From the IMG/VR virus record IMGVR_UViG_2875713109_000005: a stretch of DNA of 40,475 nucleotides. One strand, written 5' to 3'. A program made the translations under genes and the position numbers. The notes beneath the pieces are model-generated. The model ran no database searches and had not been told where the DNA came from. It saw only the letters and a program-made list of their open reading frames with translations. Origin of the DNA: a virus (Duplodnaviria; Heunggongvirae; Uroviricota; Caudoviricetes). Below are positions 1-40,475 of the stretch, one piece after another. Positions within the stretch are counted from its first letter, which is position 1; the number at the start of each line of letters is the position of its first letter.

Positions 1-318
1 ATGATGCAATCTGCGGGCATTGTCGCTAATGATGTTACTGTCACCTGGCGTAACGGGCACACAGCACTGCGCGATGCATCCTTCACAGTACCAAGTGGAT
101 CTATTGCCGCTCTGGTTGGGGTAAACGGTTCCGGAAAATCGACGTTGTTTAAAGCGATTATGGGATTTGTGCGTCTGACCAGCGGAAAGATATCTGTTCT
201 GGGTATTCCCACGCGACAGGCGCTACAGAAAAACCTGGTTGCCTACGTCCCTCAGTCAGAAGAGGTTGACTGGTCATTTCCTGTACTAGTGGAAGATGTG
301 GTGATGATGGGCCGCTAA
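1..318 (+). pseudogene. sitB: Truncated second copy of sitB (5' 105 codons of the Mn/Fe ABC transporter ATPase gene)
   Basis: Translation almost identical to the N-terminus of the intact SitB at 6957-7784, including Walker [11 protein letters not shown] few nucleotide differences; similarity ends near 312 and a stop follows at 316-318. Confidence 0.6.
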
Positions 319-488
319 TGGGCGATAGACTATCTTTAATTTCTCGCTCATACATCCTTGCTTTATGAATAAAACGCACCCCAGCAGCCAGTGCTACTGG
401 GGGCGGAGGTGTTGCTGGTAAAGTTAGGTATTGGATCAATGAGTGAGTCAACATAATATTAAACTCACAATTATAAATCAGCCATATA

Positions 489-1964
489 TTAGGAGCGCCA
501 AAAAAAACCTGAAAACAATATAATAACAGGATAAATTTCAAGGCGACCAAGAATCATAGCTATGCACATTAAATATTTTGCAATGTCATTAAGCACTCCG
601 AATGACGATGCAGTAGCCCCAAAACCTAATCCCATATTATTAATACATGCAGCCACTGTTGCAAATGATGTAAGAAAATCATATCCCATACCATTTAACA
701 CCAGTATAAAAAACACCGTGAAGAGAGTATAAAGAAAAAAGAAACTCCATACAGACCTCATTACACGATCTGTAACTATCTTCCCTCCTACATTTACACT
801 CAACAACGCTCTGGGATGAGAAAGCTGATTTATCTCGTGTTTGCTTTGTTTGAAAAGTATAAGAAATCGAAGTGACTTAATTCCACCACAAGTTGAACCT
901 ATACATCCCCCAAAGAAACTTGACAACAGCAAAAACACTATCGTGTGCGTGGGCCAGCTTGCATAATCCTGCGTAGCTAAACCATTATCAGTGAGCATGG
1001 AGCTGGCAAGAAAAAACGAATGAATAAAACTTCCATGCAAGTCATACATACCTATATGCCAGACCTGGAAAGAGGTAACAATGATCACCCCTAAGGCTAT
1101 TAACAGAAAGAAACGAAGTTCAATATCTCTGATTAAAGGTTTTATCGTTTTCCTGCTAATAACAATATACCAAAGAGTGAAGTTGAAAGCCGATAGCAGG
1201 GAAAAAGAACCAGCCACCAGCTCAACCAAATAGTTATTAAAATATCCGATACTCTCGCTATGAGTTGAGAAACCACCAAGCGAAACTGTGGAAATCCCGT
1301 GACAAATAGCATCAAACAAAGGCATTCCTGCAAGTCTATAACAGACAATACAAGCAATACCTAATAAAGAATAAGTTATCCACAGTGTCCGTGACGTATC
1401 GGCCAGGCGGGGAGTGAGTTTGTCATCCTTAAATGGCCCCGGCATTTCTGACTGATAAAGCTTTGCACCACCAATACCCAATAATGGCAATACAGCAACC
1501 GCCAGAACAATAACTCCTAAACCACCTATAAAATTTAACTGTGACCGATAGTACAAATATGCCCGAGGTAATGAACTAACATCATCAATTACAGTTGCTC
1601 CTGTTGTTGTTATTCCAGAAACCCCTTCAAACAGAGCATCAATGAACGTTAAATTAAGTTCTGAGTCAATCCATAAAGGGAATGCACTAATAACAGAAAA
1701 CAAAATCCAAAACATTACAATTATAATAAACCCATCACGGGTACGTAATTGAATGCCAGATTTCTTAGTTGTATACCACGCTCCGCCACCAATACAAAAA
1801 AATATAACGAAAGTTATAAAGAAAACGAACAGGCTTTTTTCTTTATAAAACAATGCTACAACCATTGGTGGCAACATTGAAAGACTATAGAGCCAAACCA
1901 GGAACCCACACATATGAGTAACAACTCTTACATGAGATGTATTCATATCTAAATATTCTTTCAA
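489..1964 (-). CDS. trkG: TrkH/TrkG-family potassium uptake membrane protein
   Basis: 491-aa polytopic membrane ORF with repeated glycine-rich pore-loop motifs (SGITTTGATV, LGGFS, GIKS). Lies just beyond the Rz/Rz1 genes as trkG does in Rac prophage. Recognised from memory. Confidence 0.8.
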   Translation of the reverse strand: MKEYLDMNTSHVRVVTHMCGFLVWLYSLSMLPPMVVALFYKEKSLFVFFITFVIFFCIGGGAWYTTKKSGIQLRTRDGFIIIVMFWILFSVISAFPLWIDSELNLTFIDALFEGVSGITTTGATVIDDVSSLPRAYLYYRSQLNFIGGLGVIVLAVAVLPLLGIGGAKLYQSEMPGPFKDDKLTPRLADTSRTLWITYSLLGIACIVCYRLAGMPLFDAICHGISTVSLGGFSTHSESIGYFNNYLVELVAGSFSLLSAFNFTLWYIVISRKTIKPLIRDIELRFFLLIALGVIIVTSFQVWHIGMYDLHGSFIHSFFLASSMLTDNGLATQDYASWPTHTIVFLLLSSFFGGCIGSTCGGIKSLRFLILFKQSKHEINQLSHPRALLSVNVGGKIVTDRVMRSVWSFFFLYTLFTVFFILVLNGMGYDFLTSFATVAACINNMGLGFGATASSFGVLNDIAKYLMCIAMILGRLEIYPVIILFSGFFWRS

Positions 1965-2083
1965 TTATAACCACCTTGCTGCAATATTATGATTATACTG
2001 TATAAAATTTAACTCCTCTTAGATCTTACTTCACTGTTCCTTATGAAACAATCATCAAAATGAATCATATTGTAGTTAAGATT

Positions 2084-2697
2084 TTACTTTAAACACTGTT
2101 CGGTTATGTATTGCTGAGCACCTTCAAGTTGGGCCTGCATCATTACCAGTCGTTCCCGGAGGGTGAAATAATCCCGTTCAGCGGTGTCTGCCAGTCGGGG
2201 GGAGGCTGCATTATCCACGCCGGAGGCGGTGGTGGCTTCACGCACTGACTGACAGACTGCTTTGATGTGCAACCGACGACGACCAGCGGCAACATCANNN
2301 NNNNNNNNNNNNNNNNNNTGTCTGCCAGTCGGGGGGAGGCTGCATTATCCACGCCGGAGGCGGTGGTGGCTTCACGCACTGACTGACAGACTGCTTTGAT
2401 GTGCAACCGACGACGACCAGCGGCAACATCATCACGCAGAGCATCATTTTCAGCTTTCGCATCAGCTAACTCCTTCGTGTATTTTGCATCGAGCGCAGCA
2501 ACATCACGCTGACGCATCTGCATGTCAGTAATTGCCGCGTTCGCCAGCTTCAGTTCTCTGGCATTTTTGTCGCGCTGCTCTTTGTAGGCGGTGGCGTTAT
2601 CACGGTAATGATTGACCGCCCACGACAGGCAGACGATGATGCAGATAACCAAAGCATAAATAATCGCGGCGACTCTGCTCACTGCTCTATCCCCCAA
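2084..2697 (-). CDS. Rz-type i-spanin (lysis), interrupted in this assembly by an N run and a flanking duplication
   Basis: N-terminal TM segment ([18 protein letters not shown]) then a coiled-coil region very similar to lambda Rz as recalled. Frame is broken by N 2298-2318 with 2186-2297 repeated at 2319-2430. Confidence 0.7.
2143..2295 (-). CDS. Rz1-type o-spanin lipoprotein embedded in the +1 frame of Rz
   Basis: Embedded frame encodes [45 protein letters not shown]: lipobox-like VVVGC plus a proline-rich tail as in lambda Rz1. The 5' end runs into the N gap. Confidence 0.6.
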   Translation of the reverse strand: MLPLVVVGCTSKQSVSQCVKPPPPPAWIMQPPPDWQTPLNGIISPSGNDW

Positions 2698-3212
2698 CAG
2701 GCTAATGCGCTTTCCTGGTCACGACGAATAACCTGTCCATAGCAGTTATTTGAACGTATGCGGCAATCGCGCCCACCATCTTTTATCCACCAGCGAATCG
2801 CCTCGCATGCGCCCTTACGATCACCGGCATTCAGCCGCTTATAAAACGTCGACGGGAAACACTTACCGGGGCCAATGTTATAGGGACAGAATGACGCTAT
2901 ACCCGCTTTTTGTGGTTCGGTCAGTGGTACTTTAATATTGCGCTCCACCCATGCCAGCGCCTTATCACGCTCAATGGCGTTGACCTGGTCGCATTTTTCC
3001 TTCGACAGTTTCATACCGGGAAAAACGGGTTTTCCATCCACCATCGTGGCACCCCGACAGATGGTCCAGATGCCGGACCCATCGCGGTATGCCGTTGTGT
3101 GGTTACCTTCTTTTTCATCCAGAAACTGGTCGAGAATATCAGGCGCGGGCGCACCGACGGCAATCAGTGCCAGAACGGCAGCCGACAGGCCGTATCTGAT
3201 TTTTGCGTTCAT
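2679..3212 (-). CDS. Phage endolysin, T4-lysozyme-like (GH24) with N-terminal signal-anchor-release (SAR) segment
   Basis: Hydrophobic, Gly/Ala-rich N-terminus ([16 protein letters not shown]) followed by an E-8aa-D-5aa-T catalytic pattern ([16 protein letters not shown]). Sits between holin and Rz. Confidence 0.8.
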
Positions 3213-3275
3213 GGATATTTATCAGGATTTATCGGTTTCTGCCCACGGACAGGTTTATCTGTTCCGGTCAGTGAC

Positions 3276-3626
3276 TTAAGGTTGTGATTCCGGAGGAGTC
3301 TTCAGAGAACCAGTAATTCTTCCCGGTAGCTTTCCTTTGTAGGTTATCCATACATTCTGCGCCTCTAAAATTACGGGGCGCTTTTCCGGCGACTGCTCAT
3401 CCCCTTCACATAACCCGGCAGCAACATCCAGGAAGACCTGTCTGATGCTCATTCTGGCTGCTGCCTCATAAAACTCCAGCGCGGCACCTTCAACACGGTC
3501 CAGCGAGATGTCCAGGTCAAAAATTTCACCGTCAAAGCGTTTTTTGTCCCGTAACGCTAAAGTTACCGTAACTTTATTCTCAAAATTGCGGATCCCTTTC
3601 ACAATCAGTTCATAGTTTTGAGTCAT
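3276..3626 (-). CDS. Hypothetical protein between holin and endolysin
   Basis: 116-aa ORF packed 4 nt after the holin stop and 63 nt before the endolysin start, same strand. No recognisable motif. Confidence 0.4.
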   Translation of the reverse strand: MTQNYELIVKGIRNFENKVTVTLALRDKKRFDGEIFDLDISLDRVEGAALEFYEAAARMSIRQVFLDVAAGLCEGDEQSPEKRPVILEAQNVWITYKGKLPGRITGSLKTPPESQP

Positions 3627-3630
3627 TGAA

Positions 3631-3846
3631 TTACTCTCCCCGTGCAGCCTTACGCTTGTCTTCTCTGATTTTGAAGTACAGATTTGTCAGATAAGTCAGG
3701 AAGCCCAGAACCAGACTCCCCAGCACACCAATCGCAGCCCACTGTGACGGACTGACCTGATCAAGCCACTGTAAAAACCAGTAGCCAGCACTGCCTGCGG
3801 AGGTGCCATAGGCAATGCCCGTTGAAATTTTGTCCATGGATTTCAT
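3631..3846 (-). CDS. Class II holin (S21/EssD-like) with dual-start motif
   Basis: 71 aa starting MKSM (Met1-Lys-Ser-Met4 dual start), two TM helices and a charged C-terminus ([13 protein letters not shown]). GGAGGTGA-type RBS upstream. Resembles DLP12 EssD as recalled. Confidence 0.8.
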
Positions 3847-3904
3847 AGCCTCACCTCCGCAAATAACGGATGGCGTAGTTTTACACTGAGAAATGAAAGG
3901 GATT

Positions 3905-3931
3905 TGAAAAGAAAAGCCCGCAAAAGCGGGC
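3905..3931 (-). terminator. Putative intrinsic terminator (minus strand) between the tRNA pair and the holin
   Basis: Hairpin GCCCGC-AAAA-GCGGGC at 3916-3931. On the minus strand it is followed by TTTTCTTTTC. Confidence 0.45.
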
Positions 3932-4138
3932 GAAACAATATATACAGTAAGGAAAGCACTCTATCCAACAAACCACCCACAGTTAATCGGAATAAAAGCA
4001 GAGTGCTTATGAATGATCGCCTGCCCGAAGGTTAGTATTTCTGCACAGCAATTTTGCAAAAAAAAGCGATCATTCATAACTTAAACGTCTTTCAGTCACT
4101 CCGGGATTTCCCATCATCGCAGACTGAAAGACTCTAAC

Positions 4139-4213
<75 letters not shown>

Positions 4214-4216
4214 ATA

Positions 4217-4292
<76 letters not shown>

Positions 4293-4728
4293 ATTGGTTC
4301 TTCAGGGGAGCGATATCACCGAGCGATATCACCGAGCAAAGAAGAGTTCCCCCTCAGAACCGTTTTCGATGATACAATTTAATATTCCAATCGCAACAAC
4401 ACTTTGCGTCAAGCTATGTAAATTTATTTATGTATTTTTATTTTATGTGAACATTTCACCTTCACTTAAAATATACGCGACAATATATAAACAAATTTAT
4501 TTTGAAGGCAATATTAAATGTCGTTTCTTATATCACACCACAATAACAACAAAACCCGCTTGATGGCGGGTTCTATTAAAGTTTAATTGCGCTTGATTCG
4601 CCTCGCGATACAGCTTTGCGAAGCGTAGCAAAATTGAAGCAGTTTATGCGTAAAAAATCAAGCCGTTTTTTGAGCGAATGATTCTCGCATGGGAATGTAT
4701 AGCGCATACTCAGCAACGGCCAACCAAT

Positions 4729-5444
4729 GGCTTTGTTGAATAAATCAGATTTCGGGTAAGTCTCCCCCGTAGCGGGTTGTGTTTTCAGGCAATACGCACG
4801 CTTTCAGGCATACCTGCTTTCGTCATTTTGTTCAGCGCTCGTACCAGGGCCATAGCCTCCGCAACCTGACCATCGTAGTCACGCAGCGTCAGTGAACCCC
4901 CGAACAGCTGTTTTACCCGGTACATCGCCGTTTCCGCTATCGAGCGACGGTTGTAATCTGTTGTCCATTTCCACCGCGCATTACTCCCGGTCATTCGCTG
5001 ATTAGCCACTGCACGGTTACGGTCTGCATATTCACCGGGCCAGTAACCCGCACCTTTTCGGGGAGGGATAAGNGCGCTGATTTTCTTACGCCGCAGTTCA
5101 TCGTGACAGAGCCGGGTGTCGTAAGCGCCGTCTGCCGATGCTGCCCTGATTTTTCTGTGAGTCTGCCGGATAAGACCCGGGAAGGCTTCTGAGTCCGTCA
5201 AAATGTTCAGAGACAGTTCTGAACAGATGATTTCATGTGTGTTGCTGTCAACTGCCAGATGCAACTTTCGCCATATACGACGGCGTTCCTGGCCATGCTT
5301 TTTGACTTTCCACTCGCCTTCACCAAAGACCTTCAGCCCGGTGGAATCAATCACCAGATGCGCGATTTCACCCCGGGTGAACGTTTTGAAACTGACGTTA
5401 ACCGACTTTGCCCGCCTGCTGACACAGCTGTAATCCGGGCAGCG
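4729..5444 (-). mobile_element. IS903 (IS5 family) 3' fragment with terminal inverted repeat
   Basis: Terminal repeat GGCTTTGTTGAATAAATCAGATTTCGGG starts at 4729. Encodes the transposase C-terminal region (DSTGLKVFGEGEWKVKKHGQERRRIW...AGMPESVRIA). Single N at 5073; ends at the N at 5445. Confidence 0.8.
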
Positions 5445-5445
5445 N

Positions 5446-5741
5446 AAAATCGTGTTGAGGCCAACGCCCATAATGCGGGCAGTTACCCGGCATCCAACGC
5501 CATTCATGGCCATATCAATGATTTTCTGGTGCGTACCGGGTTGAGAAGCGGTGTAAGTGAACTGCAGTTGCCATGTTTTACGGCAGTGAGAGCAGAGATA
5601 GCGCTGATGTCCGGCGGTGCTTTTGCCGTTACGCACCACCCCGTCAGTAGCTGAACAGGAGGGACAGCTGATAGAAACAGAAGCCACTGGAGCACCTCAA
5701 AAACACCATCATACACTAAATCAGTAAGTTGGCAGCATCAC
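5446..5741 (-). mobile_element. insA: IS1 left-end fragment (IRL plus 5' part of insA)
   Basis: IS1 terminal repeat GGTGATGCTGCCAACTTACTGAT in reverse complement ends at 5741. Encodes InsA N-terminus [40 protein letters not shown]. Joined to IS903 across the N at 5445. Confidence 0.8.
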
Positions 5742-5950
5742 CGATCCCTTCATTTAGTGACTGCCCCTGGGTTTTTCATGCTCTCCTGCGTCCTAGAGAA
5801 CTTGCCAATAACCTACATTATTTTTGCTTTGCCATTACCAATCGTCCTGAACAAGTTCATTTTAAAGCCAAAGCGCTGCCCAACTTTTATCCTCAATACC
5901 ACATCGTCAGCATGAAATAACCTAATCCCTGTGTTGGGATCTTATAATCG

Positions 5951-5969
5951 CTAATGATAATTATTTACA
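5951..5969. promoter_or_regulatory. Candidate Fur box upstream of sitA
   Basis: ctAATGATAATTATTtaca resembles the Fur consensus GATAATGATAATCATTATC. About 75-90 bp upstream of the sitA start. Confidence 0.45.
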
Positions 5970-5987
5970 TTTTATAGCTTCTGCTAT

Positions 5988-6010
5988 AAAACATAGTAGT
6001 TGCTATGTTT
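5988..6010. promoter_or_regulatory. Candidate MntR box (palindrome) upstream of sitA
   Basis: AAACATAG-N6-CTATGTTT perfect inverted repeat, matching the MntR-type palindrome. About 33 bp upstream of the sitA ATG. Confidence 0.5.
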
Positions 6011-6042
6011 ATTCTAATTTTGCTCACTATAGGTACTAAATC

Positions 6043-6957
6043 ATGCTCTCAATAAAAAAAGTAACCATGCTCTTGGGGTGCCTAGTCCTCACCTGCTCGA
6101 TAGCATTTCAGGCGAGTGCAGCTGAAAAATTCAAGGTCATTACAACTTTTACCATCATCGCAGATATGGCCAAAAACGTGGCTGGAGATGCTGCAGAAGT
6201 CTCATCCATAACCAAGCCTGGTGCAGAAATTCATGAGTATCAGCCTACCCCTGGCGATATTAAACGTGCGCAGGGGGCACAACTGATTCTCGCCAATGGT
6301 ATGAATCTGGAATTGTGGTTCCAACGCTTTTACCAGCATCTCAATGGGGTTCCAGAAGTAATTGTCTCTTCGGGTGTGACGCCAGTAGGGATCACCGAAG
6401 GGCCCTATGAGGGCAAACCTAACCCCCATGCCTGGATGTCGCCAGATAATGCTCTGATTTACGTCGATAATATTCGTGATGCGTTTATAAAATACGATCC
6501 GGCAAATGCACAAACCTACCAACGTAATGCCGATACTTATAAAGCCAAGATTACCCAAACCCTTGCCCCCCTGCGTAAGCAGATTGCGGAACTCCCTGAG
6601 AATCAGCGATGGATGGTCACCAGTGAAGGGGCTTTTTCTTATCTCGCACGCGATTTGGGGCTAAAAGAGCTTTATCTGTGGCCGATTAATGCCGATCAAC
6701 AAGGAACACCGCAGCAGGTACGTAAGGTTGTTGATATAGTTAAGAAAAATCATATCCCGGCAGTCTTTAGCGAGAGTACGATTTCCGATAAACCAGCGCG
6801 TCAGGTTGCGCGTGAAACCGGCGCGCACTACGGTGGTGTGCTCTATGTCGATTCCCTGAGCACAGAAAACGGCCCGGTACCTACGTATATCGACCTTCTG
6901 AAGGTTACTACCAGTACGCTGGTACAGGGAATTAAAGCCGGAAAAAGGGAGAAATAA
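6043..6957 (+). CDS. sitA: Mn(II)/Fe(II) ABC transporter periplasmic substrate-binding protein SitA
   Basis: 304 aa with signal peptide ([18 protein letters not shown]). Cluster-9 metal-binding protein by recall; first gene of a four-gene ABC operon with overlapping junctions. Confidence 0.9.
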
Positions 6958-7784
6958 TGATGCAATCTGCAGGCATTGTCGTTAATGATGTTACTGTCAC
7001 CTGGCGTAACGGGCACACAGCACTGCGCGATGCATCCTTCACAGTACCAGGCGGATCTATTGCCGCTCTGGTTGGGGTAAACGGTTCCGGAAAATCGACG
7101 TTGTTTAAAGCGATTATGGGATTTGTGCGTCTGACCAGCGGGAAGATATCTGTTCTGGGTATTCCCACACGACAGGCGCTACAGAAAAACCTGGTTGCCT
7201 ACGTCCCTCAGTCAGAAGAGGTTGACTGGTCATTTCCTGTACTGGTGGAAGATGTGGTGATGATGGGCCGCTATGGGCATATGGGTATGTTGCGTATCGC
7301 CAAAAAGAGGGATCGTCAGATTGTCACCGATGCGCTGGAACGTGTCGATATGGTGGATTTTCGCCATCGACAAATCGGCGAGCTTTCCGGTGGACAAAAG
7401 AAACGCGTCTTTCTGGCGAGAGCGATTGCACAGCAGGGTGATGTGATCCTGCTGGATGAACCTTTTACCGGCGTTGATGTGAAAACCGAAGCGAAAATCA
7501 TCAGCCTGTTGAGGGAGTTACGCGCGGAAGGCAAAACGATGCTTGTCTCAACGCACAATCTCGGATCCGTCACGACATTTTGCGATTATACGGTCATGGT
7601 CAAAGGCACCGTCCTGGCAAGCGGGCCGACAGACACCACTTTTACAGCCGAGAACCTGGAGCTGGCTTTTAGCGGCGTACTGCGCCATGTCACACTTAAC
7701 GGCTCGGAAGAAAGCATTATTACTGACGATGAACGCCCTTTTGTGGCACATCGACCGTCAGCGGTGCAGAGGGAAGAAAGATGA
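6957..7784 (+). CDS. sitB: Mn/Fe ABC transporter ATP-binding protein SitB
   Basis: Walker [13 protein letters not shown] signature LSGGQKKR, Walker B ILLDEP. Start overlaps the sitA stop. Confidence 0.9.
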
Positions 7785-8638
7785 ACGCGCTACTGGAACC
7801 CTTCAGCTATGAATATATGCTCAATGCGATGTGGGTCTCGGCGATGGTCGGCGGTCTCTGCGCTTTCCTGTCATGCTATCTGATGCTAAAAGGCTGGTCG
7901 CTGATTGGCGATGCGCTGTCGCACTCTATTGTCCCGGGTGTTGCGGGGGCATATATGCTGGGGCTTCCGTTTTCTCTGGGAGCCTTCTTTTCCGGCGGAC
8001 TGGCAGCGGGCAGCATGCTGTTTCTTAACCAACTCACTCGCTTAAAAGAAGATGCCATCATCGGCCTGATCTTCTCGTCCTTTTTTGGCCTGGGGCTGTT
8101 TATGGTGTCATTGAACCCGACATCCGTGAACATTCAGACCATCGTCCTGGGCAATATTCTGGCAATCGATCCGGCGGATATCCTGCAACTCACTATCATT
8201 GGCATTCTCTCGATCATCGTGCTTTTTTTCAAATGGAAAGATCTTATGGTGACCTTTTTCGACGAGAATCACGCCCGTGCTATTGGATTGCATCCGGGCA
8301 GATTAAAAATCCTCTTCTTCACCCTGCTGTCGGTTTCGACCGTTGCGGCGCTGCAAACGGTTGGTGCCTTTCTGGTGATCTGTCTGGTGGTGACTCCCGG
8401 TGCAACAGCATGGTTGTTAACCGATCGTTTTCCCCGCCTGCTCATGATTGCTGTAACTATTGGCAGTGTGACCAGTTTCCTCGGCGCGTGGGTCAGTTAC
8501 TTTCTGGACGGCGCGACAGGTGGAATCATCGTGGTGGCGCAGACACTGCTGTTTCTTTTAGCATTTGTCTTTGCGCCCACCCATGGGCTTTTGGCAAATC
8601 GTCGGCGTGCGCATAAAGCGCTGGAGGATCGCTCATGA
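7781..8638 (+). CDS. sitC: Mn/Fe ABC transporter permease SitC
   Basis: 285-aa polytopic membrane protein; 4-nt overlap with sitB. Confidence 0.9.
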
Positions 8639-9492
8639 TGGCATTATTACTGGAGCCACTGCAGTTCACCTTTATGAGTCACGCACTGCTGATTTCACTG
8701 GTAGTTTCCATACCCTGTGCGCTGCTGTCGGTCTTTCTGGTCCTGAAAAGTTGGGCACTGATGGGTGACGCGATGAGTCATGCGGTTTTTCCTGGCATCG
8801 TGCTTGCCTGGATTCTGGGGTTACCTCTGGCTACAGGGGCATTCGTCGCCGGAGTATTCTGTGCGGTGGCGACGGGATACCTGAAAGACAACAGCCGAAT
8901 CAAGCAAGATACAGTGATGGGGATTGTTTTTTCTGGCATGTTTGCCGCAGGTCTGATCTTGTATATTGCAGTCAAACCAGACGTACATCTTGATCATATT
9001 CTTTTCGGCGACATGCTCGGGATAACCATCGGCGATATAATCCAGACGGTGATTATTGCCGGACTGGTTACACTTGTTATTAGCGTAAAATGGCGGGATT
9101 TTTTGCTGTTCAGCTTTGATTATCAACAGGCGCAGGCAAGCGGTTTGCATACGAGATGGCTGCATTATGGGCTGCTGTGCATGGTCTCCCTGACCATTGT
9201 GGCGACGCTGAAAGCGGTAGGTATCATTCTCTCTATTTCTCTTCTCATTGCGCCTGGTGCCATTGCGGTACTCCTGACACAACGCTTTCATATTGCGCTC
9301 CTGCTGGCGACTGGCATATCGATATTGGTCTCAATGACTGGTGTCTGGCTGTCCTTTTTTATCGACAGCACGCCAGCTCCGACAATTGTTGTCTTATTCG
9401 CGGTCATGTTCATCATGACGTTTACCGTTACCAGCATCAACGCACGCACAAAGGAAAATGCCGAACCACGGGATTTGTTATCATCCGATTAG
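8635..9492 (+). CDS. sitD: Mn/Fe ABC transporter permease SitD
   Basis: 285-aa polytopic membrane protein paralogous to SitC; 4-nt overlap with sitC. Confidence 0.9.
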   Translation: MMALLLEPLQFTFMSHALLISLVVSIPCALLSVFLVLKSWALMGDAMSHAVFPGIVLAWILGLPLATGAFVAGVFCAVATGYLKDNSRIKQDTVMGIVFSGMFAAGLILYIAVKPDVHLDHILFGDMLGITIGDIIQTVIIAGLVTLVISVKWRDFLLFSFDYQQAQASGLHTRWLHYGLLCMVSLTIVATLKAVGIILSISLLIAPGAIAVLLTQRFHIALLLATGISILVSMTGVWLSFFIDSTPAPTIVVLFAVMFIMTFTVTSINARTKENAEPRDLLSSD

Positions 9493-9680
9493 CAGAACAC
9501 TCGGCCAGCAACATCCGCTTATTGGCGATGCGCTTGAACGAATAATGCACAGACTTATGATTCTGATAAGTTTTGTTGCCAGAGAGTTGCTGCGGACTGG
9601 ATAGCAAGTAATGTCGATTCTCAGGGGTAGCAAACAGCGCAGTAAAATGAGGGAAGTAGTGGCAAAACATAGAGAAAATT

Positions 9681-9985
9681 GGGGGGCGAGGGCCAGTGAT
9701 GTAAAAAACCACGCTAAGAGTTTAATTAATTGTTTGTATTGAAGTTTAATGATCTTAACTCACCCTTAAGAATATCTTCCGGTAACGAAGACGTATAATG
9801 CCCCAGCATATTTATATGGCTATGTATCAGCAGCGATAATCTTGCCGGATGCTACTCCTCAGGAGTTTCTCCCGATTTGCGAAGATGTGACAACGCCTCC
9901 TGCATGTAAAGTGTGTTTCACAGCACAACCGCATTGGTCACCAGCCCCAGAGCACCTAGTTGATCTTCCTGCCCTTAACGGTAGC
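9681..9985 (-). mobile_element. Degenerate Tn3-family transposon end: 38-bp terminal repeat plus decayed 3' end of a tnpA-like gene
   Basis: GGGGGGCGAGGGCCAGTGATGTAAAAAACCACGCTAAG at 9681-9718 matches the Tn3 IR at 25 of 38 positions by eye. 9860-9990 resembles the 3' end of tnpA at 15235-15340 but carries in-frame stops. Confidence 0.5.
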
Positions 9986-9986
9986 T

Positions 9987-10130
9987 GAAGATGACTGGGC
10001 TGGATGGAAAATCCTGCATGGTGCATTGGGAGAGCAGATAGAATTGGTTGGCGACGATCTGTTTGTGACCAACGTAAAGTATATTCAGCGCGGCATTGAC
10101 GAAAACCTTGCAATCCTTTGTGTATCATTA
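9987..10130 (+). pseudogene. Enolase gene fragment (C-terminal-region codons only)
   Basis: Encodes [40 protein letters not shown], containing the conserved enolase block [10 protein letters not shown]. Diverged from E. coli eno as recalled; no start and no remainder of the gene. Confidence 0.5.
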
Positions 10131-10348
10131 AAATCTTTGTAGTAATCAGATTCCTTTCCATAACTGTCTTCAAGTAACTTTTTTGCTCTTGCAATCCAGT
10201 TATTACCTTTAGCCGAATCAATATATTCCTGGCTTCTGTGACTAAATGCACTTGTTCCCATATATTTTGTCGACATGACAGAATTGTACTCTTGTTCAAG
10301 CACTTCAAATCTTTCAGCTAAGGCCTTCTTCGTCATAGCGCAATCCAA
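10085..10348 (-). CDS. Hypothetical small protein (87 aa)
   Basis: ORF only; AT-rich; no recognisable motif. Its 3' end overlaps the enolase-like fragment on the opposite strand. Confidence 0.3.
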
Positions 10349-10505
10349 ATTATATGCTAATAATACCTGTGAATTTTAATATTCTACCATATCTGGCTTT
10401 CTTCCGTTCACATTGGACATTCAGGTAATTTCGTCCAGTTCTGCTGGCTGTGCTGGAGCTAGCCTGGTATAATTTAACCAGCCATTTCAACAGCGGTGGT
10501 GTCTT

Positions 10506-10700
10506 ATGAACGTCAAGAACATGTTTTACGGTGCCATTCTGGTAAGTGCTGTATGGGCGGTTATTTTGCTCTCATGGTTTGAATCCAGCCTTACCTTAAG
10601 CGATTACCTCAGGTACGAATCGGTAATCCTGATCCCATGCCTGCTGTGGGTTGCTGTTTATGGGTTAGGTAAACGTTACCTCCAAAGAACATCAAACTAG
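10506..10700 (+). CDS. Hypothetical small membrane protein (64 aa)
   Basis: GGTGGTG RBS-like sequence before the ATG and a TATAAT hexamer at 10468-10473. Two hydrophobic segments. Followed by the hairpin at 10733-10765. Confidence 0.35.
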   Translation: MNVKNMFYGAILVSAVWAVILLSWFESSLTLSDYLRYESVILIPCLLWVAVYGLGKRYLQRTSN

Positions 10701-10732
10701 CCGCGCCAGCGACTTTTTTTACACCTTCGTTT

Positions 10733-10765
10733 AATTCCCTGGCTCACCTGGACAGCCAGGGAATT
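10733..10765. terminator. Hairpin between convergent genes (possible bidirectional terminator)
   Basis: Perfect 12-bp inverted repeat AATTCCCTGGCT / AGCCAGGGAATT with a 9-nt loop. Confidence 0.45.
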
Positions 10766-10775
10766 CTGCCCAGCG

Positions 10776-11255
10776 CTACTGGCTTGCTGTGCCAAACTTT
10801 CCGTTGCAGATTTCCTCATTCACAATGGCCTGAAACATGGAAACAGAATTTCTAGCCTTATCCCTCAGTGCATTAATGAGTTCTGTGTCGTGTATTTTGT
10901 TGTAGAAAATGAAAGTAGAAACATCAAACTGGAGTTTAAATGCTGCTTTCCTTATGGCTAAACCTGACGTGATCGTTATCTCATTATGTATGCGAAGATA
11001 GGCAAGATAATCATCGTTATTTGCTTCACACTGCTCATATAAATATTTTTGCATGAGAGATTGAGACAAGGCCAGAAATTCCACATATCGTTTGGTTTTT
11101 ATTTCTTTATCTTTTAATCCCTGTACTGCCGCTTCTTTTTTTAATTCGTGCTTTTGTGTTAGCTTAAGAGTCAGCCACCCCCCTAAAATAGTCAGCAACG
11201 ACCCCAAACCTATTTTTACGGCATTATCAGCCACATCCACCCACTCAGTCGCCAT
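10776..11255 (-). CDS. Hypothetical membrane-anchored protein (159 aa)
   Basis: N-terminal TM segment (IGLGSLLTILGGWLTL) then a charged, helical soluble domain. AT-rich; no recognisable catalytic motif. Confidence 0.5.
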   Translation of the reverse strand: MATEWVDVADNAVKIGLGSLLTILGGWLTLKLTQKHELKKEAAVQGLKDKEIKTKRYVEFLALSQSLMQKYLYEQCEANNDDYLAYLRIHNEITITSGLAIRKAAFKLQFDVSTFIFYNKIHDTELINALRDKARNSVSMFQAIVNEEICNGKFGTASQ

Positions 11256-11372
11256 CTGTTACTCGTTCTTCCTGTGATGATCATGGTTGCCAGTATAATT
11301 CCAGCACAGACTGGACGTACAGCATTTTCTGTCCAGTAGACAGACTGTTACACTCAGGATAGGATAGCTTCT

Positions 11373-11822
11373 ATGGTTAAATTTCCAGGTGAAGTTATGA
11401 GTTCGTCCGCTGCTGTAACCGTTATAACTGGTGTTCTTGTTTTTGTTGGTGGTCAGCTCATTGTAAAGAGCGCGATTGAACCTTATATAGAATTCAAGAA
11501 ACAATTGGGAAAAATATCAAATCTGCTATTAGCTAACCAAGCTAAATTAGCTAATCCTTGTGCTGTTGAAATGTCTGAGATCATCCATGAGTTGAAAGAT
11601 GCCGCAGCTCAGTTAATGTCGAAGCATTCAGCTTTGCCTTTCTATATCAAAAAATTCCATATCGGATTCCGCTTTGTTCCATCAACGCCTGAAATTATTA
11701 GTTCGGCGCAAAAATTGAATTTGATAGCATCAATACATGAAGGTAAAAGCAAGGAAAGTACATATGAGCACATAGCCGAGATTGGACGTATGCTCAAAAT
11801 CCCAACCACCTATTCTCTTTAA
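11373..11822 (+). CDS. Hypothetical membrane-anchored protein (149 aa; start may be the internal Met at 11397)
   Basis: N-terminal TM segment (AAVTVITGVLVFVGGQLIV) plus soluble domain. Followed by a terminator-like hairpin. Confidence 0.5.
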   Translation: MVKFPGEVMSSSAAVTVITGVLVFVGGQLIVKSAIEPYIEFKKQLGKISNLLLANQAKLANPCAVEMSEIIHELKDAAAQLMSKHSALPFYIKKFHIGFRFVPSTPEIISSAQKLNLIASIHEGKSKESTYEHIAEIGRMLKIPTTYSL

Positions 11823-11881
11823 TCTTCACGCCGATCAGATTACATAATCCACGCGCCACCTGGACATTCAGGTAAAAAAGT

Positions 11882-11905
11882 CCAACTGGTGAGGTTGGGC
11901 TTTTT
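11882..11905 (+). terminator. Putative intrinsic terminator after the 11373-11822 gene
   Basis: CCAAC-TGGTGAG-GTTGG stem-loop followed by GCTTTTT. Confidence 0.45.
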
Positions 11906-11995
11906 GGCTTTCCGGTTCTGTTGGTGGCTATGACCGGAGAAAATTGCTCTACACCTAACGCTTACATTTTATTTACAGCGTTTGATATCTTCCTC

Positions 11996-12040
11996 GCCTT
12001 TAACGCCTTTAACGCCTTTAACGCCTTTAACGCCTTTAAG
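11996..12040. repeat. Tandem 9-bp repeat (GCCTTTAAC, about five copies)
   Basis: Direct read: gcctttaac four times then gcctttaag, immediately followed by a GGGGGG run. Confidence 0.75.
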
Positions 12041-12448
12041 GGGGGAAGATAGAGCAACTCACCGATGATGAATAAAGTGGACGAAGAGACGATAACTACA
12101 CTCCCATCCAGGGGGGGGGCTTTTTTTGTGGTACTGTAGTGTGGGAGTAAGTTCGGGTCTCATATTGAATGAGGCGATTGCGAGCTGCCTTTCATCGAAA
12201 ACTAATGTCCATTGTCATTGTATTGTCTGACTCTATCTCGTAACAAGTCTTTGACACAAAGTTTTATATTTTTATCAAAGTGGACATGAGGGGAATTAAA
12301 TTTGTGATCTTTTTCAAATAATGTGTTCTTGATAGTAGATTCTGGTTAGTGATATCTATTAACAATATATTAAATTTCTTTTGTATTATCGCTGATAAAA
12401 CTACTGTATTGGTATACTATATATTATTGAGTAACAGGAGATATCACT

Positions 12449-13951
12449 ATGAAGAAATTTTATCAATTTAGGGATGAACAGCGAAAGGAGCTTGAACAAC
12501 ATGATTTTTATAGTTTGATTTCTTCAGATTGTATAGCGTTGAAAGACAAACTATTATTTGCTCCTGTTATGGCTCATTTCATAATGAACTTCAGAGACAT
12601 GAATAAATGGGTTATCAGGTTTGATAACAATGATAATGAATATAAATCTGTTATAAACGGTGGAACAATCGAGGATGAAACACATTCAAGATTGTTTCTG
12701 GAAGACTGGAGGAAACTATATATAGATGACAAACTTAACTGGAAAGCAAGTGATGTTATATACTGGTTGTTTATTAGTCGAGAAATGGAGTGTTTCCGAA
12801 AATTTGGTATTGATTTTATGAGACTTTGTGTAGATGATGGAGGAGACCCAATACTTCGATATTCTCACTCCGAGTCAGGAGAAACTTGCGGTAATATATT
12901 CTTTTCAAGAATTAGTCCTATTGCTGATCAAGTTGCCAATCATTTGGGAATATCACTCCGTTATTTTGGAACATTTCACCTTAATCTTGAAAATGGACAT
13001 GTATGGAAGTCAGAAGGTGTTTTTGAAAATATAGAGTTGTCACCAGATTCTTATAAGAAAATGGCTACTCTATCAAAGAGAATGTTTGATATATTTGAAG
13101 GAATTCATGACTCTTTTTATAATTACCTGTCCAGTTATGTTCTTAATGGAAGTCATCCGTCATTTTTTGAATCATTACCTGTAGGGAAAAATGTTGCACC
13201 TATATACCCTGAATTTGTGATAGAAAACAAAAGCCATAACGATGGTAGACATATTGAACATATAAACAATTACCTGGAAAAAATATCGAGTCATGAGTTC
13301 TTTAAATGGCTGATTAACACCTCAATAGACCCTCAATTGAAATTGAAAAGTTTCATACCTCTTTGGATTGTTGATATTATGGGGTATAGAGATATTAATA
13401 AATATGTTTTTACATATGAACAGCCTGAATCAGAAAGTGAAAAGATTATAAATGATTATGCATTACACTTGTCAGAGCATAGCCGTTTATTTTATCATGA
13501 CTGGAAGTCACTTCAACTTGATGATATGTTACGTTGGAGTGCCAGTGATACTCTTGAGTTTATTTTTCTTAATTCAGATATGGATATGCATAGAGAAAAT
13601 ATAGTTAAGTTTTCTTTGTTCGGATTAAAACACAGAGATCCTGTTATCAGGTTCTGGTTTATGATGATACTGGAGTTAAGTGGAAAAGAATTTTTCTCTC
13701 ATGTTGGAGATATAGCTTTACAGGTGGAAAGTAAATATAATATTTATCTCCCATATTTATGTGGACGCCATGCAACAGAAAATGAGCATGAAGCATATAA
13801 TAATATGTATGAGCATTTTATGGTAAAGGAACTTAGCCCTGAACAAAGTGATCTAATAATACAAATTACAGACATGGTTATGCGGTCATTATTGAATAAT
13901 TTGGATATCTCATATCGATATGTAGTAAATAATTTATTGGCAGCTCGTTAG
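12449..13951 (+). CDS. Orphan 500-aa protein of unknown function with internal two-fold duplication
   Basis: Very AT-rich ORF with a GGAG-type RBS-like sequence upstream. Residues about 74-135 (THSRLFLEDWRKLYIDDKLNWKASD...) are repeated at about 340-400 (EHSRLFYHDWKSLQLDDMLRWSASD...). Terminator-like hairpin follows. Confidence 0.7.
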   Translation: MKKFYQFRDEQRKELEQHDFYSLISSDCIALKDKLLFAPVMAHFIMNFRDMNKWVIRFDNNDNEYKSVINGGTIEDETHSRLFLEDWRKLYIDDKLNWKASDVIYWLFISREMECFRKFGIDFMRLCVDDGGDPILRYSHSESGETCGNIFFSRISPIADQVANHLGISLRYFGTFHLNLENGHVWKSEGVFENIELSPDSYKKMATLSKRMFDIFEGIHDSFYNYLSSYVLNGSHPSFFESLPVGKNVAPIYPEFVIENKSHNDGRHIEHINNYLEKISSHEFFKWLINTSIDPQLKLKSFIPLWIVDIMGYRDINKYVFTYEQPESESEKIINDYALHLSEHSRLFYHDWKSLQLDDMLRWSASDTLEFIFLNSDMDMHRENIVKFSLFGLKHRDPVIRFWFMMILELSGKEFFSHVGDIALQVESKYNIYLPYLCGRHATENEHEAYNNMYEHFMVKELSPEQSDLIIQITDMVMRSLLNNLDISYRYVVNNLLAAR

Positions 13952-13984
13952 AAGAACAGCATTGGTATGACTCTGATGCTCCTT

Positions 13985-14015
13985 AAAATCCCACTTTTCA
14001 GAGTGGGATTTGTTT
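13985..14015 (+). terminator. Putative intrinsic terminator after the 500-aa orphan gene
   Basis: AATCCCACT-TTTCAG-AGTGGGATT stem-loop followed by TGTTT. Confidence 0.55.
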
Positions 14016-14051
14016 AATGCCCAGAACAGGGGGAATTTCCATTCATGCCCA

Positions 14052-14348
14052 GGTGATGCTGCCAACTTACTGATTTAGTGTATGATGGTGTTTTTGAGGT
14101 GCTCCAGTGGCTTCTGTTTCTATCAGCTGTCCCTCCTGTTCAGCTACTGACGGAGTGGTGCGTAACGGCAAAAGCACCGCCGGACATCAGCGCTATCTCT
14201 AATTGAGCGGCATAACCTGAATCTGAGGCAGCACCTGGCACGGCTGGGACGGAAGTCGCTGTCGTTCTCAAAATCGGTGGAGCTGCATGACAAAGTCATC
14301 GGGCATTATCTGAACATAAAACACTATCAATAAGTTGGAGTCATTACC
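14052..14348 (+). mobile_element. IS1 remnant with internal deletion (both ends retained, about 300 bp)
   Basis: IS1 IRL GGTGATGCTGCCAACTTACTGAT at 14052 and the first insA codons, joined near 14200 directly to the IS1 right-end sequence ending ...CAATAAGTTGGAGTCATTACC at 14348. Confidence 0.8.
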
Positions 14349-14406
14349 CCCCGGACGAGTGGGAATCCATGGTAGGGATTTTTACCGAAATGGAAGAACA
14401 CTATTA

Positions 14407-14444
14407 GGGGGCACCTCAGAAAACGGAAAATAAAGCACGCTAAG
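14407..14444. repeat. Tn21/Tn501-type 38-bp terminal inverted repeat (mer end)
   Basis: GGGGGCACCTCAGAAAACGGAAAATAAAGCACGCTAAG, recognised from memory; the merR stop codon lies inside it. Confidence 0.7.
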
Positions 14445-14874
14445 GCATAGCTGACCTTGCCAGGCCTGCTTCGCCCTGTAGTGACGCGATCAACGGGCAG
14501 GAAACATTCCCCTTTCGTGCATGGCAGGCGCACACGAGTTCAGACAGCACGGTTTCCATGCGCGCCAAGTCGGCCATCTTCTCGCGCACGTCCTTGAGCT
14601 TGTGTTCGGCCAGGCTGCTGGCCTCCTCGCAGTGGGTGCCATCGTCGAGCCGCAACAGCTCGGCAATCTCGTCCAGACTGAACCCCAGCCGCTGTGCCGA
14701 TTTCACGAATTTCACCCGAACCACGTCCGCCTCCCCATAGCGGCGGATGCTGCCGTAAGGCTTGTCCGGTTCCCGCAACAGGCCCTTGCGCTGATAGAAG
14801 CGGATTGTCTCCACGTTGACCCCGGCCGCCTTGGCAAAAACGCCAATGGTCAGGTTTTCCAAATTATTTTCCAT
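14440..14874 (-). CDS. merR: Mercury resistance transcriptional regulator MerR
   Basis: 144 aa from [33 protein letters not shown] with the C-terminal cysteines ([10 protein letters not shown]...[16 protein letters not shown]) typical of Tn21/Tn501 MerR. Divergent from merT'. Confidence 0.85.
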
Positions 14875-14945
14875 ATCGCTTGACTCCGTACATGAGTACG
14901 GAAGTAAGGTTACGCTATCCAATCCAAATTCAAAAGGGCCAACGT

Positions 14946-15035
14946 ATGTCTGAACCACAAAACGGGCGCGGTGCGCTCTTCGCCGGCGGGCTGGCCGCCA
15001 TTCTTGCATCGACCTGCTGCCTGGGGCCGCTAGTA
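14946..15035 (+). pseudogene. merT: merT 5' fragment (first 30 codons) truncated by the Tn3-family insertion
   Basis: Encodes [30 protein letters not shown] and then runs directly into the Tn3-type inverted repeat at 15036. Confidence 0.75.
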
Positions 15036-15068
15036 GGGGTCTGACGCTCAGTGGAACGAAAACTCACG

Positions 15069-18000
15069 TTAAGCAACGTTTTCTGCCTCTGACGCCTCTT
15101 TTAATGGTCTCAGATGTCCTTTGGTCACCAGTTCTGCCAGCGTGAAGGAATAATGGCCGAGCATATTGATATGTCCGTGGCAAAGCGGGGAGAGGCGTGC
15201 GATATCTTCATCATTCAGTGTTTCACCCTGCGCCCGGAGATGATCCAGGGCTGCCTGCATATAAATAGTGTTCCATAACACGACGGCGTTAGTGACCAGC
15301 CCCAGTGTGCCCAGTTGATCTTCCTGACCGTCGGTATATCGTTTTCTTATCTCACCTTTTTGACCGTGACAGATGGCTCTGGCAACGGCATGGCGACTTT
15401 CTCCCCGATTAAGCTGGGTCAGAATGCGCCGGCGGTAATCTTCATCATCAATATAATTAAGCAGATACAGCGTTTTGTTGATGCGCCCCACTTCAATGAT
15501 TGCCTGAGTCAGTCCGGAAGGACGTTCACTTTTCAGCAATGAACGGACCAGCACTGAAACCTGTACTTTGCCCAGCTTCAGGGAGCCAGCGGTCCGGATC
15601 ATTTCGTCCCACTGAAGGACTATTTTTCGGGGATCTGATTGCCCTCTGGCAATATCATTCAGCACGCCATAGTCGGCATCATGGTCCATTCGCCAGAAAA
15701 CCGAAGCACCGGCATCAGCCAGGCGTGGAGAAAACTGGTATCCCAGCAGCCAGAAAAGGCCAAAGACAAGTTCGCTGGCACCTGCTGTATCGGTCATAAT
15801 TTCGGTTGGATTCAGCCCGGTCTCCTGTTCCAGAAGACCTTCCAGCACAAAGATAGAGTCCCTCAGCGTCCCCGGTATAACGATGCCATGAAAGCCGGAA
15901 TACTGATCGGACACAAAGTTGTACCAGGTGATCCCTCTGTTATTACCAAAGTATTTGCGGTTCGGTCCGGCATTGATTGTTCTGACTGGCGTAACAAAGC
16001 GCATTCCATCTGCAGATGCCACTTCTCCTCCACCCCATATCTGTGCCAGTGGCAGCGTTGCCTGAAAATCAACCAGTCTGGCATTAGCGCTGGTGATAGT
16101 TTCAGCCCGCAGATAGTTCGCTTTTGTCCAGTTCAGCCGGTGTCGGGTCAGTGCAGGAACATTTGATCTGATCAGTGGTTCCAGACCGATATTGCAGGCT
16201 TCAGCCATCAGCACGGCGCTGATGCTGACGGGCAGATCATCAACTCTGGCACTGGCTTCACTAGCATGGAAAAACTCATCAGCAAATCCGGTATGGGCGT
16301 TAATTTCGAGCAGCAACTCCGTTAAATCCACCGGAGGGAGTAGATCACTGATCATTTTGCTCAGTCGTTTCAGACTGTCCGGCTCATCAAGACTGGCGAG
16401 GGGAGAAATTGTCAACCGGGGCTTCGGGCCAGAAACATCGAGTTCGACAGCCTCATTTTCGCAAAGACGTGCAGCAACCTGTCTGTAACGACTATCAAGC
16501 TGATGACCCAGAGATTTTATTGCTTCCTGCGGGTCTGTCGGGTGCCCCAAAGAACGATAAACCTTAATCCGGTTTGCCTGCCAGTCAGCACCCTGTAGTA
16601 ATCTTGCACGAGGATCTCCCCACCGGTTACTGCCGGTAACGTAGACATCCCTCCGCCTCAGACTATCCTGCAGTTTACTGAGAAAGCAGAGCGTGTATCC
16701 CCTGCGGGTGATATGTTTTTCCTTGTTAATCACCAGCCGTTTCCATGACCGACTGATAATTTCCGTTGGTGCGTCGTCAAAAAACTGCCGCCGTGAGCTG
16801 AACTCCCGGCTGAGGTAGTCACAGGCATTCAGAGTGGTAACCCCGGCAGGTGCGGATGAAAATTTAACGGTATTCAGCAGATGGGGCAGGAAACGACGAA
16901 CGCGCCCGTACTGCTCCACCATTTCTTCATGAAAATTATCGTCTGAGGGCCGGGCAATTTCACGGACAAGCGTGATGATTTCAGCCAGCTTTTGCCTTGG
17001 GATGTAGCTGAACACCTCAGCACGAATCGATTCGTCCGGTGTTTCTTCTTTCAGCAGGTACGAACATGCGCTGGCGAGCGCCAATGCAGATTTATCCAGA
17101 TCCTTCAGCGAGCGGAGCCGTTTTTTCTGCCCAATCTTTCTGGCGTCACGGATGATAACGGCCAGCATGGCGTCCAGAACGTCCAATGCATCATCCAGCG
17201 CCAGCGTTTCCCATGCAAGGACAAAGGCAACCAGAACCGCCATCCTTTTCTGCGGTGACATCCTGGCAATATTGAACACCGAAGTCATACCAGCATAACG
17301 TGCGAGATTTTTCAGGCGCACAGCCGGGAGTGTACTCAGGTTTTCAGCATGCAGGCCAAAATCGTTCAGAGTTTTCCAGCGTTCAATTGCTTCATTAAAC
17401 GCCGGACCACTGATGGTCACAGGGCCCTTTTTCAGTGATTCCAGTAAAGACAGGCGGCTGCAATCAGTTGGCCCCAGCAGCATCTCCAGCTGTGAACGCT
17501 GTTCGGCTGACGGTATCAGTGCCAGTTTGTTCCACAGGCGCAACGTCGCCTTTTCCCTTACCTCTGAAATCAACCGGGTCAGCGTAGTGGCTCCGGGGAG
17601 AATAATACGATGTTGCATAAGCCACCCTGTCGCCAGATCGAAAAGCAGGCCAGGACGTTCGTTGCTTATCCAGCTCCGGGTATATAAAAGACGGGTAAGG
17701 CGAAATGTCCAGGGCCAGGCAAATTCACGATACTGATAGTGCTGACGTATCAGCGCTGCATGCTCACGGCGGGTATTTTCCCTCTGACCGTATTCTGCAA
17801 GAACGGTGATATCACGAATCCCGAGCTGTCTGGCGGTAAAATGCCGGACGCCGGAAGGAATATGATTCATATCGGTGAGGAAGGTGCCCAGAAAACGGAC
17901 ACATCCAATTTGCAGGGCAATGCCCAGACGGTTGTGATCACCTCTGCTTTTTCCGATAAATTCCTTGTCTGCTTCATCAAGGTGAAAATATCGTGCCAGC

Positions 18001-18074
18001 TGAAGCTCATCCGGTTCACCGGTGAATCTGCCATAGCTTTCAGTCTGCTCAGTGGTCAGAAAGTCAACGGGCAT
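15069..18074 (-). CDS. tnpA: Tn3-family transposase TnpA
   Basis: About 1001 aa starting MPVDFLTTEQTESYGRFTGEP (internal Met of the longer ORF in the track). Stop lies inside the terminal repeat. Confidence 0.9.
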   Translation of the reverse strand: MPVDFLTTEQTESYGRFTGEPDELQLARYFHLDEADKEFIGKSRGDHNRLGIALQIGCVRFLGTFLTDMNHIPSGVRHFTARQLGIRDITVLAEYGQRENTRREHAALIRQHYQYREFAWPWTFRLTRLLYTRSWISNERPGLLFDLATGWLMQHRIILPGATTLTRLISEVREKATLRLWNKLALIPSAEQRSQLEMLLGPTDCSRLSLLESLKKGPVTISGPAFNEAIERWKTLNDFGLHAENLSTLPAVRLKNLARYAGMTSVFNIARMSPQKRMAVLVAFVLAWETLALDDALDVLDAMLAVIIRDARKIGQKKRLRSLKDLDKSALALASACSYLLKEETPDESIRAEVFSYIPRQKLAEIITLVREIARPSDDNFHEEMVEQYGRVRRFLPHLLNTVKFSSAPAGVTTLNACDYLSREFSSRRQFFDDAPTEIISRSWKRLVINKEKHITRRGYTLCFLSKLQDSLRRRDVYVTGSNRWGDPRARLLQGADWQANRIKVYRSLGHPTDPQEAIKSLGHQLDSRYRQVAARLCENEAVELDVSGPKPRLTISPLASLDEPDSLKRLSKMISDLLPPVDLTELLLEINAHTGFADEFFHASEASARVDDLPVSISAVLMAEACNIGLEPLIRSNVPALTRHRLNWTKANYLRAETITSANARLVDFQATLPLAQIWGGGEVASADGMRFVTPVRTINAGPNRKYFGNNRGITWYNFVSDQYSGFHGIVIPGTLRDSIFVLEGLLEQETGLNPTEIMTDTAGASELVFGLFWLLGYQFSPRLADAGASVFWRMDHDADYGVLNDIARGQSDPRKIVLQWDEMIRTAGSLKLGKVQVSVLVRSLLKSERPSGLTQAIIEVGRINKTLYLLNYIDDEDYRRRILTQLNRGESRHAVARAICHGQKGEIRKRYTDGQEDQLGTLGLVTNAVVLWNTIYMQAALDHLRAQGETLNDEDIARLSPLCHGHINMLGHYSFTLAELVTKGHLRPLKEASEAENVA

Positions 18075-18795
<721 letters not shown>

Positions 18796-18907
18796 TACGC
18801 CTATTTTTATAGGTTAATGTCATGATAATAATGGTTTCTTAGACGTCAGGTGGCACTTTTCGGGGAAATGTGCGCGGAACCCCTATTTGTTTATTTTTCT
18901 AAATACA

Positions 18908-18936
18908 TTCAAATATGTATCCGCTCATGAGACAAT
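18908..18936 (+). promoter_or_regulatory. bla promoter (P3-type: -35 TTCAAA, -10 GACAAT)
   Basis: TTCAAA at 18908-18913 and GACAAT at 18931-18936 with 17-bp spacing, upstream of the bla start. Confidence 0.55.
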
Positions 18937-18965
18937 AACCCTGGTAAATGCTTCAATAATATTGA

Positions 18966-19838
<873 letters not shown>

Positions 19839-19985
19839 CTGTCAGACCAAGTTTACTCATATATACTTTAGATTGATTTAAAACTTCATTTTTAATTTAA
19901 AAGGATCTAGGTGAAGATCCTTTTTGATAATCTCATGACCAAAATCCCTTAACGTGAGTTTTCGTTCCACTGAGCGTCAGACCCC

Positions 19986-20602
19986 CTGAACAATGTGACG
20001 GACTCAGAAGCCTTCCCGGGTCTTATCCGGCAGACTCACAGAAAAATCAGGGCAGCATCGGCAGATGGCGCTTACGACACCCGGCTCTGTCACGATGAAC
20101 TGCGGCGTAAGAAAATCAGCGCCCTTATCCCACCCCGAAAAGGTGCGGGTTACTGGCCCGGTGAATATGCAGACCGTAACCGTGCAGTGGCTAATCAGCG
20201 AATGACCGGGAGTAATGCGCGGTGGAAATGGACAACAGATTACAACCGTCGCTCGATAGCGGAAACGGCGATGTACCGGGTGGGTTACTGGCCCGGTGAA
20301 TATGCAGACCGTAACCGTGCAGTGGCTAATCAGCGAATGACCGGGAGTAATGCGCGGTGGAAATGGACAACAGATTACAACCGTCGCTCGATAGCGGAAA
20401 CGGCGATGTACCGGGTAAAACAGCTGTTCGGAGGTTCACTGACACTGCGTGACTACGATGGTCAGGTTGCAGAGGCTATGGCCCTGGTACGAGCGCTGAA
20501 CAAAATGACGAAAGCAGGTATGCCTGAAAGCGTGCGTATTGCCTGAAAACACAACCCGCTACGGGGGAGACTTACCCGAAATCTGATTTATTCAACAAAG
20601 CC
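19986..20602 (+). mobile_element. IS903 3' fragment with terminal repeat, containing a 135-bp internal tandem duplication
   Basis: Starts inside the transposase gene directly after the Tn3 repeat and ends with the IS903 terminal repeat at 20602. Segment 20148-20282 is repeated at 20283-20417. Confidence 0.8.
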
Positions 20603-23175
20603 ACGGGAGACTCGCAGTTTGGACACTTTATGTTAATTGAAGACATAGGCATCAAAGACAAATAGGTCCAATACTCGCCATTCTTAATTAATCGTGTATT
20701 GCATGTACCACAGTGGGTATACACGGTAAAGTGTGTACACTCATTGCACCGATACCAACGCTTTTGATTATTTGAACTCATTGATTTCGTTACATCAACT
20801 ACTTTTTCAGACCCACAAGAAACACAAAAATTCACCGCATGAGTATCATCCGATGCTCCTCGAAAAGATGTATTGTCTTCAATGCCGTACTGTAGAAACA
20901 TCCCTAGCATACGTTGGATTTCATCAAGATAGCGTTGCGACTTCATTGGGTTTGCACATACTGCACCATAGTTTGTAGCTTGGCGTTGATGGCGTGCAGG
21001 TTCCCAATCAAACATGGATAGTTCGCCCAAATAACTGTCTTTCGCCCATTCCTGTGGAGAGACGACTTTCTCAACCGCATCTAACACGGGGTGAAGAACA
21101 AACACACTGTTCTCTTGGCATTCGCTATAATCTTTGCCGTTGTAAAGTTCATGGATAACCCCACCGATCCCACCTCTTTGCTTGAGATAGGCAGCAGAAT
21201 AGTACTTTGCATCGACGACTAACCGCTTTGAAATCTGGTTACCACTTTTGGTAATCGCTTCTACATCCAAAACAAAATCAGGGCGCTTACCATTTGCTAA
21301 GAACGGTTCGTATTGCAGAGTGATAGCTCTTGAAACACTTGGGTTGAAAAACTGAATGCTGATTTGTTCTTCATTGCCTTGAATATTCGCAATCAATTTT
21401 CGTTTCCAGTTGTCCTCTGGCTGATAGCGGAATGCCTGAGTCAGCACTTTGATGATTTGCAGCAAACACCAGCGTTCATAAAGTAGTGGCATGTTGACTA
21501 ACCCAATCGCTTCGATCTTCTCCAGCGAAAGCAAAATGTCCTCATCGGCCAAGCCAATCTGCTCTTTTAACTTTTTAAAACCCGAGTGAACCGCTTGATA
21601 GGCAGGGTTTTGCACAAAAGTCATAGAGTTAGGAAAGGTGCTTTTACTTTTGACTTTGCATTGACGCCATTCTTTTTCTATTTGCTGGAAAGGTTTCAGT
21701 TTTGGCTCAAGCGCTTTGTGTACGATTCCCACCTTTTCATGTTCAGTTGCGAAATAACCCAAGCGCTTATTGATGGTAGCACGTTCTTTTTCCTGTTCAG
21801 CGAGTTCATCTGTTGTCAGCTTCGCTTGCCAATCATTTTTACTTAGAGCAATGCCTTTATCACGCAATTTAGTGAAATTTTCTTGCTCTCTTTGAATAGA
21901 ACGAGACTCTGGTAATACGCAAATTCGTGAGATGTATTCTGGATACAAGACCACCGCTTTTCCCCTTCTTAACGGTAAAGGGATCTTCGCTTCTATCTCA
22001 TAGTCGCTATAAGCTTTAAACAAGCTGGCGTAATGATCTCTAGAATTAAAAATGGTATATCCATCTGGCTCAAACTGTTGCCAGTCATCATTTTGCGATA
22101 GTTTAATTTTAGCCCACCACTCATTCTCAGAGCCTGTTGCTTTTTCCAATCTTAGGTAACCTTTTTCAGAGTAACTTCGAGACAGATTAACGTTGATTTT
22201 CGCTAACTGTTCCGATAACTCGGCATTGATTACTTCTGTATCAAAGCGCTTTTTAAGTCGTTCTAAGTCTTTAACTACTAGGTCACGGTTGATAATACGA
22301 TAGTCTTTTAAACTGTCTAAACGCTCATTGAGCTTTTCAATAGCCCCAGAAAAACGACTCTTTTTGCTCTCAGCCACCTTAACCAATTGCTTTACAATGC
22401 TCAGCGTGCTCGAAACCACATACAGCACATACTGGTTTTCTGGCACGTTGTAACTCGGCTCAGATGCGCGGCTCGTTAAATGCTTACGCGAACCTTTGGT
22501 ACAAATCTCCATAAATGTACGTGGAACAGGACGTACTTCTTTTGCTGGCTTTAACGCTTGAATTTCTTTCAGTTCAACTTTGGGCTTTTTGAGGATGGTT
22601 TGTGCATTGCTAAGAATTGATGCGACTAATGACAGCGCTTCTTGGCCGATGGCTGCAACCTGTGAATTTTTAGCGTCGCCCGTGATATGACTATTCTCAT
22701 CGAGGATCAGCTCCCACAGGTCCGCTTTAAAATCTGACAGGTAACGTGAAAGATCCGATTTGGTCTGTTCGGAGATATCAATATCAAGCTTTAGTGTCGA
22801 GTTACCAATAACAAACGTGATCTGACCAGCCGTTCGCCTCGCTTCACTGCGCCACACCCGTTGTTTTGCGTCCCAATGAGCAGGCTCAACCCACCACACA
22901 GCATTAGATGCGGGATCGGTTATCGACTCTAACTGCTTTCTATCACCATTAGGCATGACAATGTAAGGCGGAGACTGATCACCCTGCTTAGTTTTTATCG
23001 CAAGTTGAGCAAAACGTAGCTCATCGACCTTAGGGTAGATGGTGGTGTGTGCGGAAAATGCATTGTTCCCCGTCTGCTCAAGCTTTAGCGAGTACTCCGA
23101 CTCGCTAACACTGACTAAGGTTTGCTTATCGTGCCATTTGGTCTCGATAAACTTGATAACGAATGGAGCTTCCAT
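20572..23175 (-). CDS. Large nuclease-like partner protein (867 aa as annotated): PD-(D/E)xK motif plus C-terminal CxxC zinc-ribbon cluster; 3' end replaced by IS903 sequence
   Basis: ATG lies 2 nt after the upstream ATPase stop. ...GKRPDFVLDVEAITKSGNQISKRLVVDAKYY gives PD (632-633) and D-A-K (655-657). Four CxxC pairs between 784 and 854. Central coiled-coil-like stretch. Last 9 codons and stop (20572-20602) come from the IS903 terminal repeat. Confidence 0.75.
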   Translation of the reverse strand: MEAPFVIKFIETKWHDKQTLVSVSESEYSLKLEQTGNNAFSAHTTIYPKVDELRFAQLAIKTKQGDQSPPYIVMPNGDRKQLESITDPASNAVWWVEPAHWDAKQRVWRSEARRTAGQITFVIGNSTLKLDIDISEQTKSDLSRYLSDFKADLWELILDENSHITGDAKNSQVAAIGQEALSLVASILSNAQTILKKPKVELKEIQALKPAKEVRPVPRTFMEICTKGSRKHLTSRASEPSYNVPENQYVLYVVSSTLSIVKQLVKVAESKKSRFSGAIEKLNERLDSLKDYRIINRDLVVKDLERLKKRFDTEVINAELSEQLAKINVNLSRSYSEKGYLRLEKATGSENEWWAKIKLSQNDDWQQFEPDGYTIFNSRDHYASLFKAYSDYEIEAKIPLPLRRGKAVVLYPEYISRICVLPESRSIQREQENFTKLRDKGIALSKNDWQAKLTTDELAEQEKERATINKRLGYFATEHEKVGIVHKALEPKLKPFQQIEKEWRQCKVKSKSTFPNSMTFVQNPAYQAVHSGFKKLKEQIGLADEDILLSLEKIEAIGLVNMPLLYERWCLLQIIKVLTQAFRYQPEDNWKRKLIANIQGNEEQISIQFFNPSVSRAITLQYEPFLANGKRPDFVLDVEAITKSGNQISKRLVVDAKYYSAAYLKQRGGIGGVIHELYNGKDYSECQENSVFVLHPVLDAVEKVVSPQEWAKDSYLGELSMFDWEPARHQRQATNYGAVCANPMKSQRYLDEIQRMLGMFLQYGIEDNTSFRGASDDTHAVNFCVSCGSEKVVDVTKSMSSNNQKRWYRCNECTHFTVYTHCGTCNTRLIKNGEYWTYLSLMPMSSINIKCPNCESPVALLNKSDFG

Positions 23176-23177
23176 GA

Positions 23178-25352
23178 TTACGCCCAGTAGTTCACAACGC
23201 CATCATTCGATTCAGCCGTTTTAACCAAACGCTCTACCGATTTGGTGCAAGAAAACTCCGCCGTTATCTCTGCTTGATTATCCAACAGCGACTCAAGGCG
23301 AGGCAAGAATACACGGCTAACAAGCTCAGCTTTACTGTAATCGCCTACTTGCTTATCACCATCAAATGTGAATTTTGGTAGCACCTTATGAACGATAAAG
23401 TTGTTGATGGCCAGAGACTTATTGTCGTTTACATCGCTAAACAAACTTACGTAGTTAAGCCCCTGTCGAATGGTACGCATACCAAACTCCACGCCAAGCG
23501 GATCAAAGACATCTCGGTTTAAGGTCGTAAACAACTCGCAGAATTCATTCGTACGTTCAAATTTCGGATAAGGGGTACGCTCACCAAGCTCTTCAATATC
23601 AAACACTAGCGGTAAAGTAACGTCGTCTAGCCCGTAAGAGTCAATCTCATCAAAAATCGCATCCCAGTCGGTCAGCAAAGGACTCTTAAACTTCATCACA
23701 TGCGCGCGGTCAAGAATTTTTGGTGAGAGGTAATGGGTTGTTTCGTCGATGTTGATAGCACCAATAATTCTTACGTTCGCTGGAATCGTGATTGACGAAG
23801 GCGTGCCGAGAACACCTGCCAACATGCGTCTGATATCACCGTGGTATTTAATCAGTGAGTCTTTATCGCTAAAGCCAAACGCGCGCTTCATTTCAGCGTT
23901 AATTTCTTCATCTTGCATGAGCGCAACGAAGTCCACGATGCCATTTTTGCTGAACTTTTCTTGCGCGTTAGAAATGACAGAAACAACCCCTTTTAGCTCG
24001 GCAAGAACGTGTGCAGCTTCATCATCCGAGTAAAGTTGAATGGTCGGTTGCTCGTTACGCTCCTCTAGCTTAGAAAGAAAGTCGGCAAAGTAATATTCCA
24101 CTCGGGCAAGGTTCATTTCGTCTAAACAGATGAAGTATGGGATATCTGGGTTTTGCTTAGCCTCGATCAATGCCTCAAGAAATGGTGTCACCAAATATTT
24201 CTTCTCTAGGGGATTGTAATAACCCAGCAAATCTTCTGAACTAGTCCAGTTAGGCTTGACCGGAATGATCTTCGATACCCCACCAATAGCCTTGGCAAAC
24301 GACTGAACCAGGTTTGTTTTGCCTGAGCCTGAGTCCCCCGCCAGAATGATGAGATCATGGGTGCGAATAAGCGTTAGGAAGTTCTCGATAATATGGCGCG
24401 GGTACAAGATATCTCGTTCTTTTAGGTGCGCTTGAATGTATGAAACGGCATCACTGTAGTTAGAATCAAAAGCTTGCGAAAAAGAGATATGCTCGTCACG
24501 ATCCTTATTAGACAAGGTGCTTCCAACAAAAAGGTCAAAATCGTCATCATCCAAAAACTCAAAGCTTTTTAGGAATCCAGCCTTACTTTCGACATAAGCT
24601 TTTAAGCGTTCAATTTTTTTAGACATTGTTTCTTCTGCCTTCTTTTGCAATGCGATTTTGTGTTGCCATTCAGAGTGTTCAACTTCCAGCTTTTGGGCTT
24701 TCGCAATTGCCTGAGAGAGAACGTTATTTTTTTGATTTAGGTCATCTTGGACATGTTGAAGCTGATCTTTATATGACGATATCTGAGCCTTCAATGAGGA
24801 TTCTTCGCGCTCAAATTCTGCGTTAAGTGCAGTCACTTCGCTGTCAATTCTTGATTGAACGTTCTGTAAATGCTGCTTGTAAACAGCTTCATCAAGGAAG
24901 ATGTTTTCATCACCTTTGATGATGTCATTCGCCGTATATTCAGGAAGTTTGATAAGTCGACGGACTGAACTTACTACCACATTGCATTCGAACGGGTTTT
25001 CATGTTTTTCGCGTTCAGATTGAGGCGCTAAAGCAAGCTCGCATGAGACAAAACTCCCATCTTCCAAGCCAAATAACTCTTCGACACTTTTGAAGGAAAC
25101 AAAAACACCTTTGTCCATCGTCAAACGAACATTAATGGGATATTCAGTATCCAGTCCCGTTTGGAGGGATTTAATCTCTAAAAGACGGGTTGGGAGCTTT
25201 CTGCTATCGGAATCTGGGCCATTTAGAATCTTGCCCCAAACTGCCAGTTTTCCATTCGTAATCCCCCAACTCTCACAAAGGCATTGATAAAGCTCTTCAT
25301 CAGAGAACCCTTTAACCTCTTCAAGATTGTAGATAACTTGTTCTAAGGCCAT
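23178..25352 (-). CDS. P-loop AAA+ NTPase, McrB/AAA_5-like, with N-terminal domain and coiled coil (724 aa)
   Basis: Walker A LAGDSGSGKT (338-346), Walker B FICLDEMNLA (407-416) with the DE-x-N pattern of AAA_5/McrB proteins, sensor-like RIIGAINIDETT (528-539). Heptad-rich region about 165-255. Confidence 0.8.
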   Translation of the reverse strand: MALEQVIYNLEEVKGFSDEELYQCLCESWGITNGKLAVWGKILNGPDSDSRKLPTRLLEIKSLQTGLDTEYPINVRLTMDKGVFVSFKSVEELFGLEDGSFVSCELALAPQSEREKHENPFECNVVVSSVRRLIKLPEYTANDIIKGDENIFLDEAVYKQHLQNVQSRIDSEVTALNAEFEREESSLKAQISSYKDQLQHVQDDLNQKNNVLSQAIAKAQKLEVEHSEWQHKIALQKKAEETMSKKIERLKAYVESKAGFLKSFEFLDDDDFDLFVGSTLSNKDRDEHISFSQAFDSNYSDAVSYIQAHLKERDILYPRHIIENFLTLIRTHDLIILAGDSGSGKTNLVQSFAKAIGGVSKIIPVKPNWTSSEDLLGYYNPLEKKYLVTPFLEALIEAKQNPDIPYFICLDEMNLARVEYYFADFLSKLEERNEQPTIQLYSDDEAAHVLAELKGVVSVISNAQEKFSKNGIVDFVALMQDEEINAEMKRAFGFSDKDSLIKYHGDIRRMLAGVLGTPSSITIPANVRIIGAINIDETTHYLSPKILDRAHVMKFKSPLLTDWDAIFDEIDSYGLDDVTLPLVFDIEELGERTPYPKFERTNEFCELFTTLNRDVFDPLGVEFGMRTIRQGLNYVSLFSDVNDNKSLAINNFIVHKVLPKFTFDGDKQVGDYSKAELVSRVFLPRLESLLDNQAEITAEFSCTKSVERLVKTAESNDGVVNYWA

Positions 25353-25599
25353 GATTTCTATTCAAAAAATAAATAAAGGGATTACCTAAGTGTTGCAAAC
25401 TCAACACATCTACATCTAGAGAAAAACAGGTTTAGCTTTGCTTCTTATCTAGCATTTTTTAGCGAGATAATCGCCAACGAGCATTTCAATAAATTCTTTA
25501 AGCTCCTGATATTAAACACCATAAGTCTAATATGGCAACAGTTTCTATAATCGCGTTTCGCGAATCCGTGTGACCTGCCCCCAGGATTAGATACAACCG

Positions 25600-26433
25600 T
25601 CAGTTAGTAAGGTCGGTTTGTTTACCTTCACATTTTCCATTTCGCCACCGTGCTGCAAACTCTGATGGCGTCTGATAATTCAGTGCTGAATGTGGACGAC
25701 ACTCGTTATAATCCTGCCGCCAGTCATTAATGATTTTCCTTGCGTGAACGATATCGCTGAACCAGTGCTCATTCAGGCATTCATCGCGAAATCGTCCGTT
25801 AAAGCTCTCAATAAATCCGTTCTGCGTTGGCTTGCCCGGCTGGATTAAGCGCAACTCAACACCATGCTCAAAGGCCCATTGATCCAGTGCACGGCAAGTG
25901 AACTCCGGCCCCTGGTCAGTTCTTATCGTCGCCGGATAGCCTCGAAACAGTGCAATGCTGTCCAGAATACGCGAGACCTGAACGCCTGAAATCCCAAAGG
26001 CAACAGTGACCGTCAGGCATTCCTTTGTGAAATCATCGACGCAGGTAAGACACTTGATCCTGCGACCGGTGGAAAGTGCGTCCATGACGAAATCCATCGA
26101 CCAGGTCAGATTGGGCGCCGCCGGACGGAGCAGCGGCAGACGTTCTGTTGCCAGCCCTTTACGACGTCTTCTGCGTTTTACGCCCAGGCCACTGAGGTGA
26201 TAAAGCCGGTACACGCGCTTATGATTAACATGAAGCCCTTCACGGCGCAGCAATTGCCAAATACGACGGTAGCCAAAACGCCTGCGCTCCAGTGCCAGCT
26301 CAGTGATGCGCCCTGATAAATGCGCATCAGCAGCCGGACGGTGAGCCTCATAGCGGCAGGTCGACAGGGACAAACCTGTAAGCCTGCAGGCACGACGTTG
26401 CGACAGACCGGTCGCATCACACATCAGCATCAC
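25600..26433 (-). CDS. IS3-family transposase OrfB (DDE/rve integrase domain), probably expressed as an OrfAB frameshift fusion
   Basis: Contains LTWSMDFV...[10 protein letters not shown]...[14 protein letters not shown] integrase-core residues. Overlaps the orfA frame. Confidence 0.8.
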
Positions 26434-26456
26434 GGCTTCCCGCTTCTGGTCTGTCG

Positions 26457-26720
26457 TCAGTACTTTCGCCCAAGAGCCACCTGAAGCGCCTCTTTATCCA
26501 GCATGGCTTCGGCAAGCAGCTTCTTGAGTCTGGCGTTCTCTTCCTCAAGCGACTTCAGGCGCTTAACTTCAGGCACCTCCATACCGCCATACTTCTTACG
26601 CCAGGTGTAAAACGTGGCATCGGAAATGGCATGCTTGCGGCAGAGTTCACGGGCGGGTACCCCAGCTTCGGCTTCGCGGAGAATACTGATGATCTGTTCG
26701 TCGGAAAAACGCTTCTTCAT
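26457..26720 (-). CDS. IS3-family transposase OrfA (HTH plus leucine zipper)
   Basis: 87 aa [46 protein letters not shown]... typical IS3-family OrfA, close to IS407-group OrfA as recalled. Confidence 0.8.
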
Positions 26721-26797
26721 GGGGATGTCCTCATGTGGCTTATGAAGACATTACTAACATCGGGGTGTACTAATCAACGGGGAGCAGGTCATAGTCT

Positions 26798-26873
26798 ATG
26801 GGCACACCACGTTTTACCCCTGAATTTAAGGAAGAAGCTGTCCGCCAAATCACCGAGCGGGGCTATTCCATCT
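26798..26873 (+). pseudogene. Possible 5' remnant of another IS3-family orfA, truncated by IS903
   Basis: Encodes MGTPRFTPEFKEEAVRQITERGYSI, resembling IS3-family OrfA N-termini. Cut off by the IS903 terminal repeat at 26874. Confidence 0.35.
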
Positions 26874-28260
26874 GGCTTTGTTGAATAAATCAGATTTCGG
26901 GTAAGTCTCCCCCGTAGCGGGTTGTGTTTTCAGGCAATACGCACGCTTTCAGGCATACCTGCTTTCGTCATTTTGTTCAGCGCTCGTACCAGGGCCATAG
27001 CCTCCGCAACCTGACCATCGTTACCCGGTACATCGCCGTTTCCGCTATCGAGCGACGGTTGTAATCTGTTGTCCATTTCCACCGCGCATTACTCCCGGTC
27101 ATTCGCTGATTAGCCACTGCACGGTTACGGTCTGCATATTCACCGGGCCAGTAACCCGCACCTTTTCGGGGAGGGATAAGNGCGCTGATTTTCTTACGCC
27201 GCAGTTCATCGTGACAGAGCCGGGTGTCGTAAGCGCCGTCTGCCGATGCTGCCCTGATTTTTCTGTGAGTCTGCCGGATAAGACCCGGGAAGGCTTCTGA
27301 GTCCGTCACATTGTTCAGCGACAGGTCTGCACAGATGATTTCATGTGTGTTGCTGTCAACTGCCAGATGCAACTTTCGCCATATACGACGGCGTTCCTGG
27401 CCATGCTTTTTGACTTTCCACTCGCCTTCACCAAAGACCTTCAGCCCGGTGGAATCAATCACCAGATGCGCGATTTCACCCCGGGTGAACGTTTTGAAAC
27501 TGACGTTAACCGACTTTGCCCGCCTGCTGACACAGCTGTAATCCGGGCANGATGATTTCATGTGTGTTGCTGTCAACTGCCAGATGCAACTTTCGCCATA
27601 TACGACGGCGTTCCTGGCCATGCTTTTTGACTTTCCACTCGCCTTCACCAAAGACCTTCAGCCCGGTGGAATCAATCACCAGATGCGCGATTTCACCCCG
27701 GGTGAACGTTTTGAAACTGACGTTAACCGACTTTGCCCGCCTGCTGACACAGCTGTAATCCGGGCAGCGNANCGGAACNTTCATCAGNGNAAAAATGGAA
27801 TCAATAAAGCCCTGCGCAGCGCGCAGGGTCAGCCTGAATACGCGTTTAATGACCAGCACAGTCGTGATGGCAAGGTCAGAATAGCGCTGGGGCCTTCCCC
27901 GTGATGAAGGCGTTGCCGACTCATACCAGGCCTGAATCGCCCCATCATCCAGCCAGAAAGTGAGGGAGCCACGGTTGATGAGAGCTTTGTTGTAGGTGGA
28001 CCAGTTGGTGATTCTGAACTTTTGCTTTGCCACGGAATGGTCTGTGTTGTCGGGAGGATGCGTGATCTGATCCTTCAACTCAGCAAAAGTTCGATTTATT
28101 NNNNNNNNNNNNNNNNNNNNNCGGTTGATGAGAGCTTTGTTGTAGGTGGACCAGTTGGTGATTCTGAACTTTTGCTTTGCCACGGAATGGTCTGTGTTGT
28201 CGGGAGGATGCGTGATCTGATCCTTCAACTCAGCAAAAGTTCGATTTATTCAACAAAGCC
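26874..28260 (-). mobile_element. IS903 copy, scrambled in this assembly (N runs and exact internal duplications)
   Basis: IS903 terminal repeats at 26874 and (reverse complement) ending 28260. Transposase reading frames present but interrupted by N at 27181, 27550, 27770-27790 and 28101-28121; segments duplicated (27343-27549 = 27560-27767; 27973-28100 = 28122-28250). About 1.39 kb versus about 1.06 kb for IS903. Confidence 0.75.
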
Positions 28261-28742
28261 CCAACCAATTAGCAATTCGCTTTTCGCATGTGCTAAAACA
28301 CCACTCTGGGTGTGCATCATTTAGCAATTCAGCCATTTTGCGTTTGGTCATCCCCCGCCCCTCATACCGTTGCCGAAGGACGCTAATCAATCCTGGATGC
28401 TCTGCCAGCACCTCACTTATGACCCGATCAATACATAACGCCTCTGCATCAGTACAATGCGCCAGCCAGCTCTTTTGCTTACCGTTAATCATATCCCGCA
28501 AAAAAGCCTCAAGTTCAGACTTGTTCAGACCTGCTTTTTTCATCCTCCGGAGCGCCTCGTTAATTGCCGTTTTTGTCAGCTTTTTAGAGGCCAACAACTG
28601 GTTGAACATATTCCCCGTCTTACCGCCGCCAATATACGACCAGCGCCCCCACATGCGCAGTTTTCCCTGAATCCAGACACTTTCCAGCGTGGTGAGACGA
28701 AGGTGTTCCCCGCTTTTGCCTGTATTTGTTGGGTAAATCATA
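28250..28742 (-). CDS. Putative late-gene regulator (antiterminator Q-like by position); 3' end abuts or is altered by IS903
   Basis: 164 aa from MIYPTNTGKSGEH...; start overlaps the upstream stop as ATGA. Lies directly downstream of nin-type genes where lambdoid phages encode Q. Last codons and stop fall in the IS903 terminal repeat. Family not confirmed. Confidence 0.4.
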
Positions 28743-29028
28743 AATAACCTTCCTTTCTCCAGATTTCTTGCGTGCGAAAAACACCTTCTGCATGCATCAG
28801 GCGTAAATCTTCTTTGGTGTAATCGCTTGTTTTTACCCGCCCGTCGATTAAATCGTGGCATGAGCTACAGGCAATCGCCGCCTGCATATCGTGTGGTTTT
28901 GTCGCTGTTCCGCACGTTCCCGCCAGTCGGTAATGCGCCAGCACAGACGTTTCCGGATCGTGATTGCAGTAGCCAAGAATTCTGACGGTGCACATCCGCC
29001 CCCGCGCCGCTTTACGTAAATCCACCAT
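28738..29028 (-). CDS. YbcO-like DUF1364 protein (putative phage nuclease, nin region)
   Basis: 96 aa MVDLRKAARGRMCTVRILGYCNHDPETSVLAHYRL...CSSCHD, cysteine/histidine-rich. Resembles DLP12 YbcO as recalled. Confidence 0.6.
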   Translation of the reverse strand: MVDLRKAARGRMCTVRILGYCNHDPETSVLAHYRLAGTCGTATKPHDMQAAIACSSCHDLIDGRVKTSDYTKEDLRLMHAEGVFRTQEIWRKEGYL

Positions 29029-29627
29029 TACGCAAACTCCAGCAGCTGCGCGGCCACATTTTCGACTTGTTCCGGAGAGGAAAATTTACGGAACAGAATC
29101 CAGTTCCACAGCACATTCAGAACAGATTTATAAACCTGCTGAAACTCGGTTTCGTCCATATTCGCAAAAGCGATAGATTTTGCCCGACGCCCGCGGCTAC
29201 CGTCCGGATAAAAATGTTCGGTGTAAAATCCAGCCTGAATGGTTACCCACTCGCGAAAAGCCTCAAACGACTTTAGCAATGCCGTATCCCGGGTTCTGCG
29301 TGTCGCAACTGTATTCAGATATTGCTCTGCGGCTTCGCTCAGAGCTGGCGTATGTTCCCGGCCTACTGATTCACATAGGTAATCAACGAATCCTGAAACC
29401 AGCTTTCGTTCGCGAGGCGTGATCGCCCCACCGACCGGAGTCCAGTAATCGAATCCCAGTTGCAGGAGTTTGAAAAAACGCTTGTGGAATGCGTAGTTAC
29501 GCACACGCTTAAAGTCTGCGTGTATCCACTCGCCTATTTTGATTTGATGCAAAAAATCGCAACTCTCCGGCGTCGCCGGGAGAAGTAGTCCAGAAGAGGT
29601 TTGTTTGACCAGTTGTATATGCGCCAT
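29028..29627 (-). CDS. Hypothetical nin-region phage protein (199 aa)
   Basis: ORF immediately upstream of and overlapping the YbcO-like gene. No motif recognised with certainty. Confidence 0.5.
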   Translation of the reverse strand: MAHIQLVKQTSSGLLLPATPESCDFLHQIKIGEWIHADFKRVRNYAFHKRFFKLLQLGFDYWTPVGGAITPRERKLVSGFVDYLCESVGREHTPALSEAAEQYLNTVATRRTRDTALLKSFEAFREWVTIQAGFYTEHFYPDGSRGRRAKSIAFANMDETEFQQVYKSVLNVLWNWILFRKFSSPEQVENVAAQLLEFA

Positions 29628-29905
29628 TTCTCAATCTCTCGATGGCGCAGTGCAGCAGATGCCAGTTGTTCAGGCTGACGAATAAAGTATAAATAAACTG
29701 GCTATGGTGTAAAGCTCCACATAACATGAACAAACACTACATATCAAATAGCTGATACAAGGATAGAAATACAACACTTATTATTAAAAACGATTAGATA
29801 AATTACATTTTAATGTTATGAAAAAGTTCTTTTTTATCATAACATTTCAACAAAAGCATTACAGATGCACATCCCGTCATCATCAATTATTTAAGGTGGT
29901 TAAAC

Positions 29906-29992
29906 ATGGAAAATAACAACTATGCACATCTCGCTCCTTTTTTATCCGTAATCCTTTTCGCTGGCTGTTTTATATGGGCATTATTTTTATAA
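29906..29992 (+). CDS. Possible small hydrophobic peptide (28 aa)
   Basis: AAGGTGG RBS-like sequence 8 nt upstream of the ATG. Encodes MENNNYAHLAPFLSVILFAGCFIWALFL (one TM helix). Within a long AT-rich intergenic stretch. Confidence 0.2.
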   Translation: MENNNYAHLAPFLSVILFAGCFIWALFL

Positions 29993-30494
29993 AGTAGCCG
30001 CATGATTAGTTTCTGGAATCATGTTTCCCACTCAAATCATTAACATTTGATAAGATATATCTAAAAGGATGCCTTTACATTATTTGATGCGTATATGATT
30101 TATTTATATGCACAGTAAAGGCATCCTGGAAATAATCAAGATTAATGATATATTGCTTATCTCATCCCCCACTGTCTTTCACCCGGAAAACATTTATCGT
30201 TAAAAATATATCATAAGTAATTAAATTGAAATTTCAGAACACAACTAATGCACACAATAAGATTCAGTAACAGTAATCTATGCGGACTATATCGAGATTT
30301 TTTAGTTAAACTTTAATAAGTTATTCCTAACACACAGAATGCACAAACTAAAAGTAAAACAAATAGTTATACGAAAAACAACCATATTGATTCTATCTTC
30401 TCCTCTAATCAACATATCAATTATGTGTTTCATAACAGCTTGACATAACCCTCAAAAAGGTGCATTTATAATGCATGTTTTATGGGAGGTGGTT

Positions 30495-30836
30495 ATGACA
30501 CACAAGAGAATTCCTAAAGACTGGGTAATCAAACGCTCAACTCCGTTCTTCACAAAAGAGAACGTACCTTCAGCGTTATTAACACATCATAATACAGCAG
30601 CAGGTGTTTTTGGACAGTTATGCGTGATGGAAGGTACTGTAACATATTATGGTTTTGCTGATGAGAATGCTACTGAACCGGAGATAAAAGTAGTCATTAA
30701 TGCTGGCGCTTTTGCAACAAGCCCACCACAATACTGGCACCGTGTTGAACTAAGCGATGATGCTCAGTTTAATATTAACTTTTGGGTAGCTCCAGACTTC
30801 TCAGGCGAAAAAGTCTATACCGCAAAAAAAGAATAG
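30495..30836 (+). CDS. YeaR-like DUF1971 protein (TehB-related domain)
   Basis: 113 aa from MTHKRIPKDWVIKRSTPFFTKENVP... with GGAGGTGG RBS. Resembles E. coli YeaR as recalled (RSTPF..., ...YYGFADENATEPE..., ...FNINFWVAP). Confidence 0.65.
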   Translation: MTHKRIPKDWVIKRSTPFFTKENVPSALLTHHNTAAGVFGQLCVMEGTVTYYGFADENATEPEIKVVINAGAFATSPPQYWHRVELSDDAQFNINFWVAPDFSGEKVYTAKKE

Positions 30837-30918
30837 CCACGCTATAAATATCTTATTAACTAGTCCCGGCGTGGTTCTTTCCCCGCTGGGTCTTTTACTC
30901 AGATTAGTAGTCTACGAA

Positions 30919-31044
30919 TCAGAGCCTCCGTCTGCCAGTTCGGATTCGTACCTCGCAGAGGTCTTTCCTCGTTACCAGTGCCGTCACTATGACGGTTAAA
31001 CAGATGACGATCAGGGCGATTAACATCGCCTTTTGCTGCTTCAT
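30919..31044 (-). CDS. Hok/Gef-family type I toxin with altered C-terminus (41 aa as encoded)
   Basis: MKQQKAMLIALIVICLTVIVTALVTRKDLCEVRIRTG matches the HokD/RelF-type N-terminus and TM helix by recall, then reads RRRL-stop instead of QTEVAVFTAYEPEE. Overlapping mok-like frame upstream. Confidence 0.55.
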   Translation of the reverse strand: MKQQKAMLIALIVICLTVIVTALVTRKDLCEVRIRTGRRRL

Positions 31045-31566
31045 AGCCTGCTTCTCCTTGACCTTTCGGTCCGTAAGAGGCTAATCTCTATGTGTCGCAT
31101 AGATATGGCCTCAGATTAATGTTAAACGTCTTGCAGGACGCGTAATGTTAACTGGGGCTTTTCTCTATCTACCTTTGGTGTTCATGCCCGAGGCAGATAG
31201 CCTCAAGCACCCACAGCAATTCTAACTATCCAATACATCACTGCCAACACTTTAAACTCTTACCCTTTAAAACAAGAACAAAATTCAACCAATCAGCATT
31301 GGGCGTATACTCATATCCTAGAGAAAACAACTCTTTCTGTACCATTTATATCCATATGATTTATAAGCATTTGCCACTTGCCATAGCCGCACAATGACAG
31401 TTTGCCATTTGATGTCAATAGATAAAAATGATCGTTTTCAATGAGTTACATACTTGCAAGGCGTTGCACATCAGGCCCGATTACGTCAGTATCAAAAGAT
31501 TACAGATGGTGCATTACTGCCACCTCGCCTTAATGTTCCAGAACTCTCCAACTTGAGGAATTTTCA

Positions 31567-32340
31567 ATGACATCCTTTCAATTATCTTTGATTTCTCGTG
31601 AAATTGACGGCGAAATAATACATTTACGTGCCAAAGATGGTTACATAAACGCCACATCAATGTGTAGAACTGCGGGCAAACTGCTCTCTGATTACACTAG
31701 ACTCAAAACTACTCAAGAGTTTTTTGACGAATTATCACGCGATATGGGAATTCCCATATCGGAGTTAATTCAATCATTTAAAGGTGGAAGACCTGAAAAC
31801 CAAGGGACATGGGTGCATCCTGACATCGCTATTAATCTAGCGCAGTGGCTATCGCCCAAATTTGCAGTCCAGGTTTCAAGATGGGTTCGTGAATGGATGT
31901 CAGGGGAAAGAACTACAGCAGAAATGCCTGTACATTTAAAACGGTACATGGTTAATCGTAGTAGAATTCCTCACACGCACTTTTCTATTCTTAATGAACT
32001 GACATTCAACTTGGTTGCACCTCTTGAACAAGCAGGGTACACACTCCCAGAAAAAATGGTTCCTGACATTTCACAAGGAAGAGTATTTTCACAATGGTTA
32101 AGAGATAATAGAAACGTAGAACCCAAAACATTCCCTACCTATGACCATGAATATCCCGATGGTCGCGTATACCCTGCAAGGCTGTACCCAAATGAATATT
32201 TAGCAGATTTCAAAGAACATTTTAACAATGTTTGGTTGCCGCAATATGCCCCGAAATACTTCGCTGACCGGGACAAAAAGGCTCTCGCCTTGATTGAAAA
32301 AATTATGCTACCTAACCTCGATGGCAATGAACAGTTCTAA
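31567..32340 (+). CDS. KilA-N domain protein
   Basis: N-terminal region (IDGEIIHLRAKDGYINATSMCRTAGKLLSDYTRLKTTQEF) has the KilA-N/APSES-type signature common in lambdoid prophages. Confidence 0.65.
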   Translation: MTSFQLSLISREIDGEIIHLRAKDGYINATSMCRTAGKLLSDYTRLKTTQEFFDELSRDMGIPISELIQSFKGGRPENQGTWVHPDIAINLAQWLSPKFAVQVSRWVREWMSGERTTAEMPVHLKRYMVNRSRIPHTHFSILNELTFNLVAPLEQAGYTLPEKMVPDISQGRVFSQWLRDNRNVEPKTFPTYDHEYPDGRVYPARLYPNEYLADFKEHFNNVWLPQYAPKYFADRDKKALALIEKIMLPNLDGNEQF

Positions 32341-32460
32341 ATGATTAGCCAGCCCCATAAGGGCTGGTTATTTAGTATTATCAACCCCAGCGGCAAATCG
32401 AATACACCACCAGCGCCACCGCCATCGCAATTCCTACCGTTGTGAATGCTTCAGGCCAGG

Positions 32461-32964
32461 TCATCGTAAAACATCCTCCACGCTTATAAGTCCGCTTCGC
32501 TCCAGGTAGTCCATCACTTTATCCGGCAATTTGCAGCCCGGTTTCGCTTTCTTCAGTTGACTAACCAATTGTTTAACCAGCATTGTCAATTCGCGAACTT
32601 GTTTCCCGGGCTCCCCTTTGCCCTGAAGCAGGGCAGCGCGGCAAGCGTTCCATCCCTCAGCATATGTTTCAGTTACACCATCGAGATGGCATGTAAGCAA
32701 ATCCATTTCTTCCGGCACTACGGGCGCTGGAAAAACGGCATAGGGTGGCGTCCATTTTGGCGCTTTATCTCCAGCCGAACGCTGATACCAGTCATCCGGT
32801 TTGTATTCATAAAAATCACCAACTGGCTCTGCTTCCAGCGATGCCAGAGCAATTTTGAATAATTCGCCCTCTACCCGTGCCATCCCTGAATTGGGGTGGC
32901 ATTTCTCAATCGCTATTTTTAATTTAGCTTCTTCGATTAATTGCTTTTTGGTTAATTCAGTCAT
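32461..32964 (-). CDS. Hypothetical phage protein (167 aa)
   Basis: ORF in the early-right region; no motif recognised. Confidence 0.5.
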   Translation of the reverse strand: MTELTKKQLIEEAKLKIAIEKCHPNSGMARVEGELFKIALASLEAEPVGDFYEYKPDDWYQRSAGDKAPKWTPPYAVFPAPVVPEEMDLLTCHLDGVTETYAEGWNACRAALLQGKGEPGKQVRELTMLVKQLVSQLKKAKPGCKLPDKVMDYLERSGLISVEDVLR

Positions 32965-33126
32965 TTTTCATTACCGCCCTTTCGGGCCGCCTCCTAATAT
33001 TTTGAGGGTGCAGCCCCCCCCCTCCGGTTAAGGATTAAATTTTATTTACAGTGCTAAATTTAATTATTCAGATTTGGATTATGATTTCTCTTTCAGTTCA
33101 CGCAGTTCCCTGATTGTTAATTTGGC

Positions 33127-33564
33127 TCACAACAGCACATCCTGAAAATTACCCTGATAGAACGCCAGTACACGCTGCATGACTTCGCTCTTCCGGCACT
33201 CGCGACAGATTATATTCAGACGCCTGTCATAGCGGCGTATTTCTCCGTCTGGTAATGACCAGATAAGGTCCGGATCAACTACAGCAGGTTTCTTCACCTT
33301 TGCCCTCGATAGTTTTTTGCGGGCGTTTTGCCAGTCTTTACGCGCCTGTTCAGACGGGAATAACCCGTAACCAGAGTTGTATACATCGCCACTGGCAACC
33401 AGCTCACTGGCGAGAACACTCATCAGATATCTTGTCGCACCTGTCTTGGCTTCCAGTTGCCGTAACGTCTCGCGACCGCTCAGACGTACAAGTTCAACAA
33501 CCTGCCCTTTAATTTTTTCCCGCTCTTCTGGTGTAAATACTTTTGCCATAGGTGCCTCCGGCAA
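33127..33564 (-). CDS. Hypothetical phage protein (145 aa; start may be the Met 5 codons in)
   Basis: Basic protein with C-terminal CxxC (ICRECRK); abuts the upstream gene stop. Confidence 0.5.
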   Translation of the reverse strand: MPEAPMAKVFTPEEREKIKGQVVELVRLSGRETLRQLEAKTGATRYLMSVLASELVASGDVYNSGYGLFPSEQARKDWQNARKKLSRAKVKKPAVVDPDLIWSLPDGEIRRYDRRLNIICRECRKSEVMQRVLAFYQGNFQDVLL

Positions 33565-34359
33565 TCACTTTTCCGATGCAACATGGCGGGAAGAATCAGT
33601 AATCTGTCGTACAATATCCCTGTGCTTGTTCAACTCACGCAGCGCGGCGCAGACACACTCCCACTTCTGGACATGATTTTTCGCCCGACGCAGTTCGCGG
33701 TTTGCCATATGCAGTGATGGTAAAACCAGGTCATCCGCTCGCGTTTCAGTAAACGATGGCAGCGACTGCACAATGTCCGCCACAGTTTCTGTTTTAATAT
33801 CTTCCTGTGTTGCAGCCTCCTGTACTGGTAACGCAACACCTGCGGTCTGAGGAAAGGCCTTACCATCAGTTTCCGCTACCGATGCTGCTTTCGGCTCTGC
33901 TGGTAAATTATCGCCCGGTATGCAGTAACGAAATTTACCGCCCTGATTTACGCGAATCAGACGACCTTTGCTGATTGCCATTGCCAGCGTTGAAGCCACT
34001 TTGCGTGATGTGGTACCAAACAATGTAGCCAGCTCATCAGCCGTTTGTGGTCCGCGTTGTTCAATCGTCGCGGTTAAATCGCACTCTGAGATTTTCGCTA
34101 CTGTTGCTGTGGTGGTTTCTTCCAGCAGTTCTACCTGCGCTGGCTGTTCCTGCTGAACGTTGTTATCAGCCACACGCCAGGTGTACGCGCTTTTATCAAC
34201 ACAACCAGCCTTTTTCAGTTCCCATAGTTCGTTCAGCACTTCTTCACGACTGATATCAAGTCGAGCAGCAAGTTCTATGGATGTGGCTTTTCCCATTGCT
34301 TTCAGTGCGTCAAAAACAGTCTCCATTAAATTTTTCTCCCGGTAAAAATTACTTCGCAA
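33565..34359 (-). CDS. Hypothetical phage replication-region protein with N-terminal winged-helix-like segment (264 aa; alternative start at 34326)
   Basis: N-terminus [43 protein letters not shown] looks like a wHTH. Overlaps the stop of the DnaC-like gene. Confidence 0.5.
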
Positions 34360-34828
34360 TTCCTAGCTGGACGACATTCGGACGCCAGCTCTCCCAGTTA
34401 AAATTCACCCATCGCCCGCCGTTCATGGTCATGCGATCCATAATCCGCTCGCCGAGCAATGTTTTCATGGCCTCATAGTTCAGGTTTGTCAGCATCCCCA
34501 CGCTGCGCATCGAAGCTGTCCGGCGATCAACAATCTGGTGCAGTACCACCTGCTCGTTTTTCGTCTCGCGCTGAATGCCAATTTCATCAAGAACCAGCAG
34601 ATCCACTTCGCACAGTTCCCGCAAAAATTTTTCGCCTGACTGCCCGTCGTCATAGCTGGCGTGCAGGGCACTCATAACATCAGCCACGGTAACCACAATC
34701 ACTGTCTGACCGTCTTTCAGCAGGCGATTCCCGATAGCTGCCGCTAAGTGGTTCTTCCCGGTAGCCATTGCTGATTGCCCACCGACAACAGCACAAGCTT
34801 GCTTGAATGAATAGTTCTCTTTTTTCAT
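34349..34828 (-). CDS. DnaC/IstB-like helicase-loader ATPase, N-terminally short (159 aa)
   Basis: Walker A-like [18 protein letters not shown], Walker B LLVLDEIG, and HQIVDRR...[23 protein letters not shown] resembling the DnaC C-terminal half. The expected N-terminal domain of about 70 aa is absent. Confidence 0.6.
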
Positions 34829-34857
34829 CGAATGAACTCCAAAAACACACAGAAATA

Positions 34858-34925
34858 TTAGGCGACGCCTAACGCAATTGTCAATAGGCTGTGCCTAATG
34901 CGGTAAGGGTAGGGATTGCCTAATG
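34858..34925. promoter_or_regulatory. Operator-like region with TTAGGC/GCCTAA half-site repeats, left of the repressor gene
   Basis: 15-bp perfect palindrome TTAGGCGACGCCTAA (34858-34872), ATTGTCAATAGGCTGTGCCTAATG (34877-34900) and TTGCCTAATG (34916-34925), in the 123-bp divergent intergenic region. Confidence 0.5.
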
Positions 34926-34951
34926 TAATGCGCATAGGAGAATATTAAGCA

Positions 34952-35428
34952 ATGCTTAGTGGTAAAGACTTAGGCCGAGCGATAGAGCAGGCCATTAACA
35001 AAAAAATCGCATCGGGATCCGTCAAATCAAAGGCGGAGGTCGCACGCCACTTCAAAGTCCAACCACCATCAATTTATGACTGGATTAAGAAAGGCTCTAT
35101 AAGTAAAGATAAACTTCCAGAATTATGGCGTTTCTTTTCTGATGTTGTTGGTCCAGAGCATTGGGGGCTTAACGAATACCCCATACCAACCCCCACCAAT
35201 TCAGATACAAAAAGTGAACTTTTAGATATAAACAACCTTTATCAAGCAGCCTCTGATGAAATAAGAGCGATTGTAGCTTTCCTGTTATCTGGAAATGCTA
35301 CAGAACCAGATTGGGTTGACCACGATGTTCGCGCCTACATAGCAGCGATGGAAATGAAAGTGGGTAAGTATCTGAAAGCTCTAGAATCTGAACGGAAAAG
35401 CCAGAACATCACAAAAACTGGAACTTAA
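34952..35428 (+). CDS. racR: Prophage repressor, RacR-like (HTH)
   Basis: 158 aa; N-terminal HTH (GRAIEQAINKKIASGSVKSKAEVARHFKVQPPSIYDWIKKG). Same length and position (divergent from the replication genes) as Rac RacR as recalled. Confidence 0.7.
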   Translation: MLSGKDLGRAIEQAINKKIASGSVKSKAEVARHFKVQPPSIYDWIKKGSISKDKLPELWRFFSDVVGPEHWGLNEYPIPTPTNSDTKSELLDINNLYQAASDEIRAIVAFLLSGNATEPDWVDHDVRAYIAAMEMKVGKYLKALESERKSQNITKTGT

Positions 35429-35505
35429 ACTTATATGGTCTGACGGAAAACTCCTGGATTCCGTTATTTAACCCCCCCATCACTTTCTGCTGTCGCCATC
35501 ACCTA

Positions 35506-35560
35506 TTAGGTTACGCTCAAAACATTAGGCATAGCCTATTGACAATCAATTAGGCATTAC
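35506..35560. promoter_or_regulatory. Second operator-like region, inverted copy of the left site
   Basis: CATTAGGCATAGCCTATTGACAAT (35523-35546) is the reverse complement of 34877-34900 at 23 of 24 positions. Additional ATTAGG half-sites at 35506-35515 and 35550-35556. Confidence 0.5.
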
Positions 35561-35736
35561 CTATAGTTCCAGCATACCACCCACCCCGCCCCACAGAACG
35601 CCGGGCAATACTTCGAGTTACCAGGCAGTGGTAAGGGGTTAAGTAGCCAGCCCGAGGCGTATGAACATGACGGCGGGATTCAAATTTTGCAGTGCAGCAG
35701 TTAGTTCCGCCACCCGGCGTTAAGGGGAGAGATAAG

Positions 35737-35871
35737 ATGGTGCATTACGAAGTAGTTCAGTATTTGATGGATTGTTGCGGTATCACTTACAACCAGGCTG
35801 TGCAGGCTTTACGCAGCAACGCCTGGGATCTCTGGCAGGCAGAAGTCGCTATACGTAGCAACAAGATGTGA
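35737..35871 (+). CDS. ydaG: Small Rac-type protein (44 aa), YdaG-like
   Basis: AAGGGGAG RBS before the ATG. Encodes MVHYEVVQYLMDCCGITYNQAVQALRSNAWDLWQAEVAIRSNKM. Size and position match Rac ydaG as recalled. Below the ORF-track length cutoff. Confidence 0.5.
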   Translation: MVHYEVVQYLMDCCGITYNQAVQALRSNAWDLWQAEVAIRSNKM

Positions 35872-35881
35872 GATTCGCAAA

Positions 35882-36037
35882 ATGCAAAAAATCGACCTCG
35901 GCAACAACGAATCCCTGGTGTGCGGCGTGTTCCCCAACCAGGATGGAACGTTCACTGCCATGACGTATACCAAAAGCAAAACATTTAAAACCGAAACTGG
36001 TGCGCGCCGATGGTTGGAGAAGCACACAGTAAGCTAA
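35882..36037 (+). CDS. ydaF: Small Rac-type protein (51 aa), YdaF-like
   Basis: Encodes MQKIDLGNNESLVCGVFPNQDGTFTAMTYTKSKTFKTETGARRWLEKHTVS. Convergent with sieB. Size and position match Rac ydaF as recalled. Confidence 0.5.
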   Translation: MQKIDLGNNESLVCGVFPNQDGTFTAMTYTKSKTFKTETGARRWLEKHTVS

Positions 36038-36522
36038 CGATTAAAACGTCTACTCCTGCTGTTCCAGAATAACTTCATAAAATGGGAGTATTTTTCGGTG
36101 ACGAGATAATAAGAACAGTTTGCGCTATCACTCTGATGTTGAATGATGCCCTTCCGTTCTAATTTTTTCATAACCGGGTTACGGCAAGGAGAAGTGATAA
36201 TAAGATTTCCTGTTTTAAGGAAATCTTTAAATACAGCGATTTCTTTCTCAGATAAACGAAGCAATACTCGTTGCTCTGGTAGTAATGAATAATGCTTTTG
36301 AATATGTGCTCGCAATCTTGAGAAGGAAATGGCGACCACGAAAGAAAAGGCAAAAACGATAATCTGAAAGAGCCAAGGTATTTCAGTATAAGCATTGAAT
36401 GCGACAGTAAACTCTTTCGGTATCAGCCAGAGAGTGAGACCAAAAATGATAATCGTATACATAAGTCTTTCGAGTGGCTCGTTAGCAAAAAGTTTCAACA
36501 ATGGAGTAAATACATCCAACAT
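36034..36522 (-). CDS. sieB: Superinfection exclusion protein SieB
   Basis: 162 aa from the internal Met (MLDVFTPLLKLFANEPLERLMYTIIIFGLTLWLIPKEF...), membrane protein. Size and position match Rac SieB as recalled. Confidence 0.75.
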   Translation of the reverse strand: MLDVFTPLLKLFANEPLERLMYTIIIFGLTLWLIPKEFTVAFNAYTEIPWLFQIIVFAFSFVVAISFSRLRAHIQKHYSLLPEQRVLLRLSEKEIAVFKDFLKTGNLIITSPCRNPVMKKLERKGIIQHQSDSANCSYYLVTEKYSHFMKLFWNSRSRRFNR

Positions 36523-36962
36523 ATCAATAACTCTCAACTGTAAGGGTATTGAAATGTTAACACAAGCTCTCGCTGTAGGGGTATAGCCGAGACCACCGAA
36601 GCCCGGAGGTGGTGAAATAAAACCGGGCACAACACGAAGGCGCATTTCCGATATCCATAAAGAGTCGGTCTTGTCTGTTAAATTTAAATGGTGGGAGTGC
36701 GCCTCCGGTTGTAAATAACGACATTGCTGTGTGTAGTCCTGGCGGCATCAGTTTTTTCTTGAAGTTCGGCTGATGTCCGCCCTTTTTTAAGTGAATTTTG
36801 TGATGCGGTGAATGCGGCTAAGCGCACGTGGCACAGTTAAAAGTCATGTTAGTCCTTATTGGTTTGGGTGGGAAAGCCGACTGTAATTGTTAACTGGTTG
36901 CAGTCACCTGGAGGCACCAGGCACCGCATCAACAAAGTTCATTTGTAAAAATGGAGATAATT

Positions 36963-37184
36963 ATGATTGCACATCACTTCGGAACTGATGAAATACCACG
37001 TCAGTGTGTGACTCCTGGCGATTATGTTCTTCATGAAGGCCGGACATATATTGCCTCGGCAAACAATATTAAAAAGCGAAAACTATATATTCGTAACCTG
37101 ACCACAAAAACATGCATTACTGACCGCATGATTAAAGTCTTCCTCGGTCGTGATGGTTTACCTGTAAAGGCGGAGTCATGGTGA
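36963..37184 (+). CDS. kilR: Prophage killing protein KilR (FtsZ inhibitor)
   Basis: 73 aa [46 protein letters not shown]...; first gene of the leftward early operon analogue. Recognised from memory. Confidence 0.7.
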
Positions 37185-37354
37185 TGACTAAGAAAATAAA
37201 ATGTGCTTACCACCTTTGCAAAAAAGACGTTGAAGAAAGCAAAGCTATTGAAAGAATGCTTCACTTCATGCACGGGATTTTATCAAAAGACGAACCGAGA
37301 AAATATTGCAGTGAATCTTGTGCCGAAAAAGACCAGATGGCACATGAACTTTAA
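37184..37354 (+). CDS. ydaE: YdaE-like small cysteine-rich protein (56 aa)
   Basis: [56 protein letters not shown]. Start overlaps the kilR stop (TGATG). Below the ORF-track cutoff. Confidence 0.6.
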   Translation: MTKKIKCAYHLCKKDVEESKAIERMLHFMHGILSKDEPRKYCSESCAEKDQMAHEL

Positions 37355-37428
37355 TTAATTGACTATTCGAAACTGAATTTATGCCAGAAATGGCAGGTAT
37401 TCGCTCAACCTTAATTAAGGAGAAAAAC

Positions 37429-37704
37429 ATGATTACCAATTATGAAGCCACTGTTGTAACTACCGATGACATTGTTCACGAGGTGAATCTGGAAGGAAAG
37501 CGCATTGGCTACGTAATTAAAACAGAAAATAAAGAAACCCCATTCACTGTGGTTGATATCGATGGTCCATCAGGCAACGTAAAAACACTTGATGAAGGTG
37601 TCAAAAAAATGTGCCTGGTGCATATCGGAAAGAATCTGCCCGCAGAAAAAAAAGCCGAATTTCTGGCAACTCTAATTGCAATGAAATTAAAAGGTGAAAT
37701 CTGA
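37429..37704 (+). CDS. racC: RacC-like protein
   Basis: 91 aa from MITNYEATVVTTDDIVHEVNLEGKRIGYVIK...; size and position match Rac racC as recalled. Confidence 0.7.
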   Translation: MITNYEATVVTTDDIVHEVNLEGKRIGYVIKTENKETPFTVVDIDGPSGNVKTLDEGVKKMCLVHIGKNLPAEKKAEFLATLIAMKLKGEI

Positions 37705-37805
37705 AAGAAATAGCCTGCGTATGGCGCAGGCTATGAACAGTGTGTATCCGGCAAGATCATTCACTGAACAAAACGAATTTTAATCTGAGTTGAGGTTAAA
37801 AAACA

Positions 37806-38249
37806 ATGAGCACAAAACCACTCTTCCTGTTACGGAAAGCGAAAAAATCATCCGGTGAACCTGACGTCGTCCTGTGGGCAAGCAACGATTTTGAATCGAC
37901 CTGTGCCACTCTGGACTACCTGATCGTTAAGTCAGGTAAAAAACTGAGCAGCTATTTTAAAGCTGTTGCCACGAATTTTCCTGTCGTTAATGACCTGCCC
38001 GCTGAAGGTGAGATCGATTTTACCTGGAGTGAACGCTATCAACTCAGCAAAGACTCCATGACATGGGAACTAAAACCGGGAGCAGCACCAGACAACGCTC
38101 ACTATCAAGGCAATACCAACGTCAACGGCGAAGACATGACTGAGATTGAGGAGAATATGCTACTCCCAATTTCTGGCCAGGAACTGCCCATTCGTTGGCT
38201 TGCTCAACACGGCAGCGAAAAGACGGAGGTACTCAGTTTGAAGTTATGA
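37806..38249 (+). pseudogene. recE: recE 5' remnant (exonuclease VIII N-terminal about 140 codons), deletion-truncated
   Basis: [46 protein letters not shown]... matches the RecE N-terminus as recalled, but the ORF stops after 147 codons. The full-length gene encodes 866 aa. Confidence 0.7.
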
Positions 38250-38491
38250 CGCGCAAACAGATTGAGCTGGTGCGCAGCCTGAGTAAAGCTGGTAATAACG
38301 GGCCGTGGGTAACTCACTGGGAAGAAATGGCAAAGAAAACGGCTATTCGTCGCCTGTTCAAATATCTGCCCGTATCAATTGAGATCCAGCGTGCAGTATC
38401 AATGGATGAAAAGGAACCACTGACAATCGATCCTGCAGATTCCTCTGTATTAACCGGGGAATACAGTGTAATCGATAATTCAGAGGAATAA
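38195..38491 (+). pseudogene. recT: recT 3' remnant (C-terminal about 85 codons)
   Basis: ...[88 protein letters not shown] matches the RecT C-terminus as recalled, in a different frame from the recE remnant. Junction near 38220-38230. Confidence 0.7.
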
Positions 38492-38547
38492 TTCAGCCTG
38501 GCGGTGTAATGCACCGCCAACTTGAAATATTTTTTATGAGAAAAATT

Positions 38548-38742
38548 ATGAGATATGACAATGTTAAACCATGTCCATTTTGTGGTTGTCCATCAGTAAC
38601 GGTGAAAGCCATTTCAGGATATTACCGAGCGAAGTGTAACGGATGCGAATCCCGAACCGGTTATGGTGGAAGTGAAAAAGAAGCACTCGAAAGATGGAAT
38701 AAACGAACCACTGGAAATAATAATGGAGGTGTTCATGTATAA
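38548..38742 (+). CDS. lar: Restriction alleviation protein Lar
   Basis: 64 aa MRYDNVKPCPFCGCPSVTVKAISGYYRAKCNGCESRTGYGGSEKEALERWNKR... with zinc-ribbon cysteines. Recognised from memory. Confidence 0.7.
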   Translation: MRYDNVKPCPFCGCPSVTVKAISGYYRAKCNGCESRTGYGGSEKEALERWNKRTTGNNNGGVHV

Positions 38743-38944
38743 AATTACCGCCACTATTGAAAAGGAAGGTGGCACTCCTACTAACTGGACAAGATATTCA
38801 AAATCTAAACTAACGAAATCAGAATGCGAAAAAATGCTCTCAGGTAAAAAAGAAGCAGGCGTTTCCAGAGAGCAGAAAGTAAAACTGATAAATTTTAATT
38901 GCGAGAAACTTCAGTCCTCGAGAATTGCATTGTATTCAAATTAA
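38735..38944 (+). CDS. ydaC: YdaC-like protein (69 aa)
   Basis: MYKITATIEKEGGTPTNWTRYSKSKLTKSECEKMLSGKKEAGVSREQKVKLINFNCEKL...; overlaps the lar 3' end. Size and position as in Rac. Confidence 0.65.
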   Translation: MYKITATIEKEGGTPTNWTRYSKSKLTKSECEKMLSGKKEAGVSREQKVKLINFNCEKLQSSRIALYSN

Positions 38945-39022
38945 AACTTCATAGCTGATTATTAATAATCAACATCGGGCGTCAATTTCAGTCTAACATT
39001 GGCGCCTGCCAGAGGTGATGCG

Positions 39023-39238
39023 ATGGCACAAGTAATCTTTAATGAAGAGTGGATGGTTGAATACGGCCTGATGCTTCGCACTGGTCTGGGGGCCAGACAA
39101 ATTGAAGCATACCGCCAGAACTGTTGGGTGGAGGGCTTCCACTTCAAACGAGTATCTCCTTTAGGTAAGCCAGACAGCAAACGAGGGATTATCTGGTACA
39201 ACTATCCAAAGATAAATCAGTTTATCAAAGACTCATGA
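39023..39238 (+). CDS. xisR: Excisionase-like protein (Xis/YdaQ-type)
   Basis: 71 aa [44 protein letters not shown]...; immediately upstream of the integrase. Confidence 0.7.
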
Positions 39239-39239
39239 T

Positions 39240-40475
39240 ATGTCTAAATTACCAACAGGTGTCGAGATTAGAGGTAGATACATTCGCATCTGGTTCATGT
39301 TTCGAGGAAAACGATGTCGGGAAACATTAAAAGGCTGGGAGATTACAAACAGTAATATTAAAAAGGCCGGAAATTTAAGAGCGCTGATAGTTCATGAAAT
39401 AAACTCCGGTGAATTTGAGTATTTAAGACGTTTTCCCCAGTCCAGCACTGGGGCAAAAATGGTGACAACGAGAGTCATAAAAACGTTCGGAGAGCTTTGT
39501 GATATCTGGACAAAAATTAAAGAGACAGAGTTAACAACAAACACAATGAAGAAAACGAAATCACAATTAAAAACACTCAGAATAATAATTTGTGAAAGTA
39601 CCCCGATATCACATATTCGTTATAGCGATATCTTAAACTACCGGAATGAACTGCTGCATGGAGAAACGCTTTACCTGGATAATCCAAGATCCAACAAAAA
39701 AGGAAGAACCGTGCGCACAGTTGATAACTATATCGCCCTGCTCTGTTCGCTGTTGCGTTTTGCGTATCAGTCGGGATTTATATCAACCAAACCATTTGAA
39801 GGAGTAAAAAAATTACAGCGAAACAGAATAAAGCCTGATCCGTTATCTAAAACAGAATTCAATGCATTAATGGAAAGTGAAAAAGGACAGAGCCAGAACT
39901 TGTGGAAATTTGCCGTTTACTCAGGACTTCGTCACGGGGAACTGGCAGCTCTGGCGTGGGAGGATGTGGATCTCGAAAAGGGAATAGTGAATGTCAGAAG
40001 AAACCTGACGATACTTGATATGTTCGGTCCCCCAAAAACAAATGCCGGGATCCGAACAGTAACACTACTGCAGCCTGCTCTTGAAGCACTGAAGGAGCAA
40101 TACAAACTGACCGGGCATCATCGCAAAAGCGAAATCACCTTTTATCATCGGGAGTACGGCAGAACCGAAAAGCAAAAACTGCATTTTGTTTTCATGCCCA
40201 GGGTGTGTAACGGAAAACAAAAACCTTATTACTCGGTAAGCAGTTTGGGGGCAAGGTGGAATGCAGCAGTAAAACGTGCTGGTATTCGCCGCCGTAATCC
40301 GTACCATACGCGGCATACTTTTGCCTGCTGGCTGTTGACGGCAGGAGCGAACCCGGCATTTATAGCCAGCCAAATGGGGCATGAAACTGCGCAGATGGTG
40401 TATGAAATTTACGGTATGTGGATTGATGACATGAACGACGAACAGATAGCCATGTTGAATGCGCGGTTATCGTAG
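39240..40475 (+). CDS. intR: Tyrosine site-specific integrase, Rac IntR-like
   Basis: 411 aa; C-terminal catalytic region with R...HTRHTF...Y motifs (LRHGELAALAWEDVD, NPYHTRHTFACWLLTAGANP, ...Y). Stop at the window end. Confidence 0.9.
   Translation: MSKLPTGVEIRGRYIRIWFMFRGKRCRETLKGWEITNSNIKKAGNLRALIVHEINSGEFEYLRRFPQSSTGAKMVTTRVIKTFGELCDIWTKIKETELTTNTMKKTKSQLKTLRIIICESTPISHIRYSDILNYRNELLHGETLYLDNPRSNKKGRTVRTVDNYIALLCSLLRFAYQSGFISTKPFEGVKKLQRNRIKPDPLSKTEFNALMESEKGQSQNLWKFAVYSGLRHGELAALAWEDVDLEKGIVNVRRNLTILDMFGPPKTNAGIRTVTLLQPALEALKEQYKLTGHHRKSEITFYHREYGRTEKQKLHFVFMPRVCNGKQKPYYSVSSLGARWNAAVKRAGIRRRNPYHTRHTFACWLLTAGANPAFIASQMGHETAQMVYEIYGMWIDDMNDEQIAMLNARLS

Follow-up and report, generated by a model that had tools for sequence, protein, structure and literature searches.

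How did a scrap of an enolase gene come to rest against a scrap of a transposase gene? The question is raised by the DNA of a tailed-phage record, IMGVR_UViG_2875713109_000005, analysed over its full length of 40,475 nucleotides and here called the window, in which the sitABCD cluster ends with sitD at position 9492 and a run of gene fragments follows. An initial annotation, made from the letters alone, had read part of this run as the decayed end of a Tn3-family transposon next to an orphan enolase fragment, and had suggested that an old transposon captured or transduced flanking DNA from another genome. RefSeq annotates three pseudogenes at the locus, a "Tn3 family transposase", a "phosphopyruvate hydratase" and a "malate dehydrogenase"; the first corresponds to the transposase remnant and the second to the enolase fragment described below. 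Comparison with related plasmids and genomes gives an answer that we consider very probable. On this view a single replicative transposon of the Tn3 family, with a fluoride-resistance operon (riboswitch, ppaC, usp, eno, crcB) as cargo, would have left its remnant at positions 9681-10111.

Terminal repeat and transposase remnant

Transposons of the Tn3 family (Tn3/Tn1000/Tn21 type) are bounded by 38-bp inverted repeats, encode a DDE transposase TnpA of about 1000 residues and a serine resolvase TnpR with its res site, and carry passenger genes. They duplicate 5 bp of target DNA on insertion and usually show target immunity. The window holds a left terminal inverted repeat of this kind, 38 bp at 9681-9718 (+), with its outer base at 9681 and the sequence GGGGGGCGAGGGCCAGTGATGTAAAAAACCACGCTAAG. 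It starts with GGGG, has CTAAG at its inner end, occurs once in the window, and found no match across 100 shuffles. Thirty-four of its 38 positions agree with the repeat that bounds an intact Tn3-family transposon of the Klebsiella quasipneumoniae plasmid pKAM645_1, and it can be aligned with both repeats of a Rouxiella element described below. The natural stop codon of tnpA falls within the repeat, as it does in the intact relative. The Tn3-family-like repeat proposed at the outset is thus present.

The tnpA remnant occupies 9714-9985 (-). Translated against intact tnpA, it represents the last 90 codons (about residues 913-1002), with four in-frame stops and no frameshifts, so that the earlier description of a stop-riddled 3' remnant holds. 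Repeat and remnant together (9681-9985, 305 bp) are 90.8% identical to the end of the pKAM645_1 transposon (BLAST E 2e-120 to 5e-116), whose tnpA encodes 1002 aa and has tnpR beside it. The remnant matches residues 914-990 of that TnpA at 89.6% amino acid identity by tblastn, and Pfam model DDE_Tnp_Tn3 recognizes it at E 1.4e-16 over profile positions 327-389 of 389. Homology to the transposon stops at 9985. Codon differences from the intact gene comprise 12 synonymous and 12 non-synonymous changes, four of the latter being stops, as is characteristic of a pseudogene. A special meaning for four stops among 24 changed codons was considered and rejected; tnpA is already a pseudogene, with at least eight stops, in the longest form of this locus.

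As it stands, the window copy is a 431-bp relic without transposase, resolvase, res or second repeat. Its transposase is represented by the 90-codon pseudogene; resolvase and res have been deleted, tnpR being found in pKAM645_1 and Rouxiella and as a 'tnpR fragment on the Escherichia coli plasmid pEC244_2. A single repeat is present in the window, its partner being found in fuller copies of the same insertion. No partner repeat occurs within the window at three or fewer mismatches, nor in a scan allowing up to 10 substitutions. Related elements were scanned for repeats with blastn-short, and the partner repeat of the pKAM645_1 element was not found in the 14 kb examined.

Insertion site

Directly outside the left repeat, in the sitD flank, lies AAAATT (9675-9680), a possible left copy of a target-site duplication. 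The same hexamer directly follows the right repeat in two plasmids that have both ends, pMS8345B and pEC244_2. These flanks agree at 6/6 positions as a hexamer and at only 4/5 in the 5-bp register expected for the Tn3 family, so a clean target duplication cannot serve as proof that the whole unit inserted at this site. Searches for an empty site returned nothing: no PLSDB record ran across the joint of a 300-bp reconstruction (sitD flank plus shiF flank), and an exact 38-nt pattern had no matches in GTDB genomes. Chromosomal sit loci are 85-89% identical and lose homology about 10-30 bp past sitD, and so supply no empty site either.

Both flanks contain traces of other insertion sequences. About 70 bp between sitD and the repeat (9520-9589) are 86-87% identical to part of the transposase gene of the ISL3-like ISEc38, and the flank past the right repeat in fuller plasmids resembles an istA fragment of the IS21-like ISEc12. 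To judge by these resemblances, the transposon insertion point is a patch of older IS debris.

Enolase fragment

The enolase fragment lies at 9984-10111 (+), 128 bp on the strand opposite to tnpA, as the initial annotation had it. Its 43 codons, from the eno gene of the transposon cargo, correspond to residues ~294-336 of E. coli Eno, and Pfam Enolase_C recognizes it at E 1.6e-11 (positions 159-200 of 296). The gene had been identified correctly, but its extent had been put at about 140 bp and carried to 10130, beyond where homology ends. BLAST and profile searches of the region thus give significant similarity both to Tn3-family tnpA and to enolase. A working enolase requires an N-terminal domain and a C-terminal TIM barrel, with the full set of catalytic and metal-binding residues, and only 43 residues are left here; by its sequence, the fragment is an enolase homologue that cannot act as an enzyme.

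Divergence from the host gene, also proposed at the outset, is best seen in a longer, 137-residue form of this eno found on ColV-type plasmids. It aligns to residues 295-429 of E. coli K-12 Eno and is only 51% identical to it; for this reason the fragment is regarded as diverged from the host gene. Identity of the fragment itself is 96.9% to a copy in Rosenbergiella and 79.7% to the Rouxiella copy. A protein database search with the 137-aa C-terminus returned mostly short metagenomic fragments; P0003 led to AMYV01000071. The closest full-length relatives of the plasmid enolase are found in ppaC-(usp)-eno-(gpmA)-crcB clusters behind a fluoride riboswitch, among them those of AMYV01000071 (95% amino acid identity) and of E. 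roggenkampii plasmid pY546 (85%, C-terminus).

Short, medium and long forms on other plasmids

The block formed by sitD flank, repeat and tnpA remnant recurs at 99% identity or more in some 1,000 plasmids, most of them IncF plasmids of E. coli. A search for the same junction in other genomes found the window arrangement, with 128 bp of eno and no crcB, over the whole of 9640-10360 in about 150 plasmid records, which represent a short form of the locus. About 840 plasmids part from the window exactly at 10111. In the medium form, exemplified by pMS8345B, the enolase frame continues for 414 bp to a stop and is followed by crcB (split in this plasmid by an IS3-family element), shiF and iucA, giving the order sitD - Tn3 remnant - eno' - crcB - shiF - iuc in ColV-type plasmids. 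In pMS8345B a second, inverted copy of the repeat follows crcB at a distance of about 155 bp (L004 3256-3293); it is identical to the left repeat at 27 of its outer 28 nucleotides. Both ColV repeats have a derived GGGGGG start where relatives have GGGGTT, and they have in common about 18 bp of subterminal sequence that includes the motif GGTTAATTCATTGTTT, found at the ends of related elements.

The long form is found on pEC244_2, which carries the INTERMEDIATE at the same site, a version of 5,867 bp with an identical sitD-flank junction. Its order is sitD - IR - 1.7-kb tnpA pseudogene - 'tnpR - riboswitch - ppaC - usp - eno (414 aa) - crcB - IR - shiF - iucA. Window positions 9000-9985 are 99.6% identical to pEC244_2, all four mismatches falling in sitD and the transposon end being identical. 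The match to window positions 9984-10111, at 100% identity, lies 4,239 bp beyond, inside the intact eno (positions 6176-6303 of the reverse-complemented pEC244_2 sequence, L015). From the spacing of these two matches it follows that the window has the long form minus 4,239 bp, with tnpA codon ~913 joined to eno codon ~293. At least 80% of this 4.2-kb segment is retained in only 16 PLSDB records.

The locus is known from work on ColV plasmids under other names. The 'truncated enolase' or 'putative enolase' (ORF17 of pS88) and crcB are listed as core items of ColV and neonatal-meningitis plasmid genomes (PMC3438092, PMC4723317), and the same papers put the plasmid enolase at about 33% of a complete gene, with 51% identity to the chromosomal one (PMC4723317, PMC3438092). 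The window shares that locus and that degree of identity, but represents a shorter variant, with 128 bp of eno and no crcB. In those papers a metabolic role, or one in aid of the shikimate pathway, was considered for the enolase, and crcB was taken for a camphor or condensation gene (PMC3438092, PMC4723317). Neither paper links enolase or crcB to a Tn3-family transposon, or eno to fluoride (PMC3438092, PMC4723317).

Conservation at 99% or more across about 1,000 plasmids might suggest that the fragment is kept for some function, whether as 3' UTR or terminator of sitABCD, as a small peptide (a TTG-started 60-aa ORF, 9960-10142), or as a repeat that provides Tn3-type target immunity or on which a related transposase can act in trans. 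In pS88 the longer enolase ORF is moreover transcribed, and up-regulated in urine (PMC3438092). Recent clonal descent of the plasmids, however, explains the conservation, the region has been cut repeatedly and at different points, and 43 residues are too small a part of a TIM barrel to make an enolase. We regard retention for a function as highly improbable, and the window fragment is most likely functionless debris of the transposon.

Intact relatives and their cargo

A search of GTDB genomes with CrcB found an intact element of 7,601 bp in Rouxiella sp. T17 (L009 2994-10594), with the layout IR-tnpA-tnpR-fluoride riboswitch-ppaC-usp-eno-crcB-IR. Its repeats (2994-3031 and 10557-10594) are flanked by a perfect 5-bp duplication, ATCTA/ATCTA; tnpR lies at 6194-6757 and the riboswitch (RF01734, 46 bits) at 6850-6924. 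The Rouxiella TnpA, of 1001 aa, is 95.7% identical to that of pKAM645_1. Rosenbergiella metrosideri has the same gene order with a more distant tnpA, and the two genomes together identify the operon as cargo of this type of transposon. A second fluoride riboswitch in R. metrosideri, on the opposite strand just downstream of crcB (L012 10507-10576, minus strand), implies that another fluoride-regulated unit faces the operon there.

By the homology of its repeat and transposase the relic belongs to the Tn3 family, with which it shares the 38-bp GGGG...CTAAG repeat, the tnpA stop inside that repeat and a TnpA C-terminus matching DDE_Tnp_Tn3. The intact relatives add divergent tnpA and tnpR, cargo between tnpR and the far repeat, and the 5-bp target duplication. 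They differ from familiar members in that the cargo is a riboswitch-controlled fluoride-resistance operon, not antibiotic or mercury resistance, and the element carries no name in RefSeq. No fluoride riboswitch was found in the window; riboswitch-controlled operons are seen in the parent forms, by record annotation in the case of pEC244_2, and fluoride riboswitches also precede ppaC in the related clusters of AMYV01000071 (L006) and L007.

Both enolase and pyrophosphatase are sensitive to fluoride, an ion that CrcB exports. In Enterobacter cloacae FRM, an operon ppaC-uspA-eno-gpmA-crcB confers fluoride resistance (Liu et al. 2017, PMC5533749). The transposon cargo has ppaC, usp, eno and crcB in the same order as the GI3 operon of that strain (ppaC-uspA-eno-gpmA-crcB-orf5249, PMC5533749), with a fluoride riboswitch ahead, and by this homology the intact transposon-borne operon would confer fluoride resistance as well. 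The pY546 cluster has the full FRM-type order and, as noted, an Eno C-terminus 85% identical to the ColV one, whereas the transposon-borne operon lacks gpmA and the P-type ATPase, and the window retains 43 codons of eno only.

Rouxiella supplies the closest intact relative of the ColV element, yet overall identity is only about 90%, and about 90-91% over the segments that ColV plasmids retain. The long form on pEC244_2 lacks 1,705 bp present in Rouxiella (tnpA codons 1 to ~429, res, and the 5' part of tnpR). Its cargo genes are open and differ from those of Rouxiella mostly at synonymous positions (130 synonymous against 32 non-synonymous in eno), and its cargo is mosaic, with ppaC and crcB at 98% identity, usp at 88% and eno at 86%. 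Selection that retained the cargo after the death of the transposase accounts for a stop-riddled tnpA scrap adjoining a clean enolase scrap.

The mosaic cargo, together with the existence of ppaC-eno-crcB clusters without this transposon (as on pY546, with gpmA and a P-type ATPase) and the lack of an empty site in PLSDB or, as an exact pattern, in GTDB genomes, would fit two unrelated histories, in which an eno-crcB island already stood by shiF-iuc, an unrelated Tn3-family transposon inserted nearby, and a deletion fused them. We judge this very unlikely. Some 155 bp beyond the ColV crcB there is a matching inverted repeat, with the same lineage-specific GGGGGG start and subterminal sequence as the left repeat; gene order is collinear both with the Rouxiella element, flanked by its target duplication, and with Rosenbergiella, and an inverted repeat also follows crcB in AMYV01000071. 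In that contig (L006 5136-5176) the fluoride-operon element ends, at its right repeat, against codon ~250 within the tnpA of another, related Tn3-family element. It seems that one member of the family inserted into the other, or recombined with it, in spite of the target immunity usual for such elements.

The intact structures bear equally on the initial proposal of an old transposon that brought DNA from elsewhere. Part of it stands: the transposon is old and decayed, and a foreign enolase travelled with it. The enolase is clearly foreign, with 51% identity to host Eno, and physically adjoins transposon sequence, and both points would also be expected had the transposon picked up or transduced DNA flanking it in another genome, for instance by one-ended transposition or read-out. 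The adjacency, however, is not to the transposon terminus. The enolase meets the broken interior of tnpA at codon ~913, and what lies outside the repeat is the sitD flank. In intact and semi-intact copies eno lies within an operon between both repeats, and the target duplication lies outside both. Contradicted by the pEC244_2 and Rouxiella structures, capture of flanking DNA is highly improbable, and the part of the proposal that invoked it is replaced by eno as internal cargo.

Deletion joints and the neighbouring nuclease gene

The window contains two joints, each at a dinucleotide shared by the sequences that meet there. At the first (9984-9985), seen by sequence alignment, the tnpA side and the eno side have GC in common, and the two BLAST segments of the window against pEC244_2 overlap by just these 2 nt. 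The window reads ...ACGGTAGC|TGAAGATG, the transposon ...ACGGTAGC|GTTTTC, and eno ...GGTCTCGC|TGAGGATG. At the second (10110-10111), likewise found by alignment, GC is common to eno and to a fragment of a neighbouring nuclease gene. Here the window reads ...CCTTGC|AATCCTTTG, eno ...CCTTGC|CAATTCAGC, and the full-length nuclease gene (L005) ...CCAAGC|AATCCTTTG.

The nuclease-gene fragment lies outside the transposon, at 10110-10336 (-), and holds the first 76 codons of a gene with a DpnII/MboI-like restriction-endonuclease domain, the 3' part being missing. At 98% identity it corresponds to the 5' end of a gene on pEC31-3 that encodes 263 aa and matches Pfam PF18742 (REase_DpnII-MboI) at E 1.1e-49. 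The RefSeq label of malate dehydrogenase for 10109-10336 (-) was rejected. The full-length homologue has the DpnII/MboI-like nuclease domain and no dehydrogenase domain, for which reason the name seems to be an annotation error passed from record to record.

The right repeat, crcB and the remainder of eno are absent from the window. The enolase of the window is an orphan only because the second rearrangement, at 10111, removed its 3' part together with crcB and the right repeat.

Other features of the window

The left end of the window (1-5700) looks like a lambdoid or rac-type prophage, not a ColV plasmid, with a TrkH-family gene (489-1964), Rz/Rz1, phage lysozyme and DUF1327. Genes for tRNA-Gly(TCC) and tRNA-Thr(TGT) at 4139-4292 are followed by an IS1 (4785-5687) directly before sitA. 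ColV plasmids in PLSDB match the window only from about 4730 on, and a RalA/RalR (rac-type) RNA is found at 38741-38919. The plasmid-derived block may sit within a prophage.

The module that replaces eno-crcB includes three ORFs of 159, 149 and 500 aa (10776-13951) that have no Pfam match and recur in about 200 plasmids, an AgrB-like antisense RNA match (RF02891, 46 bits) at 11872-11958, and a hexanucleotide repeat, translated as FNAFNAFNAFNAF, around 11990-12040. A separate, apparently intact Tn2/Tn3-type unit at 15069-19838 comprises a tnpA ORF, tnpR and a 286-aa ORF of the size of blaTEM-1, and its RefSeq matches are named as Tn3-like element and TEM-1. TnpA identity between this unit and the relic's intact relatives is only 64%, so that the two are unrelated representatives of the Tn3 family. 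At 20572-25352 (-) lie two large adjacent ORFs, one of 867 aa with a PD-(D/E)XK nuclease domain and one of 724 aa with an AAA_5 ATPase domain; the pair looks like a two-gene nuclease/ATPase module and is possibly a defence system.

Discussion

We propose a history in four steps. In a forerunner of the ColV-type IncF virulence plasmids, a cargo-bearing element would have entered the space between sit and shiF-iuc by replicative transposition, immediately downstream of sitD. Loss of the 5' part of tnpA, of res and of the 5' part of tnpR would have come second; the remaining tnpA then decayed while the operon stayed intact, the stage represented by pEC244_2. Third, an internal deletion of 4,239 bp at a 2-nt microhomology would have fused tnpA codon ~913 to eno codon ~293, yielding the common ColV form, eno' - crcB - right repeat. 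In the lineage of the window, a second microhomology joint, at 10111, would finally have put unrelated DNA in place of the remainder of eno, crcB and the right repeat. The homologies and collinearity, both joints, the intermediate forms and their nesting can be seen directly. The order of the steps is inferred from that nested structure, not from a plasmid phylogeny, and illegitimate recombination at 2-nt microhomologies is the mechanism that the joints suggest for the deletions.

The pieces were already known singly, as RefSeq pseudogenes and as a ColV core item. What is added here is their very probable common origin, and the source would be an apparently unnamed member of a well-known family. 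Our literature search, which lay mostly outside subscription journals and TnCentral, found no paper on a Tn3-family fluoride-resistance transposon or on the origin of the ColV enolase fragment.

A wider reading is offered tentatively, as possible but, taken whole, rather doubtful. The parent may be an undescribed Tn3-family transposon that spreads a self-regulated fluoride-resistance operon in Enterobacterales and that seeded the sit-iuc junction of essentially all ColV-type plasmids, of which a minority (the 16 PLSDB records) would still have a working operon. The ColV 'truncated enolase' and odd crcB would be its debris, and the repeat in the window may still serve related transposases, in target immunity or one-ended events.

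For the window itself the result has annotation value: the fragments are those of pseudogenes, and the adjacent "malate dehydrogenase" label is wrong. The understanding of transposons or of enolases is unchanged by what is an ordinary mobile-element scar, if one whose history is well resolved. For ColV-type plasmids, one simple origin would serve for three puzzles, the Tn3-like scrap, the "truncated enolase" and the divergent crcB, where papers had speculated on metabolic or chromosome-condensation roles for enolase and crcB. More broadly, the findings point to a Tn3-family transposon as a vehicle of fluoride resistance in Enterobacterales, with intact copies still present on some E. coli and Klebsiella plasmids.

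Follow-up and report, generated by a model that had tools for sequence, protein, structure and literature searches.

The small genes at 10110-11907 of the window (the whole 40,475-nucleotide stretch of DNA that was analysed) are separated by same-oriented copies of a 26-bp dyad, and they probably form an integron-like, site-specific array of cassettes whose recombinase has been lost from this DNA, with the 64-, 159- and 141-aa genes as three independent cassettes. Judged by its sequence, the segment 10110-14051 is one piece of a cassette array from an IncX4-type plasmid, and it now lies beside sitABCD on an IncF plasmid. Same-oriented dyads also separate single genes of either orientation in IncX4, IncX1, pKpQIL-like and other Enterobacterales plasmids. 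These results suggest an integron-like shuffling of genes by enterobacterial plasmids that has apparently not been described.

The dyad and the cassettes in the window

The first-pass annotation had reported the 15-mer TGGACATTCAGGTAA with a GTCCA inverted partner at two sites. Both copies were exact (10414-10428 and 11861-11875, with the partner at 10433-10437 and 11880-11884), and the 40-kb window held no other exact copy; about 0.12 matches would be expected by chance even with two mismatches allowed. The 15-mer was the left part of an oriented 26-bp dyad with the consensus CTGGACATTCAGGTAA|TTCTGTCCAG, which had a 10-6-10 layout consisting of the arm CTGGACATTC, the 6-bp centre AGGTAA and the arm TTCTGTCCAG. 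The arms are 7-bp inverted repeats, and the loop is conserved. The pattern TGGAC-N14-GTCCA occurred exactly at 10414, 11312 and 11861 and with one mismatch at 10749. A weight matrix applied to the 40 kb gave four dyads (10413, 10748, 11311 and 11860), all on the plus strand and one in each intergenic gap, and no further dyad elsewhere in the window. W1 (10413..10438, TTGGACATTCAGGTAA|TTTCGTCCAG) had a weight-matrix score of 38.7 and a junction at 10428/10429, and W2 (10748..10773, CTGGACAGCCAGGGAA|TTCTGCCCAG) had a score of 30.1 and a junction at 10763/10764. W3 (11311..11336, CTGGACGTACAGCATT|TTCTGTCCAG; score 28.9; junction 11326/11327) sits between the divergent 159-aa and 141-aa genes, and a AGTATAATTCC box lies upstream of it at 11292-11302. 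W4 (11860..11885; score 26.5; junction 11875/11876) was the hybrid CTGGACATTCAGGTAA|AAAAGTCCAA, in which the left 16 nt were canonical and the right part was the stem of an AgrB terminator. An attC-like reading of GTCCAAC...GTTGGGC at 11880-11900 was rejected, because this sequence is the AgrB terminator.

The left end of the segment is the 5' remnant of a nuclease gene (10109..10336, minus strand), comprising about 76 codons of the gene for a 263-aa DpnII/MboI-fold nuclease. The gene is truncated at about 10110, next to an eno fragment (BLAST breakpoint at query 611, which is window 10110). An 87-aa ORF at 10085-10348 on the minus strand corresponds to this remnant, and the RefSeq label of a 'malate dehydrogenase' pseudogene is a mislabel. 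Full-length copies were present in the IncX1/IncX4 plasmids L072, L077 and L082, and the intact protein matched Pfam PF18742 (E=8e-50) and the PADLOC model Aga_Helical-REase (E=6e-29).

The three ORFs named in the first-pass annotation all exist. The 64-aa cassette (10429..10763, plus strand) contains the ORF at 10506-10700, an extended -10 promoter at 10465-10473 that follows W1, a terminator-like hairpin with a T-run at about 10699-10720 and a TTTAATTCCC box at 10730-10739. The ORF was 97% conserved, with four synonymous changes and one non-synonymous change, and the promoter region was much more divergent. The 159-aa gene (10776..11255, minus strand; WP_000190053.1) occupies the cassette 10764-11326, and its product belongs to a conserved family in which an N-terminal hydrophobic helix precedes a four-helix bundle. 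The third ORF, of 149 aa (11373-11822, plus strand), most likely starts at 11397, since this position has an AGGTGA ribosome-binding site and is both the RefSeq start and the beginning of all homologues. The resulting 141-aa gene (11397..11822, plus strand; WP_012300440.1) lies in the cassette 11327-11875 with a promoter-like TAGACA-17-TAGGAT at 11337-11365 after W3, and its product, also of a conserved family, has an N-terminal transmembrane helix followed by a helical (four-helix) bundle. An N-terminal membrane anchor had been proposed for all of these proteins. In the hydropathy analysis, the N-terminal hydrophobic segment was clear for the 141-aa protein and for the 64-aa protein, which has two hydrophobic segments. 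It was borderline for the 159-aa protein, in which no 19-residue window reached a Kyte-Doolittle mean of 1.6 and the best value was about 1.5 (hand calculation); the fourth ORF was the nuclease-gene remnant.

An AgrB-like antisense RNA was detected at 11872..11958 on the minus strand (Rfam RF02891, 46 bits against a gathering score of 40, E=7e-6), and it belongs to a DinQ/AgrB-type type I toxin-antitoxin locus. The DqlB/DinQ toxin ORF was not found in the window, as a tblastn search with DqlB from L079 gave nothing significant. In the IncX4 plasmid L080, two agrB-like copies flank the 500-aa gene, with dqlB located after the second of them. A 500-aa orphan protein with an internal duplication is encoded in the window at 12449..13951 (plus strand), as part of the IncX4-type array segment; it had no match in Pfam, NCBIfam, PADLOC or PHROG.

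The cluster was AT-rich, as the annotation had stated, with a GC content of 0.41 for 10110-11907 vs 0.50 for sitABCD. The genes had further been described as one abortive-infection or exclusion module delimited by the repeat pair. This description agrees with the AT-rich cargo on a plasmid, with the defence and toxin-antitoxin genes of sister arrays, and with a Pantoea contig in which remnants of the 159-aa and 141-aa families are neighbours and are again divergent. However, there are four repeats instead of two, one separating each gene, and each gene has its own cassette. The 159-aa and 141-aa proteins were not related (E = 0.17; paralogy was rejected), and their families mostly occur apart. 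Moreover, IncX1 has a 112-aa gene in place of the 64-aa cassette, which had other neighbours in the IncX4 plasmid L076, and no defence model was matched. A single module is thus a distinctly improbable account of the cluster.

Cassette exchange and the position of the junction

The segment 10110-14051 was 98-99.5% identical to IncX4 plasmids. The part at 10110-11335 matched the IncX4 plasmid L077 (99.5% as measured for the sub-segment 10300-10900) and was covered by an IncX1 plasmid at 96.9%, and L082 encodes an identical 159-aa protein (WP_000190053.1). The part at 11863-14051 was 98.1% identical to 5510-7703 of L080. BLAST homology to other plasmids started or stopped at the dyad edges. This was the case for W1, whose left flank joins a different right-hand cassette in the IncX1 plasmid L075. 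The right flank of W2 follows different left-hand cassettes in L075 and L073, whereas the left side of W3, with the start of the 159-aa gene, was joined to five different right-hand sequences (L006, L077/L082, L075, L073 and L076). The right half of W4 follows a different left half in L080 at 5507. The orientation of the dyads was uniform within the array in 17 of the 17 loci with at least two sites, whichever way the genes faced, and the only reversed match was one weak, distant hit in L077.

The position of the exchange was evident from the distribution of mismatches within the dyad. When the left-hand cassette was shared, 34 of 51 mismatches fell at positions 19-26; when the right-hand cassette was shared, 96 of 119 fell at positions 1-16, and none at positions 17-18. 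Three combined bounds (L077/L080, L076/L081 and L077/L081) fixed the junction exactly at 16|17, and the comparison of the window with L080 (junction at or right of 15|16) was compatible with this position, with several of the compared arrays being homologous to one another, so that some comparisons are not independent. The 6-bp centre stays with the left-hand cassette, implying exchange at one fixed edge. With exchange between nucleotides 16 and 17, every cassette starts with TTCTGTCCAG and ends with CTGGACAnnCAGGTnA. Homologous recombination in the short conserved core might mimic modular exchange, but it predicts neither a single fixed crossover point nor the hybrid W4 site.

The inverted-repeat arms, the conserved loop, the intergenic position of the copies and the real terminator that overlaps W4 could also be explained by a folded RNA or single-stranded DNA hairpin, for example a terminator, a processing site or a site of an HUH-type transposase similar to REP/RAYT. 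However, changes in the arms were one-sided 75 times and compensatory on both sides only 7 times, indicating that the arms are not maintained as a hairpin. No T-run follows the dyad, and its orientation varies with respect to the flanking genes, which makes a role at the transcript level unlikely. Furthermore, the gene lists of the examined loci showed no HUH transposase gene, and the junction falls within the dyad and not next to a hairpin. The hairpin is hence the least credible of the accounts considered, and its probability is very small.

The conservation of the arms as sequence and not as pairing fits the binding of a protein to duplex DNA. The dyad may be an operator at which a plasmid- or host-encoded transcription factor jointly controls accessory genes, as CUP/ArdK does in IncN, and the shuffling would then reflect occasional homologous recombination in a short operator/promoter sequence. 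Promoter-like sequences were found 1-30 bp after many dyads, including TGGTATAAT after W1, the TAGACA-17-TAGGAT after W3 and TTGCAA-17-TATATT in L053/L063. Because a promoter often follows the dyad, the dyad could also, or instead, be an operator; at W3, this operator would overlap the -35 region of the promoter of the 159-aa gene. However, an operator with two-fold symmetry leaves the uniform dyad orientation in arrays with genes facing either way unexplained, as well as the constant 16|17 crossover and the hybrid AgrB-terminator junction at W4 and at L080 5507. No candidate regulator was conserved near the arrays, and the IncN plasmid R46, a carrier of CUP repeats, had no copy of the dyad. 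We consider a purely regulatory site unlikely, albeit the strongest of these alternatives to a recombination site. The D protein (ResD) of F has been reported as both a repressor and a resolvase, so the roles in regulation and recombination could coexist.

CUP repeats are themselves comparable to the dyad. Delver and Belogurov reportedly proposed in 1997 that they are a recombination hot spot. In the IncN plasmids pKM101/R46, a conserved element and a promoter, controlled by ArdK, lie upstream of several small accessory genes (PMC6289460), and the dyad is likewise a repeated conserved plasmid element with a promoter upstream of such genes. In contrast, CUPs are longer and are ArdK operators, whereas the dyad has a fixed crossover and adjoins recombinase genes, and there is no sequence relationship. 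An assignment to the IncN CUP repeat was rejected, with no weight-matrix or degenerate-dyad match in 50 kb of R46. The sigma-54 and sigma-E promoters, the LexA, CRP, IHF and RcsB boxes, the P2 Ogr-type late-promoter dyad, the serine-resolvase res subsite and the Xer site were rejected by eye on the basis of spacing or sequence relative to the respective consensus.

Neighbouring recombinases and related systems

No recombinase gene was recognised in the 40 kb of the window. The end of the IncX4 arrays lies about 290 bp upstream of the gene for a tyrosine recombinase of the ResD family, which was about 49% identical to F ResD. The order in the IncX4 plasmids L076, L077 and L080-L082 and in the metagenome contigs L085 and L086 was array, terminal dyad, 33-bp long dyad and tyrosine recombinase gene, and the minimal plasmid L081 had one dyad only beside the recombinase. 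In L020, L027, L053 and L062, too, ResD-family genes lay no more than a few kb from dyads, and the recombinases beside related arrays had 45-85% identity to F ResD. The neighbouring ResD of a pKpQIL-like plasmid (85% identical) had its own canonical rfsF upstream, with a sequence unrelated to the dyad. A tblastn search with the IncX4 recombinase found no ResD-family gene in the IncX1 plasmid L075; IncX1 and microcin plasmids had a serine resolvase gene, not a tyrosine recombinase gene, beside the terminal dyad. The neighbouring recombinase was not IntI, since it gave 58.7 bits for TIGR02249 against a cut-off of 265 and 45.6 bits for NF011946 against 435. We infer that the recombination is enzymatic and is performed by the neighbouring ResD-family enzyme. 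Under this mechanism, cassettes would be linked to one another through site-specific exchange of strands where the 6-bp centre meets the right arm, most of them would carry their own promoter, and the array would grow at the terminal site adjoining the recombinase gene. The fragment in the window would have moved onto the IncF plasmid next to sitABCD and would have been cut off from the recombinase.

The recombinases beside the IncX4 and pKpQIL-like arrays resemble the ResD of the ResD/rfsF systems of F-like, IncI1 and IncR plasmids. The core of the rfsF site is likewise an inverted repeat (10+8+10 bp), strand exchange takes place in its spacer, and together with ResD the site is known to fuse plasmid replicons, to swap modules and to mark the points of module switches (PMC8299605, PMC8004404, PMC9412624). 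Its core is AGATCCGNAANNNNNNNNTTNCGGATCT (PMC8299605). However, the layouts AGATCCGNAA-N8-TTNCGGATCT of rfsF and CTGGACATTC-AGGTAA-TTCTGTCCAG of the dyad have unrelated sequences, so that an identity of the two sites was rejected. With up to four mismatches allowed, the rfsF core was absent from the window and from L072, L075, L076 and L077, and it was exact in F and L020. Moreover, rfsF is usually present as a single copy, whereas up to seven direct copies of the dyad delimit single-gene cassettes.

The arrays are similar to integrons in that single-gene cassettes each end in a recombination site, with one orientation and a junction at a fixed nucleotide. The cargo is likewise rich in toxin-antitoxin and defence genes, and a tyrosine recombinase gene and a distinct terminal site adjoin the array outside the window (IncX4 L076, L077 and L080-L082; L085 and L086). 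The attC sites of integrons are 57-141 bp long and have an R''-L''...L'-R' organisation with GTTRRRY, in which structure rather than sequence is conserved. Unlike these, the dyad is a sequence-conserved 26-mer without the R''/L''/L'/R' structure or GTTRRRY. Many dyad cassettes have their own promoters and face either way, and the array in the window has no recombinase. The pdif modules of Acinetobacter plasmids have XerC/XerD sites (11-6-11) in alternating orientation around modules, by which resistance genes, toxin-antitoxin modules and small ORFs are shuffled between plasmids. The pdif modules share with the dyad cassettes a small size and short bounding sites of the plasmid multimer-resolution kind, but the dyads are all direct and no dif/cer-like arm was seen by eye.

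A literature search on the motif string returned only unrelated primer matches, and no prior description of pdif-like or integron-like systems in IncX plasmids was found. More tentatively, and with somewhat less than even confidence, the dyads may mark an unrecognised integron-like gene-capture platform in Enterobacterales plasmids, including IncX4, IncX1 and pKpQIL-type IncF. In this platform, a ResD-family enzyme would insert and excise single-gene cassettes with their own promoters at the 26-bp 10-6-10 site, with exchange at one edge of the centre. The arrays would form exchangeable islands of defence, toxin-antitoxin and membrane-protein genes, and fragments of them would be scattered onto other plasmids. 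If the dyads are real recombination sites, plasmids of clinical importance, among them IncX4, IncX1, pKpQIL-like IncF(K) and ColV-type IncF, have a dedicated cassette-exchange system apart from integrons and insertion sequences. This system would account for the hypervariable stretch that separates hns/topB from the recombinase in IncX4 plasmids, the main vector of mcr-1, and it would widen the role of ResD-type 'resolvases' beyond multimer resolution to include gene capture. If the dyad is only an operator, it still marks out plasmid accessory genes that are co-regulated as a widespread set.

Distribution, cargo and possible functions

The motif was found in more than 1000 plasmids. A common repetitive element unrelated to the locus had been named as a result that would count against the proposed module; the motif is indeed repeated widely, yet it is tied to loci of this kind. 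The dyad core occurred in IncX1, IncX4, pKpQIL-like IncF(K) and microcin plasmids, often with unrelated flanks, and also in the IMG/VR viral collection (one contig) and among contigs from Citrobacter, Dryocola, Serratia, Erwinia, Pantoea, Intestinirhabdus and Y. pestis. A pattern scan of genome contigs gave 50 matches against about 70 expected by chance, with nine enterobacterial loci and mostly chance hits outside Enterobacterales. The 41 control loci, from taxa without an Enterobacterales name, each contained only the seeded chance match, and no dyad was present in F, R46, P2-like prophages or D6-like phage-plasmids.

Related arrays carried AbiD, OLD/GajA-like ATPase and DpnII/MboI-fold 'Aga helical-REase' proteins as well as the toxin-antitoxin genes HigBA, RelB, PemK and DinQ/AgrB. 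The cassette rule TTCTGTCCAG ... CTGGACAnnCAGGTnA delimits cassettes and may be useful for mining new defence and exclusion genes, and the 159-aa, 141-aa, 64-aa and 500-aa orphans are nominated as candidate cargo.

The small proteins had been said to lack recognisable domains. The 159-aa, 149-aa and 64-aa ORFs had no Pfam, NCBIfam or PADLOC match, and the 159-aa and 64-aa proteins had no PHROGs match either. The 141-aa protein matched phrog_7512 ('unknown function') in PHROGs and gave a sub-threshold CARF match (E=0.022). Ten remote relatives of the small proteins, obtained from a search of 1.84 billion representatives, matched no Pfam family, and the membrane proteins resembled none of the characterised exclusion proteins in sequence or in a specific fold. 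Accordingly, the suggested role in abortive infection or exclusion is not borne out by known families or by a single module, and what speaks for it is context, i.e., the cargo of the arrays, the P2-like S/V slot and D6. Judging from these neighbours, the 64-, 159- and 141-aa proteins, which are small and predicted to be anchored in the inner membrane, may act in the exclusion of phages or plasmids or in defence at the membrane.

Homologues of the 159-aa and 141-aa genes also occurred in elements that lack the dyad, namely a P2-like prophage and D6-like phage-plasmids, and the 141-aa family is present in phage-plasmid D6 itself. The cluster proteins are similar to moron and exclusion proteins (P2 old/tin/fun and HK97 gp15) in being small, membrane-anchored and without an enzymatic domain. 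As with moron genes, a lone gene on the opposite strand between the tail genes S and V of P2-like prophages encodes a homologue with 62% identity to the 159-aa protein.

The 26-bp dyad and its distribution

The 15-mer TGGACATTCAGGTAA occurred exactly at 10414 and 11861 and at no other place in the window, where about 0.12 matches were expected by chance even with two mismatches permitted. In the first-pass annotation, this pair was described as bracketing an AT-rich cluster of small membrane-anchored orphan genes. The wider pattern TGGAC-N14-GTCCA was present in three exact copies (10414, 11312 and 11861) and in one copy with a single mismatch (10749), all of them inside 1.5 kb. A weight matrix derived from 28 copies and used with a score threshold of 14 identified four plus-strand sites of 26 bp in the window (W1 at 10413, W2 at 10748, W3 at 11311 and W4 at 11860), and no further window site scoring 14 or more. 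Hence, one site was located in each intergenic gap, and the sites did not form a bracketing pair. The original observation was real but under-described, and its reading as a bracketed module was wrong. The dyad element itself was the most interesting outcome of the analysis.

The 26-bp core, with the consensus CTGGACATTCAGGTAATTCTGTCCAG, recurred, often amid unrelated flanks, and a TAAT(T)CC box was frequently located 8–10 bp upstream of it. A 101-bp query around W1 had matches in more than 1000 PLSDB plasmids. Three matrix matches and a fourth copy recognized by eye were found in a pKpQIL-like Klebsiella plasmid. The dyad was also found in IncX1, IncX4 and microcin plasmids, in one contig of the IMG/VR viral collection, and in plasmid-sized contigs of Citrobacter, Dryocola, Serratia, Erwinia, Pantoea, Intestinirhabdus and Y. 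pestis. The controls were as expected: the dyad was absent from F, R46, the P2-like prophages and the D6-like phage-plasmids, and a second copy was present in none of the 41 loci without an Enterobacterales name, which had been retrieved by chance pattern matches. The cassette array appears to be widespread in enterobacterial plasmids.

The orientation of the dyads was uniform within the array in all 17 loci that had at least two sites, and the intervening genes faced both ways. The sole reversed match, in the IncX4 plasmid pN17S0990-2 (L077), was weak and distant. Changes in the arms were one-sided in 75 cases and both-sided in 7, indicating conservation of the dyad's sequence rather than of a hairpin. 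Several dyads of the same orientation were also observed in an Erwinia billingiae island (L002, 4400-6000), which adjoined an HNH_2 gene and an ImuB-like gene and contained a direct repeat of roughly 50–250 bp in the intergenic stretch upstream of a 158-aa homologue.

Dyads as cassette junctions

When the window was compared with other plasmids by BLAST, homology began or ended at the dyad edges, with recurrent breakpoints at 10413/10414, 10437/10443, 10734/10749, 10772/10782, 11300 and 11335. The units between successive dyads were single-gene cassettes. In the window and in two IncX4 plasmids (L077 and L082), the 64-aa cassette had the nuclease gene on one side and the 159-aa gene on the other. 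A 112-aa gene replaced it between the same two neighbours in the IncX1 plasmid pFORC74_3, and the 64-aa cassette was surrounded by quite different neighbours in the IncX4 plasmid pCFSAN000111_01 (L076).

The crossover was mapped with all site pairs that had one flank in common and the other flank different. For the pairs sharing the left flank (n = 18), 34 of 51 mismatches fell at positions 19-26 of the dyad, and for those sharing the right flank (n = 26), 96 of 119 fell at positions 1-16 and none at positions 17-18. According to the comparison of the IncX4 plasmids L077 and L080, the junction was at or left of the step between dyad nucleotides 16 and 17 (16|17), and according to the L076/L081 and L077/L081 comparisons, it was at or right of this step. 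Combined, these bounds placed the junction exactly at 16|17. The comparison of the window with L080 gave a junction at or right of 15|16, which was compatible with this position.

Each site consisted of a 10-bp arm CTGGACATTC, a 6-bp centre AGGTAA and a second 10-bp arm TTCTGTCCAG, with symmetry between the arms at 7 of 10 positions. Core sites of tyrosine recombinases usually have this arm-centre-arm arrangement. The junction coincided with the right edge of the centre, which was variable among sites and always moved with the left-hand cassette. Such behaviour would fit the exchange of a single strand pair at a fixed position. The element is read as the mark of an oriented, precisely recombining cassette array.

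W4 was a hybrid, in which the canonical left 16 nt were followed by AAAAGTCCAA, a part of the terminator of an AgrB-like antisense RNA (11872-11958, minus strand; Rfam RF02891, 46 bits versus a gathering score of 40). The right half of W4 recurred after a different left half in L080, and W4 looks like recombination into a secondary site. A DinQ/DqlB toxin ORF was not found in the window. In L080, the 500-aa gene was flanked by two agrB-like copies, and dqlB was located after the second copy. A partial site was observed in L076 at about 700-780, after a 59-aa membrane ORF adjoining dqlB. In this site, the 3' end of the cassette, TTTTTTACGCCTCTCGTTTAATTCCTCGCC, was joined straight to the right arm ATTCTGTCCAG, and the left arm and the centre were missing.

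Neighbouring recombinase and known systems

The variable array of the IncX4 plasmids was located between hns/topB and the gene of a 271–274-aa tyrosine recombinase, in the constant order of array, terminal dyad, approximately 130 bp, 33-bp long dyad, approximately 100 bp and recombinase gene. In L077, the recombinase gene occupied 7301-8125. p86-24-2 (L081), the smallest plasmid examined, had the terminal dyad alone. L076 contained 6.7 kb of cassettes where L081 had a 171-bp segment, and the right-hand homology between them began again with the terminal dyad's first base. The long dyad (TGGACA-N21-TGTCCA, core ..TATCGGAAAAAATGTCCA) was conserved. It was found at 6493 in the pKpQIL-like plasmid L020, at 2960 in L027, at 1504 in the Pantoea contig L064, at 7424 in L076, at 7167 in L077, at 8867 in L080-L082, at 167 and 7220 in the metagenome contigs L085 and L086, and at 3397 in L087. 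In most loci, the last 26-bp dyad was on one side of it and a ResD-family recombinase gene on the other; a search of L064 and L087 found no recombinase. The long dyad was upstream of the recombinase gene in IncX4 plasmids, whereas it was downstream in pKpQIL-type plasmids. This element may serve as a primary attachment site or in regulation.

The IncX4 recombinase was approximately 49% identical to F ResD, and the 'integrase' adjoining the Klebsiella array had 85% identity to it. Two metagenome contigs retrieved via the dyad alone had the same array-recombinase layout, and contigs of Citrobacter, Intestinirhabdus and Erwinia that the motif alone had retrieved contained relatives of the recombinase no more than a few kb from dyads. 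ResD-family genes, however, were abundant among plasmids (at least 5000 records in PLSDB), the gene adjoining the terminal dyad in the IncX1 and microcin plasmids was a serine resolvase, and the window itself contained no recombinase. Because of these three observations, a ResD-family enzyme acting on the dyad is put forward as a hypothesis.

The short sites, the single-gene cassettes, the fixed junction and the array adjoining a tyrosine recombinase resembled an integron or a pdif module. In contrast to an integron, neither IntI nor attC was present, and, by eye, the dyad did not have the Xer-like arms of Xer/pdif sites. No homology to CUP repeats was found. By enzyme family, ResD/rfsF was the closest relative. 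The known site of ResD, rfsF, is an inverted repeat of 10+8+10 bp at which replicons are fused and which also marks the switching of modules (PMC8299605, PMC8004404, PMC9412624). Its sequence was unrelated to the dyad, and the array loci differed in that it was missing: rfsF was absent from the window and from the scanned IncX4 and IncX1 loci (L072, L075, L076 and L077), and F contained it, as did the DNA upstream of the pKpQIL-type resD operon. The literature searched, the coverage of which was incomplete, contained no description of the dyad element, and an earlier description is possible.

Origin of the segment and proteins of the array

The region was 100% identical to many sitABCD-carrying E. 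coli IncF plasmids, with matches at 1427 places on plasmids and 19 on chromosomes. In the RefSeq annotation of one such plasmid, sitD was followed by a Tn3-transposase fragment, an enolase fragment, a 'malate dehydrogenase' pseudogene, three 'hypothetical proteins' and IS1. The GC content was 0.41 for 10110-11907 and 0.37 for 10110-14051, compared with 0.50 for sitABCD. Sub-segment 10300-10900 had 99.5% identity to L077, and the Citrobacter rodentium plasmid pCRTS (L082) had the same gene order and an identical accession for the 159-aa protein. The stretch 10110-11335 was covered at 96.9% by pFORC74_3, and 11863-14051, which included the 500-aa gene, had 98.1% identity to the Escherichia albertii IncX4 plasmid L080. 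The 141-aa cassette was placed between two IncX4-like pieces. Given the IncX4 and IncX1 identities across its pieces, the whole of 10110-14051 is a fragment of an IncX4-type array. An enolase fragment cut its left side, and the homology on the right side stopped at 14051, where IS1 was located in related plasmids. The scar between sitD and the array (approximately 9726-10112) consisted of a Tn3-family transposase fragment (minus strand) and a 132-bp internal enolase fragment (plus strand), which directly abutted the truncated nuclease gene.

The three ORFs reported earlier (159, 149 and 64 aa) all existed and, as claimed, had no recognisable domain, with no match in Pfam, NCBIfam or PADLOC. 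The N-terminal anchor assigned to the 159-aa protein corresponded to a hydrophobic stretch that was borderline as a transmembrane segment. The 149-aa gene was real, but its most likely start was 11397, which was backed by a ribosome-binding site, the RefSeq start and the start of all homologues and gave a product of 141 aa. The 64-aa ORF had two hydrophobic segments. Relative to an IncX4 copy, the window ORF had four synonymous differences and one that was non-synonymous, and the promoter region was far more divergent; this pattern supports the 64-aa ORF as a probable real coding gene.

The 159-aa protein had 65 close relatives, and every named one was from Enterobacterales. A profile search of 1.84 billion representatives gave 245 relatives; among the matches listed, nearly all were short (approximately 50–230 aa), with one outlier of 3694 aa, and the ten that were scanned against Pfam had no family match. 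The N-terminus was the most conserved part. This family was widely called 'peptidase M14' without a supporting domain match. Its members were found in the Erwinia island, on IncFII plasmids beside repA and in Enterobacter P2-like prophages. In the latter (L009-L011, 6001-6561), a 186-aa homologue with 62% identity was positioned alone and in opposite orientation between tail genes S and V (Phage_tail_S and baseplate V/spike), a locus where the dyad was absent. The 141-aa protein had 33 relatives, matched phrog_7512 (E = 3e-60), a family annotated 'unknown function', and was 67% identical to a protein of the phage-plasmid D6. Its family was found in D6-like phage-plasmids and one microcin-C-type plasmid. 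A relationship between the 159-aa and 141-aa proteins was rejected (E = 0.17). The two families were usually found apart; the Pantoea contig L064 (628-1397) was the only place besides the window where they occurred together, as remnants divergent as in the window around a W3-type dyad.

The array cargo included AbiD (PADLOC E = 8.5e-61), an OLD/GajA-like ATPase, an AAA_13/PDC-S06 fragment, one or two DpnII/MboI-fold nucleases, HigBA, a RelB-like gene, PemK and DinQ/AgrB. Because the array neighbours were defence and toxin-antitoxin genes, the earlier proposal of membrane proteins as defence or exclusion cargo is plausible from genomic context only, which does not bear on mechanism. The 87-aa ORF of the window corresponded to the beginning of a gene for a 263-aa protein, which IncX plasmids carried intact. 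In Pfam, the intact product had the DpnII/MboI nuclease fold (E = 8e-50), and in PADLOC it matched 'Aga helical-REase' (E = 6e-29). This nuclease was called 'malate dehydrogenase' without a supporting domain match. In L076 (1118-3634, minus strand), a 169-aa member of the 159-aa family shared its strand with the gene of a 633-aa OLD/GajA-like ATPase and was located 106 bp upstream of it, with no intervening dyad. This pair may be a two-gene defence cassette.

The 500-aa protein (12449-13951, plus strand), encoded in a stretch of approximately 32% GC, had no family match and was 99.6% identical to the protein of the L080 array. It was an internal duplication, the halves of which were 32% identical (E = 3e-25). 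Five tandem copies of CGCCTTTAA were observed at 11995-12039 within a spurious 43-aa ORF, and a terminator-like run of nine G with a T-run was located approximately 70 bp after this repeat (12111-12119).

Follow-up and report, generated by a model that had tools for sequence, protein, structure and literature searches.

A gene on ColV-type virulence plasmids encodes two fused HDO domains, one with a complete predicted diiron site and one degenerate

What does a solitary, AT-rich gene close to the metal importer genes sitABCD encode? The gene lies in a stretch of 40,475 nucleotides (IMG/VR record IMGVR_UViG_2875713109_000005), which was analysed as a whole and is called the window here. An earlier note described its product as an orphan of 500 residues built from two homologous halves, not assignable to a known family and a candidate effector or defence protein. 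The open reading frame is intact and, as that note had read it, is preceded by its own ribosome-binding site (Table 1). The GC content of the gene is 32.3%, compared with 46.1% in the rest of the window, in agreement with the AT-rich block of the earlier note. The GC fraction is 0.31–0.33 over positions 12501–14000, about 0.50–0.58 just downstream, and 0.45–0.55 across sitABCD. The gene had also been credited with its own terminator. The region 13952–14025 folds with a minimum free energy of −22.4 kcal/mol (z = −3.06), a stability reached by none of 200 shuffles, and contains a hairpin. This hairpin is termed terminator-like only, because its U-tract is short and a consensus terminator scan made no call. 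A consensus scan of the plus strand at 12101–12448 found no sigma-70 promoter either. Given its AT-richness and this upstream region, the gene may be poorly expressed or silenced.

Table 1. Coordinates of the gene, its flanking signals and the predicted features of its product
Feature	Position	Strand	Remark
Shine-Dalgarno sequence AGGAG	12436..12440	+	8 nt 5' of ATG; read from sequence
Complete gene for the 500-aa tandem HDO protein	12449..13951	+	ORF listing; ATG start
N-terminal HDO domain, residues 1–236, predicted catalytic	12449..13156	+	Full AetD-type six-ligand set
Core helix 1 ligand motif E75-D76-E-T-H79	12671..12685	+	Equivalent to AetD D76 (Fe2) and H79 (Fe1)
E145 codon	12881..12883	+	Equivalent to AetD E140 (Fe2 ligand, core helix 2); 66/67
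Core helix 3 motif H177-x3-E181-x2-H184	12977..13000	+	Equivalent to AetD H172, E176 (bridging) and H179
Inter-domain linker, residues ~237–265	13157..13243	+	Lower model confidence, weakly constrained
C-terminal HDO domain, residues 266–500, paralogue of the N-terminal domain	13244..13948	+	Metal site degenerate
Terminator-like hairpin, 11-bp stem, 4-nt loop, then GUUUAAU	13986..14011	+	Folding of 13952–14025

The protein is identical to RefSeq WP_000715078.1 and UniProt Q849W5, both recorded as hypothetical protein, and literature searches on WP_000715078 and Q849W5 found no paper. Searches against Pfam and NCBIfam returned noise only, with Ribosomal_S16 at E = 0.15 and XerS at E = 0.018, far under the cut-offs. 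The family lies outside the coverage of these models. It can nevertheless be assigned, contrary to the earlier view, to the AetD-like branch of the heme-oxygenase-like diiron oxidases (HDOs). The N-terminal half matches AetD at E = 8e-18 over residues 1–231, and no other PDB family was found. AetD, the closest solved relative, is the cyanobacterial enzyme that turns tryptophan into a nitrile, the nitrile synthase of aetokthonotoxin biosynthesis in Aetokthonos hydrillicola (PDB 8JI2–8JI7, 8TWN/8TWT/8TWW). The match is not to a well-characterised housekeeping family: AetD belongs to secondary metabolism and the two-domain subfamily is uncharacterised.

Nor is the protein an orphan. A total of 115 homologous clusters were found at E ≤ 1e-3, most of them full-length two-domain proteins of about 500 residues and the remainder shorter partial sequences. 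The two-domain homologs occur in Enterobacteria, Piscirickettsia, Comamonadaceae, Myxococcota, and Actinomycetota, and all are annotated as hypothetical, none with a Pfam match. The two-domain architecture is kept in all 67 aligned members and in the approximately 37 full-length representative clusters defined at 50% identity. Many single-domain proteins of 230–260 residues also match the N-terminal half of the family profile, with E values of 1e-30 to 1e-45. Stand-alone proteins with only a C-terminal half, met in the search of the representatives, were considered as split-gene ancestors and are treated as possible fragments; the start of one of them, P0151, is 146 bp away from the end of its contig, with an in-frame stop upstream.

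The N-terminal domain contains six predicted diiron ligands, D76, H79, E145, H177, E181, and H184, which correspond to D76, H79, E140, H172, E176, and H179 of AetD. Together they provide the three histidines and three carboxylates on three core helices that are expected of an HDO. In the order given, they are conserved in 67, 67, 66, 67, 66, and 61 of the 67 members. H184 is replaced in the other six members, a point against the reading proposed below. In the E. coli copy, the catalytic residues are all intact. The conserved His, Asp, and Glu positions that had caught the eye in the earlier note are predicted metal ligands. The substrate-contact positions of AetD are occupied by F44, F48, F151, and Y172, of which F44 is conserved in 65 members and F48 and Y172 in all 67. 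F48 and Y172 align with F48 and Y167 of AetD, as required for the open Fe1 and the carboxylate-binding tyrosine of the AetD branch.

The fold is a heme-oxygenase-like bundle of seven helices, three core and four auxiliary, and it is present twice. The two halves of the protein, residues 1–250 and 251–500, share 32% identity across 173 residues with a BLASTP E value of 3e-25. The proposed internal duplication is therefore real. The two motifs from which it had been recognised align with each other, and each holds an iron-ligand histidine, H79 or H344. In the predicted structure both units form one rigid body (pTM 0.93), and the linker region at residues 241–270 has pLDDT values of 61–73. The N-terminal halves of the family are monophyletic, as are the C-terminal halves, with AetD as the outgroup. 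Judged from the sequences, an AetD-like subunit was duplicated and fused once, long ago, to give both domains.

AetD is a single-domain protein of about 240 residues that forms a homodimer, whereas the present protein of 500 residues has two such units fused in one chain, the second with half its ligands. The idea of a pseudo-dimeric enzyme agrees with this arrangement. The dimer interface of AetD involves auxiliary helix 3 around T95/M96. The equivalent segments, residues ~89–102 and ~354–367, are the strongest motif common to both halves. In a pseudo-dimer, the C-terminal domain would replace the second protomer of AetD. Other multi-domain HDOs are also fusions, but they join the HDO domain to an unrelated one, a cupin in the case of SznF. 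A fused hetero-pseudo-dimer, in which one site is complete and the other degenerate, would be the addition of this family to the HDOs; the accessible literature searched describes no tandem, fused, or pseudo-dimeric HDO with one degenerate domain.

The C-terminal domain retains three of the six ligands, H344 and H441 in all 67 sequences and E409 in 65. The position of AetD D76 is L341 in 67 of 67, and the positions of the bridging glutamate E176 and the last histidine H179 are variable. The three-His/three-carboxylate set is missing from this domain, which is predicted to be unable to assemble a diiron cofactor because every member of the family lacks three of the six ligands. Its pocket is remodelled yet invariant and is lined by W306, D309, Y313, F415, Y436, and R440, with Y313 and Y436 at the positions of AetD F48 and Y167. 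The C-terminal half is related to AetD at E = 1e-5 by phmmer and at E = 4e-19 as a profile, with no other PDB family at E ≤ 1. It contains 16 invariant positions compared with 17 in the N-terminal domain, a level of conservation that exceeds the need of a purely structural role. The invariant polar pocket suggests that the domain has kept a binding function, for a ligand or for a single metal.

If it binds a metal, both domains could be catalytic. The N-terminal domain would then be a diiron oxidase, and H344, H441, and E409, perhaps with D309, Y313, or H445, would form a mononuclear site for non-heme iron or another metal. At this site, the product of the N-terminal domain or a co-substrate would undergo a second step, in the manner of HamA. 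HamA of fragin biosynthesis (PDB 9VWB) is a single-domain, 2-oxoglutarate-dependent HDO with a mononuclear 2-His-1-Glu site, but its similarity is undetectable by the C-half profile. In AetD, H79 and H172 bind Fe1 but E140 binds Fe2, leaving the retained trio only putatively on one metal, and the E. coli protein has N445 in place of H445. We consider two catalytic domains rather unlikely.

Of the two fused HDO domains, the first is probably a catalytic diiron domain that oxidises an α-amino acid, likely an aromatic one, and the second is degenerate. With the full iron site retained in the first copy alone, the product is probably an amino-acid-oxidising enzyme of undescribed single-chain design. 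It would be a cytoplasmic pseudo-dimer of two seven-helix bundles, with two Fe(II) bound to the N-terminal domain via D76/H79, E145, and H177/E181/H184. As in AetD, Phe48 would sit where N-oxygenating HDOs carry an extra glutamate ligand, so that Fe1 would be free for chelation by the amine and carboxylate of the substrate. [quoted passage not shown] Once bound, the substrate would trigger addition of O2 to give a peroxo-diiron(III) intermediate, and this intermediate would decarboxylate the amino acid oxidatively or break it into fragments, in the way of AetD (to a nitrile) or SktA. The C-terminal domain would stand in for the second protomer of the AetD homodimer. The fold, the homology, the ligand pattern, the single duplication, the purifying selection, and the distribution are results of the analysis, whereas in this scheme we infer the metal content, the α-amino-acid class of the substrate, its aromatic side chain, the reaction type, and the geometry of the pseudo-dimer.

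The reaction type cannot be transferred from AetD, because the sequence identity is low and known relatives differ in product. In a three-way alignment, the identity to AetD is 21–29% for the N-terminal half and 17–24% for the C-terminal half. SktA of Nostoc punctiforme, an AetD homolog, is an aerobic skatole synthase that converts tryptophan to skatole, cyanide, and bicarbonate (PMC11869266). SktA shares the AetD branch, which can thus fragment tryptophan in different ways. Set against the tandem protein by its description, SktA is a single-domain enzyme encoded beside a tryptophan halogenase and a flavin monooxygenase.

The reactions known for HDOs are highly varied (PMC13108848), and with an identity to AetD of just ~24% the enzyme could have another chemistry, such as N-oxygenation or desaturation, or another substrate, such as a peptide, a fatty acid, or a siderophore precursor, instead of fragmenting a free aromatic amino acid like AetD or SktA. 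Two family members, P0224 (36.5 bits, cut-off 25) and P0208 (22 bits), are fused to an IucA/IucC-type NIS synthetase, which hints that the product is a carboxylate or an amine and undergoes ligation afterwards. However, the hallmarks of AetD, Phe48, the tyrosine anchor of the carboxylate, and the aromatic clamp, are invariant in the N-terminal domain, and the N-oxygenating HDOs SznF and RohS have a glutamate at the F48 position. A different chemistry or substrate seems rather unlikely on this evidence.

Oxidation of an amino acid by the diiron domain, the preferred reading, can be extended to a more specific proposal, which is tentative. ColV-type virulence plasmids may carry a stand-alone O2-dependent enzyme that converts a free proteinogenic aromatic amino acid to a nitrile, or to a skatole-type fragment with cyanide and CO2. 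Its HDO architecture would be previously undescribed: a diiron domain covalently paired with a paralogue whose dimetal site became a conserved polar site, for a mononuclear metal or a ligand, that gates or completes the reaction. The carriers would be avian and extra-intestinal pathogenic E. coli and Salmonella Kentucky. Should the E. coli member produce a nitrile, cyanide, or indole-type volatile from an amino acid, APEC/ExPEC plasmids would have a metabolic trait that has gone unrecognised. The hypothesis is directly testable in vitro, as the enzyme is predicted to be soluble and is encoded by a single gene. To our knowledge, the HDOs form a young and fast-growing superfamily in which each member characterised to date has added a new chemistry. 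These chemistries include the formation of nitriles, of skatole with cyanide, of alkynes, of azetidine, and of N–N bonds.

The gene is present in 265 of 5426 complete E. coli genomes (about 5%), on ColV-type virulence plasmids, and its annotation has always been hypothetical protein. It could be a non-functional hitch-hiker, a decaying remnant in a conserved plasmid segment that is silenced through its AT-richness. The absence of a consensus promoter would agree with decay, as would the lack of partner genes and a neighborhood rich in IS1 and in fragments of Tn3, eno, and mdh. Against decay, 252 of 266 E. coli records carry the gene at full length and with at least 99% identity, in addition to its intact catalytic residues. 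Compared with enterobacterial alleles that differ by 14–36% at the protein level and occur in unrelated contexts, dN/dS is 0.09–0.22 for the gene, with 0.09–0.10 in the N-terminal domain, 0.14–0.22 in the C-terminal domain, and ~0.5 in the linker. For the closest allele the values are 0.10 and 0.17 in the two domains and 0.5 in the linker. Both domains, including the degenerate one, are under purifying selection. A decaying remnant is accordingly improbable.

In E. coli, the gene is surrounded by sitABCD, the gene fragments, two small ORFs, and IS1. The adjacency to sitABCD reflects plasmid architecture and indicates no operon. The small ORFs at 10776–11255 (minus strand) and 11373–11822 (plus strand) have no Pfam or PADLOC match. 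An operon with them was rejected, as a gap of 626 bp with terminator-like sites intervenes. Their counterparts are absent beside the homologs in Salmonella, Yersinia, Piscirickettsia, and an ICE-like element. No P450, halogenase, reductase, or exporter adjoins the gene in E. coli, which counts against the preferred reading. The locus lacks the halogenase, tryptophanase, and P450 of the AetD cluster, and it contains neither arrangement known from AetD and SktA, a tryptophan halogenase with P450 and tryptophanase or with a flavin monooxygenase. No conserved partner gene lies beside it in enterobacteria, where the copies sit on plasmids, an ICE-like element, and transposon-rich islands. In these bacteria it is a solitary, AT-rich, horizontally acquired cargo gene on mobile DNA.

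Such a setting would suit a stand-alone anti-phage defence gene or a secreted effector or toxin, in line with the effector or defence role suggested in the earlier note. A candidate defence pair, PDC-M26, lies ~7 kb from the gene within the window, and the distant member P0224 ends in a TIR domain of the ThsB type. This fusion occurs only once, however, and a scan of the protein against PADLOC-DB v2 returned no family at E ≤ 10. Inspection of the N-terminus, MKKFYQFRDEQRKELEQHDF, shows no hydrophobic stretch resembling a signal, and both the fold and the ligand set match a small-molecule oxidase. In high-GC lineages, moreover, the GC content of the gene is host-like and its neighbors, often a P450 and in some loci methyltransferase genes, are typical of metabolism. 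A defence or effector role is thus very improbable.

Outside E. coli, a cytochrome P450 is encoded within 7 kb of the gene in 35 of 80 loci from 16 taxa, and in 20 loci the two genes are directly adjacent and co-oriented. O-methyltransferases lie beside the gene in some actinomycete and myxobacterial loci, and an MFS exporter accompanies it in Comamonas; in Comamonas/Acidovorax, the genes for the tandem HDO, the P450, and the MFS protein make up a three-gene cassette. These neighbors fit a small-molecule metabolism derived from aromatic amino acids. The wide family and its frequent pairing with P450 in myxobacteria, actinomycetes, and Comamonadaceae suggest that a class of amino-acid-derived natural products is probably attached to it. 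The Comamonas P450 has only generic CYP51/CYP120/CYP3A-like similarity in the PDB, with no clue to the substrate, and no halogenase family recurs in the neighbor clustering of the family loci. Many recurrent neighbor ORF clusters in the high-GC loci were set aside as antisense artefacts produced by naive ORF calling.

A Fur box was sought because the gene adjoins the Fe/Mn importer sitABCD and its product probably needs iron. Fur regulation is unsupported, the best upstream box scoring 13/19, a value reached by 13% of shuffles. The expected strong Fur site (15/19) was found at position 5950, upstream of sitA.

The open reading frame at 12449–13951 (+) encodes a 500-residue protein, as an earlier note on this DNA had it; it starts with ATG and has a ribosome-binding site of its own, AGGAG, 8 nt upstream. 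The block around it is strongly AT-rich, as that note described, and no other block in this portion of the window is richer in AT. The GC fraction is 0.31–0.33 across 12501–14000, versus about 0.50–0.58 directly downstream and 0.45–0.55 across sitABCD; the gene itself has 32.3% GC versus 46.1% for the remaining window. The terminator claimed for the gene stands in part: an 11-bp hairpin is present past the stop codon at 13986–14011 (z = −3.06; 0 of 200 shuffles fold equally well), but only a short run of U follows it, and it was not flagged in the scan for consensus signals, which likewise showed no consensus promoter 5′ of the gene. The 626-bp spacer 5′ of the gene contains about five copies of a 9-bp tandem repeat, CGCCTTTAA (~11996–12040), and a run of nine G followed by seven T (12111–12127), a potential slippage tract that scanned as a terminator-like site.

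Residues 1–250 and 251–500 share 32% identity over 173 residues (E = 3e-25), and the proposed homology of the two halves is beyond any doubt. The protein has no match in Pfam, NCBIfam or PADLOC, and its family is absent from the first two. [quoted passage not shown] A profile from 17 C-halves matches AetD with E = 4e-19 and no other PDB family at E ≤ 1. An AlphaFold2 model built with 67 homologues has a mean pLDDT of 93.6 and a pTM of 0.93, and only the linker (~241–270) drops, to 61–73. The top 21 Foldseek matches of this predicted model are all AetD chains (target TM-score 0.81–0.87). BesC (15.3), HamA (15.0), UndA (14.7), a CADD-like protein (14.4) and RohS (14.2) follow after a wide gap, and TenA proteins and true heme oxygenases rank below the other HDOs. 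With its superfamily and nearest relative already known, the tandem-HDO protein is not categorically new. We found no description in the searchable literature of the E. coli protein, or of a tandem HDO architecture with one degenerate domain.

The Fe1 ligands of AetD are H79, H172, E176 and the amine and carboxylate of the substrate; those of Fe2 are D76, E140, E176 and H179. F44 and I146 clamp the indole, Y167 holds the carboxylate, and F48 occupies the site of an extra Glu ligand in N-oxygenases. AetD aligns without gaps over residues 1–100, so the same numbering applies there. Among 67 aligned two-domain family members, the N-domain residues D76, H79, H177, F48 and Y172 are invariant (67/67), and E145 (66/67), E181 (66/67), F44 (65/67), H184 (61/67) and F151 (60/67) are nearly so. 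The E. coli protein has all ten. Since both ligand and pocket residues are kept, the N-domain is predicted to possess the full active site of the AetD type.

The C-domain differs. The D76-equivalent position is Leu341 in 67/67 members and the bridging-Glu and last-His positions vary, so this domain, judged from the alignment, cannot hold a canonical diiron cofactor. It is clearly not decaying, and retains H344 (67/67), E409 (65/67) and H441 (67/67). Its pocket is invariant and altered in character relative to AetD (I41 to W306, F44 to D309, F48 to Y313, I146 to F415, Y167 to Y436 and S171 to R440). The invariance of this polar pocket argues that the C-domain may still bind a ligand or a single metal, for which the mononuclear 2-His-1-Glu HDO HamA provides a precedent. 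That the domain forms a second, mononuclear catalytic site is unlikely.

We infer a pseudo-dimer geometry, in which the single chain would pair its two domains and the C-domain would stand in for the partner subunit found in the AetD homodimer. The AetD dimer makes contacts through auxiliary helix 3 around T95/M96. The counterparts of this helix (~89–102 and 354–367) carry the strongest motif common to both halves, W-(R/K)-x-L-x-x-D-D-x-L-x-W-x-A-S-D, which is the repeat quoted in the earlier note. The N-domain would assemble Fe2(II/II), and an α-amino acid could chelate Fe1 via its amine and carboxylate because residue 48 is Phe, not Glu. Tyr172 would hold the carboxylate and F44, F48 and F151 a hydrophobic, probably aromatic, side chain. 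Addition of O2 would yield a peroxo-diiron(III) species, which would act on the amino-acid end by oxidative decarboxylation or fragmentation. The sole two characterised relatives, AetD and the skatole synthase SktA of Nostoc punctiforme, already differ in product, a nitrile for the former and skatole with cyanide and bicarbonate for the latter (PMC11869266), so the exact product is beyond prediction. A different HDO chemistry or substrate class seems improbable.

In a neighbour-joining tree of all halves with AetD as outgroup, the N-halves and the C-halves are each monophyletic, which points to a single ancient duplication and fusion as the probable origin of the two-domain protein. Mean identity is 24% between N-half and AetD, 20% between C-half and AetD, and 28% between N-half and own C-half. 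Against four enterobacterial alleles in unrelated genomic contexts (64–86% protein identity), dN/dS of the E. coli gene is 0.09–0.10 in the N-domain and 0.14–0.22 in the C-domain; in the linker it is ~0.5 versus the closest allele and 0.11 versus the 79% allele, dS being saturated for the most distant alleles. With purifying selection on the gene and catalytic residues intact, it is highly unlikely to be a decaying hitch-hiker.

Searched exhaustively with a profile, a set of 1.84 billion representatives yielded 731 clusters at E ≤ 1e-3. The best 150 of these include ~37 full-length two-domain proteins, as tallied from the hit table, and many single-domain proteins of 230–260 residues that match the N-half only and are of the AetD/SktA type. 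A word-indexed search gave 115 clusters at 90% identity, mostly full-length two-domain proteins, from E. coli, Salmonella, Yersinia similis, Piscirickettsia, Comamonas, Sorangium, Polyangium and other Myxococcota, Mycolicibacterium (Mycobacterium in the genome scan), Amycolatopsis, Actinomadura, Streptomyces and Pseudonocardiaceae. The genome scan added an Acidovorax homologue. All are labelled 'hypothetical' save the cluster P0055, 'Propane 2-monooxygenase' in UniRef. One metagenomic 'C-half only' protein of 248 residues (P0151, locus L086 1–892) starts 146 bp from the end of its contig, and a stop codon precedes it in frame; such hits may be fragments or natural split N-half/C-half genes. 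Rare fusions may hint at the fate of the product: in the distant members P0208 and P0224 the two HDO domains are coupled to an NIS-synthetase domain of the IucA/IucC type, P0224 also bearing a ThsB-type TIR domain, and a single-domain relative is joined to a flavin monooxygenase (P0212).

In enterobacteria and Piscirickettsia, the two-domain gene is solitary cargo in mobile DNA. In Piscirickettsia it lies between IS elements and parAB, both on plasmids and in the chromosome; in Salmonella it adjoins a Tn3-family transposase. An ICE-like element with TraG/TraU and small chromosomal islands also carry it. Its GC content is 32–35% in every case, versus 48–51% for the flanks, and the small ORFs 5′ of it differ each time. 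In high-GC lineages its GC content is host-like. Clustering of neighbouring ORFs over 80 loci places a cytochrome P450 within 7 kb at 35 loci (16 taxa), directly adjoining on the same strand at 20; 36 of 44 such ORFs contain the FxxGxxxCxG heme motif. Comamonas has a tandem-HDO–P450–MFS row. Amycolatopsis, Actinomadura and Streptomyces combine two tandem paralogues with a P450, two methyltransferases, DUF6875 and an SDR, and a Sorangium locus has a P450, an O-methyltransferase, an FAD oxidase and a glycosyltransferase-methyltransferase. Side-by-side paralogues (neighbour cluster 11, 8 loci) occur in some actinomycetes, such as Amycolatopsis orientalis (L008 8520–9986), and one Sorangium; the second copy has the H184 equivalent substituted. 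The P450-linked family suggests an undiscovered natural product class. Given this metabolic context elsewhere and the lack of a PADLOC match, the defence or effector role first proposed for the gene is not upheld and appears extremely unlikely.

The block from sitABCD to the tandem-HDO gene is 99.9–100% identical in ~180–200 IncF/ColV-type E. coli plasmids from poultry and humans, where the protein is WP_000715078.1, 'hypothetical protein'. The gene occurs in 265 of 5426 complete E. coli genomes, on plasmids in 264 of 269 places, and is ≥99% identical in 252 of 266 E. coli records. The exact protein is found on at least 1000 contigs, and its cluster takes in Salmonella Kentucky sequences. As a predicted one-gene enzyme it is tractable, and the virulence plasmids that carry it matter in both clinic and agriculture.

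Features of the window around the tandem-HDO gene (positions of sitABCD, the gene fragments and the two small ORFs transferred by offset from a RefSeq-annotated identical plasmid segment)
Feature	Position	Strand	Remarks
TrkH-family cation transporter	489–1964	−	
Fur-box-like site	5950–5968		15/19 to GATAATGATAATCATTATC, best match of the whole window; just 5′ of sitA (6043)
sitABCD	6043–9492		upstream of tandem-HDO gene
Tn3-family transposase, enolase and malate dehydrogenase	9726–10336		short fragments; RefSeq annotation
Small ORF, 159 aa	10776–11255	−	hydrophobic N-terminal segment
Small ORF, 149 aa	11373–11822	+	hydrophobic N-terminal segment; divergent to 159-aa ORF
IS1 end	within 14043–18233		begins ~90 bp past hairpin
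MerR-like ORF	14440–15009	−	after IS1 end
Tn3-family transposase, 1054 aa	15069–18233	−	after MerR-like ORF
PDC-M26A, AAA_5 ATPase, 724 aa	within 20572–25352	−	PADLOC, E = 0
PDC-M26B, PD-(D/E)XK nuclease-domain protein, 867 aa	within 20572–25352	−	PADLOC, E = 0
KilA-N protein	31567–32340	+	
DUF1627 protein	33565–34359	−	
Phage-type integrase	39240–40475	+	

The Fur-box-like site fits an iron-regulated sitABCD; the whole-window scan found none comparable upstream of the tandem-HDO gene. The gene fragments between sitD and the AT-rich block indicate a mosaic junction. The two small ORFs, without Pfam or PADLOC match, accompany the tandem-HDO gene on ColV-type plasmids and are missing beside homologues in other genera. 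Other plasmids have a complete IS1 downstream instead of the IS1 end. The two large genes of PDC-M26, a PADLOC candidate defence system, adjoin each other. The window is a mosaic, because the prophage-like genes (TrkH, KilA-N, DUF1627 and integrase) stand together with plasmid-type cargo.

Follow-up and report, generated by a model that had tools for sequence, protein, structure and literature searches.

The CoCoNuT (coiled-coil nuclease tandem) systems were catalogued in 2024 by Bell et al. (eLife, PMC11090510). Type I-A, as defined there, consists of cnuB and cnuC only, without the CnuH helicase, CnuE or CnuA; its CnuC nuclease is intact, its CnuB has an N-terminal coiled coil, and the NxxD signature of the NTPase is shortened to NxD, usually with E or D as the next residue. 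What sets this type apart from all others is a helical insert in the NTPase, located between Walker B and NxD. RNA was proposed as the CoCoNuT target in the same work, in which the N-terminal domain of CnuB is termed a CSD-like OB (PMC11090510). [quoted passage not shown] It shares the NxD/coiled-coil CnuB-CnuC core of the system described below, but has seven genes, including helicase and HEPN partners, where the latter has two; its CnuC nuclease is degenerate according to Bell et al. (PMC11090510), whereas the one described here is intact. Our literature search retrieved no experimental work on any Type I-A CoCoNuT.

Identification of the operon

The window, that is, the whole stretch of DNA analysed, is 40,475 nucleotides long and is filed as IMG/VR virus record IMGVR_UViG_2875713109_000005. 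Two minus-strand open reading frames were considered: cnuB, at 23178..25352 (724 aa), and cnuC, at 20572..23175 (867 aa), called genes A and B in a preliminary description of this DNA. As reported there, they are 2 nt apart (the junction reads TAA-tc-ATG), a spacing from which translational coupling may be predicted. All features of the operon and of its upstream DNA given below are on the minus strand.

The preliminary description had proposed a McrBC-related, CoCoNuT-like two-gene candidate, and had held that it could not be assigned to a named family. The proposal is borne out; the reservation can be dropped, because the system is already known under two names, Type I-A CoCoNuT and the PADLOC candidate PDC-M26. 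The PADLOC check that had been suggested gave full-length matches for the two adjacent genes (PDC-M26A, 1107 bits; PDC-M26B, 1428 bits; E = 0). PDC-M26 is a 'phage defence candidate' label of PADLOC-DB, which both window proteins match end to end; a literature search for the name found no paper mentioning it. The exact CnuB variant of the window and near-identical CnuC sequences are among the Type I-A entries of Supplementary file 3 of Bell et al., where the N-terminal 400 aa of CnuB also occur in identical form (for example EAO0193670.1). The window operon resembles the published Type I-A in essentially all respects, including the order of Ig, DUF2357, coiled-coil/OB/coiled-coil, PD-(D/E)xK and zinc-ribbon parts in CnuC, and differs from it by a 9-aa tail encoded by IS903 and by its location in a block bounded by insertion sequences. 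We therefore consider it highly probable that the two genes are a Type I-A CoCoNuT cnuB-cnuC operon, belonging to the NxD branch of the McrBC-type Type IV restriction systems.

The matches to AAA_5/McrB, DUF2357/McrC and PD-(D/E)xK families that this assignment leads one to look for were found with Pfam, hhalign and Foldseek, the DUF2357 match being weak. The CnuB profile matched E. coli McrB with hhalign (87.8% probability, E 3e-6), and the alignment of CnuC with K-12 McrC was confined to the DAK motif (14% probability). NCBIfam returned only a weak McrB match (E 0.0045), and profile searches of the two alignments against PDB sequences did not reach McrB or McrC. The PDB matches obtained, to ketol-acid reductoisomerase (E 1e-4, in a stretch comprising the Walker A/B segment and the flank upstream of it) and, marginally, to POP8 and Med4, were taken as chance.

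The locus shares with canonical McrBC a McrB-lineage AAA+ protein and a DUF2357/PD-(D/E)xK McrC in one operon. Compared with K-12 McrBC, the NTPases can be aligned from Walker A to Walker B, the partner is likewise a D-A-K nuclease of the PD-(D/E)xK type, and the genes are also adjacent and tightly spaced. The differences are an NxD where K-12 McrB has NTAD, some 69 additional residues between Walker B and this signature, a coiled coil and a beta-rich module in place of the 5mC-reading domain, and a partner of 858 aa in its native form, instead of 348 aa, with added Ig, OB, coiled-coil and zinc-ribbon parts. The canonical NxxD signature is absent, and the Pfam search detected no known modified-base reader domain; both argue for a derived branch rather than for a canonical McrBC.

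Domains and motifs of CnuB

CnuB was assigned to AAA_5 by Pfam. Its residues 1-135 (24948..25352) are predicted to form a beta-rich domain, with strands at 36-43, 56-62, 101-108 and 123-135 in the AlphaFold2 (AF2) model. This domain, hereafter 'cassette 1', is variable: in distant homologs its identity is 26-40%, compared to 79-91% for the NTPase core. When the CnuB N-terminal domain and the OB insert of CnuC were compared by hhalign with CspA and with each other, no similarity was detected, so that sequence profiles lend no support to the label 'CSD-like' for these modules. The domain is followed by a coiled-coil stalk at residues 155-263 (24564..24890), which the preliminary description had recognized as heptad-rich: its heptad periodicity (z 4.8) was not attained by any of 500 shuffled sequences, and AlphaFold models it as a single helix of 109 residues.

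The NTPase motifs, and the Walker A lysine codon, are where they had been placed. Walker A is GDSGSGKT (residues 339-346, 24315..24338), with K345 encoded at 24318-24320; over 36 sequences, seven of its eight positions are invariant, and D340 is nearly so. Walker B is ICLDEMN (residues 408-414, 24111..24131). Between it and the NxD signature lies a helical insert (residues 417-525, 23778..24104; helices over 443-516 in the AF2 model), such that D411 and N534 are separated by 123 residues, compared to 54 in K-12 McrB. [quoted passage not shown] The shortened signature itself, N534-I-D536-E537 (23742..23753), is part of a GAINIDE motif at residues 531-537; it is invariant in the alignment (36/36 homologs), and N-x-D was found at the same position in 80/80 related loci. 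More generally, the motif residues of CnuB and CnuC are invariant, or nearly so, in homologs down to 37-55% identity.

Domains and motifs of CnuC

The CnuC model matched McrC (6ut7_G and 6ut6_G) in Foldseek. The protein begins with an all-beta, Ig-like sandwich (residues 1-134, 22774..23175), for which Foldseek gave complement MG and Ig domains with probabilities up to 0.99. A DUF2357 helical bundle follows in two parts, defined from the alignment and the AF2 model and, for the first, from Pfam: residues 139-296 (22288..22761) and 518-581 (21433..21624). The Pfam match to DUF2357 is weak (18.1 bits, below the cut-off of 23.3). In the first part, a conserved loop at 198-247, of which residues 210-237 are modelled with pLDDT <50, is a candidate for the segment that docks into the CnuB ring.

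The two halves of the bundle are separated by an insertion (residues 297-505, 21661..22287), hereafter 'cassette 2', which is the least conserved part of the protein. In the AF2 model it consists of a helix (297-330), an OB barrel (337-420, 21916-22167) and further helices (425-505), and the OB matches given by Foldseek included Teb1 OB-B (0.95) and Stn1-Ten1 (0.82). The coiled-coil stretch that had been described in CnuC was upheld for residues 245-330 (heptad periodicity z 3.4) and not for residues 425-505, where the periodicity is not significant (z 1.3).

The nuclease domain (residues 590-765, 20881..21408) matched PDDEXK_7 above the Pfam cut-off (32.5 bits, compared to 22.1). The PDF at 632 and the DAKYY at 655 correspond to the motif already noted, with D655 encoded at 21211-21213 and K657 at 21205-21207. 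E623, P632-D633 and D655-A-K657 are invariant in the homolog alignment, and the VDAKYY motif is aligned to D257-A-K259 of K-12 McrC. The C-terminal zinc ribbons (residues 784-854, 20614..20826), to which Pfam matches are weak, contain the four CxxC pairs reported earlier, at 784, 810, 822 and 851. C784, C787, C810, C813 and C822 are invariant, C851 and C854 are conserved in at least 90% of sequences, and three to four CxxC pairs were found in the cnuC of 67/70 loci.

Genomic context in the window

In the window, both flanks of the operon are insertion sequences. A partial IS903 copy (19995..20602) lies at the 3' end of cnuC, its inverted repeat beginning at 20602/20601. This copy had been thought to truncate the gene. 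We found instead that native CnuC is 858 aa long and ends in CESPV, and that the insertion replaces the stop codon and adds a C-terminal extension of 9 aa, ALLNKSDFG, with a new stop codon (20572..20601). On the 5' side, the boundary is an IS3-family element (25571..26850, the far end being approximate) with orfA, orfB and a frameshift element; the latter was the sole match in an Rfam scan (IS1222_FSE, 26373-26490). Between this element and cnuB, 218 nt of native upstream DNA are kept (25353..25570), with 94-100% identity in the three other copies compared, a conservation that suggests that the promoter is located there. A scan for promoters and terminators gave nothing exceeding the shuffled expectation; one weak sigma-70-like match in the 218 nt (25538..25509) is not above chance.

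The operon has a lower GC content than its flanks (0.42-0.45 compared to 0.47-0.54). Its earlier portrayal as IS-bracketed, AT-richer prophage cargo is thus correct for the first two terms; the third was not established. The Rac prophage occupies 28261-40475 of the window, and is joined to the mosaic that holds the operon over a scaffold gap of 21 N, within a repeated IS903 end. Phage records matched the IS903 end only, and the PHROGs search gave no meaningful phage family. In all complete records examined, the module is borne by plasmids or by integrated plasmids: it is plasmid cargo, not prophage cargo.

Distribution and allelic diversity

Plasmid records carrying cnuB-cnuC numbered 256, and in E. 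coli, 37 of 42 places were on plasmids. Toxin-antitoxin genes of the vapBC or relBE kind are found nearby. In most other species, the pair is chromosomal, beside restriction-modification (R-M) genes, BREX genes and integrases. Among 70 loci from as many species, cnuC follows cnuB at -13 to +13 nt in 68, and no neighbour family is present in more than seven of the 70; the pair is autonomous, without a conserved third gene alongside, and it is mobile. Recurrent neighbours include Type I R-M, PglZ, BrxL and integrases, and a Type I Zorya adjoins the intact Klebsiella copy. The 867-aa CnuC allele (WP_032494871.1) and the same IS-bounded block were found undisrupted, at about 100% identity, on replicons of E. 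coli, Salmonella and Citrobacter, and strain D4 carries the block twice.

Three alleles were distinguished on plasmids. Most of their chassis is 96-100% identical, with sharp swaps of two cassettes: cnuB codons about 18-260 and cnuC codons about 324-500, which were exchanged independently. Cassette 2 is replaced in the allele L087. Over the 70 distant loci, the cassettes are saturated, at 20-35% identity, so that the three recent alleles are the more informative on this point. Such an allelic exchange is absent from the account of Type I-A given in PMC11090510. It leads us to propose, tentatively and as a possibility only, that the OB-on-coiled-coil modules, at the CnuB N-terminus and in the CnuC insert, function as specificity cassettes, each of which can be exchanged without the other while the motor/nuclease chassis is conserved, and that plasmid-borne alleles differ in the invader nucleic acid that they sense, possibly ssDNA or RNA.

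Possible mechanism and alternative explanations

CnuB belongs to the McrB lineage of AAA+ NTPases, and a beta-rich module, on a coiled-coil stalk of about 109 residues, takes the place of the DNA-reading domain of McrB. CnuC is a McrC homolog with an intact nuclease and zinc ribbons, having gained an Ig-like domain and, on coiled-coil arms inserted into its DUF2357 bundle, a second OB module. For Type I-A, defence, choice of nucleotide, oligomeric state and substrate are points that we infer. By analogy with solved McrBC complexes, NTP-bound CnuB may assemble into hexamers, a conserved segment of CnuC may dock in the pore of the ring and stimulate hydrolysis, and NTP hydrolysis may then link engagement of the target to cleavage by the CnuC nuclease. 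Domain content and the allelic swaps suggest that the two OB/coiled-coil modules act as target sensors, and that an invader's single-stranded nucleic acid, either RNA or ssDNA, is the probable substrate. RNA is kept here as one option, because in the Foldseek comparison the OB of CnuC came no closer to anything else than to RPA/telomere-type ssDNA binders.

The usual ligands of OB folds are single strands, and this counts against a reading in which the pair restricts modified dsDNA in the classical manner of McrBC, with OB and coiled-coil parts that are structural or regulatory only. That reading draws on the intact PD-(D/E)xK residues, on the alignment of DAKYY with the K-12 McrC motif, on the close relationship to the McrB lineage and on the frequent proximity of Type I R-M, as for K-12 mcrBC. 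We nevertheless regard it as unlikely, since no known modified-base reader was found by Pfam, a beta-rich module, carried on a long stalk, occupies the place of the N-terminal reader, and neither the NxD variant nor the architecture of the partner is like that of characterized enzymes. The likeness of the OB insert to ssDNA-binding folds also fits a role directed at conjugative ssDNA or at rival plasmids, not at phages, the main function on enterobacterial plasmids being then competition between elements or plasmid maintenance. The many plasmid records, the plasmid location of most E. coli copies and the nearby vapBC/relBE genes agree with it, and an arms race among elements could account for the cassette swaps. 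Yet the chromosomal location in most other species, near R-M, BREX and integrase genes, is the usual context of anti-phage islands, and the Type II relative that has been tested protects against phages (10.64898/2026.04.06.716636), which makes this rather improbable as the main role.

For the window copy, the question is whether the read-through tail or the upstream IS3 insertion has left an inactive remnant. The stop codon is replaced, the nine added residues directly follow the last zinc-ribbon cysteines, and the short native upstream DNA holds no promoter match above chance. However, the same CnuC allele and block recur undisrupted, at near-complete identity, in three genera and twice in one strain, and the kept upstream DNA is conserved in the other copies compared; we give inactivation only a small chance. 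The copy looks functional, because its reading frames are intact, its catalytic residues are present and its native upstream DNA is kept, the sole change being the CnuC tail; an effect on its activity or expression could still come from this tail or from the IS3 element that lies 218 nt upstream. A metabolic pair, with gene B as the pyrethroid-hydrolysing esterase EstP, is suggested by the names 'EstP' and 'pyrethroid hydrolase' given to homologs in NCBI, UniRef, JGI and Prokka-type annotations; EstP is, as cited in reviews, a 73-kDa enzyme of Klebsiella sp. ZD112 (Wu et al. 2006). This is very improbable: Pfam and NCBIfam gave no hydrolase or esterase family, GxSxG and GDS motifs are absent from CnuC, its model, composed of Ig, helical-bundle, OB, PD-(D/E)xK and zinc-ribbon parts, shows no alpha/beta-hydrolase fold, and a McrB-like NTPase gene is coupled to it in 70/70 loci with full-length cnuC. 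The preliminary description had named a MoxR chaperone pair as the finding that would speak against a defence system. McrB and MoxR belong to the same AAA+ clade, which accounts for the fold matches of CnuB to MoxR/RavA, and the resemblance is one of fold only. With hhalign, RavA reached 1%, over the P-loop only, compared to the far higher value for McrB; Pfam gave AAA_5 and not a MoxR family; and CnuC has a DUF2357/PDDEXK_7 nuclease instead of a VWA domain, and no similarity to ViaA. A MoxR/RavA-type chaperone with a cofactor protein was therefore rejected, its probability being negligible.

Significance

The operon can be given a name that is already published, Type I-A CoCoNuT/PDC-M26, and the record is corrected on two points: this copy is intact, not truncated, and it is plasmid cargo, not prophage cargo. 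The name 'pyrethroid hydrolase', carried by many database records, receives no support from the sequence or the model of CnuC. In Klebsiella, E. coli and Salmonella, the system is carried by plasmids of multidrug resistance and virulence, and it could therefore influence phage therapy or plasmid spread. The three natural alleles, with their cleanly swapped sensor cassettes, are a ready-made system for the study of how the NxD branch of McrBC recognizes its targets; if the proposal of exchangeable cassettes is true, it would represent a modular sensor design not described before for McrBC-type enzymes.

The cnuB-cnuC pair is a Type I-A CoCoNuT

The two minus-strand ORFs, cnuB (gene A, 23178..25352, 724 aa) and cnuC (gene B, 20572..23175, 867 aa), are separated by a 2-nt spacer (TAA-tc-ATG), in agreement with the preliminary description, and the motifs it had placed in them were all found at the codons claimed. 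CnuB carries a Walker A motif, GDSGSGKT (residues 339-346; K345 is codon 24318-24320), a Walker B motif, ICLDEMN (408-414), and the NxD-E signature GAINIDE (531-537). In CnuC, the nuclease motifs PDF (residue 632) and DAKYY (residue 655; D655 at 21211-21213, K657 at 21205-21207) are followed by zinc ribbons with four CxxC pairs (residues 784, 810, 822 and 851). These residues are invariant or nearly so in alignments of 36 CnuB homologs, with identity down to 55%, and 32 CnuC homologs, with identity down to 37%; they are therefore no chance matches. Heptad periodicity was found in CnuB 155-263 (z 4.8, above all 500 shuffles) and CnuC 245-330 (z 3.4), and was not significant in the shuffle test for CnuC 425-505.

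Pfam places CnuB in AAA_5. CnuC scores above the cut-off for PDDEXK_7, with a further match to DUF2357 that stays below threshold; this combination is the architecture of McrC. Full-length PADLOC-DB models, a comparison that the preliminary description had proposed, matched both proteins (PDC-M26A, 1107 bits; PDC-M26B, 1428 bits). Bell et al. 2024 (PMC11090510) defined coiled-coil nuclease tandems (CoCoNuTs) in their census of McrBC systems. There, the only genes of Type I-A are cnuB and cnuC. The signature is NxD rather than NxxD, and a helical segment is inserted between it and Walker B; CnuB has an OB-type module and a coiled coil, and in CnuC the domains run Ig, DUF2357, CoCo-CSD-CoCo, PD-DxK, zinc ribbon. 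In Supplementary file 3 of that paper, the sheet on Type I-A contains the exact CnuB variant of the window, F16 and C24 included (for example, S. enterica EAO0193670.1), as well as a CnuC matching that of the window. The system thus already has a published name, Type I-A CoCoNuT, and a catalogue entry, PDC-M26 in PADLOC; it is no new kind of system. Pfam, PADLOC and this sheet thus uphold the earlier reading of a McrBC-related, CoCoNuT-type defence candidate; the statement that no named family could be assigned has to be dropped.

The signature residues N534-I-D536-E537 are invariant in the CnuB homolog alignment, and N-x-D is found at that position in every one of 80 related loci collected across different species. 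[quoted passage not shown] The AlphaFold model of CnuB (pLDDT 75.8) has a beta-rich domain (residues 1-135), a single helix (155-263) and an AAA+ core in which helices 443-516 form an insert between Walker B and NxD.

A MoxR chaperone pair had been named as the outcome that would speak against a McrB-related system. Foldseek matched CnuB with dynein, MCM, RavA and NorQ, which belong to one common AAA+ clade, so that the fold search alone cannot separate McrB from MoxR. Sequence profiles could: CnuB aligned with K-12 McrB from Walker A to Walker B (probability 87.8%, E 3e-6, 115 columns), and with K-12 RavA over the P-loop only (1.0%, E 0.05, 42 columns). For CnuC, the alignment with K-12 McrC covered the VDAKYY nuclease motif (14%, E 0.002, 44 columns), and that with ViaA, the VWA partner of RavA, fell to 0.1% (E 0.43, 25 columns). 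The MoxR pair was rejected on these profiles, and the McrB-related reading stands.

The CnuC model (pLDDT 80, pTM 0.74) comprises an all-beta domain (residues 1-134), a helical bundle (139-296 and 518-581) into which a helix, a beta-barrel (337-420) and a second helix are inserted (297-505), an alpha/beta nuclease core (590-765), and beta-hairpins bearing the cysteines (780-858). Whole-chain Foldseek matches were weak and domain-resolved: McrC (6ut7_G, probability 0.87; 6ut6_G), Ig/MG domains (up to 0.99) and OB folds (Teb1 OB-B, 0.95). No profile similarity to CspA, or to each other, was found for the beta modules of CnuB and CnuC; of the Type I-A features, only the 'CSD-like' label of these two modules lacks support from the profiles.

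Many residues of CnuC 198-247 (window about 22435-22584) are invariant in the homolog alignment: P216, V217, R219, T220-E223, L233-R236 and E246-N247. Residues 210-237 have a pLDDT below 50 in the monomer model. This stretch is a candidate docking element, which would fold upon docking into the CnuB ring.

The EstP annotation

Many public records name CnuC homologs 'EstP' or 'pyrethroid hydrolase' (gene B itself and the homologs P0007, P0031, P0088 and P0218, among others). The name comes from a 73-kDa esterase of Klebsiella sp. ZD112, reported in 2006. For CnuC, no hydrolase or esterase family was detected with Pfam or NCBIfam, neither GxSxG nor GDS occurs in the sequence, and the model lacks an alpha/beta-hydrolase fold. 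With no sign of an esterase at any of these levels, 'EstP' is probably a propagated misannotation.

The module is plasmid cargo

The preliminary description had placed the operon in IS-bracketed, AT-richer prophage cargo. The IS bounds and the AT-richness hold (GC 0.42-0.45, versus 0.47-0.54 in the flanks); prophage cargo is not established. Of 72,556 plasmid records, 256 carry the IS-free module (187 from Klebsiella). Among 5,426 complete E. coli genomes, 40 have it; 37 of the places are plasmid-borne and 5 chromosomal. Among phage records, the only match was to the IS903 end, and PHROGs gave nothing meaningful. Positions 28261-40475 of the window match the Rac prophage region of the chromosome with 100% identity. 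What connects this stretch to the mosaic is a 21-N gap that falls within an IS903 end (28101-28121; the other 21-N run is at 2298-2318). About 130 nt of the IS903 end are repeated on either side of the gap, and the IS end abuts Rac DNA at 28260/28261. This is a scaffold join across the repeat, making the linkage between mosaic and Rac uncertain. We conclude that the module is plasmid cargo. The left part of the window is plasmid-like as well: the stretch 1-14000 includes sitABCD (iron/manganese transporter), with 99.8-99.9% identity to E. coli plasmids of the F type.

Gene B had also been described as truncated by IS903, which proved wrong. In the intact Klebsiella copy (NZ_CP061390.1), CnuC has 858 aa and ends in ...CESPV*. 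Directly after the V858 codon, the window instead has the start of the IS903 inverted repeat, which removes the stop and adds ALLNKSDFG; the zinc ribbon is complete. This 867-aa allele (WP_032494871.1) and the IS903-cnuC-cnuB-IS3 block are about 100% identical in E. coli, Salmonella and Citrobacter plasmids. In E. coli D4, the block is present twice in inverted orientation; both copies lie in an IncR-type plasmid that has integrated into the chromosome (NZ_CP010143.1, 4729439-4774406, with repA and parAB), where duplicated tet(B) regions accompany them.

Two further features lie at the IS903 end of the block in the window. Within the IS903 transposase fragment at 19995-20546 (+), a stretch of 45 residues is repeated exactly in tandem (GYWPGEYADRNRAV...AETAMYRV, twice), which could be an assembly artefact or real. 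Next to it, an ORF at 18978-19838 (+) encodes a class A beta-lactamase of 286 aa; the equivalent region of E. coli D4 is annotated TEM-1.

A self-contained cassette

Among the 70 loci with a full-length cnuC, this gene follows cnuB at -13..+13 nt in 68, and 7 is the highest number of loci in which any one neighbouring protein family is found. The genes that recur nearby encode Type I R-M subunits, BREX PglZ and BrxL, integrases and a DEDDh exonuclease; the intact Klebsiella copy adjoins a type I Zorya system. Tight pairing, no constant neighbour and a defence-gene setting are typical of a mobile defence cassette that is complete in itself. On the K. pneumoniae IncFIB plasmid pCRE-195-1 (L001, 15586-22968), the Zorya system is complete (zorABCD) and lies one IS903 away from intact cnuBC, with which it forms a small defence island. 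A protein of about 680 aa, matching nothing in Pfam or PADLOC, lies directly downstream of cnuC in 7 of the 70 loci (for example, L045:14910-16955), and may be a clade-specific third component.

Proposed mechanism

Starting from the observed domain content, conservation of catalytic residues, operon structure and context, a mechanism can be proposed by analogy with solved McrBC complexes (6ut6, 6hz4). CnuB would form an NTP-bound hexamer, CnuC would dock in its pore and stimulate hydrolysis, and hydrolysis would license cleavage at the PD-(D/E)xK site of CnuC. The two OB/coiled-coil modules are most likely the sensors. Bell et al. (PMC11090510) favour RNA as the CoCoNuT target; ssDNA is also possible, as the nearest folds of the modelled OB insert of CnuC (Foldseek) are ssDNA binders. 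[quoted passage not shown] A literature search found no phenotype or experiment for Type I-A.

Independent exchange of two cassettes

In a Klebsiella CnuB cluster (738 sequences), identity to the CnuB of the window is 97-100% for the NTPase and falls to 39% for the N-domain and 26% for the coiled coil. Similarly, some CnuC homologs have 93-100% identity in the Ig, DUF2357 and nuclease parts, and 32% in the OB insert. Sequence comparison thus shows CnuB and CnuC as a conserved chassis with two hypervariable modules.

Breakpoints were taken from a nucleotide alignment of three plasmid alleles, those of the window (24560-25300 and 21670-22210), K. pneumoniae (L086:5997-11001) and S. enterica (L087:5997-11007). 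Identity to the window over cnuB codons ~18-260 drops to 29-67% in both L086 and L087, which have the same cnuB cassette. Over cnuC codons ~324-500, it is 98-100% in L086 and 61-82% in L087. Most of the rest, including the upstream region, is mostly 96-100% identical in both (86-93% in the cnuC Ig region of L086). The replacements are sharp and located at domain borders. Since the cnuB cassette is replaced in both alleles and the cnuC cassette only in L087, the two cassettes are exchanged independently. This fits diversifying selection on target recognition, and argues against a strict pairwise fit of the coiled coils of CnuB and CnuC. Neither recombination nor cassette swapping is mentioned in the text of Bell et al. 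(PMC11090510). Type I-A CoCoNuTs are carried on clinically important plasmids, and the cassette mosaic offers a direct route for testing target recognition.

What the first reader, a model, noticed from the sequence alone, without database searches (positions are those of the whole stretch)
30919..31200. hok-family toxin gene with a frameshift-like altered C-terminus
The first 37 codons match the HokD/RelF-type toxin including the TM helix, but the reading frame then yields RRRL-stop instead of the conserved periplasmic tail. This is consistent with a 1-nt deletion near GGC-AGA (31044 minus about 111 nt). An overlapping mok-like frame upstream suggests a full hok/sok locus that has been inactivated.
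Basis: partly seen in the sequence, partly recalled or inferred. Interest (0 to 1): 0.5.

Follow-up and report, generated by a model that had tools for sequence, protein, structure and literature searches.

The report
Decayed hok/sok toxin locus in prophage
This is a real but ordinary, already catalogued remnant of a hok/sok toxin-antitoxin locus in a Rac-like prophage: the toxin gene has lost its conserved tail through several small lesions and its mRNA has lost its 3' control elements, so it is most likely harmless.

Summary
Window 30919-31044 (-) encodes a 41-aa Hok/Gef protein (Pfam 3.2e-16). Its first 37 residues are identical to HokD and it ends in RRRL-stop. It is not a sequencing error. 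The same haplotype is in 104 of 5426 complete E. coli genomes, three phage genomes and thousands of assemblies, and RefSeq lists the protein as WP_001445775.1.

The deletion is a second hit. A rare 48-aa allele in the same context keeps the C but already has a scrambled tail (QTEALIRRLLI). Compared with hokW, the tail also carries an 8-to-6-nt change, a GAA-to-TAA stop and a 3-nt deletion. Homology to hok loci ends at about 30868, so the fbi element and the terminator are missing.

The 5' half is intact: promoter, leader (Rfam RF01794, 101.5 bits), a 19-codon mok uORF and sok.

The tail is almost invariant among related Hok proteins. Published R1 hok and Gef data show it is needed for killing. 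The best reading is therefore a non-toxic, decaying type I toxin-antitoxin locus, which is a known phenomenon. Interest is low.

The parts
31219..31247 (-). hok promoter-like site: TTGGCA, 17-nt spacer, TAGAAT
   Evidence: 10 of 12 consensus matches. It sits just upstream of the first base of the Rfam leader match (31212). The TAGAAT hexamer is conserved in all aligned alleles.
31042..31212 (-). hok mRNA 5' leader (tac, ucb, mok ribosome-binding site, Sok target); intact
   Evidence: Rfam RF01794, full-length match at 101.5 bits. Intact hokD and hokW alleles score 100.8-113.5 bits. Over the leader (about 31042-31212) the sequence differs from intact hokD alleles at only a few positions; the promoter region upstream diverges.
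31041..31100 (-). mok-like uORF: 19 codons (MRHIEISLLRTERSRRSRL) plus a TGA that overlaps the hok ATG (ATGA)
   Evidence: Intact hokD alleles L004-L006 have the same arrangement. In 933W, mokW is fused in frame to hokW.
31094..31162 (+). sok antisense RNA (69 nt): 5' single-stranded leader, long hairpin, U-tail
   Evidence: Mapped by alignment to the annotated sokW of 933W. Predicted fold -26.3 kcal/mol.
31058..31087 (+). putative sok promoter: TTGACC (31058-31063), 18-nt spacer, TAATCT (31082-31087)
   Evidence: Read from the sequence. It is positionally homologous to TTGCCT-17-TAACCT upstream of the annotated sokW. The -10 is too weak to pass the consensus scan. Intact hokD alleles carry the identical sequence.
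30919..31044 (-). truncated hok ORF: 41 aa, transmembrane helix plus Cys30, ending RRRL-stop
   Evidence: PGAP annotates it as WP_001445775.1.
30934..30935 (-). site of the 1-nt deletion (GGCCAG to GGCAG)
   Evidence: The 48-aa alleles L008-L010 keep the C.
30919..30924 (-). second tail lesion: CTCTGA in place of TCGCTGTC (net -2 nt); it supplies the TGA stop
   Evidence: The 48-aa alleles share it.
30895..30918 (-). untranslated remnant of a hokW-type tail: TTC GTA GAC TAC TAA TCT GAG TAA (FVDY*SE*), with GAA to TAA at 30904-30906 and a 3-nt deletion before the old stop
30865..30890 (-). weakened or hybrid 3' hairpin and the end of hok homology (about 30868); downstream lies the DUF1971 module, with no fbi and no hok terminator
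   Evidence: -13.0 kcal/mol against -17.7 to -22.2 in intact alleles. Searches show a similar hairpin ending a DUF1971 module that has no hok.

Best explanation
This is a decaying hokD/hokW-type hok/sok type I toxin-antitoxin locus. It lies in the region between the replication genes and Q of a Rac-like lambdoid prophage.

The 5' half is intact and is probably still transcribed. It comprises the hok promoter, the leader with its tac/ucb elements, the 19-codon mok uORF and the convergent sok gene.

The 3' half is wrecked. The ORF keeps the N-terminal transmembrane helix and Cys30. The conserved periplasmic tail (GQTEVAVF-x-x-YE-x-E-x) is replaced by RRRL-stop. The cause is an older tail lesion (net -2 nt), which produced the 48-aa allele, followed by loss of one C at 30934. 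A nonsense codon and a 3-nt deletion also lie in the former frame. Recombination with the convergent DUF1971 module removed the fbi element and the terminator and weakened the protective 3' stem-loop.

The inferred result is a non-toxic peptide made from an unstable, mis-regulated mRNA, that is, a pseudogene. This single haplotype has spread with the prophage family.

Shown here: the anatomy, the lesions, their likely order and the distribution. Inferred: loss of toxicity, and continued expression of sok and the hok leader.
For: Identity and anatomy.

Lesions by alignment to 933W hokW and to intact hokD alleles.

Precursor allele: a 48-aa allele with the same tail and junction but with the C present, in the same gene context.

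Tail conservation: among 151 retrieved Hok proteins the tail is nearly invariant. Only the 41-aa and 48-aa forms deviate, and no intact 'EALIFVDY'-type variant exists (best hits to that query are 94% identical and carry the VAV tail).

fbi: in intact alleles the first 20 nt of the mRNA pair with the 3' UTR 43 nt after the stop (-27.5 kcal/mol, GCACCCGC). That sequence is absent from the window.

3' stem-loop: -13.0 against -17.7 to -22.2 kcal/mol.

Further decay in relatives: L016 and L019 carry the same ORF but have lost the whole leader and sok, and their Shine-Dalgarno sequence is mutated.

Literature:
- In R1 hok, 18 of the 20 possible premature stops abolish toxicity. So do a mutant the authors label G311T / M46I and Hok Y48N, C-terminal extension or a FLAG tag, and mutations in the last 3' stem-loop. 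mok translation is needed only up to the hok start (PMC9841398).
- Replacing the Gef C-terminal region with PhoA gave a non-toxic protein (cited in PMC8509063).
- Many chromosomal hok loci are inactive through mutations, insertions or rearrangements (PMC8309996).

Read directly from the sequence: the residues after the transmembrane helix go from net -2 in HokD to net +5 here. Under the positive-inside rule this works against export of the tail.
Against: No experiment has tested this 41-aa peptide. Other type I toxins of 19-35 aa kill with little more than a transmembrane helix, and HokC toxicity also depends on the transmembrane region (PMC8509063), so residual membrane activity cannot be excluded.

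The 5' regulatory half is as well preserved as in functional alleles. PGAP does not flag the ORF as a pseudogene. The haplotype is very common. Eight of the ten sampled 41-aa loci are identical to the window across the locus, and the other two differ only by loss of the leader. This fits a recent spread and says nothing either way about selection.
Confidence: 0.8

Rival explanations
1. The truncated peptide is still active. The transmembrane helix plus a short basic tail would still damage or permeabilise the inner membrane, for example helping lysis after induction as HokW does in Sp5, under control of the intact mok/sok leader.
For: The promoter, leader, mok uORF and sok are intact. HokW assists lysis and phage release (PMC8621323). 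The HokC transmembrane region contributes to toxicity. The allele is carried by inducible phages and by thousands of genomes.
Against: The tail is nearly invariant in the family. In R1 hok, premature stops, tail substitutions and even C-terminal extensions abolish killing. The mRNA lacks the fbi element and the terminator, and its 3' stem-loop is weaker. Relatives have gone on to lose the leader and the Shine-Dalgarno sequence. The extra RRR makes the tail strongly positive.
Confidence: 0.1
2. The toxin is dead but the locus survives as an orphan antitoxin. Sok made from it would neutralise intact hokD-type mRNAs that share the same leader, on other prophages or plasmids in the cell (an anti-addiction or cross-immunity role).
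For: The sok region and its promoter are almost identical to those of intact hokD alleles L004-L006. E. coli genomes that carry any hok-like locus have a median of two.
Against: Sok expression was not measured. L016 and L019 have lost sok altogether. The 5' half may look conserved simply because the haplotype is young. The Sok 5' leader differs from SokW at several positions, so any cross-talk would be limited to the hokD clade.
Confidence: 0.08
3. The altered C-terminus is a sequencing or assembly artefact, or the native tail is restored during translation by frameshifting or stop-codon readthrough.
For: The deletion lies in a CC dinucleotide. Three rare Arg codons (AGA CGG AGG) come just before the stop. 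After the TGA the frame returns to FVDY.
Against: An identical sequence is present in 104 complete genomes, three phage genomes and 2444 collection blocks. Restoring the base gives QTEALIRRLLI*. The third frame gives ADGGSDS*. Readthrough of the TGA meets TAA after four more codons (and reading of the sequence). No frame yields the conserved tail.
Confidence: 0.01

Closest known systems
hokD (relF) alleles with a complete hok/sok leader in E. coli prophages (for example WP_000813254.1 and WP_000813256.1 in strains EM10-18-28, E2528-C1 and MLI106K1)
   Same: The leader, mok uORF, sok region and codons 1-37 are the same or nearly so, and Rfam scores are comparable.
   Different: Those alleles encode 51 aa with the tail GQTEVAVFT[AV]YEPEE. 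They keep the fbi element (GCACCCGC) and the terminator CCCGCTTCGGCGGGTTTT. The window has none of these.
hokW-sokW of Stx phages 933W and Sp5 (a functional type I toxin-antitoxin system; Takada et al. 2021, PMC8621323)
   Same: 91.8% DNA identity over 344 nt. The remnant tail codons (TTCGTAGACTAC.AATCTGAG) are of the hokW type. Both lie in lambdoid prophages.
   Different: In 933W, mokW is fused in frame to hokW, the Sok 5' leader differs, HokW is 51 aa and toxic, and the 3' UTR is intact.
Inactivated chromosomal hok loci of E. coli K-12 (hokA, C, E by IS elements; hokB by point mutation; hokD by rearrangement; Pedersen & Gerdes 1999, as summarised in PMC8309996)
   Same: A hok locus disabled by small mutations together with a rearrangement that separates it from part of its regulatory RNA.
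   Different: K-12 hokD keeps an intact ORF but has lost its leader and sok. Here the leader and sok are kept, and the ORF tail and the 3' UTR are lost.
hok/sok of plasmid R1 (parB)
   Same: The same architecture in the 5' half: promoter, tac/ucb leader, mok, convergent Sok, and a Hok transmembrane helix with the conserved Cys.
   Different: R1 mok is a 70-aa leader peptide whose CDS overlaps the hok CDS (PMC9841398). R1 has tac/fbi end-pairing and 3' processing. The window lacks the fbi element, the terminator and the toxic tail.

Membership tests
Hok/Gef toxin family (Pfam PF01848) | Significant match to the family profile | tested here: met
   E=3.2e-16, 59.1 bits against a cut-off of 22. 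The match covers profile positions 1-34 of 42 only.
Hok/Gef toxin family (Pfam PF01848) | N-terminal transmembrane helix followed by the conserved Cys (C30 here) | tested here: met
   Residues 1-37 are identical to HokD and HokW.
Hok/Gef toxin family (Pfam PF01848) | Conserved periplasmic tail (E-V-A-x-F-x-x-Y-E), including the Tyr/Cys position | tested here: not met
   The tail is RRRL-stop. The tail is nearly invariant in 151 relatives.
Hok/Gef toxin family (Pfam PF01848) | Toxicity on expression | not testable with these tools
   Loss of toxicity is inferred from R1 hok and Gef mutagenesis.
hok/sok type I toxin-antitoxin locus (RNA level) | 5' leader with tac/ucb elements and the mok translation initiation region (Rfam RF01794) | tested here: met
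   101.5 bits, full model length. This is in the range of intact alleles.
hok/sok type I toxin-antitoxin locus (RNA level) | mok reading frame translated at least up to the hok start | tested here: met
   A 19-codon uORF ends in ATGA on the hok start, as in intact hokD alleles. The functional requirement is described in PMC9841398.
hok/sok type I toxin-antitoxin locus (RNA level) | Convergent Sok antisense RNA with its own promoter | tested here: inconclusive
   The sequence is homologous to the annotated sokW and folds as leader plus hairpin plus U-tail. The -10 is weak and the scan does not call it. Expression was not measured.
hok/sok type I toxin-antitoxin locus (RNA level) | 3' fbi element that pairs with the 5' tac element | tested here: not met
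   Intact alleles give a -27.5 kcal/mol duplex 43 nt after the stop. The window lacks that sequence. Its best alternative is -22.6 kcal/mol inside the DUF1971 CDS, a value that 15 of 438 windows tiled across this sequence reach.
hok/sok type I toxin-antitoxin locus (RNA level) | Rho-independent terminator and a stable 3' stem-loop on the processed mRNA | tested here: not met
   The terminator CCCGCTTCGGCGGGTTTT is absent. No terminator-like site was found. The stem-loop is -13.0 against -17.7 to -22.2 kcal/mol.

The most novel reading that the evidence does not exclude
The intact sok and leader, or the 41-aa transmembrane peptide itself, has been co-opted. It might act as a cross-acting antitoxin or a dominant-negative partner that blunts intact HokD-type toxins from co-resident or incoming prophages and plasmids. 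Alternatively it might be a minimal membrane-active helper of lysis in this Rac-like phage family.
Probability: 0.07. Interest if true: 0.45.

Novelty: already known. Interest (0 to 1): 0.12.

Why it matters
It matters little beyond annotation. [quoted passage not shown] Counts of toxin-antitoxin systems in E. coli genomes and prophages may therefore be inflated by this allele. It is a clean natural example of stepwise decay of a hok locus: a tail frameshift, then a second indel, then loss of the leader in some lineages. If the peptide or the orphan Sok turned out to be active, it would be a modest addition to the biology of prophage type I toxin-antitoxin systems.

Tried and rejected
(1) Sequencing error. 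Rejected: the identical haplotype is in 104 complete genomes, three phage genomes and 2444 collection blocks.

(2) A single-base repair restores Hok. Rejected: it gives QTEALIRRLLI*, and that 48-aa allele exists naturally.

(3) A natural intact variant with an 'EALIFVDYESEK' tail as ancestor. I searched with that hypothetical protein. The best hits are 94% identical and carry VAV, so no such variant was found.

(4) A 47-aa 'FVDY-stop' allele as an intermediate. Its database hits are partial genes cut off at contig ends, not real alleles.

(5) A substitute fbi element. A -22.6 kcal/mol pairing of the mRNA 5' end with 30782-30802 was found, but 15 of 438 windows tiled across this sequence do as well, and the site lies inside the DUF1971 coding sequence. 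I treat it as chance.

(6) Recoding by frameshifting at the rare Arg codons, or TGA readthrough. No frame yields the conserved tail (and the sequence).

(7) The supplementary table of PMC9841398, which lists which premature stops abolish toxicity, is not held. The most C-terminal loss-of-function stop could therefore not be looked up.

(8) PADLOC gave no hit for the 41-aa ORF or for the DUF1971 protein.

Full report
**1. What is there**

On the minus strand, 31044 to 30919, is a 41-codon ORF: MKQQKAMLIALIVICLTVIVTALVTRKDLCEVRIRTGRRRL*. It matches Pfam HOK_GEF at E=3.2e-16, but only over profile positions 1-34 of 42. Residues 1-37 are identical to K-12 HokD and to HokW of phage 933W.

The 171 nt upstream (31042-31212, minus strand) match Rfam RF01794 over the full model length at 101.5 bits (gathering score 59, E=8.5e-24). 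Rfam names this family 'sok', but the match lies on the hok-sense strand and spans the hok 5' leader. Intact hokD and hokW alleles score 100.8-113.5 bits.

Other features of the 5' half:
- A promoter-like site, TTGGCA-17-TAGAAT (31247-31219, minus strand), lies just upstream of the first leader base.
- A mok-like uORF starts at 31100 and runs for 19 codons. Its TGA overlaps the hok ATG as ATGA.
- By alignment to the annotated sokW of 933W, sok lies at 31094-31162 on the plus strand. It is preceded by TTGACC-18-TAATCT at 31058-31087.
- The predicted Sok fold is a single-stranded 5' leader, a long hairpin and a U-tail.

**2. The lesions**

I aligned the locus with 933W hokW, with three intact hokD alleles that have complete leaders, and with K-12 hokD. 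The 5' half and codons 1-37 belong to the hokD clade. The 2-nt and 1-nt indels that make mok a short abutting uORF are shared with intact hokD alleles, so they are not damage.

From codon 38 onward the window differs from every intact allele:
- (a) GGC/GGT CAG has become GG-CAG.
- (b) TCGCTGTC has become CTCTGA (net -2 nt). This supplies the TGA stop.
- (c) The frame then returns to a hokW-type tail, TTC GTA GAC TAC, but the next codon is TAA instead of GAA.
- (d) Three nucleotides are missing before the old stop codon.
- (e) Homology to all hok loci ends at about 30868.

In intact alleles, the first 20 nt of the mRNA pair with GCACCCGC 43 nt after the stop codon (-27.5 kcal/mol). That is the tac/fbi end-pairing, and it is followed by the terminator CCCGCTTCGGCGGGTTTT. 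Both are absent from the window.

The best substitute pairing is -22.6 kcal/mol at 30782-30802, inside the convergent DUF1971 gene. Fifteen of 438 windows tiled across this sequence do as well, so I treat it as chance.

The stem-loop that protects the processed mRNA is weakened: -13.0 against -17.7 to -22.2 kcal/mol. A DUF1971 module without hok, in another E. coli strain, ends in a similar hairpin. The junction therefore looks like recombination at a short stretch of shared sequence.

**3. Order of events and distribution**

The exact 41-aa protein is in the large protein collection on at least 1000 contigs and in 2444 collection blocks. RefSeq names it 'MULTISPECIES: Hok/Gef family protein'. 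PGAP calls it WP_001445775.1 and does not flag it as a pseudogene.

The tail-plus-junction haplotype is present at 99% identity or more in 104 of 5426 complete E. coli genomes. No junction of intermediate identity was found. Three phage records carry the locus at 100% identity: vB_EcoS-666R9, -673R7 and -613R10.

The protein obtained by restoring one base (...GQTEALIRRLLI, 48 aa) also exists, as WP_204698205.1 in three assemblies. It sits in the same gene context: KilA-N, hok, DUF1971, DUF1367, YbcO, Q. It has the same scrambled tail and the same junction, but reads GGCCAG. The most economical reading is that the 1-nt deletion hit a tail that was already frameshifted, although the reverse order (a one-base insertion into the 41-aa allele) is not excluded.

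In ten sampled loci carrying the 41-aa allele, the locus is 100% identical to the window in eight. The other two have the same ORF, but the whole leader and sok are deleted and the Shine-Dalgarno sequence is mutated. That is further decay.

A search with a hypothetical intact 'EALIFVDYESEK' tail found nothing better than hokW-type VAV tails at 94% identity. Among 151 retrieved Hok proteins the tail GQTEVAVF[VT][DA]YE[SP]E[KE] is nearly invariant. Only the 41-aa and 48-aa forms deviate.

**4. How it most likely works, or no longer works**

The evidence from the literature is as follows.
- Deep mutational profiling of R1 hok/sok shows that 18 of the 20 possible premature stops abolish killing. 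So do a mutant the authors label G311T / M46I and Hok Y48N, C-terminal extension or a FLAG tag, and mutations in the last 3' stem-loop (PMC9841398).
- The same study shows that mok translation is needed only up to the hok start.
- Replacing the Gef C-terminal region with PhoA gave a non-toxic protein (cited in PMC8509063).
- HokW, with an intact tail, is toxic and is neutralised by sokW (PMC8621323).
- Chromosomal hok loci are commonly inactivated by mutations, insertions or rearrangements (PMC8309996).

Read directly from the sequence, the residues after the transmembrane helix change from net -2 in HokD to net +5 here. Under the positive-inside rule this works against export of the tail.

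I therefore infer, with confidence of about 0.8, that the locus is a non-toxic remnant. Its 5' half (hok leader and sok) may still be transcribed. Loss of toxicity and continued expression are inferences; neither was measured.

**5. Rival readings**

- Residual toxicity or a lysis-helper role for the short peptide: about 0.1.
- An orphan-Sok cross-antitoxin role: about 0.08. This is compatible with a dead toxin.
- Sequencing artefact or translational recoding: about 0.01. No reading frame gives the conserved tail.

**6. Context**

Window 28250-40475 is the left arm of a Rac-like lambdoid prophage, from the integrase to Q. It is 98.4% identical to vB_EcoS-666R9. After Q it is cut off by IS elements. 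Beyond these lie a candidate defence pair (PDC-M26), a TEM-like beta-lactamase gene and a Tn3-family transposase gene.

The hok remnant lies between a BstA-like KilA-N gene and a DUF1971 gene, in the accessory region between the replication genes and Q.

**7. Verdict**

It is an ordinary, widespread and already catalogued decayed member of a well-known family. Novelty: already known. Interest: about 0.12. The practical point is one of annotation, because this allele is counted as a Hok toxin in databases.

Noticed in passing
window 28250-40475: This is the left arm of a Rac-like lambdoid prophage, from the integrase (39240-40475) to the Q-like antiterminator (28250-28861). It is 98.4% identical to phage vB_EcoS-666R9. 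The phage match stops right after Q, so the lysis and structural genes are missing here.
   Followed up: partly
window 25600-27651: Two IS transposase genes lie at the point where the prophage is cut off: an IS3-family rve gene (25600-26433) and a DDE_Tnp_1 gene (26977-27651).
   Followed up: partly
window 20572-25352: Two large genes give full-length matches to the PADLOC candidate defence system PDC-M26: A is a 724-aa AAA_5 ATPase and B is an 867-aa protein with a PD-(D/E)XK nuclease domain. The pairing resembles McrBC.
   Followed up: partly
window 15069-19838: A Tn3-family transposase gene (1054 aa, 15069-18233) lies next to a 286-aa class A beta-lactamase gene (18978-19838), which looks like a TEM-type resistance transposon.
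   Followed up: no
window 31567-32340 (+): The gene next to the hok remnant encodes a KilA-N protein with a BstA-like C-terminal part (PADLOC BstA 2e-21). It may be a prophage-encoded abortive-infection defence gene.
   Followed up: partly
window 30471-30836 (+) and 30865-30890: A DUF1971/TehB-like gene converges on hok. The hairpin after its stop codon (CCCGGCG...CGCTGGG followed by TCTTTT on the + strand, -17.5 kcal/mol) is a hybrid of the hok 3' stem-loop and the hairpin of the DUF1971 module. It may act as that gene's terminator.
   Followed up: partly
window 30904-30909 (-): The TACG motif at the tail Tyr codon is reported as the TadA A-to-I editing site in hokC, hokD and hokE (PMC5630033). 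Here it reads TACT, because the same G-to-T change creates the TAA stop. It lies after the stop codon, so it has no effect.
   Followed up: no
L016 3880-4150 and L019 (other E. coli assemblies): These carry the same 41-aa ORF, but the whole hok leader, mok and sok are deleted. The ORF is joined to a truncated DUF1627 gene and the Shine-Dalgarno sequence is mutated (AGGAG to AGGGT). This is a later stage of decay of the same allele.
   Followed up: yes
window 30782-30802 (-): The first 20 nt of the hok mRNA can pair with this stretch inside the DUF1971 coding sequence (-22.6 kcal/mol). The 5' end reads GU in the window and in L009 but GC in L008 and L010, which adds one base pair. Fifteen of 438 windows tiled across this sequence do as well, so it is probably chance.
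   Followed up: yes

Follow-up and report, generated by a model that had tools for sequence, protein, structure and literature searches.

The window, that is, the whole 40,475-nucleotide stretch of DNA analyzed here, carries a Rac-type cryptic prophage in the ttcA-intR integration context also occupied by Rac of E. coli K-12. In its immunity region, the ORF listing of the window places a 159-residue ORF on the minus strand (34349-34828) next to a divergent 158-residue ORF for the repressor RacR on the plus strand (34952-35428). A reading made from the letters alone (hereafter the sequence-only reading) had described these two genes as separated by only 123 bp, and had regarded the minus-strand ORF as a DnaC-like gene short at its N-terminus. 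Both descriptions hold: the gap (34829-34951) is 123 bp, and the ORF matches only residues 108-240 of DnaC and 112-248 of the Rac protein YdaV. The features of the locus, several of which are named with the aid of the annotated sister genome PSS-07 (NZ_AP027673.1), are as follows.

33565-34326, minus strand: full-length ydaW (DUF1627, 253 aa), the next gene of the early-right operon (Pfam DUF1627, E = 8e-98; PSS-07 annotation).
34349-34762, minus strand: 'ydaV, the part of the DnaC-like helicase-loader gene from codon 112 to codon 248 with its stop codon, in frame with ydaS' (136 of 137 residues as in YdaV).
34762-34763, no strand: deletion junction with the 2-bp exact microhomology TA (base-by-base comparison with K-12).
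34763-34828, minus strand: ydaS', codons 1-22 of the cro-like gene, with which the chimeric ORF begins (22 of 22 residues as in YdaS 1-22).
34829-34951, no strand: native racR-ydaS intergenic region with predicted RacR operators (TTAGGC repeats) and the predicted rightward early promoter (122 of 123 positions identical to K-12).
34952-35428, plus strand: intact racR, the CI-type Rac repressor, 158 aa (identity to K-12 RacR; PSS-07 annotation).
35539-35567, plus strand: PL-like promoter, presumably of the leftward operon, with TTAGGC operator-like repeats, downstream of racR (consensus match).

The 159-residue ORF is a chimera, in which residues 1-22 of YdaS are followed by residues 112-248 of YdaV. 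The first part is identical to K-12 YdaS at all 22 positions, while the second differs from the corresponding part of K-12 YdaV (248 residues in all) at a single position, the nonsynonymous change P245L, which separates the chimera from both the K-12 and the phage copies of YdaV. Pfam assigns the ORF to IstB_IS21 (DnaC family, E = 1.7e-15) over profile positions 102-216 of 238, with a weak additional match to Bac_DnaA, and no match to YdaS_toxin, P22_Cro or a helix-turn-helix family was found in the fusion. The intact K-12 proteins match YdaS_toxin and P22_Cro (YdaS), YdaT_toxin (YdaT) and DUF1376 (YdaU). Residues 21-152 of the chimera align with residues 108-240 of the 245 residues of E. coli DnaC (PDB 6QEL, E = 4e-43), so that the alignment begins within the P-loop and the ORF covers only the C-terminal 55% of a DnaC or YdaV protein.

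Compared with the DnaC/IstB AAA+ helicase loaders (PF01695; 6QEL), the chimera shares the Walker A lysine, Walker B (DLLVLDEIG) and the C-terminal half of the AAA+ domain, but lacks any equivalent of DnaC 1-107. The N-terminal DnaB-binding (helicase-binding) domain is absent, its place being taken by the 22 residues from YdaS. The breakpoint runs through the Walker A loop, changing GKPGTGKN of YdaV into SAMATGKN; with the first glycine and the preceding strand gone, the fusion contains no complete GxxxxGK[T/S/N] motif. The ORF should therefore be labeled a ydaS'-'ydaV fusion pseudogene rather than a short DnaC-like gene.

The origin of this ORF is settled by nucleotide-level collinearity with K-12 Rac, for which the segment 1415000-1427000 of NC_000913 was used as the reference (L001). 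In BLAST, window 38221..34762 matches L001 1972..5432 at 99.74% identity, and window 34767..33877 matches L001 7313..8202 at 98.8% identity. Collinearity stops at codon 22 of ydaS and resumes at codon 112 of ydaV, with one breakpoint at 34762/34763. Base-by-base comparison shows that 1885 bp (L001 5433-7317) are missing relative to K-12, comprising ydaS codons 23-98, the whole of ydaT, the whole of ydaU and ydaV codons 1-111. The left K-12 match ends with ...CAATGGCTA (L001 5432) and the right match restarts at CCGGGAAG (L001 7318), giving the junction sequence CAGCAATGGCTACCGGGAAGAAC in the window, across which the reading frame is preserved. The two BLAST matches overlap by 6 bp at the junction, an overlap that contains a 1-nt gap; the only exact microhomology is the dinucleotide TA, which lies inside an imperfect TGG(C)TA / TGGTA match. 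No trace of the deleted 1885 bp, of YdaT, YdaU, the remainder of YdaS or N-terminal YdaV was found elsewhere in the 40-kb window.

The deletion of early-right genes proposed in the sequence-only reading is thus borne out by the alignment to the K-12 racR-ydaV region, which is collinear on both flanks (99.7% and 98.8% identity) with a single breakpoint and leaves the ORF aligned only to the C-terminal part of YdaV and DnaC. Its statement that no cro-like or initiator gene lies between the repressor and the DnaC-like gene is right in that ydaT, ydaU and most of ydaS are gone, and needs amending in that a 22-codon stub of the cro-like gene heads the chimeric ORF.

By analogy with lambda, and as described by Jobling (PMC5917428) and Wisniewska et al. 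(PMC11879457), YdaS and YdaT of Rac correspond to Cro and CII, and YdaU and YdaV stand in the places of O and P/DnaC. With these assignments, the deletion would have cost the element the lytic switch, the establishment activator, the initiator and half of the helicase loader. The lost segment may also have held the origin of replication oriJ. Six 9-mers resembling GATGTTCAA are clustered in a 314-bp stretch of K-12 ydaU (L001 6266-6579), wholly inside the deleted segment. In the 12-kb K-12 locus, this 9-mer has 15 matches against 4.3 expected, a count reached in none of 200 shuffles. The cluster fits a lambda-style origin placed inside the initiator gene, and on this pattern count its 9-mers are plausible candidate iterons of oriJ. 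If the cluster is the origin, oriJ would have been lost along with the 1885 bp. Published coordinates for oriJ were not found in the papers searched, and those that mention oriJ give no position.

On the repressor side of the junction, the region is that of K-12. The RacR protein of the window is 100% identical to K-12 RacR (annotated as WP_000948459.1 in PSS-07), and the 123-bp spacer is identical to that of K-12 at 122 of 123 positions, with a single T>C at 34902. The spacing that had seemed conspicuously short is the normal racR-ydaS intergenic distance, and what is abnormal is what comes after the ydaS start codon. A promoter-like sequence, TTGACA-18-TAATAT, lies on the minus strand at 34884-34855 and is directed into the chimeric ORF. 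In K-12, RacR binds three repeats in the 123-bp racR-ydaS region and represses ydaS (Krishnamurthi et al., PMC5700373), and the near-identical spacer of the window is predicted to contain the same operators, with RacR binding carried over from that study. Downstream of racR, a second promoter-like site, TTGACA-17-TATAGT (35539-35567, plus strand), matches the consensus at 11 of 12 positions, and is probably the PL/OL equivalent that drives ydaG-ydaF...kilR-racC-recE. This site is surrounded by TTAGGC repeats that resemble those in the racR-ydaS operators (window 35500-35570).

In K-12, racR is essential only through its repression of ydaS and ydaT, and a ΔracR mutant can be obtained in a ΔydaS-T strain (PMC5700373). 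Because the lethal ydaS/ydaT cargo is gone from the window prophage, this K-12 genetics implies that racR should be dispensable in a strain that carries it.

Lambdoid early regions are highly mosaic, and the phage Rac-SA53 has a 153-residue gene labeled ydaV, which could suggest that the compact layout of the window is a native immunity and replication variant, with a short helicase-loader-like gene placed directly under the repressor. The likelihood of this is negligible. The two flanks share 98.8-99.7% nucleotide identity with K-12 Rac and meet at one sharp breakpoint, the first 22 residues of the ORF are those of YdaS, and the arrangement occurs in no phage record. The Rac-SA53 protein, considered as a natural short homolog, proved unrelated to the window ORF (E = 0.26), and cro-, ydaT- and ydaU-like genes still lie between the repressor and its gene. 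The nucleotide-level breakpoint effectively refutes the native-variant explanation, and the locus is neither a new kind of immunity region nor a new compact architecture.

The closest phage comparison leads to the same breakpoint. The inducible Rac-like phage vB_EcoS-666R9 (ON470614.1) shares the 3' half of ydaV, ydaW and the lygF block with the window at 98% DNA identity, as well as the left-arm genes kil, sieB, ydaE and racC. It differs in having another repressor/cro pair and a complete cro-cII-O-DnaC-like series upstream of ydaW-lygF, with a DnaC-like protein of 248 residues of which only residues 112-248 align with the window ORF. No phage record spans the junction; every match stops at query position 1268, corresponding to window 34767, at the breakpoint. 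The sequence-only reading had named, as the observation that would tell against a deletion, intact homologous prophages with the same compact arrangement and a full-length protein of this size. None was found among the phage records, and the arrangement is present in one of 5426 complete genomes, where it is annotated as partial pseudogenes.

That genome came from a survey of 5426 complete E. coli genomes. The racR gene with the intergenic region and the 5' end of ydaS was found in 1086 of them, 582 at an identity of at least 95%. The contiguous racR-ydaS-ydaT-ydaU-ydaV block is present in 519 genomes, a proportion biased by the many K-12 laboratory derivatives among them. About 89% of the K-12-type racR loci (519/582) keep the full block. 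The deletion junction was found in a single complete genome of the set, that of PSS-07. There, the PGAP/RefSeq annotation gives ydaS' as 'transcriptional regulator, incomplete, missing C-terminus' and 'ydaV as 'ATP-binding protein, incomplete, missing N-terminus'. The two halves are therefore already flagged as partial pseudogenes in RefSeq.

By exact-sequence look-up, the identical 159-residue product was found in six assemblies, namely CP035331.1, AP027673.1, DADHAD010000016.1 and three Logan SRA assemblies. All six show the same ttcA-intR...ydaW context and 99.99-100% identity to the window around the junction, and window 24349-40475 (the stretch covered by locus L004) is 100% identical to CP035331.1. 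Elsewhere, the carriers differ by a 23.5-kb insertion, which PSS-07, for example, lacks. Repeat-bearing prophage regions are prone to misassembly, and a collapsed or misjoined contig could in principle produce such a junction, a general concern to which nothing specific to this locus can be added. An artefact of this kind is, however, virtually out of the question, given that the junction recurs in two finished chromosomes (CP035331.1 and AP027673.1), one draft NCBI assembly and the three Logan assemblies, that these assemblies are independent and differ by the 23.5-kb insertion elsewhere in the prophage, and that no repeat spans the junction beyond the 2 bp of microhomology. Since the carriers share the junction yet differ by the insertion, the junction is a genuine allele, inherited within one small lineage, and not an assembly error.

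Other Rac prophages have been shortened at other points. In strains PK8568 and SZQ1, 1320 bp are lost (L001 6241-7560), leaving a ydaU'-'ydaV junction (L003 6850-7137 in PK8568). Like the window, these strains carry an internal deletion of replication genes, with two partial pseudogenes beside an intact racR; unlike the window, the end points lie in ydaU and ydaV, and ydaS and ydaT are retained. In EC06 (H63), recE adjoins ydaU, and racR, ydaS and ydaT were lost together, as K-12 genetics would require.

The window prophage itself contains a second internal deletion of similar style, at approximately 38219-38221, where the N-terminal part of recE is joined to the C-terminal part of recT. Relative to PK8568, about 2.7 kb were lost there, with a 3-bp microhomology (AAA), and the recE and recT halves are both annotated as partial pseudogenes in PSS-07.

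K-12 Rac has in turn lost sequence that the window keeps. Its ydaW (186 aa; L001 7753-8313) is a deletion fusion relative to the window: residues 1-151 of K-12 YdaW match the full-length ydaW of the window (33565-34326), while the counterpart of residues 153-186 lies at window 2654-2553, close to the lysis genes. A block with DUF977, KilA-N, hok, Q-like, tRNA, holin and lysozyme genes, is lost from K-12 Rac and retained in the window. The two prophages are thus alike in their identical RacR, the operator/promoter region (122/123), the ydaS start, the 3' half of ydaV and flanks of 98.8-99.7% identity. They differ in the 1885 bp absent from the window (ydaS 23-98, ydaT, ydaU and ydaV 1-111), and in the full-length ydaW, DUF977/lygF, the KilA-N gene, hok, the Q-like genes and the lysis cassette that K-12 has lost.

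A deletion that removes two host-killing genes might have been positively selected, ending the dependence of the host on RacR, with RacR and its operators kept along with the remaining prophage genes (kilR, sieB, ralR, trkG etc.). Consistent with such selection, deletion of ydaS-T suppresses ΔracR lethality in K-12 and no more than about one in three of 154 genomes contained ydaS (both PMC5700373), and the same block has been struck by other natural deletions (1320 bp in PK8568; recE-ydaU in EC06). Selection is nevertheless unlikely. The allele is rare, occurring in 1 of 5426 complete genomes and in six assemblies overall, and about 89% of K-12-type racR loci (519/582) retain the full block. 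Moreover, the PK8568 deletion spares ydaS and ydaT, which argues that these deletions are not aimed specifically at the toxic genes, and the unrelated recE-recT deletion with its 3-bp microhomology in the same prophage fits undirected decay. The pattern across the Rac lineages is one of undirected deletional decay.

The ydaS'-'ydaV locus is thus, with high probability, the product of one 1885-bp internal deletion in a Rac-type cryptic prophage, an instance of ordinary prophage decay. A Rac-type cryptic prophage integrated beside ttcA underwent a single 1885-bp deletion, which would have arisen by illegitimate recombination (microhomology-mediated and RecA-independent) or by replication slippage between two TA/TGG-TA sites. 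One of these routes is most likely, and is taken as the default assumption because the exact microhomology is just 2 bp. The event removed the 76 C-terminal codons of ydaS (the Cro analogue), ydaT (the CII analogue), ydaU (DUF1376, the lambda-O-like initiator, probably with oriJ) and 111 codons of ydaV. Because the frame happens to survive a loss of this length, the start codon of ydaS, with its ribosome-binding site, now leads into ydaV codon 112, and the 159-codon chimeric ORF stands behind an intact ydaS promoter that is repressed by RacR.

The chimeric protein is most likely an inert, non-functional pseudogene product, because the Cro helix-turn-helix, the DnaB-binding domain, the first core strand and half of the P-loop have been lost, and it would be expected to remain silent under RacR repression. 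Some activity may persist in the predicted protein, as the Walker A lysine, Walker B, the C-terminal AAA+ half and the frame are kept. Together with the strong promoter and the ribosome-binding site, these same features could be taken to mean that YdaS'-'YdaV is functional, for example as a RacR-controlled truncated AAA+ module that hinders DnaC/DnaB loading or the replication of incoming Rac-like phages. This is highly improbable: by chance alone, a third of deletions keep the frame, the six copies do not differ and so give no evidence of selection, the DnaB-binding domain, first core strand and half of the P-loop are missing, no expression is expected under RacR repression, and the chimera carries the extra nonsynonymous change P245L relative to the K-12 and phage copies. 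It is likewise very unlikely that the chimera is an expressed and selected neo-protein, perhaps an AAA+ fragment that, once derepressed, blocks superinfecting Rac-like phages by poisoning their helicase loading, or that the deletion was an adaptive 'disarming' of the lethal ydaS/ydaT that made RacR non-essential and left it as a host regulator in its own right.

With the initiator lost and the loader truncated, we infer that the window prophage would not replicate after induction. The sequence-only reading had attributed a replication-defective prophage to the deletion. The loss of the initiator and half of the loader agrees with this, but the role given to the deletion was overstated, since the element is defective anyway: it has no virion genes, it carries the recE-recT deletion and its right arm is lost. 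The prophage of the sister genome PSS-07 shows neither terminase nor head or tail genes, and its right arm stops at trkG beside a sitB fragment. K-12 Rac, in which the replication genes are intact, has also been described as replication-defective after excision (PMC11879457).

The main value of the analysis is a correct annotation of the locus, with little significance beyond it. The strain is a natural racR-positive, ydaS/ydaT-negative Rac remnant, and could serve as a natural control for studies of RacR essentiality, of YdaS/YdaT toxicity and of other RacR targets. The deletion also joins the few independent microhomology deletions that show Rac being reduced in different ways in different lineages.

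The 23.5-kb insertion that distinguishes the carriers occupies window 4729-28260, inside a DUF1133/Q-like gene of the Rac remnant, and is absent from PSS-07. It ends in IS903-type inverted ends (GGCTTTGTTGAATAAATCAG...) and is flanked by a 9-bp direct duplication, CCAACCAAT (4720-4728 and 28261-28269). The matches of the insertion to plasmid DNA reach 63% coverage and 99.9% identity, and its content includes sitABCD, tet(B), Tn3-family sequences and several IS elements. It resembles plasmid cargo brought into the prophage in the manner of a composite transposon. The window consequently has two sit loci, namely a truncated chromosomal sitB fragment abutting trkG (1-327) and a second sitA-sitB copy, about 96-97% identical, in the insertion (5828-7281). 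Near trkG, in the Rz/rzpR region, a 113-bp perfect direct repeat (2185-2297 and 2319-2431, 21 bp apart) appears as a double match to K-12 L001 8432-8544.

Follow-up and report, generated by a model that had tools for sequence, protein, structure and literature searches.

In bacteriophage lambda, the gene for the CI repressor lies between two clusters of operators, OL and OR, each of which overlaps an early promoter that points outward. Adjacent operators in lambda are spaced 23–24 bp apart. Rac, which is among the most-studied of the cryptic prophages, carries a repressor of its own, RacR, one of the few transcription factors that are essential in Escherichia coli K-12. Current models of its action, and current experiments, concern only the intergenic region between racR and ydaS; the published binding work was done with fragments of 123–271 bp, all of them from this side of the gene. 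Krishnamurthi et al. in 2017 described three variant GCCTAA/TTAGGC repeats in the 123-bp racR–ydaS region, and binding of RacR there was seen by thermal shift, by ChIP-qPCR and by EMSA, in which three complexes formed (PMC5700373). A 2022 NAR paper mapped a single start site for ydaS and confirmed its –35 (TTGACA) and –10 (TAATAT) hexamers by mutagenesis, mapped three promoters for racR, footprinted RacR on a 271-bp fragment, and gave the half-site as ATTAGGC and the operators as (T/A)TAGGC-n3-GCCTA(T/A), one of which has the racR ATG in its spacer (PMC9638921). Elsewhere, four inverted repeats were counted in this intergenic region, and RacR, which behaves as an octamer in size-exclusion chromatography, was interpreted to act as four dimers on these four repeats (PMC11014345). 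The products of ydaS and ydaT bind here, too: YdaS is reported to compete with RacR for the operators and to repress its own synthesis, and YdaT footprints ~100 bp of the intergenic region, where its box is ATGATT-n6-AATCAA (PMC11014345, PMC11879457).

RacR also affects genes on the other side of racR. Expression of ydaG, ydaF, kilR, ydaE and racC rises ~40- to >70-fold when RacR is lowered by C protein, and CRISPRi of racR brings about the same induction of ydaG, kilR, ydaE, racC, recE, recT and neighboring Rac genes (PMC6765115; bioRxiv 10.64898/2026.09.06.749655). The derepression of ydaG–kilR could in principle be indirect—by way of YdaS/YdaT, for example, or of prophage excision. A 2023 paper calls the RacR regulon uncharacterized, and assigns no function to the ydaFG operon.

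The DNA analyzed here, a stretch of 40,475 nucleotides that we refer to as the window, is an E. coli Rac prophage, 100% identical to Rac of E. coli PSS-07 and, from position 34762 rightward, 99.7% identical to Rac of K-12. Its racR gene (34952–35428, + strand) lies between the repeats that are the subject of this work and encodes a repressor of 158 aa. This protein scores 244.6 bits against the NCBIfam RacR equivalog (cutoff 200), and the 100%-identical record gives it the accession WP_000948459.1, which is that of the K-12 protein; the family is assigned through NCBIfam, the only Pfam match being a sub-threshold one to HTH_17. To the right of racR come ydaG (35737–35871, + strand) and ydaF (35882–36037, + strand), the first and second genes of a predicted PL operon, and then sieB (on the opposite strand), kilR, ydaE, racC, remnants of recE and recT, ralR, rcbA and xisR. 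Comparison with the flanks of racR in K-12, proposed in a preliminary description of this DNA, finds 34762–34960 to be the same except at 34902, and 35420–35745 to be the same throughout. The single difference in either flank—G at 34902 in place of A in K-12—lies outside the dyads described below. In the published PracR2 promoter it occupies the opening position of the –10 hexamer, which changes from AGTAAG to GGTAAG. The binding data in the literature are for the K-12 sequence, and thus for DNA that differs from the window at this one base.

Two internal deletions distinguish the window's copy of Rac. One, of ~1.9 kb, has taken out ydaT and ydaU entirely, along with the greater part of ydaS and the 5′ portion of ydaV. 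With it have gone the genes that, being toxic, make racR essential in K-12, and also the PracR4 promoter and the YdaT box. What is left is an in-frame ydaS–ydaV fusion (34349–34828, – strand), now driven by the promoter PydaST in the window strain, in which residues 1–22 of YdaS are joined, near 34762, to residues 112–248 of YdaV, the last 137 codons. This fusion arrangement occurs in just 3 of 5,426 complete E. coli genomes. The second deletion is at the recE/recT junction (~37806–38491, corresponding to 6507–7192 of L002), where the 100%-identical record, as annotated, has a C-terminally incomplete recE abutting an N-terminally incomplete recT.

Two near-identical repeats flank racR in opposite orientations. 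One, ATTGTCAATAGGCTGTGCCTAATG, occupies 34877–34900; the reverse complement of the other, at 35523–35546, is ATTGTCAATAGGCTATGCCTAATG, and the two match at 23 of 24 positions, exactly as the preliminary description had reported. No third copy with three or fewer mismatches is present in the 40,475-base window (0 are expected in shuffles). The sole mismatch (34891/35532) falls in the middle of the N3 spacer of a 15-bp dyad, TTAGGC-N3-GCCTAA. At 34858–34872 the dyad appears as TTAGGCGACGCCTAA, a 7+1+7 palindrome that had rightly been called perfect: the one unpaired base is the central one, for which no partner can exist. When up to two mismatches to TTAGGCNNNGCCTAA are allowed, there are five matches in the 40,475 bases for 1.24 expected, and all five flank racR, with starts at 34858, 34884, 34909, 35525 and 35550. 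When three mismatches are allowed, the window-wide total of 16 is at the level of chance (15.7 expected), and three of the additional matches are again in the racR flanks, at 34945, 34970 and 35506. The repeats had been said to lie among TTAGGC/GCCTAA half-sites, and so they do: seven of the nine exact hexamers in the whole window are inside 212 nt, where 0.011 would be expected, a clustering whose P of ~3e-18 is indicative only, the regions having been picked post hoc. The extended half-site, ATTAGGC, opens three of the five best dyads (34858, 35525 and 35550).

The 24-mer itself is made up of one dyad, which we call dyad A, the hexamer TTGACA, and two more bases. Its single inverted recurrence is explained by this composition, because dyad A is joined in each copy to the –35 hexamer of an outward promoter. 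The preliminary description had taken the 24-mer to be operator-like; it does contain a dyad, but since it includes a –35 it is not, as such, an operator.

A sigma-70 consensus scan of 34700–35900 returned only two promoter-like sites, which are mirror images of one another with dyads in identical placement. The left-hand site is PydaST (34855–34884, – strand), the analog of lambda PR. Its –35, TTGACA (34884→34879), and –10, TAATAT (34860→34855), are separated by an 18-nt spacer and match the consensus at 10 of 12 positions, and the prediction agrees with the promoter that was mapped by primer extension and mutagenized (PMC9638921, PMC11879457). Left dyad B, the published O1 (34858–34872, TTAGGCGACGCCTAA), has no mismatches, overlaps the –10 by 3 nt, and is the same in K-12; in DNase I experiments the ydaST promoter region is protected at the lowest RacR concentration (PMC9638921). 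Left dyad A (34884–34898, ATAGGCTGTGCCTAA), the core of the 24-mer at 34877–34900, has one mismatch and abuts the –35, with one base in common; it is inside the fragment on which RacR was footprinted (PMC9638921). A third dyad with two mismatches (34909–34923, GTAGGGATTGCCTAA) is in the racR promoter region and is kept in O157-type and E. ruysiae loci, also. The fourth, a weak one with three mismatches (34945–34959, TTAAGCAATGCTTAG), has the racR ATG in its N3 spacer and is the published operator O3 (PMC9638921); a dyad at –7 relative to the start codon is kept in all of the distant homolog loci. In all, the left cluster spans 34858–34959.

The right-hand site is a predicted PL-like promoter (35539–35567, + strand), with –35 TTGACA (35539–35544), a 17-nt spacer, and –10 TATAGT (35562–35567). 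It matches the consensus at 11 of 12 positions, and its predicted start, near 35574, points toward ydaG. Right dyad A (35525–35539, TTAGGCATAGCCTAT; one mismatch) is the core of the second 24-mer, 35523–35546; it abuts the –35, again with one base in common, and is kept downstream of RacR homologs. Right dyad B (35550–35564, TTAGGCATTACCTAT; two mismatches) overlaps the –10 by 3 nt and, to judge from its degenerate right half, ACCTAT, may bind weakly. Centered 19 bp from right dyad A is a weak auxiliary site (35506–35520, TTAGGTTACGCTCAA; three mismatches), which has two mismatches in E. ruysiae and is absent from distant loci; it is possibly a weak third left operator, in lambda terms, of the E. 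coli lineage only. The right cluster so defined spans 35506–35564. Within the promoter-proximal pairs the dyads are 26 bp apart, center to center, on the left and 25 bp on the right, and the centers of the two pairs are 666.5 bp (~667 bp) apart.

The right-hand cassette is not peculiar to this prophage. Downstream of the repressor in O157-type E. coli, E. ruysiae, Mixta, Morganella, Proteus, Achromobacter and Pigmentiphaga, the same elements occur in the same order—a dyad, TTGACA, a second dyad 25 bp further along, and a TAxxxT hexamer—amid unrelated flanks and with variable N3. The O157-type locus is ~87% identical in DNA sequence, and in the other genera RacR is 57–75% identical in protein sequence; only a Klebsiella locus (L011) has no downstream pair within 2.5 kb. 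When viral contigs were scanned with the pattern TTAGGCNNNGCCTATTGACA, 120 loci were returned, and 108 of these encode a RacR homolog (33–100% identity). An outward-pointing module is present downstream of the repressor in 107 of the 108 contigs with a homolog, and on both sides of it in 90. Each of the 12 loci in which no homolog was detected has the double dyad; three of them are truncated at the locus end, beside a match that is weak or partial. In the divergent groups, the downstream module is separated from the repressor by zero to four small genes. A 5.2-kb contig in a MAG binned as ‘Candidatus Nanosynbacter’ (L007, JARKOR010000130.1) encodes a RacR 100% identical to that of E. coli; almost certainly, it is an E. 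coli contig that was mis-binned.

The viral contigs were chosen because they contain a module, so independent evidence from them is limited to the presence of a RacR homolog, to dyad B and to the second module. Conservation of dyad A and the –35 is circular, these being the search pattern itself; their per-column information content was therefore dropped, and dyad B was used as the independent test instead. Dyad B is present at an offset of 24–26 in 49 of 50 non-redundant contexts and at control offsets in none of the 50, against a background rate of 0.0005 per position, and its 3′ end is TAATAT or a close variant, much as a –10 hexamer would be.

Many of the distant loci (PL modules, L018–L137) have a canonical intrinsic terminator, a GC-rich hairpin followed by a T-run, directly upstream of the downstream dyad A. 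In E. coli Rac, a terminator scan detects none on the + strand of 35429–35524, and so transcripts of racR could run on toward kilR unless stopped. This fits with the Rho-dependent termination that has been found inside racR (PMC4150792).

Where the cassette ends can be seen from phages of other immunity. Evi and Tritos have repressors and promoter/operator sequences that are unrelated to those of Rac, and their homology to Rac (~85–90%) begins at ~35574, the predicted start of transcription; many E. coli genomes, similarly, match Rac only from ~35570 on. This onset of homology indicates that the immunity-specific cassette ends at the right-hand promoter, as would be expected of a PL/OL, and that the operators are exchanged along with the repressor, Evi, Tritos and many E. 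coli sharing with Rac only what lies from ~35574 onward.

Beyond this boundary comes an untranslated leader of ~160 nt (35574–35730, + strand), which is 85–100% conserved in Evi, Tritos, other phages and many E. coli. It opens with a C-rich, G-poor tract, ACCACCCACCCCGCCCCACAG, and has within it a block, AAGTAGC-N-GCCCGAGGCG-N-ATGAA, that is found in Mixta and other distant loci, as well. The leader could be a site for Rho loading or for antitermination. An Rfam scan of 34300–36700 gave zero matches at E ≤1. Conserved RNA structure in the leader is not supported (z-score –1.64, with only six predicted consensus pairs and zero compensatory changes). A small ORF, for which E. coli has an ATG after GAGG, was rejected; that ATG is missing in Mixta.

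Taken together, we think it very probable that the repeats are RacR operators in a bipartite, lambda-like immunity region. Clusters of operator-type dyads are present on both sides of racR, at 34858–34959 and at 35506–35564; each overlaps an outward promoter, mapped in the literature on the left and predicted on the right; and the dyads are of the RacR type and adjoin a gene for RacR. The preliminary description had likened the arrangement to OL and OR on either side of a lambdoid repressor gene, and this likeness stands up well: the right-hand sites have the motif and the geometry of the left-hand ones, at an outward, near-consensus promoter, and the right pair is both kept across genera and situated directly upstream of the point at which homology to heteroimmune phages starts. 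The description had also predicted RacR-type sites at both of the divergent promoters. On the left such sites are already in print (PMC5700373, PMC9638921); on the right, at the pair 35525–35564, we infer both the binding of RacR and repression by it.

If this is correct, regulation would proceed as follows. Dimers of RacR recognize the 15-bp dyads, (T/A)TAGGC-N3-GCCTA(T/A). Two strong sigma-70 promoters lead outward from racR: PydaST, the PR analog, to the left, and the predicted PL analog to the right, the latter reading into ydaG–ydaF–kilR–racC–recET–xis–int. At each promoter, dyad A extends into the –35, and dyad B, 25–26 bp away, covers the spacer and reaches three bases into the –10; a pair of dyads, once filled, would block RNA polymerase sterically, and both early operons would be silenced. 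The two weaker left dyads, over the racR promoters and start codon, serve in the autoregulation of racR, as has been published. Neighboring dyads would presumably be occupied cooperatively, and cooperation in pairs is plausible since the 25–26-bp spacing resembles the 23–24 bp of lambda. Looping between the two pairs, brought about by an octamer of RacR, is possible on this analysis. In its full form—an octamer that bridges the PydaST pair and the ydaG-side pair, throws a loop of ~670 bp around racR, and so couples the repression of both operons with autoregulation—we offer the idea tentatively, and are inclined to doubt it. Such looping would be an alternative to the published view, in which the octamer occupies four dyads of a single intergenic region. 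Were the bridging real, the right-hand pair, as the silencer of kilR, would be the main reason that strains lacking ydaS and ydaT keep racR.

Might the right-hand copy be nothing but a strong, near-consensus promoter, no target for any repressor, downstream of which ydaG–kilR are silenced by Rho/NusG termination? The consensus hexamer TTGACA is, after all, part of the 24-mer; silencing of kil in Rac by Rho and NusG is documented (PMC4150792, PMC12482147); and the leader that follows the promoter is C-rich. A promoter consensus does not account, however, for two full dyads at fixed offsets, nor for their being kept across genera while N3 and the flanks vary, nor for their occurrence together with RacR homologs. 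Heteroimmune phages, moreover, have the leader but not the promoter/operator block, and one would expect an unrepressed promoter so near consensus to do harm when it lies upstream of kilR. We consider this account very unlikely. It is very improbable, too, that the primary ligand of the dyads is not RacR but the Cro-like YdaS, or else YdaT. Operators are common to CI and Cro in lambda, and in Rac the competition of YdaS with RacR, its autorepression, and the footprint of YdaT on the same region are all on record (PMC11014345, PMC11879457). But direct binding of RacR to the left dyads is on record as well, the YdaT box (ATGATT-n6-AATCAA) is a different sequence, and the sites are intact in the window even though ydaS has been cut to 22 codons there and ydaT deleted. 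A candidate YdaT box at the right site was rejected: a lone half-site, AATCAA, is present at 35544–35549, with no partner at the required spacing. If YdaS also uses the dyads where Rac is intact, this does not conflict with the explanation that we favor.

That the repeats belong to an unrelated, dispersed family, or are small terminator hairpins, we find scarcely credible. The terminator scan did pick up weak minus-strand hairpins with T-rich tails at two dyads; the stems are of 5–7 bp, though, the loops of 3 nt, and terminator-like sites are as numerous as shuffles lead one to expect, and the terminator reading was rejected. As for a repeat family, a worry raised in the preliminary description, the 40-kb window has no copies elsewhere, the module adjoins a RacR homolog in 108 of 120 independent contigs, and the motif is limited to the flanks of RacR-type repressor genes.

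How much of this is new? The motif, the left-hand sites and the analogy with lambda are known already. In the Rac literature that we searched, older papers such as Conter et al. 1996 aside, no promoter or operators are described between racR and ydaG, and ydaG, ydaF, kilR and sieB are nowhere mentioned in the 2022 NAR paper (PMC9638921). The right-hand promoter and its operators are thus the expected counterpart of the left-hand ones and apparently undescribed, a novelty that we regard as provisional. They extend the lambda paradigm in the way that one would expect, and introduce no new principle. A second promoter under the control of RacR would, if real, provide a direct mechanism for the silencing of kilR, recET, ralR and xis–int and for their induction on a drop in RacR, and it would bear on how the octamer is to be read.

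The RacR operators of K-12 are those of the window, with one base changed outside the dyads; motif and PydaST are the same, with the difference that ydaS–ydaT, which are regulated in K-12, have been deleted from the window strain. The resemblance to lambda is one of architecture: racR lies between two operator clusters positioned over outward early promoters; adjacent dyads are ~2.3–2.5 helical turns apart; the repressor, as reported, is octameric; the operon on the PL side has kil, recombination and xis–int functions; and in RacR-family loci extra genes can separate PL from the repressor, a position held by rexAB in lambda. In detail the two differ. The dyads of Rac are 15 bp and unrelated in sequence to the 17-bp sites of lambda; there are four on the right-operator side, one of them over the start codon, and two strong ones on the left-operator side, whereas lambda has three and three; and the clusters are 667 bp apart in Rac but ~2.3 kb apart in lambda. 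The C-terminal domain of RacR is reported to be unrelated to that of CI (PMC11014345), and RacR reportedly does not respond to SOS (PMC10448788).

Two other prophages come close. CP-933P, with PaaR2, YdaS and YdaT, has an immunity region of the ydaS–ydaT type and an octameric repressor (mBio 2021, PMC8630535). Its PL933P promoter, with OL1–3, was shown to be repressed by reporter assays (PMC8630535), whereas its counterpart in Rac is predicted. The repressor and operators of CP-933P differ from those of Rac, the operators being 18-bp palindromes with the half-site GTTTAGTAA, and a toxin–antitoxin pair sits between its repressor and PL (PMC8630535). Qin, with DicA, DicC and dicBp, differs in repressor family and operator sequence, and phages with immunity of the Qin type, such as Tritos, have only the transcribed leader in common with Rac. 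In layout, nevertheless, Qin is like Rac: it is a cryptic prophage of E. coli, its repressor is of the non-SOS kind, it has PR-like and PL-like promoters, and it has sets of operators in both the dicA–dicC and the dicA–dicBp intergenic regions (J Bacteriol 2023, PMC10448788).

Follow-up and report, generated by a model that had tools for sequence, protein, structure and literature searches.

Does the Rac prophage of this strain still carry a usable recET operon? The question is raised by the right end of the window (the whole stretch of DNA analysed, 40,475 nucleotides), where a preliminary description, made from the sequence alone, had placed the first 140 or so codons of recE directly in front of the last 85 or so codons of recT, in a different frame, with the junction near positions 38220 to 38230 and about 3 kb of the module missing, and had concluded that the prophage cannot supply the RecET pathway. 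Rearrangements of this operon have a long history in K-12, where the classical sbcA-type mutations and deletions activate recET expression; sbcA alleles keep the 3' nuclease-coding part of recE, along with recT, and turn the pathway on. The evidence below makes it nearly certain that the recE'-'recT segment of the window is, instead, a loss-of-function remnant of the Rac recET operon that goes back to a single, probably illegitimate, deletion of 2,717 bp.

Rac context and the deletion junction

The genes at the right end of the window come in the order racR-ydaG-ydaF-sieB-kilR-ydaE-racC-[recE'-'recT]-ralR-rcbA-xisR-intR, which is the exact synteny of Rac. Both in the sister genome, that of Escherichia coli PSS-07, and in K-12, Rac is integrated next to ttcA: the ttcA and dbpA genes come directly after intR in PSS-07 and in loci L003 to L005, as they do in K-12. 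(L003 to L007, the loci fetched for comparison, are the PSS-07 chromosome, assemblies of the public sequencing runs ERR1082499, SRR11871328, and ERR14075237, and one ENA metagenome scaffold.) The gene order, the adjacency to ttcA, and the high identity to K-12 (99.7 to 99.96% over positions 34762 to 40475) are those of the Rac prophage. The genes next to the remnant, as well as those between it and the end of the window, are all intact:

37429 to 37704, plus strand: racC, intact, the upstream neighbour (K-12 comparison and PSS-07 annotation)
38548 to 38742, plus strand: ralR (lar), a toxin gene, intact, directly 3' of the remnant (sequence and PSS-07 annotation)
38735 to 38944, plus strand: rcbA, intact, with the region of the K-12 antisense ralA sRNA inside it (PSS-07 annotation)
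39023 to 39238, plus strand: xisR, excisionase gene, intact (sequence and PSS-07 annotation)
39240 to 40475, plus strand: intR, integrase gene, intact, its stop codon ending on the last base of the window (translation, K-12 comparison, and PSS-07 annotation)

In a BLASTN comparison with the Rac prophage of K-12 MG1655, the right end of the window resolves into two collinear blocks, one of which pairs NC_000913.3 positions 1420431-1416971 with window positions 34762-38221 (99.74% identity) and the other NC_000913.3 positions 1414256-1412000 with window positions 38219-40475 (99.96% identity). The 2,717 bp that lie between these blocks in K-12 (NC_000913.3 about 1414257-1416973) are absent from the window. 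Within the remnant itself (positions 37806-38491), the sole nucleotide difference from K-12 is a synonymous C/T at 38366. The window thus has the same locus, synteny, and sequence as the K-12 recE-recT operon (b1350-b1349), with 416 nt of recE at 100% identity and 273 nt of recT with one synonymous difference, but lacks the 2,717 bp, the nuclease domain, and the N-terminal two-thirds of RecT. The deletion endpoints fall in recE codon 139 and recT codon 180, and the recE frame (from 37806) and the recT frame (from 38219) differ in phase, which puts the fusion out of frame. The layout given in the preliminary description therefore holds in all its parts, with 139 codons of recE, 90 codons of recT, and a slightly shorter deletion than had been estimated; the two fragments correspond to RecE residues 1-139 and RecT residues 180-269, at 100% protein identity and in Rac synteny, and their junction was located as follows:

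38219 to 38221, plus strand: deletion junction, placed by a three-way alignment with both K-12 sides, that of recE and that of recT

The same K-12 alignment, proposed beforehand as a check that would place the endpoints and reveal any microhomology, did both: the 3 bp at 38219-38221, AAA, are common to the two blocks. The three-way alignment contained no filler DNA at the recE'-'recT junction, and no insertion sequence (IS) or repeat was found there; extended imperfectly, as AAAnnCGG, the parental endpoints agree at 6 of 8 positions, and the alignment revealed no longer or hidden endpoint homology beyond AAA plus the CGG two bases downstream. Among 200,000 random endpoint pairs simulated within K-12 recET, a microhomology of at least 3 bp arose by chance in 5.6% (P = 0.056), so the AAA is only marginally above chance expectation and weakly informative on mechanism, which is therefore indistinguishable from blunt illegitimate joining. 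Since the junction is clean, carries 3 bp of microhomology, and lacks any IS or repeat, it fits RecA-independent illegitimate recombination, and the deletion may well have arisen by a process of this kind, of either the short-homology or the slippage/end-joining type. Such an event would have left the flanking genes untouched and brought those beyond it 2.7 kb nearer to the early-left promoter region. The junction illustrates neatly how little homology a naturally occurring E. coli deletion may show at its join.

The two gene fragments and the RecET pathway

The remnant consists of two fragments, which give rise to two overlapping open reading frames (ORFs):

37806 to 38221, plus strand: recE', the first 416 nt of Rac recE, comprising codons 1-138 and two bases of codon 139, 100% identical to NC_000913.3 1417386-1416971
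38222 to 38249, plus strand: out-of-frame tail of recE' in recT sequence, TEVLSLKL (8 codons), from the translation
38219 to 38491, plus strand: 'recT, the last 90 codons of recT plus the stop codon (residues 180-269; 273 nt), corresponding to NC_000913.3 1414256-1413984 with one synonymous difference
38246 to 38491, plus strand: 81-amino-acid (81-aa) ORF starting at RecT Met189 (sequence, and automatic gene calls in loci L003 to L007)

The recE' ORF (37806-38249) ends with the TGA at 38247-38249 and has a predicted product of 147 aa, of which 139, rather than 138, are native residues (K-12 RecE residues 1-139, 100% protein identity) because codon 139 remains a Lys codon (AAA changed to AAG). 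The only Pfam domain in this product is PF06630 (Exonuc_VIII; E = 2.3e-78), which is itself cut short (profile positions 1-165 of 203). In intact K-12 RecE, PF06630 covers residues 2-178, and the PD-(D/E)XK nuclease domain, PF12684, residues 615-850; the solved structure of the RecE nuclease (PDB 3H4R) corresponds to residues 605-866, none of which survives here. The C-terminal nuclease domain that defines RecE (PF12684; 3H4R) is accordingly not present in recE', and a tblastn search with K-12 RecE detected no residues past 139 anywhere in the window. According to a review (PMC11611040), the nuclease domain of RecE comprises residues 564-866 and can replace the full-length protein, and the function of the N-terminal domain is unknown. 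From its sequence, recE' is a gene fragment orthologous to Rac recE and would not be a functional member of that family.

The 'recT frame is open from 38195 to the stop at 38491 and encodes residues 180-269 with 100% protein identity to K-12 RecT; the native start and the first 179 codons are deleted. What is left of the RecT domain, PF03837, amounts to profile positions 123-187 of 198 (the domain covers residues 53-244 of intact RecT), so that 'recT has neither a complete domain nor its own start codon. When intact RecT is compared with the structure of a homologue, 7UB2, the alignment spans residues 15-248, most of which are deleted here.

The deletion thus removed RecE residues 140-866, including the entire nuclease domain, along with RecT residues 1-179, which make up most of the annealase fold, and joined the two stumps out of frame; neither product would be able to carry out exonucleolytic resection or strand annealing. 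A tblastn search of the window with K-12 RecE and RecT found no second homologue of either gene besides these two fragments. The loss of PF12684, the reduction of PF03837, and the lack of another homologue in the window together indicate that the prophage probably cannot supply RecET, neither exonuclease VIII nor the annealase, in keeping with what the preliminary description had concluded. The pathway would be unavailable from the prophage even if the operon were derepressed in the way that sbcA mutations derepress K-12 Rac. The two kinds of change are alike in that both alter the recET operon through the racC-recE region of Rac; however, sbcA alleles retain the nuclease-coding 3' part of recE, together with recT, under an active promoter, whereas the deletion in the window takes away precisely the nuclease-coding end of recE and the beginning of recT, and would thereby abolish the pathway. 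The Rac prophage of this strain would accordingly offer no route to sbcA-type RecET suppressors and no recET genes to donate to recombining lambdoid phages.

Carriers of the allele and the direction of change

The allele and its junction are identical in E. coli PSS-07 (NZ_AP027673.1, from human faeces, Ecuador, and nearest to the window among complete genomes), which matches the 901-bp query at 100% identity. The PGAP annotation of PSS-07 lists recE' (AABJ76_RS12565) as [quoted passage not shown] and 'recT (AABJ76_RS12570) as "recombinase RecT, incomplete, missing N-terminus," so both pieces are already pseudogenes in a public RefSeq record, and the deletion is ordinary decay of a cryptic prophage. 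It fits the generic picture in which internal deletions and IS insertions make prophages decay ("grounding"; e.g., PMC6379469), the common features being a clean internal deletion that shows very little microhomology, the vertical inheritance of the cryptic prophage, and a second, similar deletion (ydaS'-'ydaV, 2 bp of microhomology) in the same element; against that background there is nothing notable about it other than being one specific allele. A literature search returned recombineering papers and general reviews of prophage decay, with no description of a natural recET deletion allele.

Unlike PSS-07, the window is a draft assembly, and it carries scaffold gaps (21 Ns at 2298-2318 and at 28101-28121), duplicated contig ends, and scattered single Ns, any of which might suggest that the junction arose during assembly or scaffolding and that the true genome has full-length recET. 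However, the remnant lies inside an N-free stretch (28122-40475), recE and recT have no common repeat that might collapse, and an identical junction recurs in the PSS-07 chromosome, which is finished, and in four assemblies from separate projects, one of them a metagenome. The 101-nt junction string is present without a mismatch in all five fetched loci (L003 to L007), and 14 recorded contigs encode exactly the 147-aa fusion product. Since the junction is identical in independent assemblies, an artefact is excluded for practical purposes, its residual probability being close to nil.

Only one of the 5,426 complete E. coli genomes, PSS-07, spans the junction. The 901-bp query is matched in 2,765 of them, nearly always as two separate places, and in 1,636 a single place holds 80% or more of K-12 recET; other E. 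coli genomes have IS insertions within recE or recT. The short form of recET is the derived state, because full-length recET is common as against a single carrier of the junction and because each fragment breaks off within a Pfam domain and the two are out of frame. The opposite polarity, in which the short form would be ancestral, or an origin by mosaic exchange with another prophage module, could be entertained on the grounds that lambdoid prophages are mosaic and that the "exonuclease" and "3'-5' exonuclease" genes of other E. coli prophages, found in thousands of genomes, share with K-12 recE just nt 306-1772 (approximately residues 102-590), at 85-89% nucleotide identity. These matches of mid-recE suggest that the N-terminal two-thirds of RecE is a mosaic module common to other prophage proteins. 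In the window, however, the sequence on either side of the junction matches contiguous K-12 Rac at 100% identity, no foreign DNA intervenes, both fragments interrupt Pfam domains out of frame, and the full-length operon is the common state, which together reduce the likelihood of an ancestral or mosaic origin to a negligible level compared with a simple internal deletion.

A further possibility is that the remnant is alive, i.e., that the lineage retains it as a pair of translationally coupled small genes encoding the 147-aa RecE N-terminal and 81-aa RecT C-terminal proteins, which could, e.g., target RecBCD or SSB or be dominant-negative against incoming phage recombinases. In its more specific form, the mini-gene pair RecE(1-139)+8 aa/RecT(189-269), with expression driven by the Rac early-left operon, would be kept for a new activity, be it a Gam-like or other function of the RecE N-terminus or a RecT peptide titrating the SSB or exonuclease partners of superinfecting phages. 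The layout lends itself to such a reading: the ATGA at 38246-38249 overlaps the recE' TGA with the in-frame ATG of RecT Met189, as in coupled genes, both ORFs are called by gene finders, and the allele is present in several isolates with no substitutions inside 37806-38491 in the five loci; moreover, the literature assigns no established function to the RecE N-terminus, and a Gam-like activity has been suggested to reside within recE (PMC13048471). However, at 0-1 differences across the 5-kb right flank, the carriers of the junction are close to clonal, which makes the absence of substitutions uninformative on selection. The PF06630 region is itself truncated at profile position 165, the GGAGG at 38225-38229 is 16 nt from the ATG, too distant for a good Shine-Dalgarno sequence, and the allele's single occurrence among the complete genomes does not favour retention either. 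Nor was the RecE N-terminal segment ever found under an annotated stand-alone small gene in the phage collection: a tblastn search with residues 1-139 matched 28 of 50,697 phage records, whose annotations, the basis of this comparison, pointed to no stand-alone RecE N-terminal gene; among the hits listed, each annotated one fell under a gene named for exodeoxyribonuclease VIII, RecE, or exonuclease, while two of the records had no annotation. The 81-aa ORF and the ATGA overlap are most likely incidental by-products of the junction, a living remnant of the general kind is very improbable, and the mini-gene pair with a new activity is just as hard to credit.

Probable later changes in the same prophage

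The remnant is not the only scar in this copy of Rac. A second, independent internal deletion, of approximately 1.9 kb, has joined ydaS' to 'ydaV with the loss of ydaT and ydaU:

34762 to 34763: junction of the second Rac deletion (TA, 2-bp microhomology), about 1.9 kb lost

This ydaS'-'ydaV deletion is common to the window and PSS-07, where PGAP annotates partial pseudogenes. Loci L004 and L006 have the recET junction yet retain the K-12-like ydaS-ydaT-ydaU-ydaV arrangement to the left of window position 34762, and the L004-type arrangement accounts for the majority of the places on record. L003 and L004 do not differ at all in the 5,080 bp rightward of the recET junction, a stretch that includes ttcA and dbpA. 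Since some carriers of the recET junction are without the ydaS'-'ydaV deletion, the recET deletion was probably the first and the ydaS-ydaV deletion the second, both within one closely related lineage, as judged from these sequence comparisons. The recET allele is real and heritable and marks a small E. coli lineage with ongoing decay of Rac, in which the ydaS-ydaV deletion and, in the strain of the window, a large IS903-bounded resistance island would represent later steps. Taken together, the recET junction, the later ydaS-ydaV deletion, and the IS903-bounded island could serve as nested lineage markers of stepwise prophage decay.

The island, by which the window differs from PSS-07, is a plasmid-like composite of approximately 23.5 kb in the late region of Rac (window positions 4729-28260). 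Its boundaries are inverted IS903-type ends, GGCTTTGTTGAATAAAT, and a 9-bp direct repeat, CCAACCAAT, in the flanks (4720-4728 and 28261-28269). Its cargo includes sitABCD (6043-9492), merR, Tn3 tnpA and tnpR, blaTEM-1 (18978-19838), and copies of IS3 and IS903, and positions 14201-27021 match plasmid pEco_M21170_137 (NZ_CP133921.1) at 100% identity. The exact structure of the island is uncertain because its interior contains Ns.

The two 21-N gaps of the scaffolded draft each lie between duplicated contig ends, of 113 bp (2185-2297 = 2319-2431) and 129 bp (27972-28100 = 28122-28250), respectively, and the apparent tandem duplications at these gaps are assembly artefacts. Further Ns, listed as single, are at 5073, 5445, 27181, 27550, and 27770-27790, and there are ambiguous bases in the IS-rich parts.

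Two other regions of the island encode proteins outside the cargo listed above. Between the sit operon and the merR/Tn3 genes, a 500-aa ORF (12449-13951, plus strand) has no match in Pfam or PADLOC. On the minus strand, at 20572-25352, an 867-aa protein with a PD-(D/E)XK nuclease domain and a 724-aa AAA_5 ATPase form a pair that matches PDC-M26, a candidate defence system in PADLOC, end to end (components B and A; bit scores 1428 and 1107, respectively).
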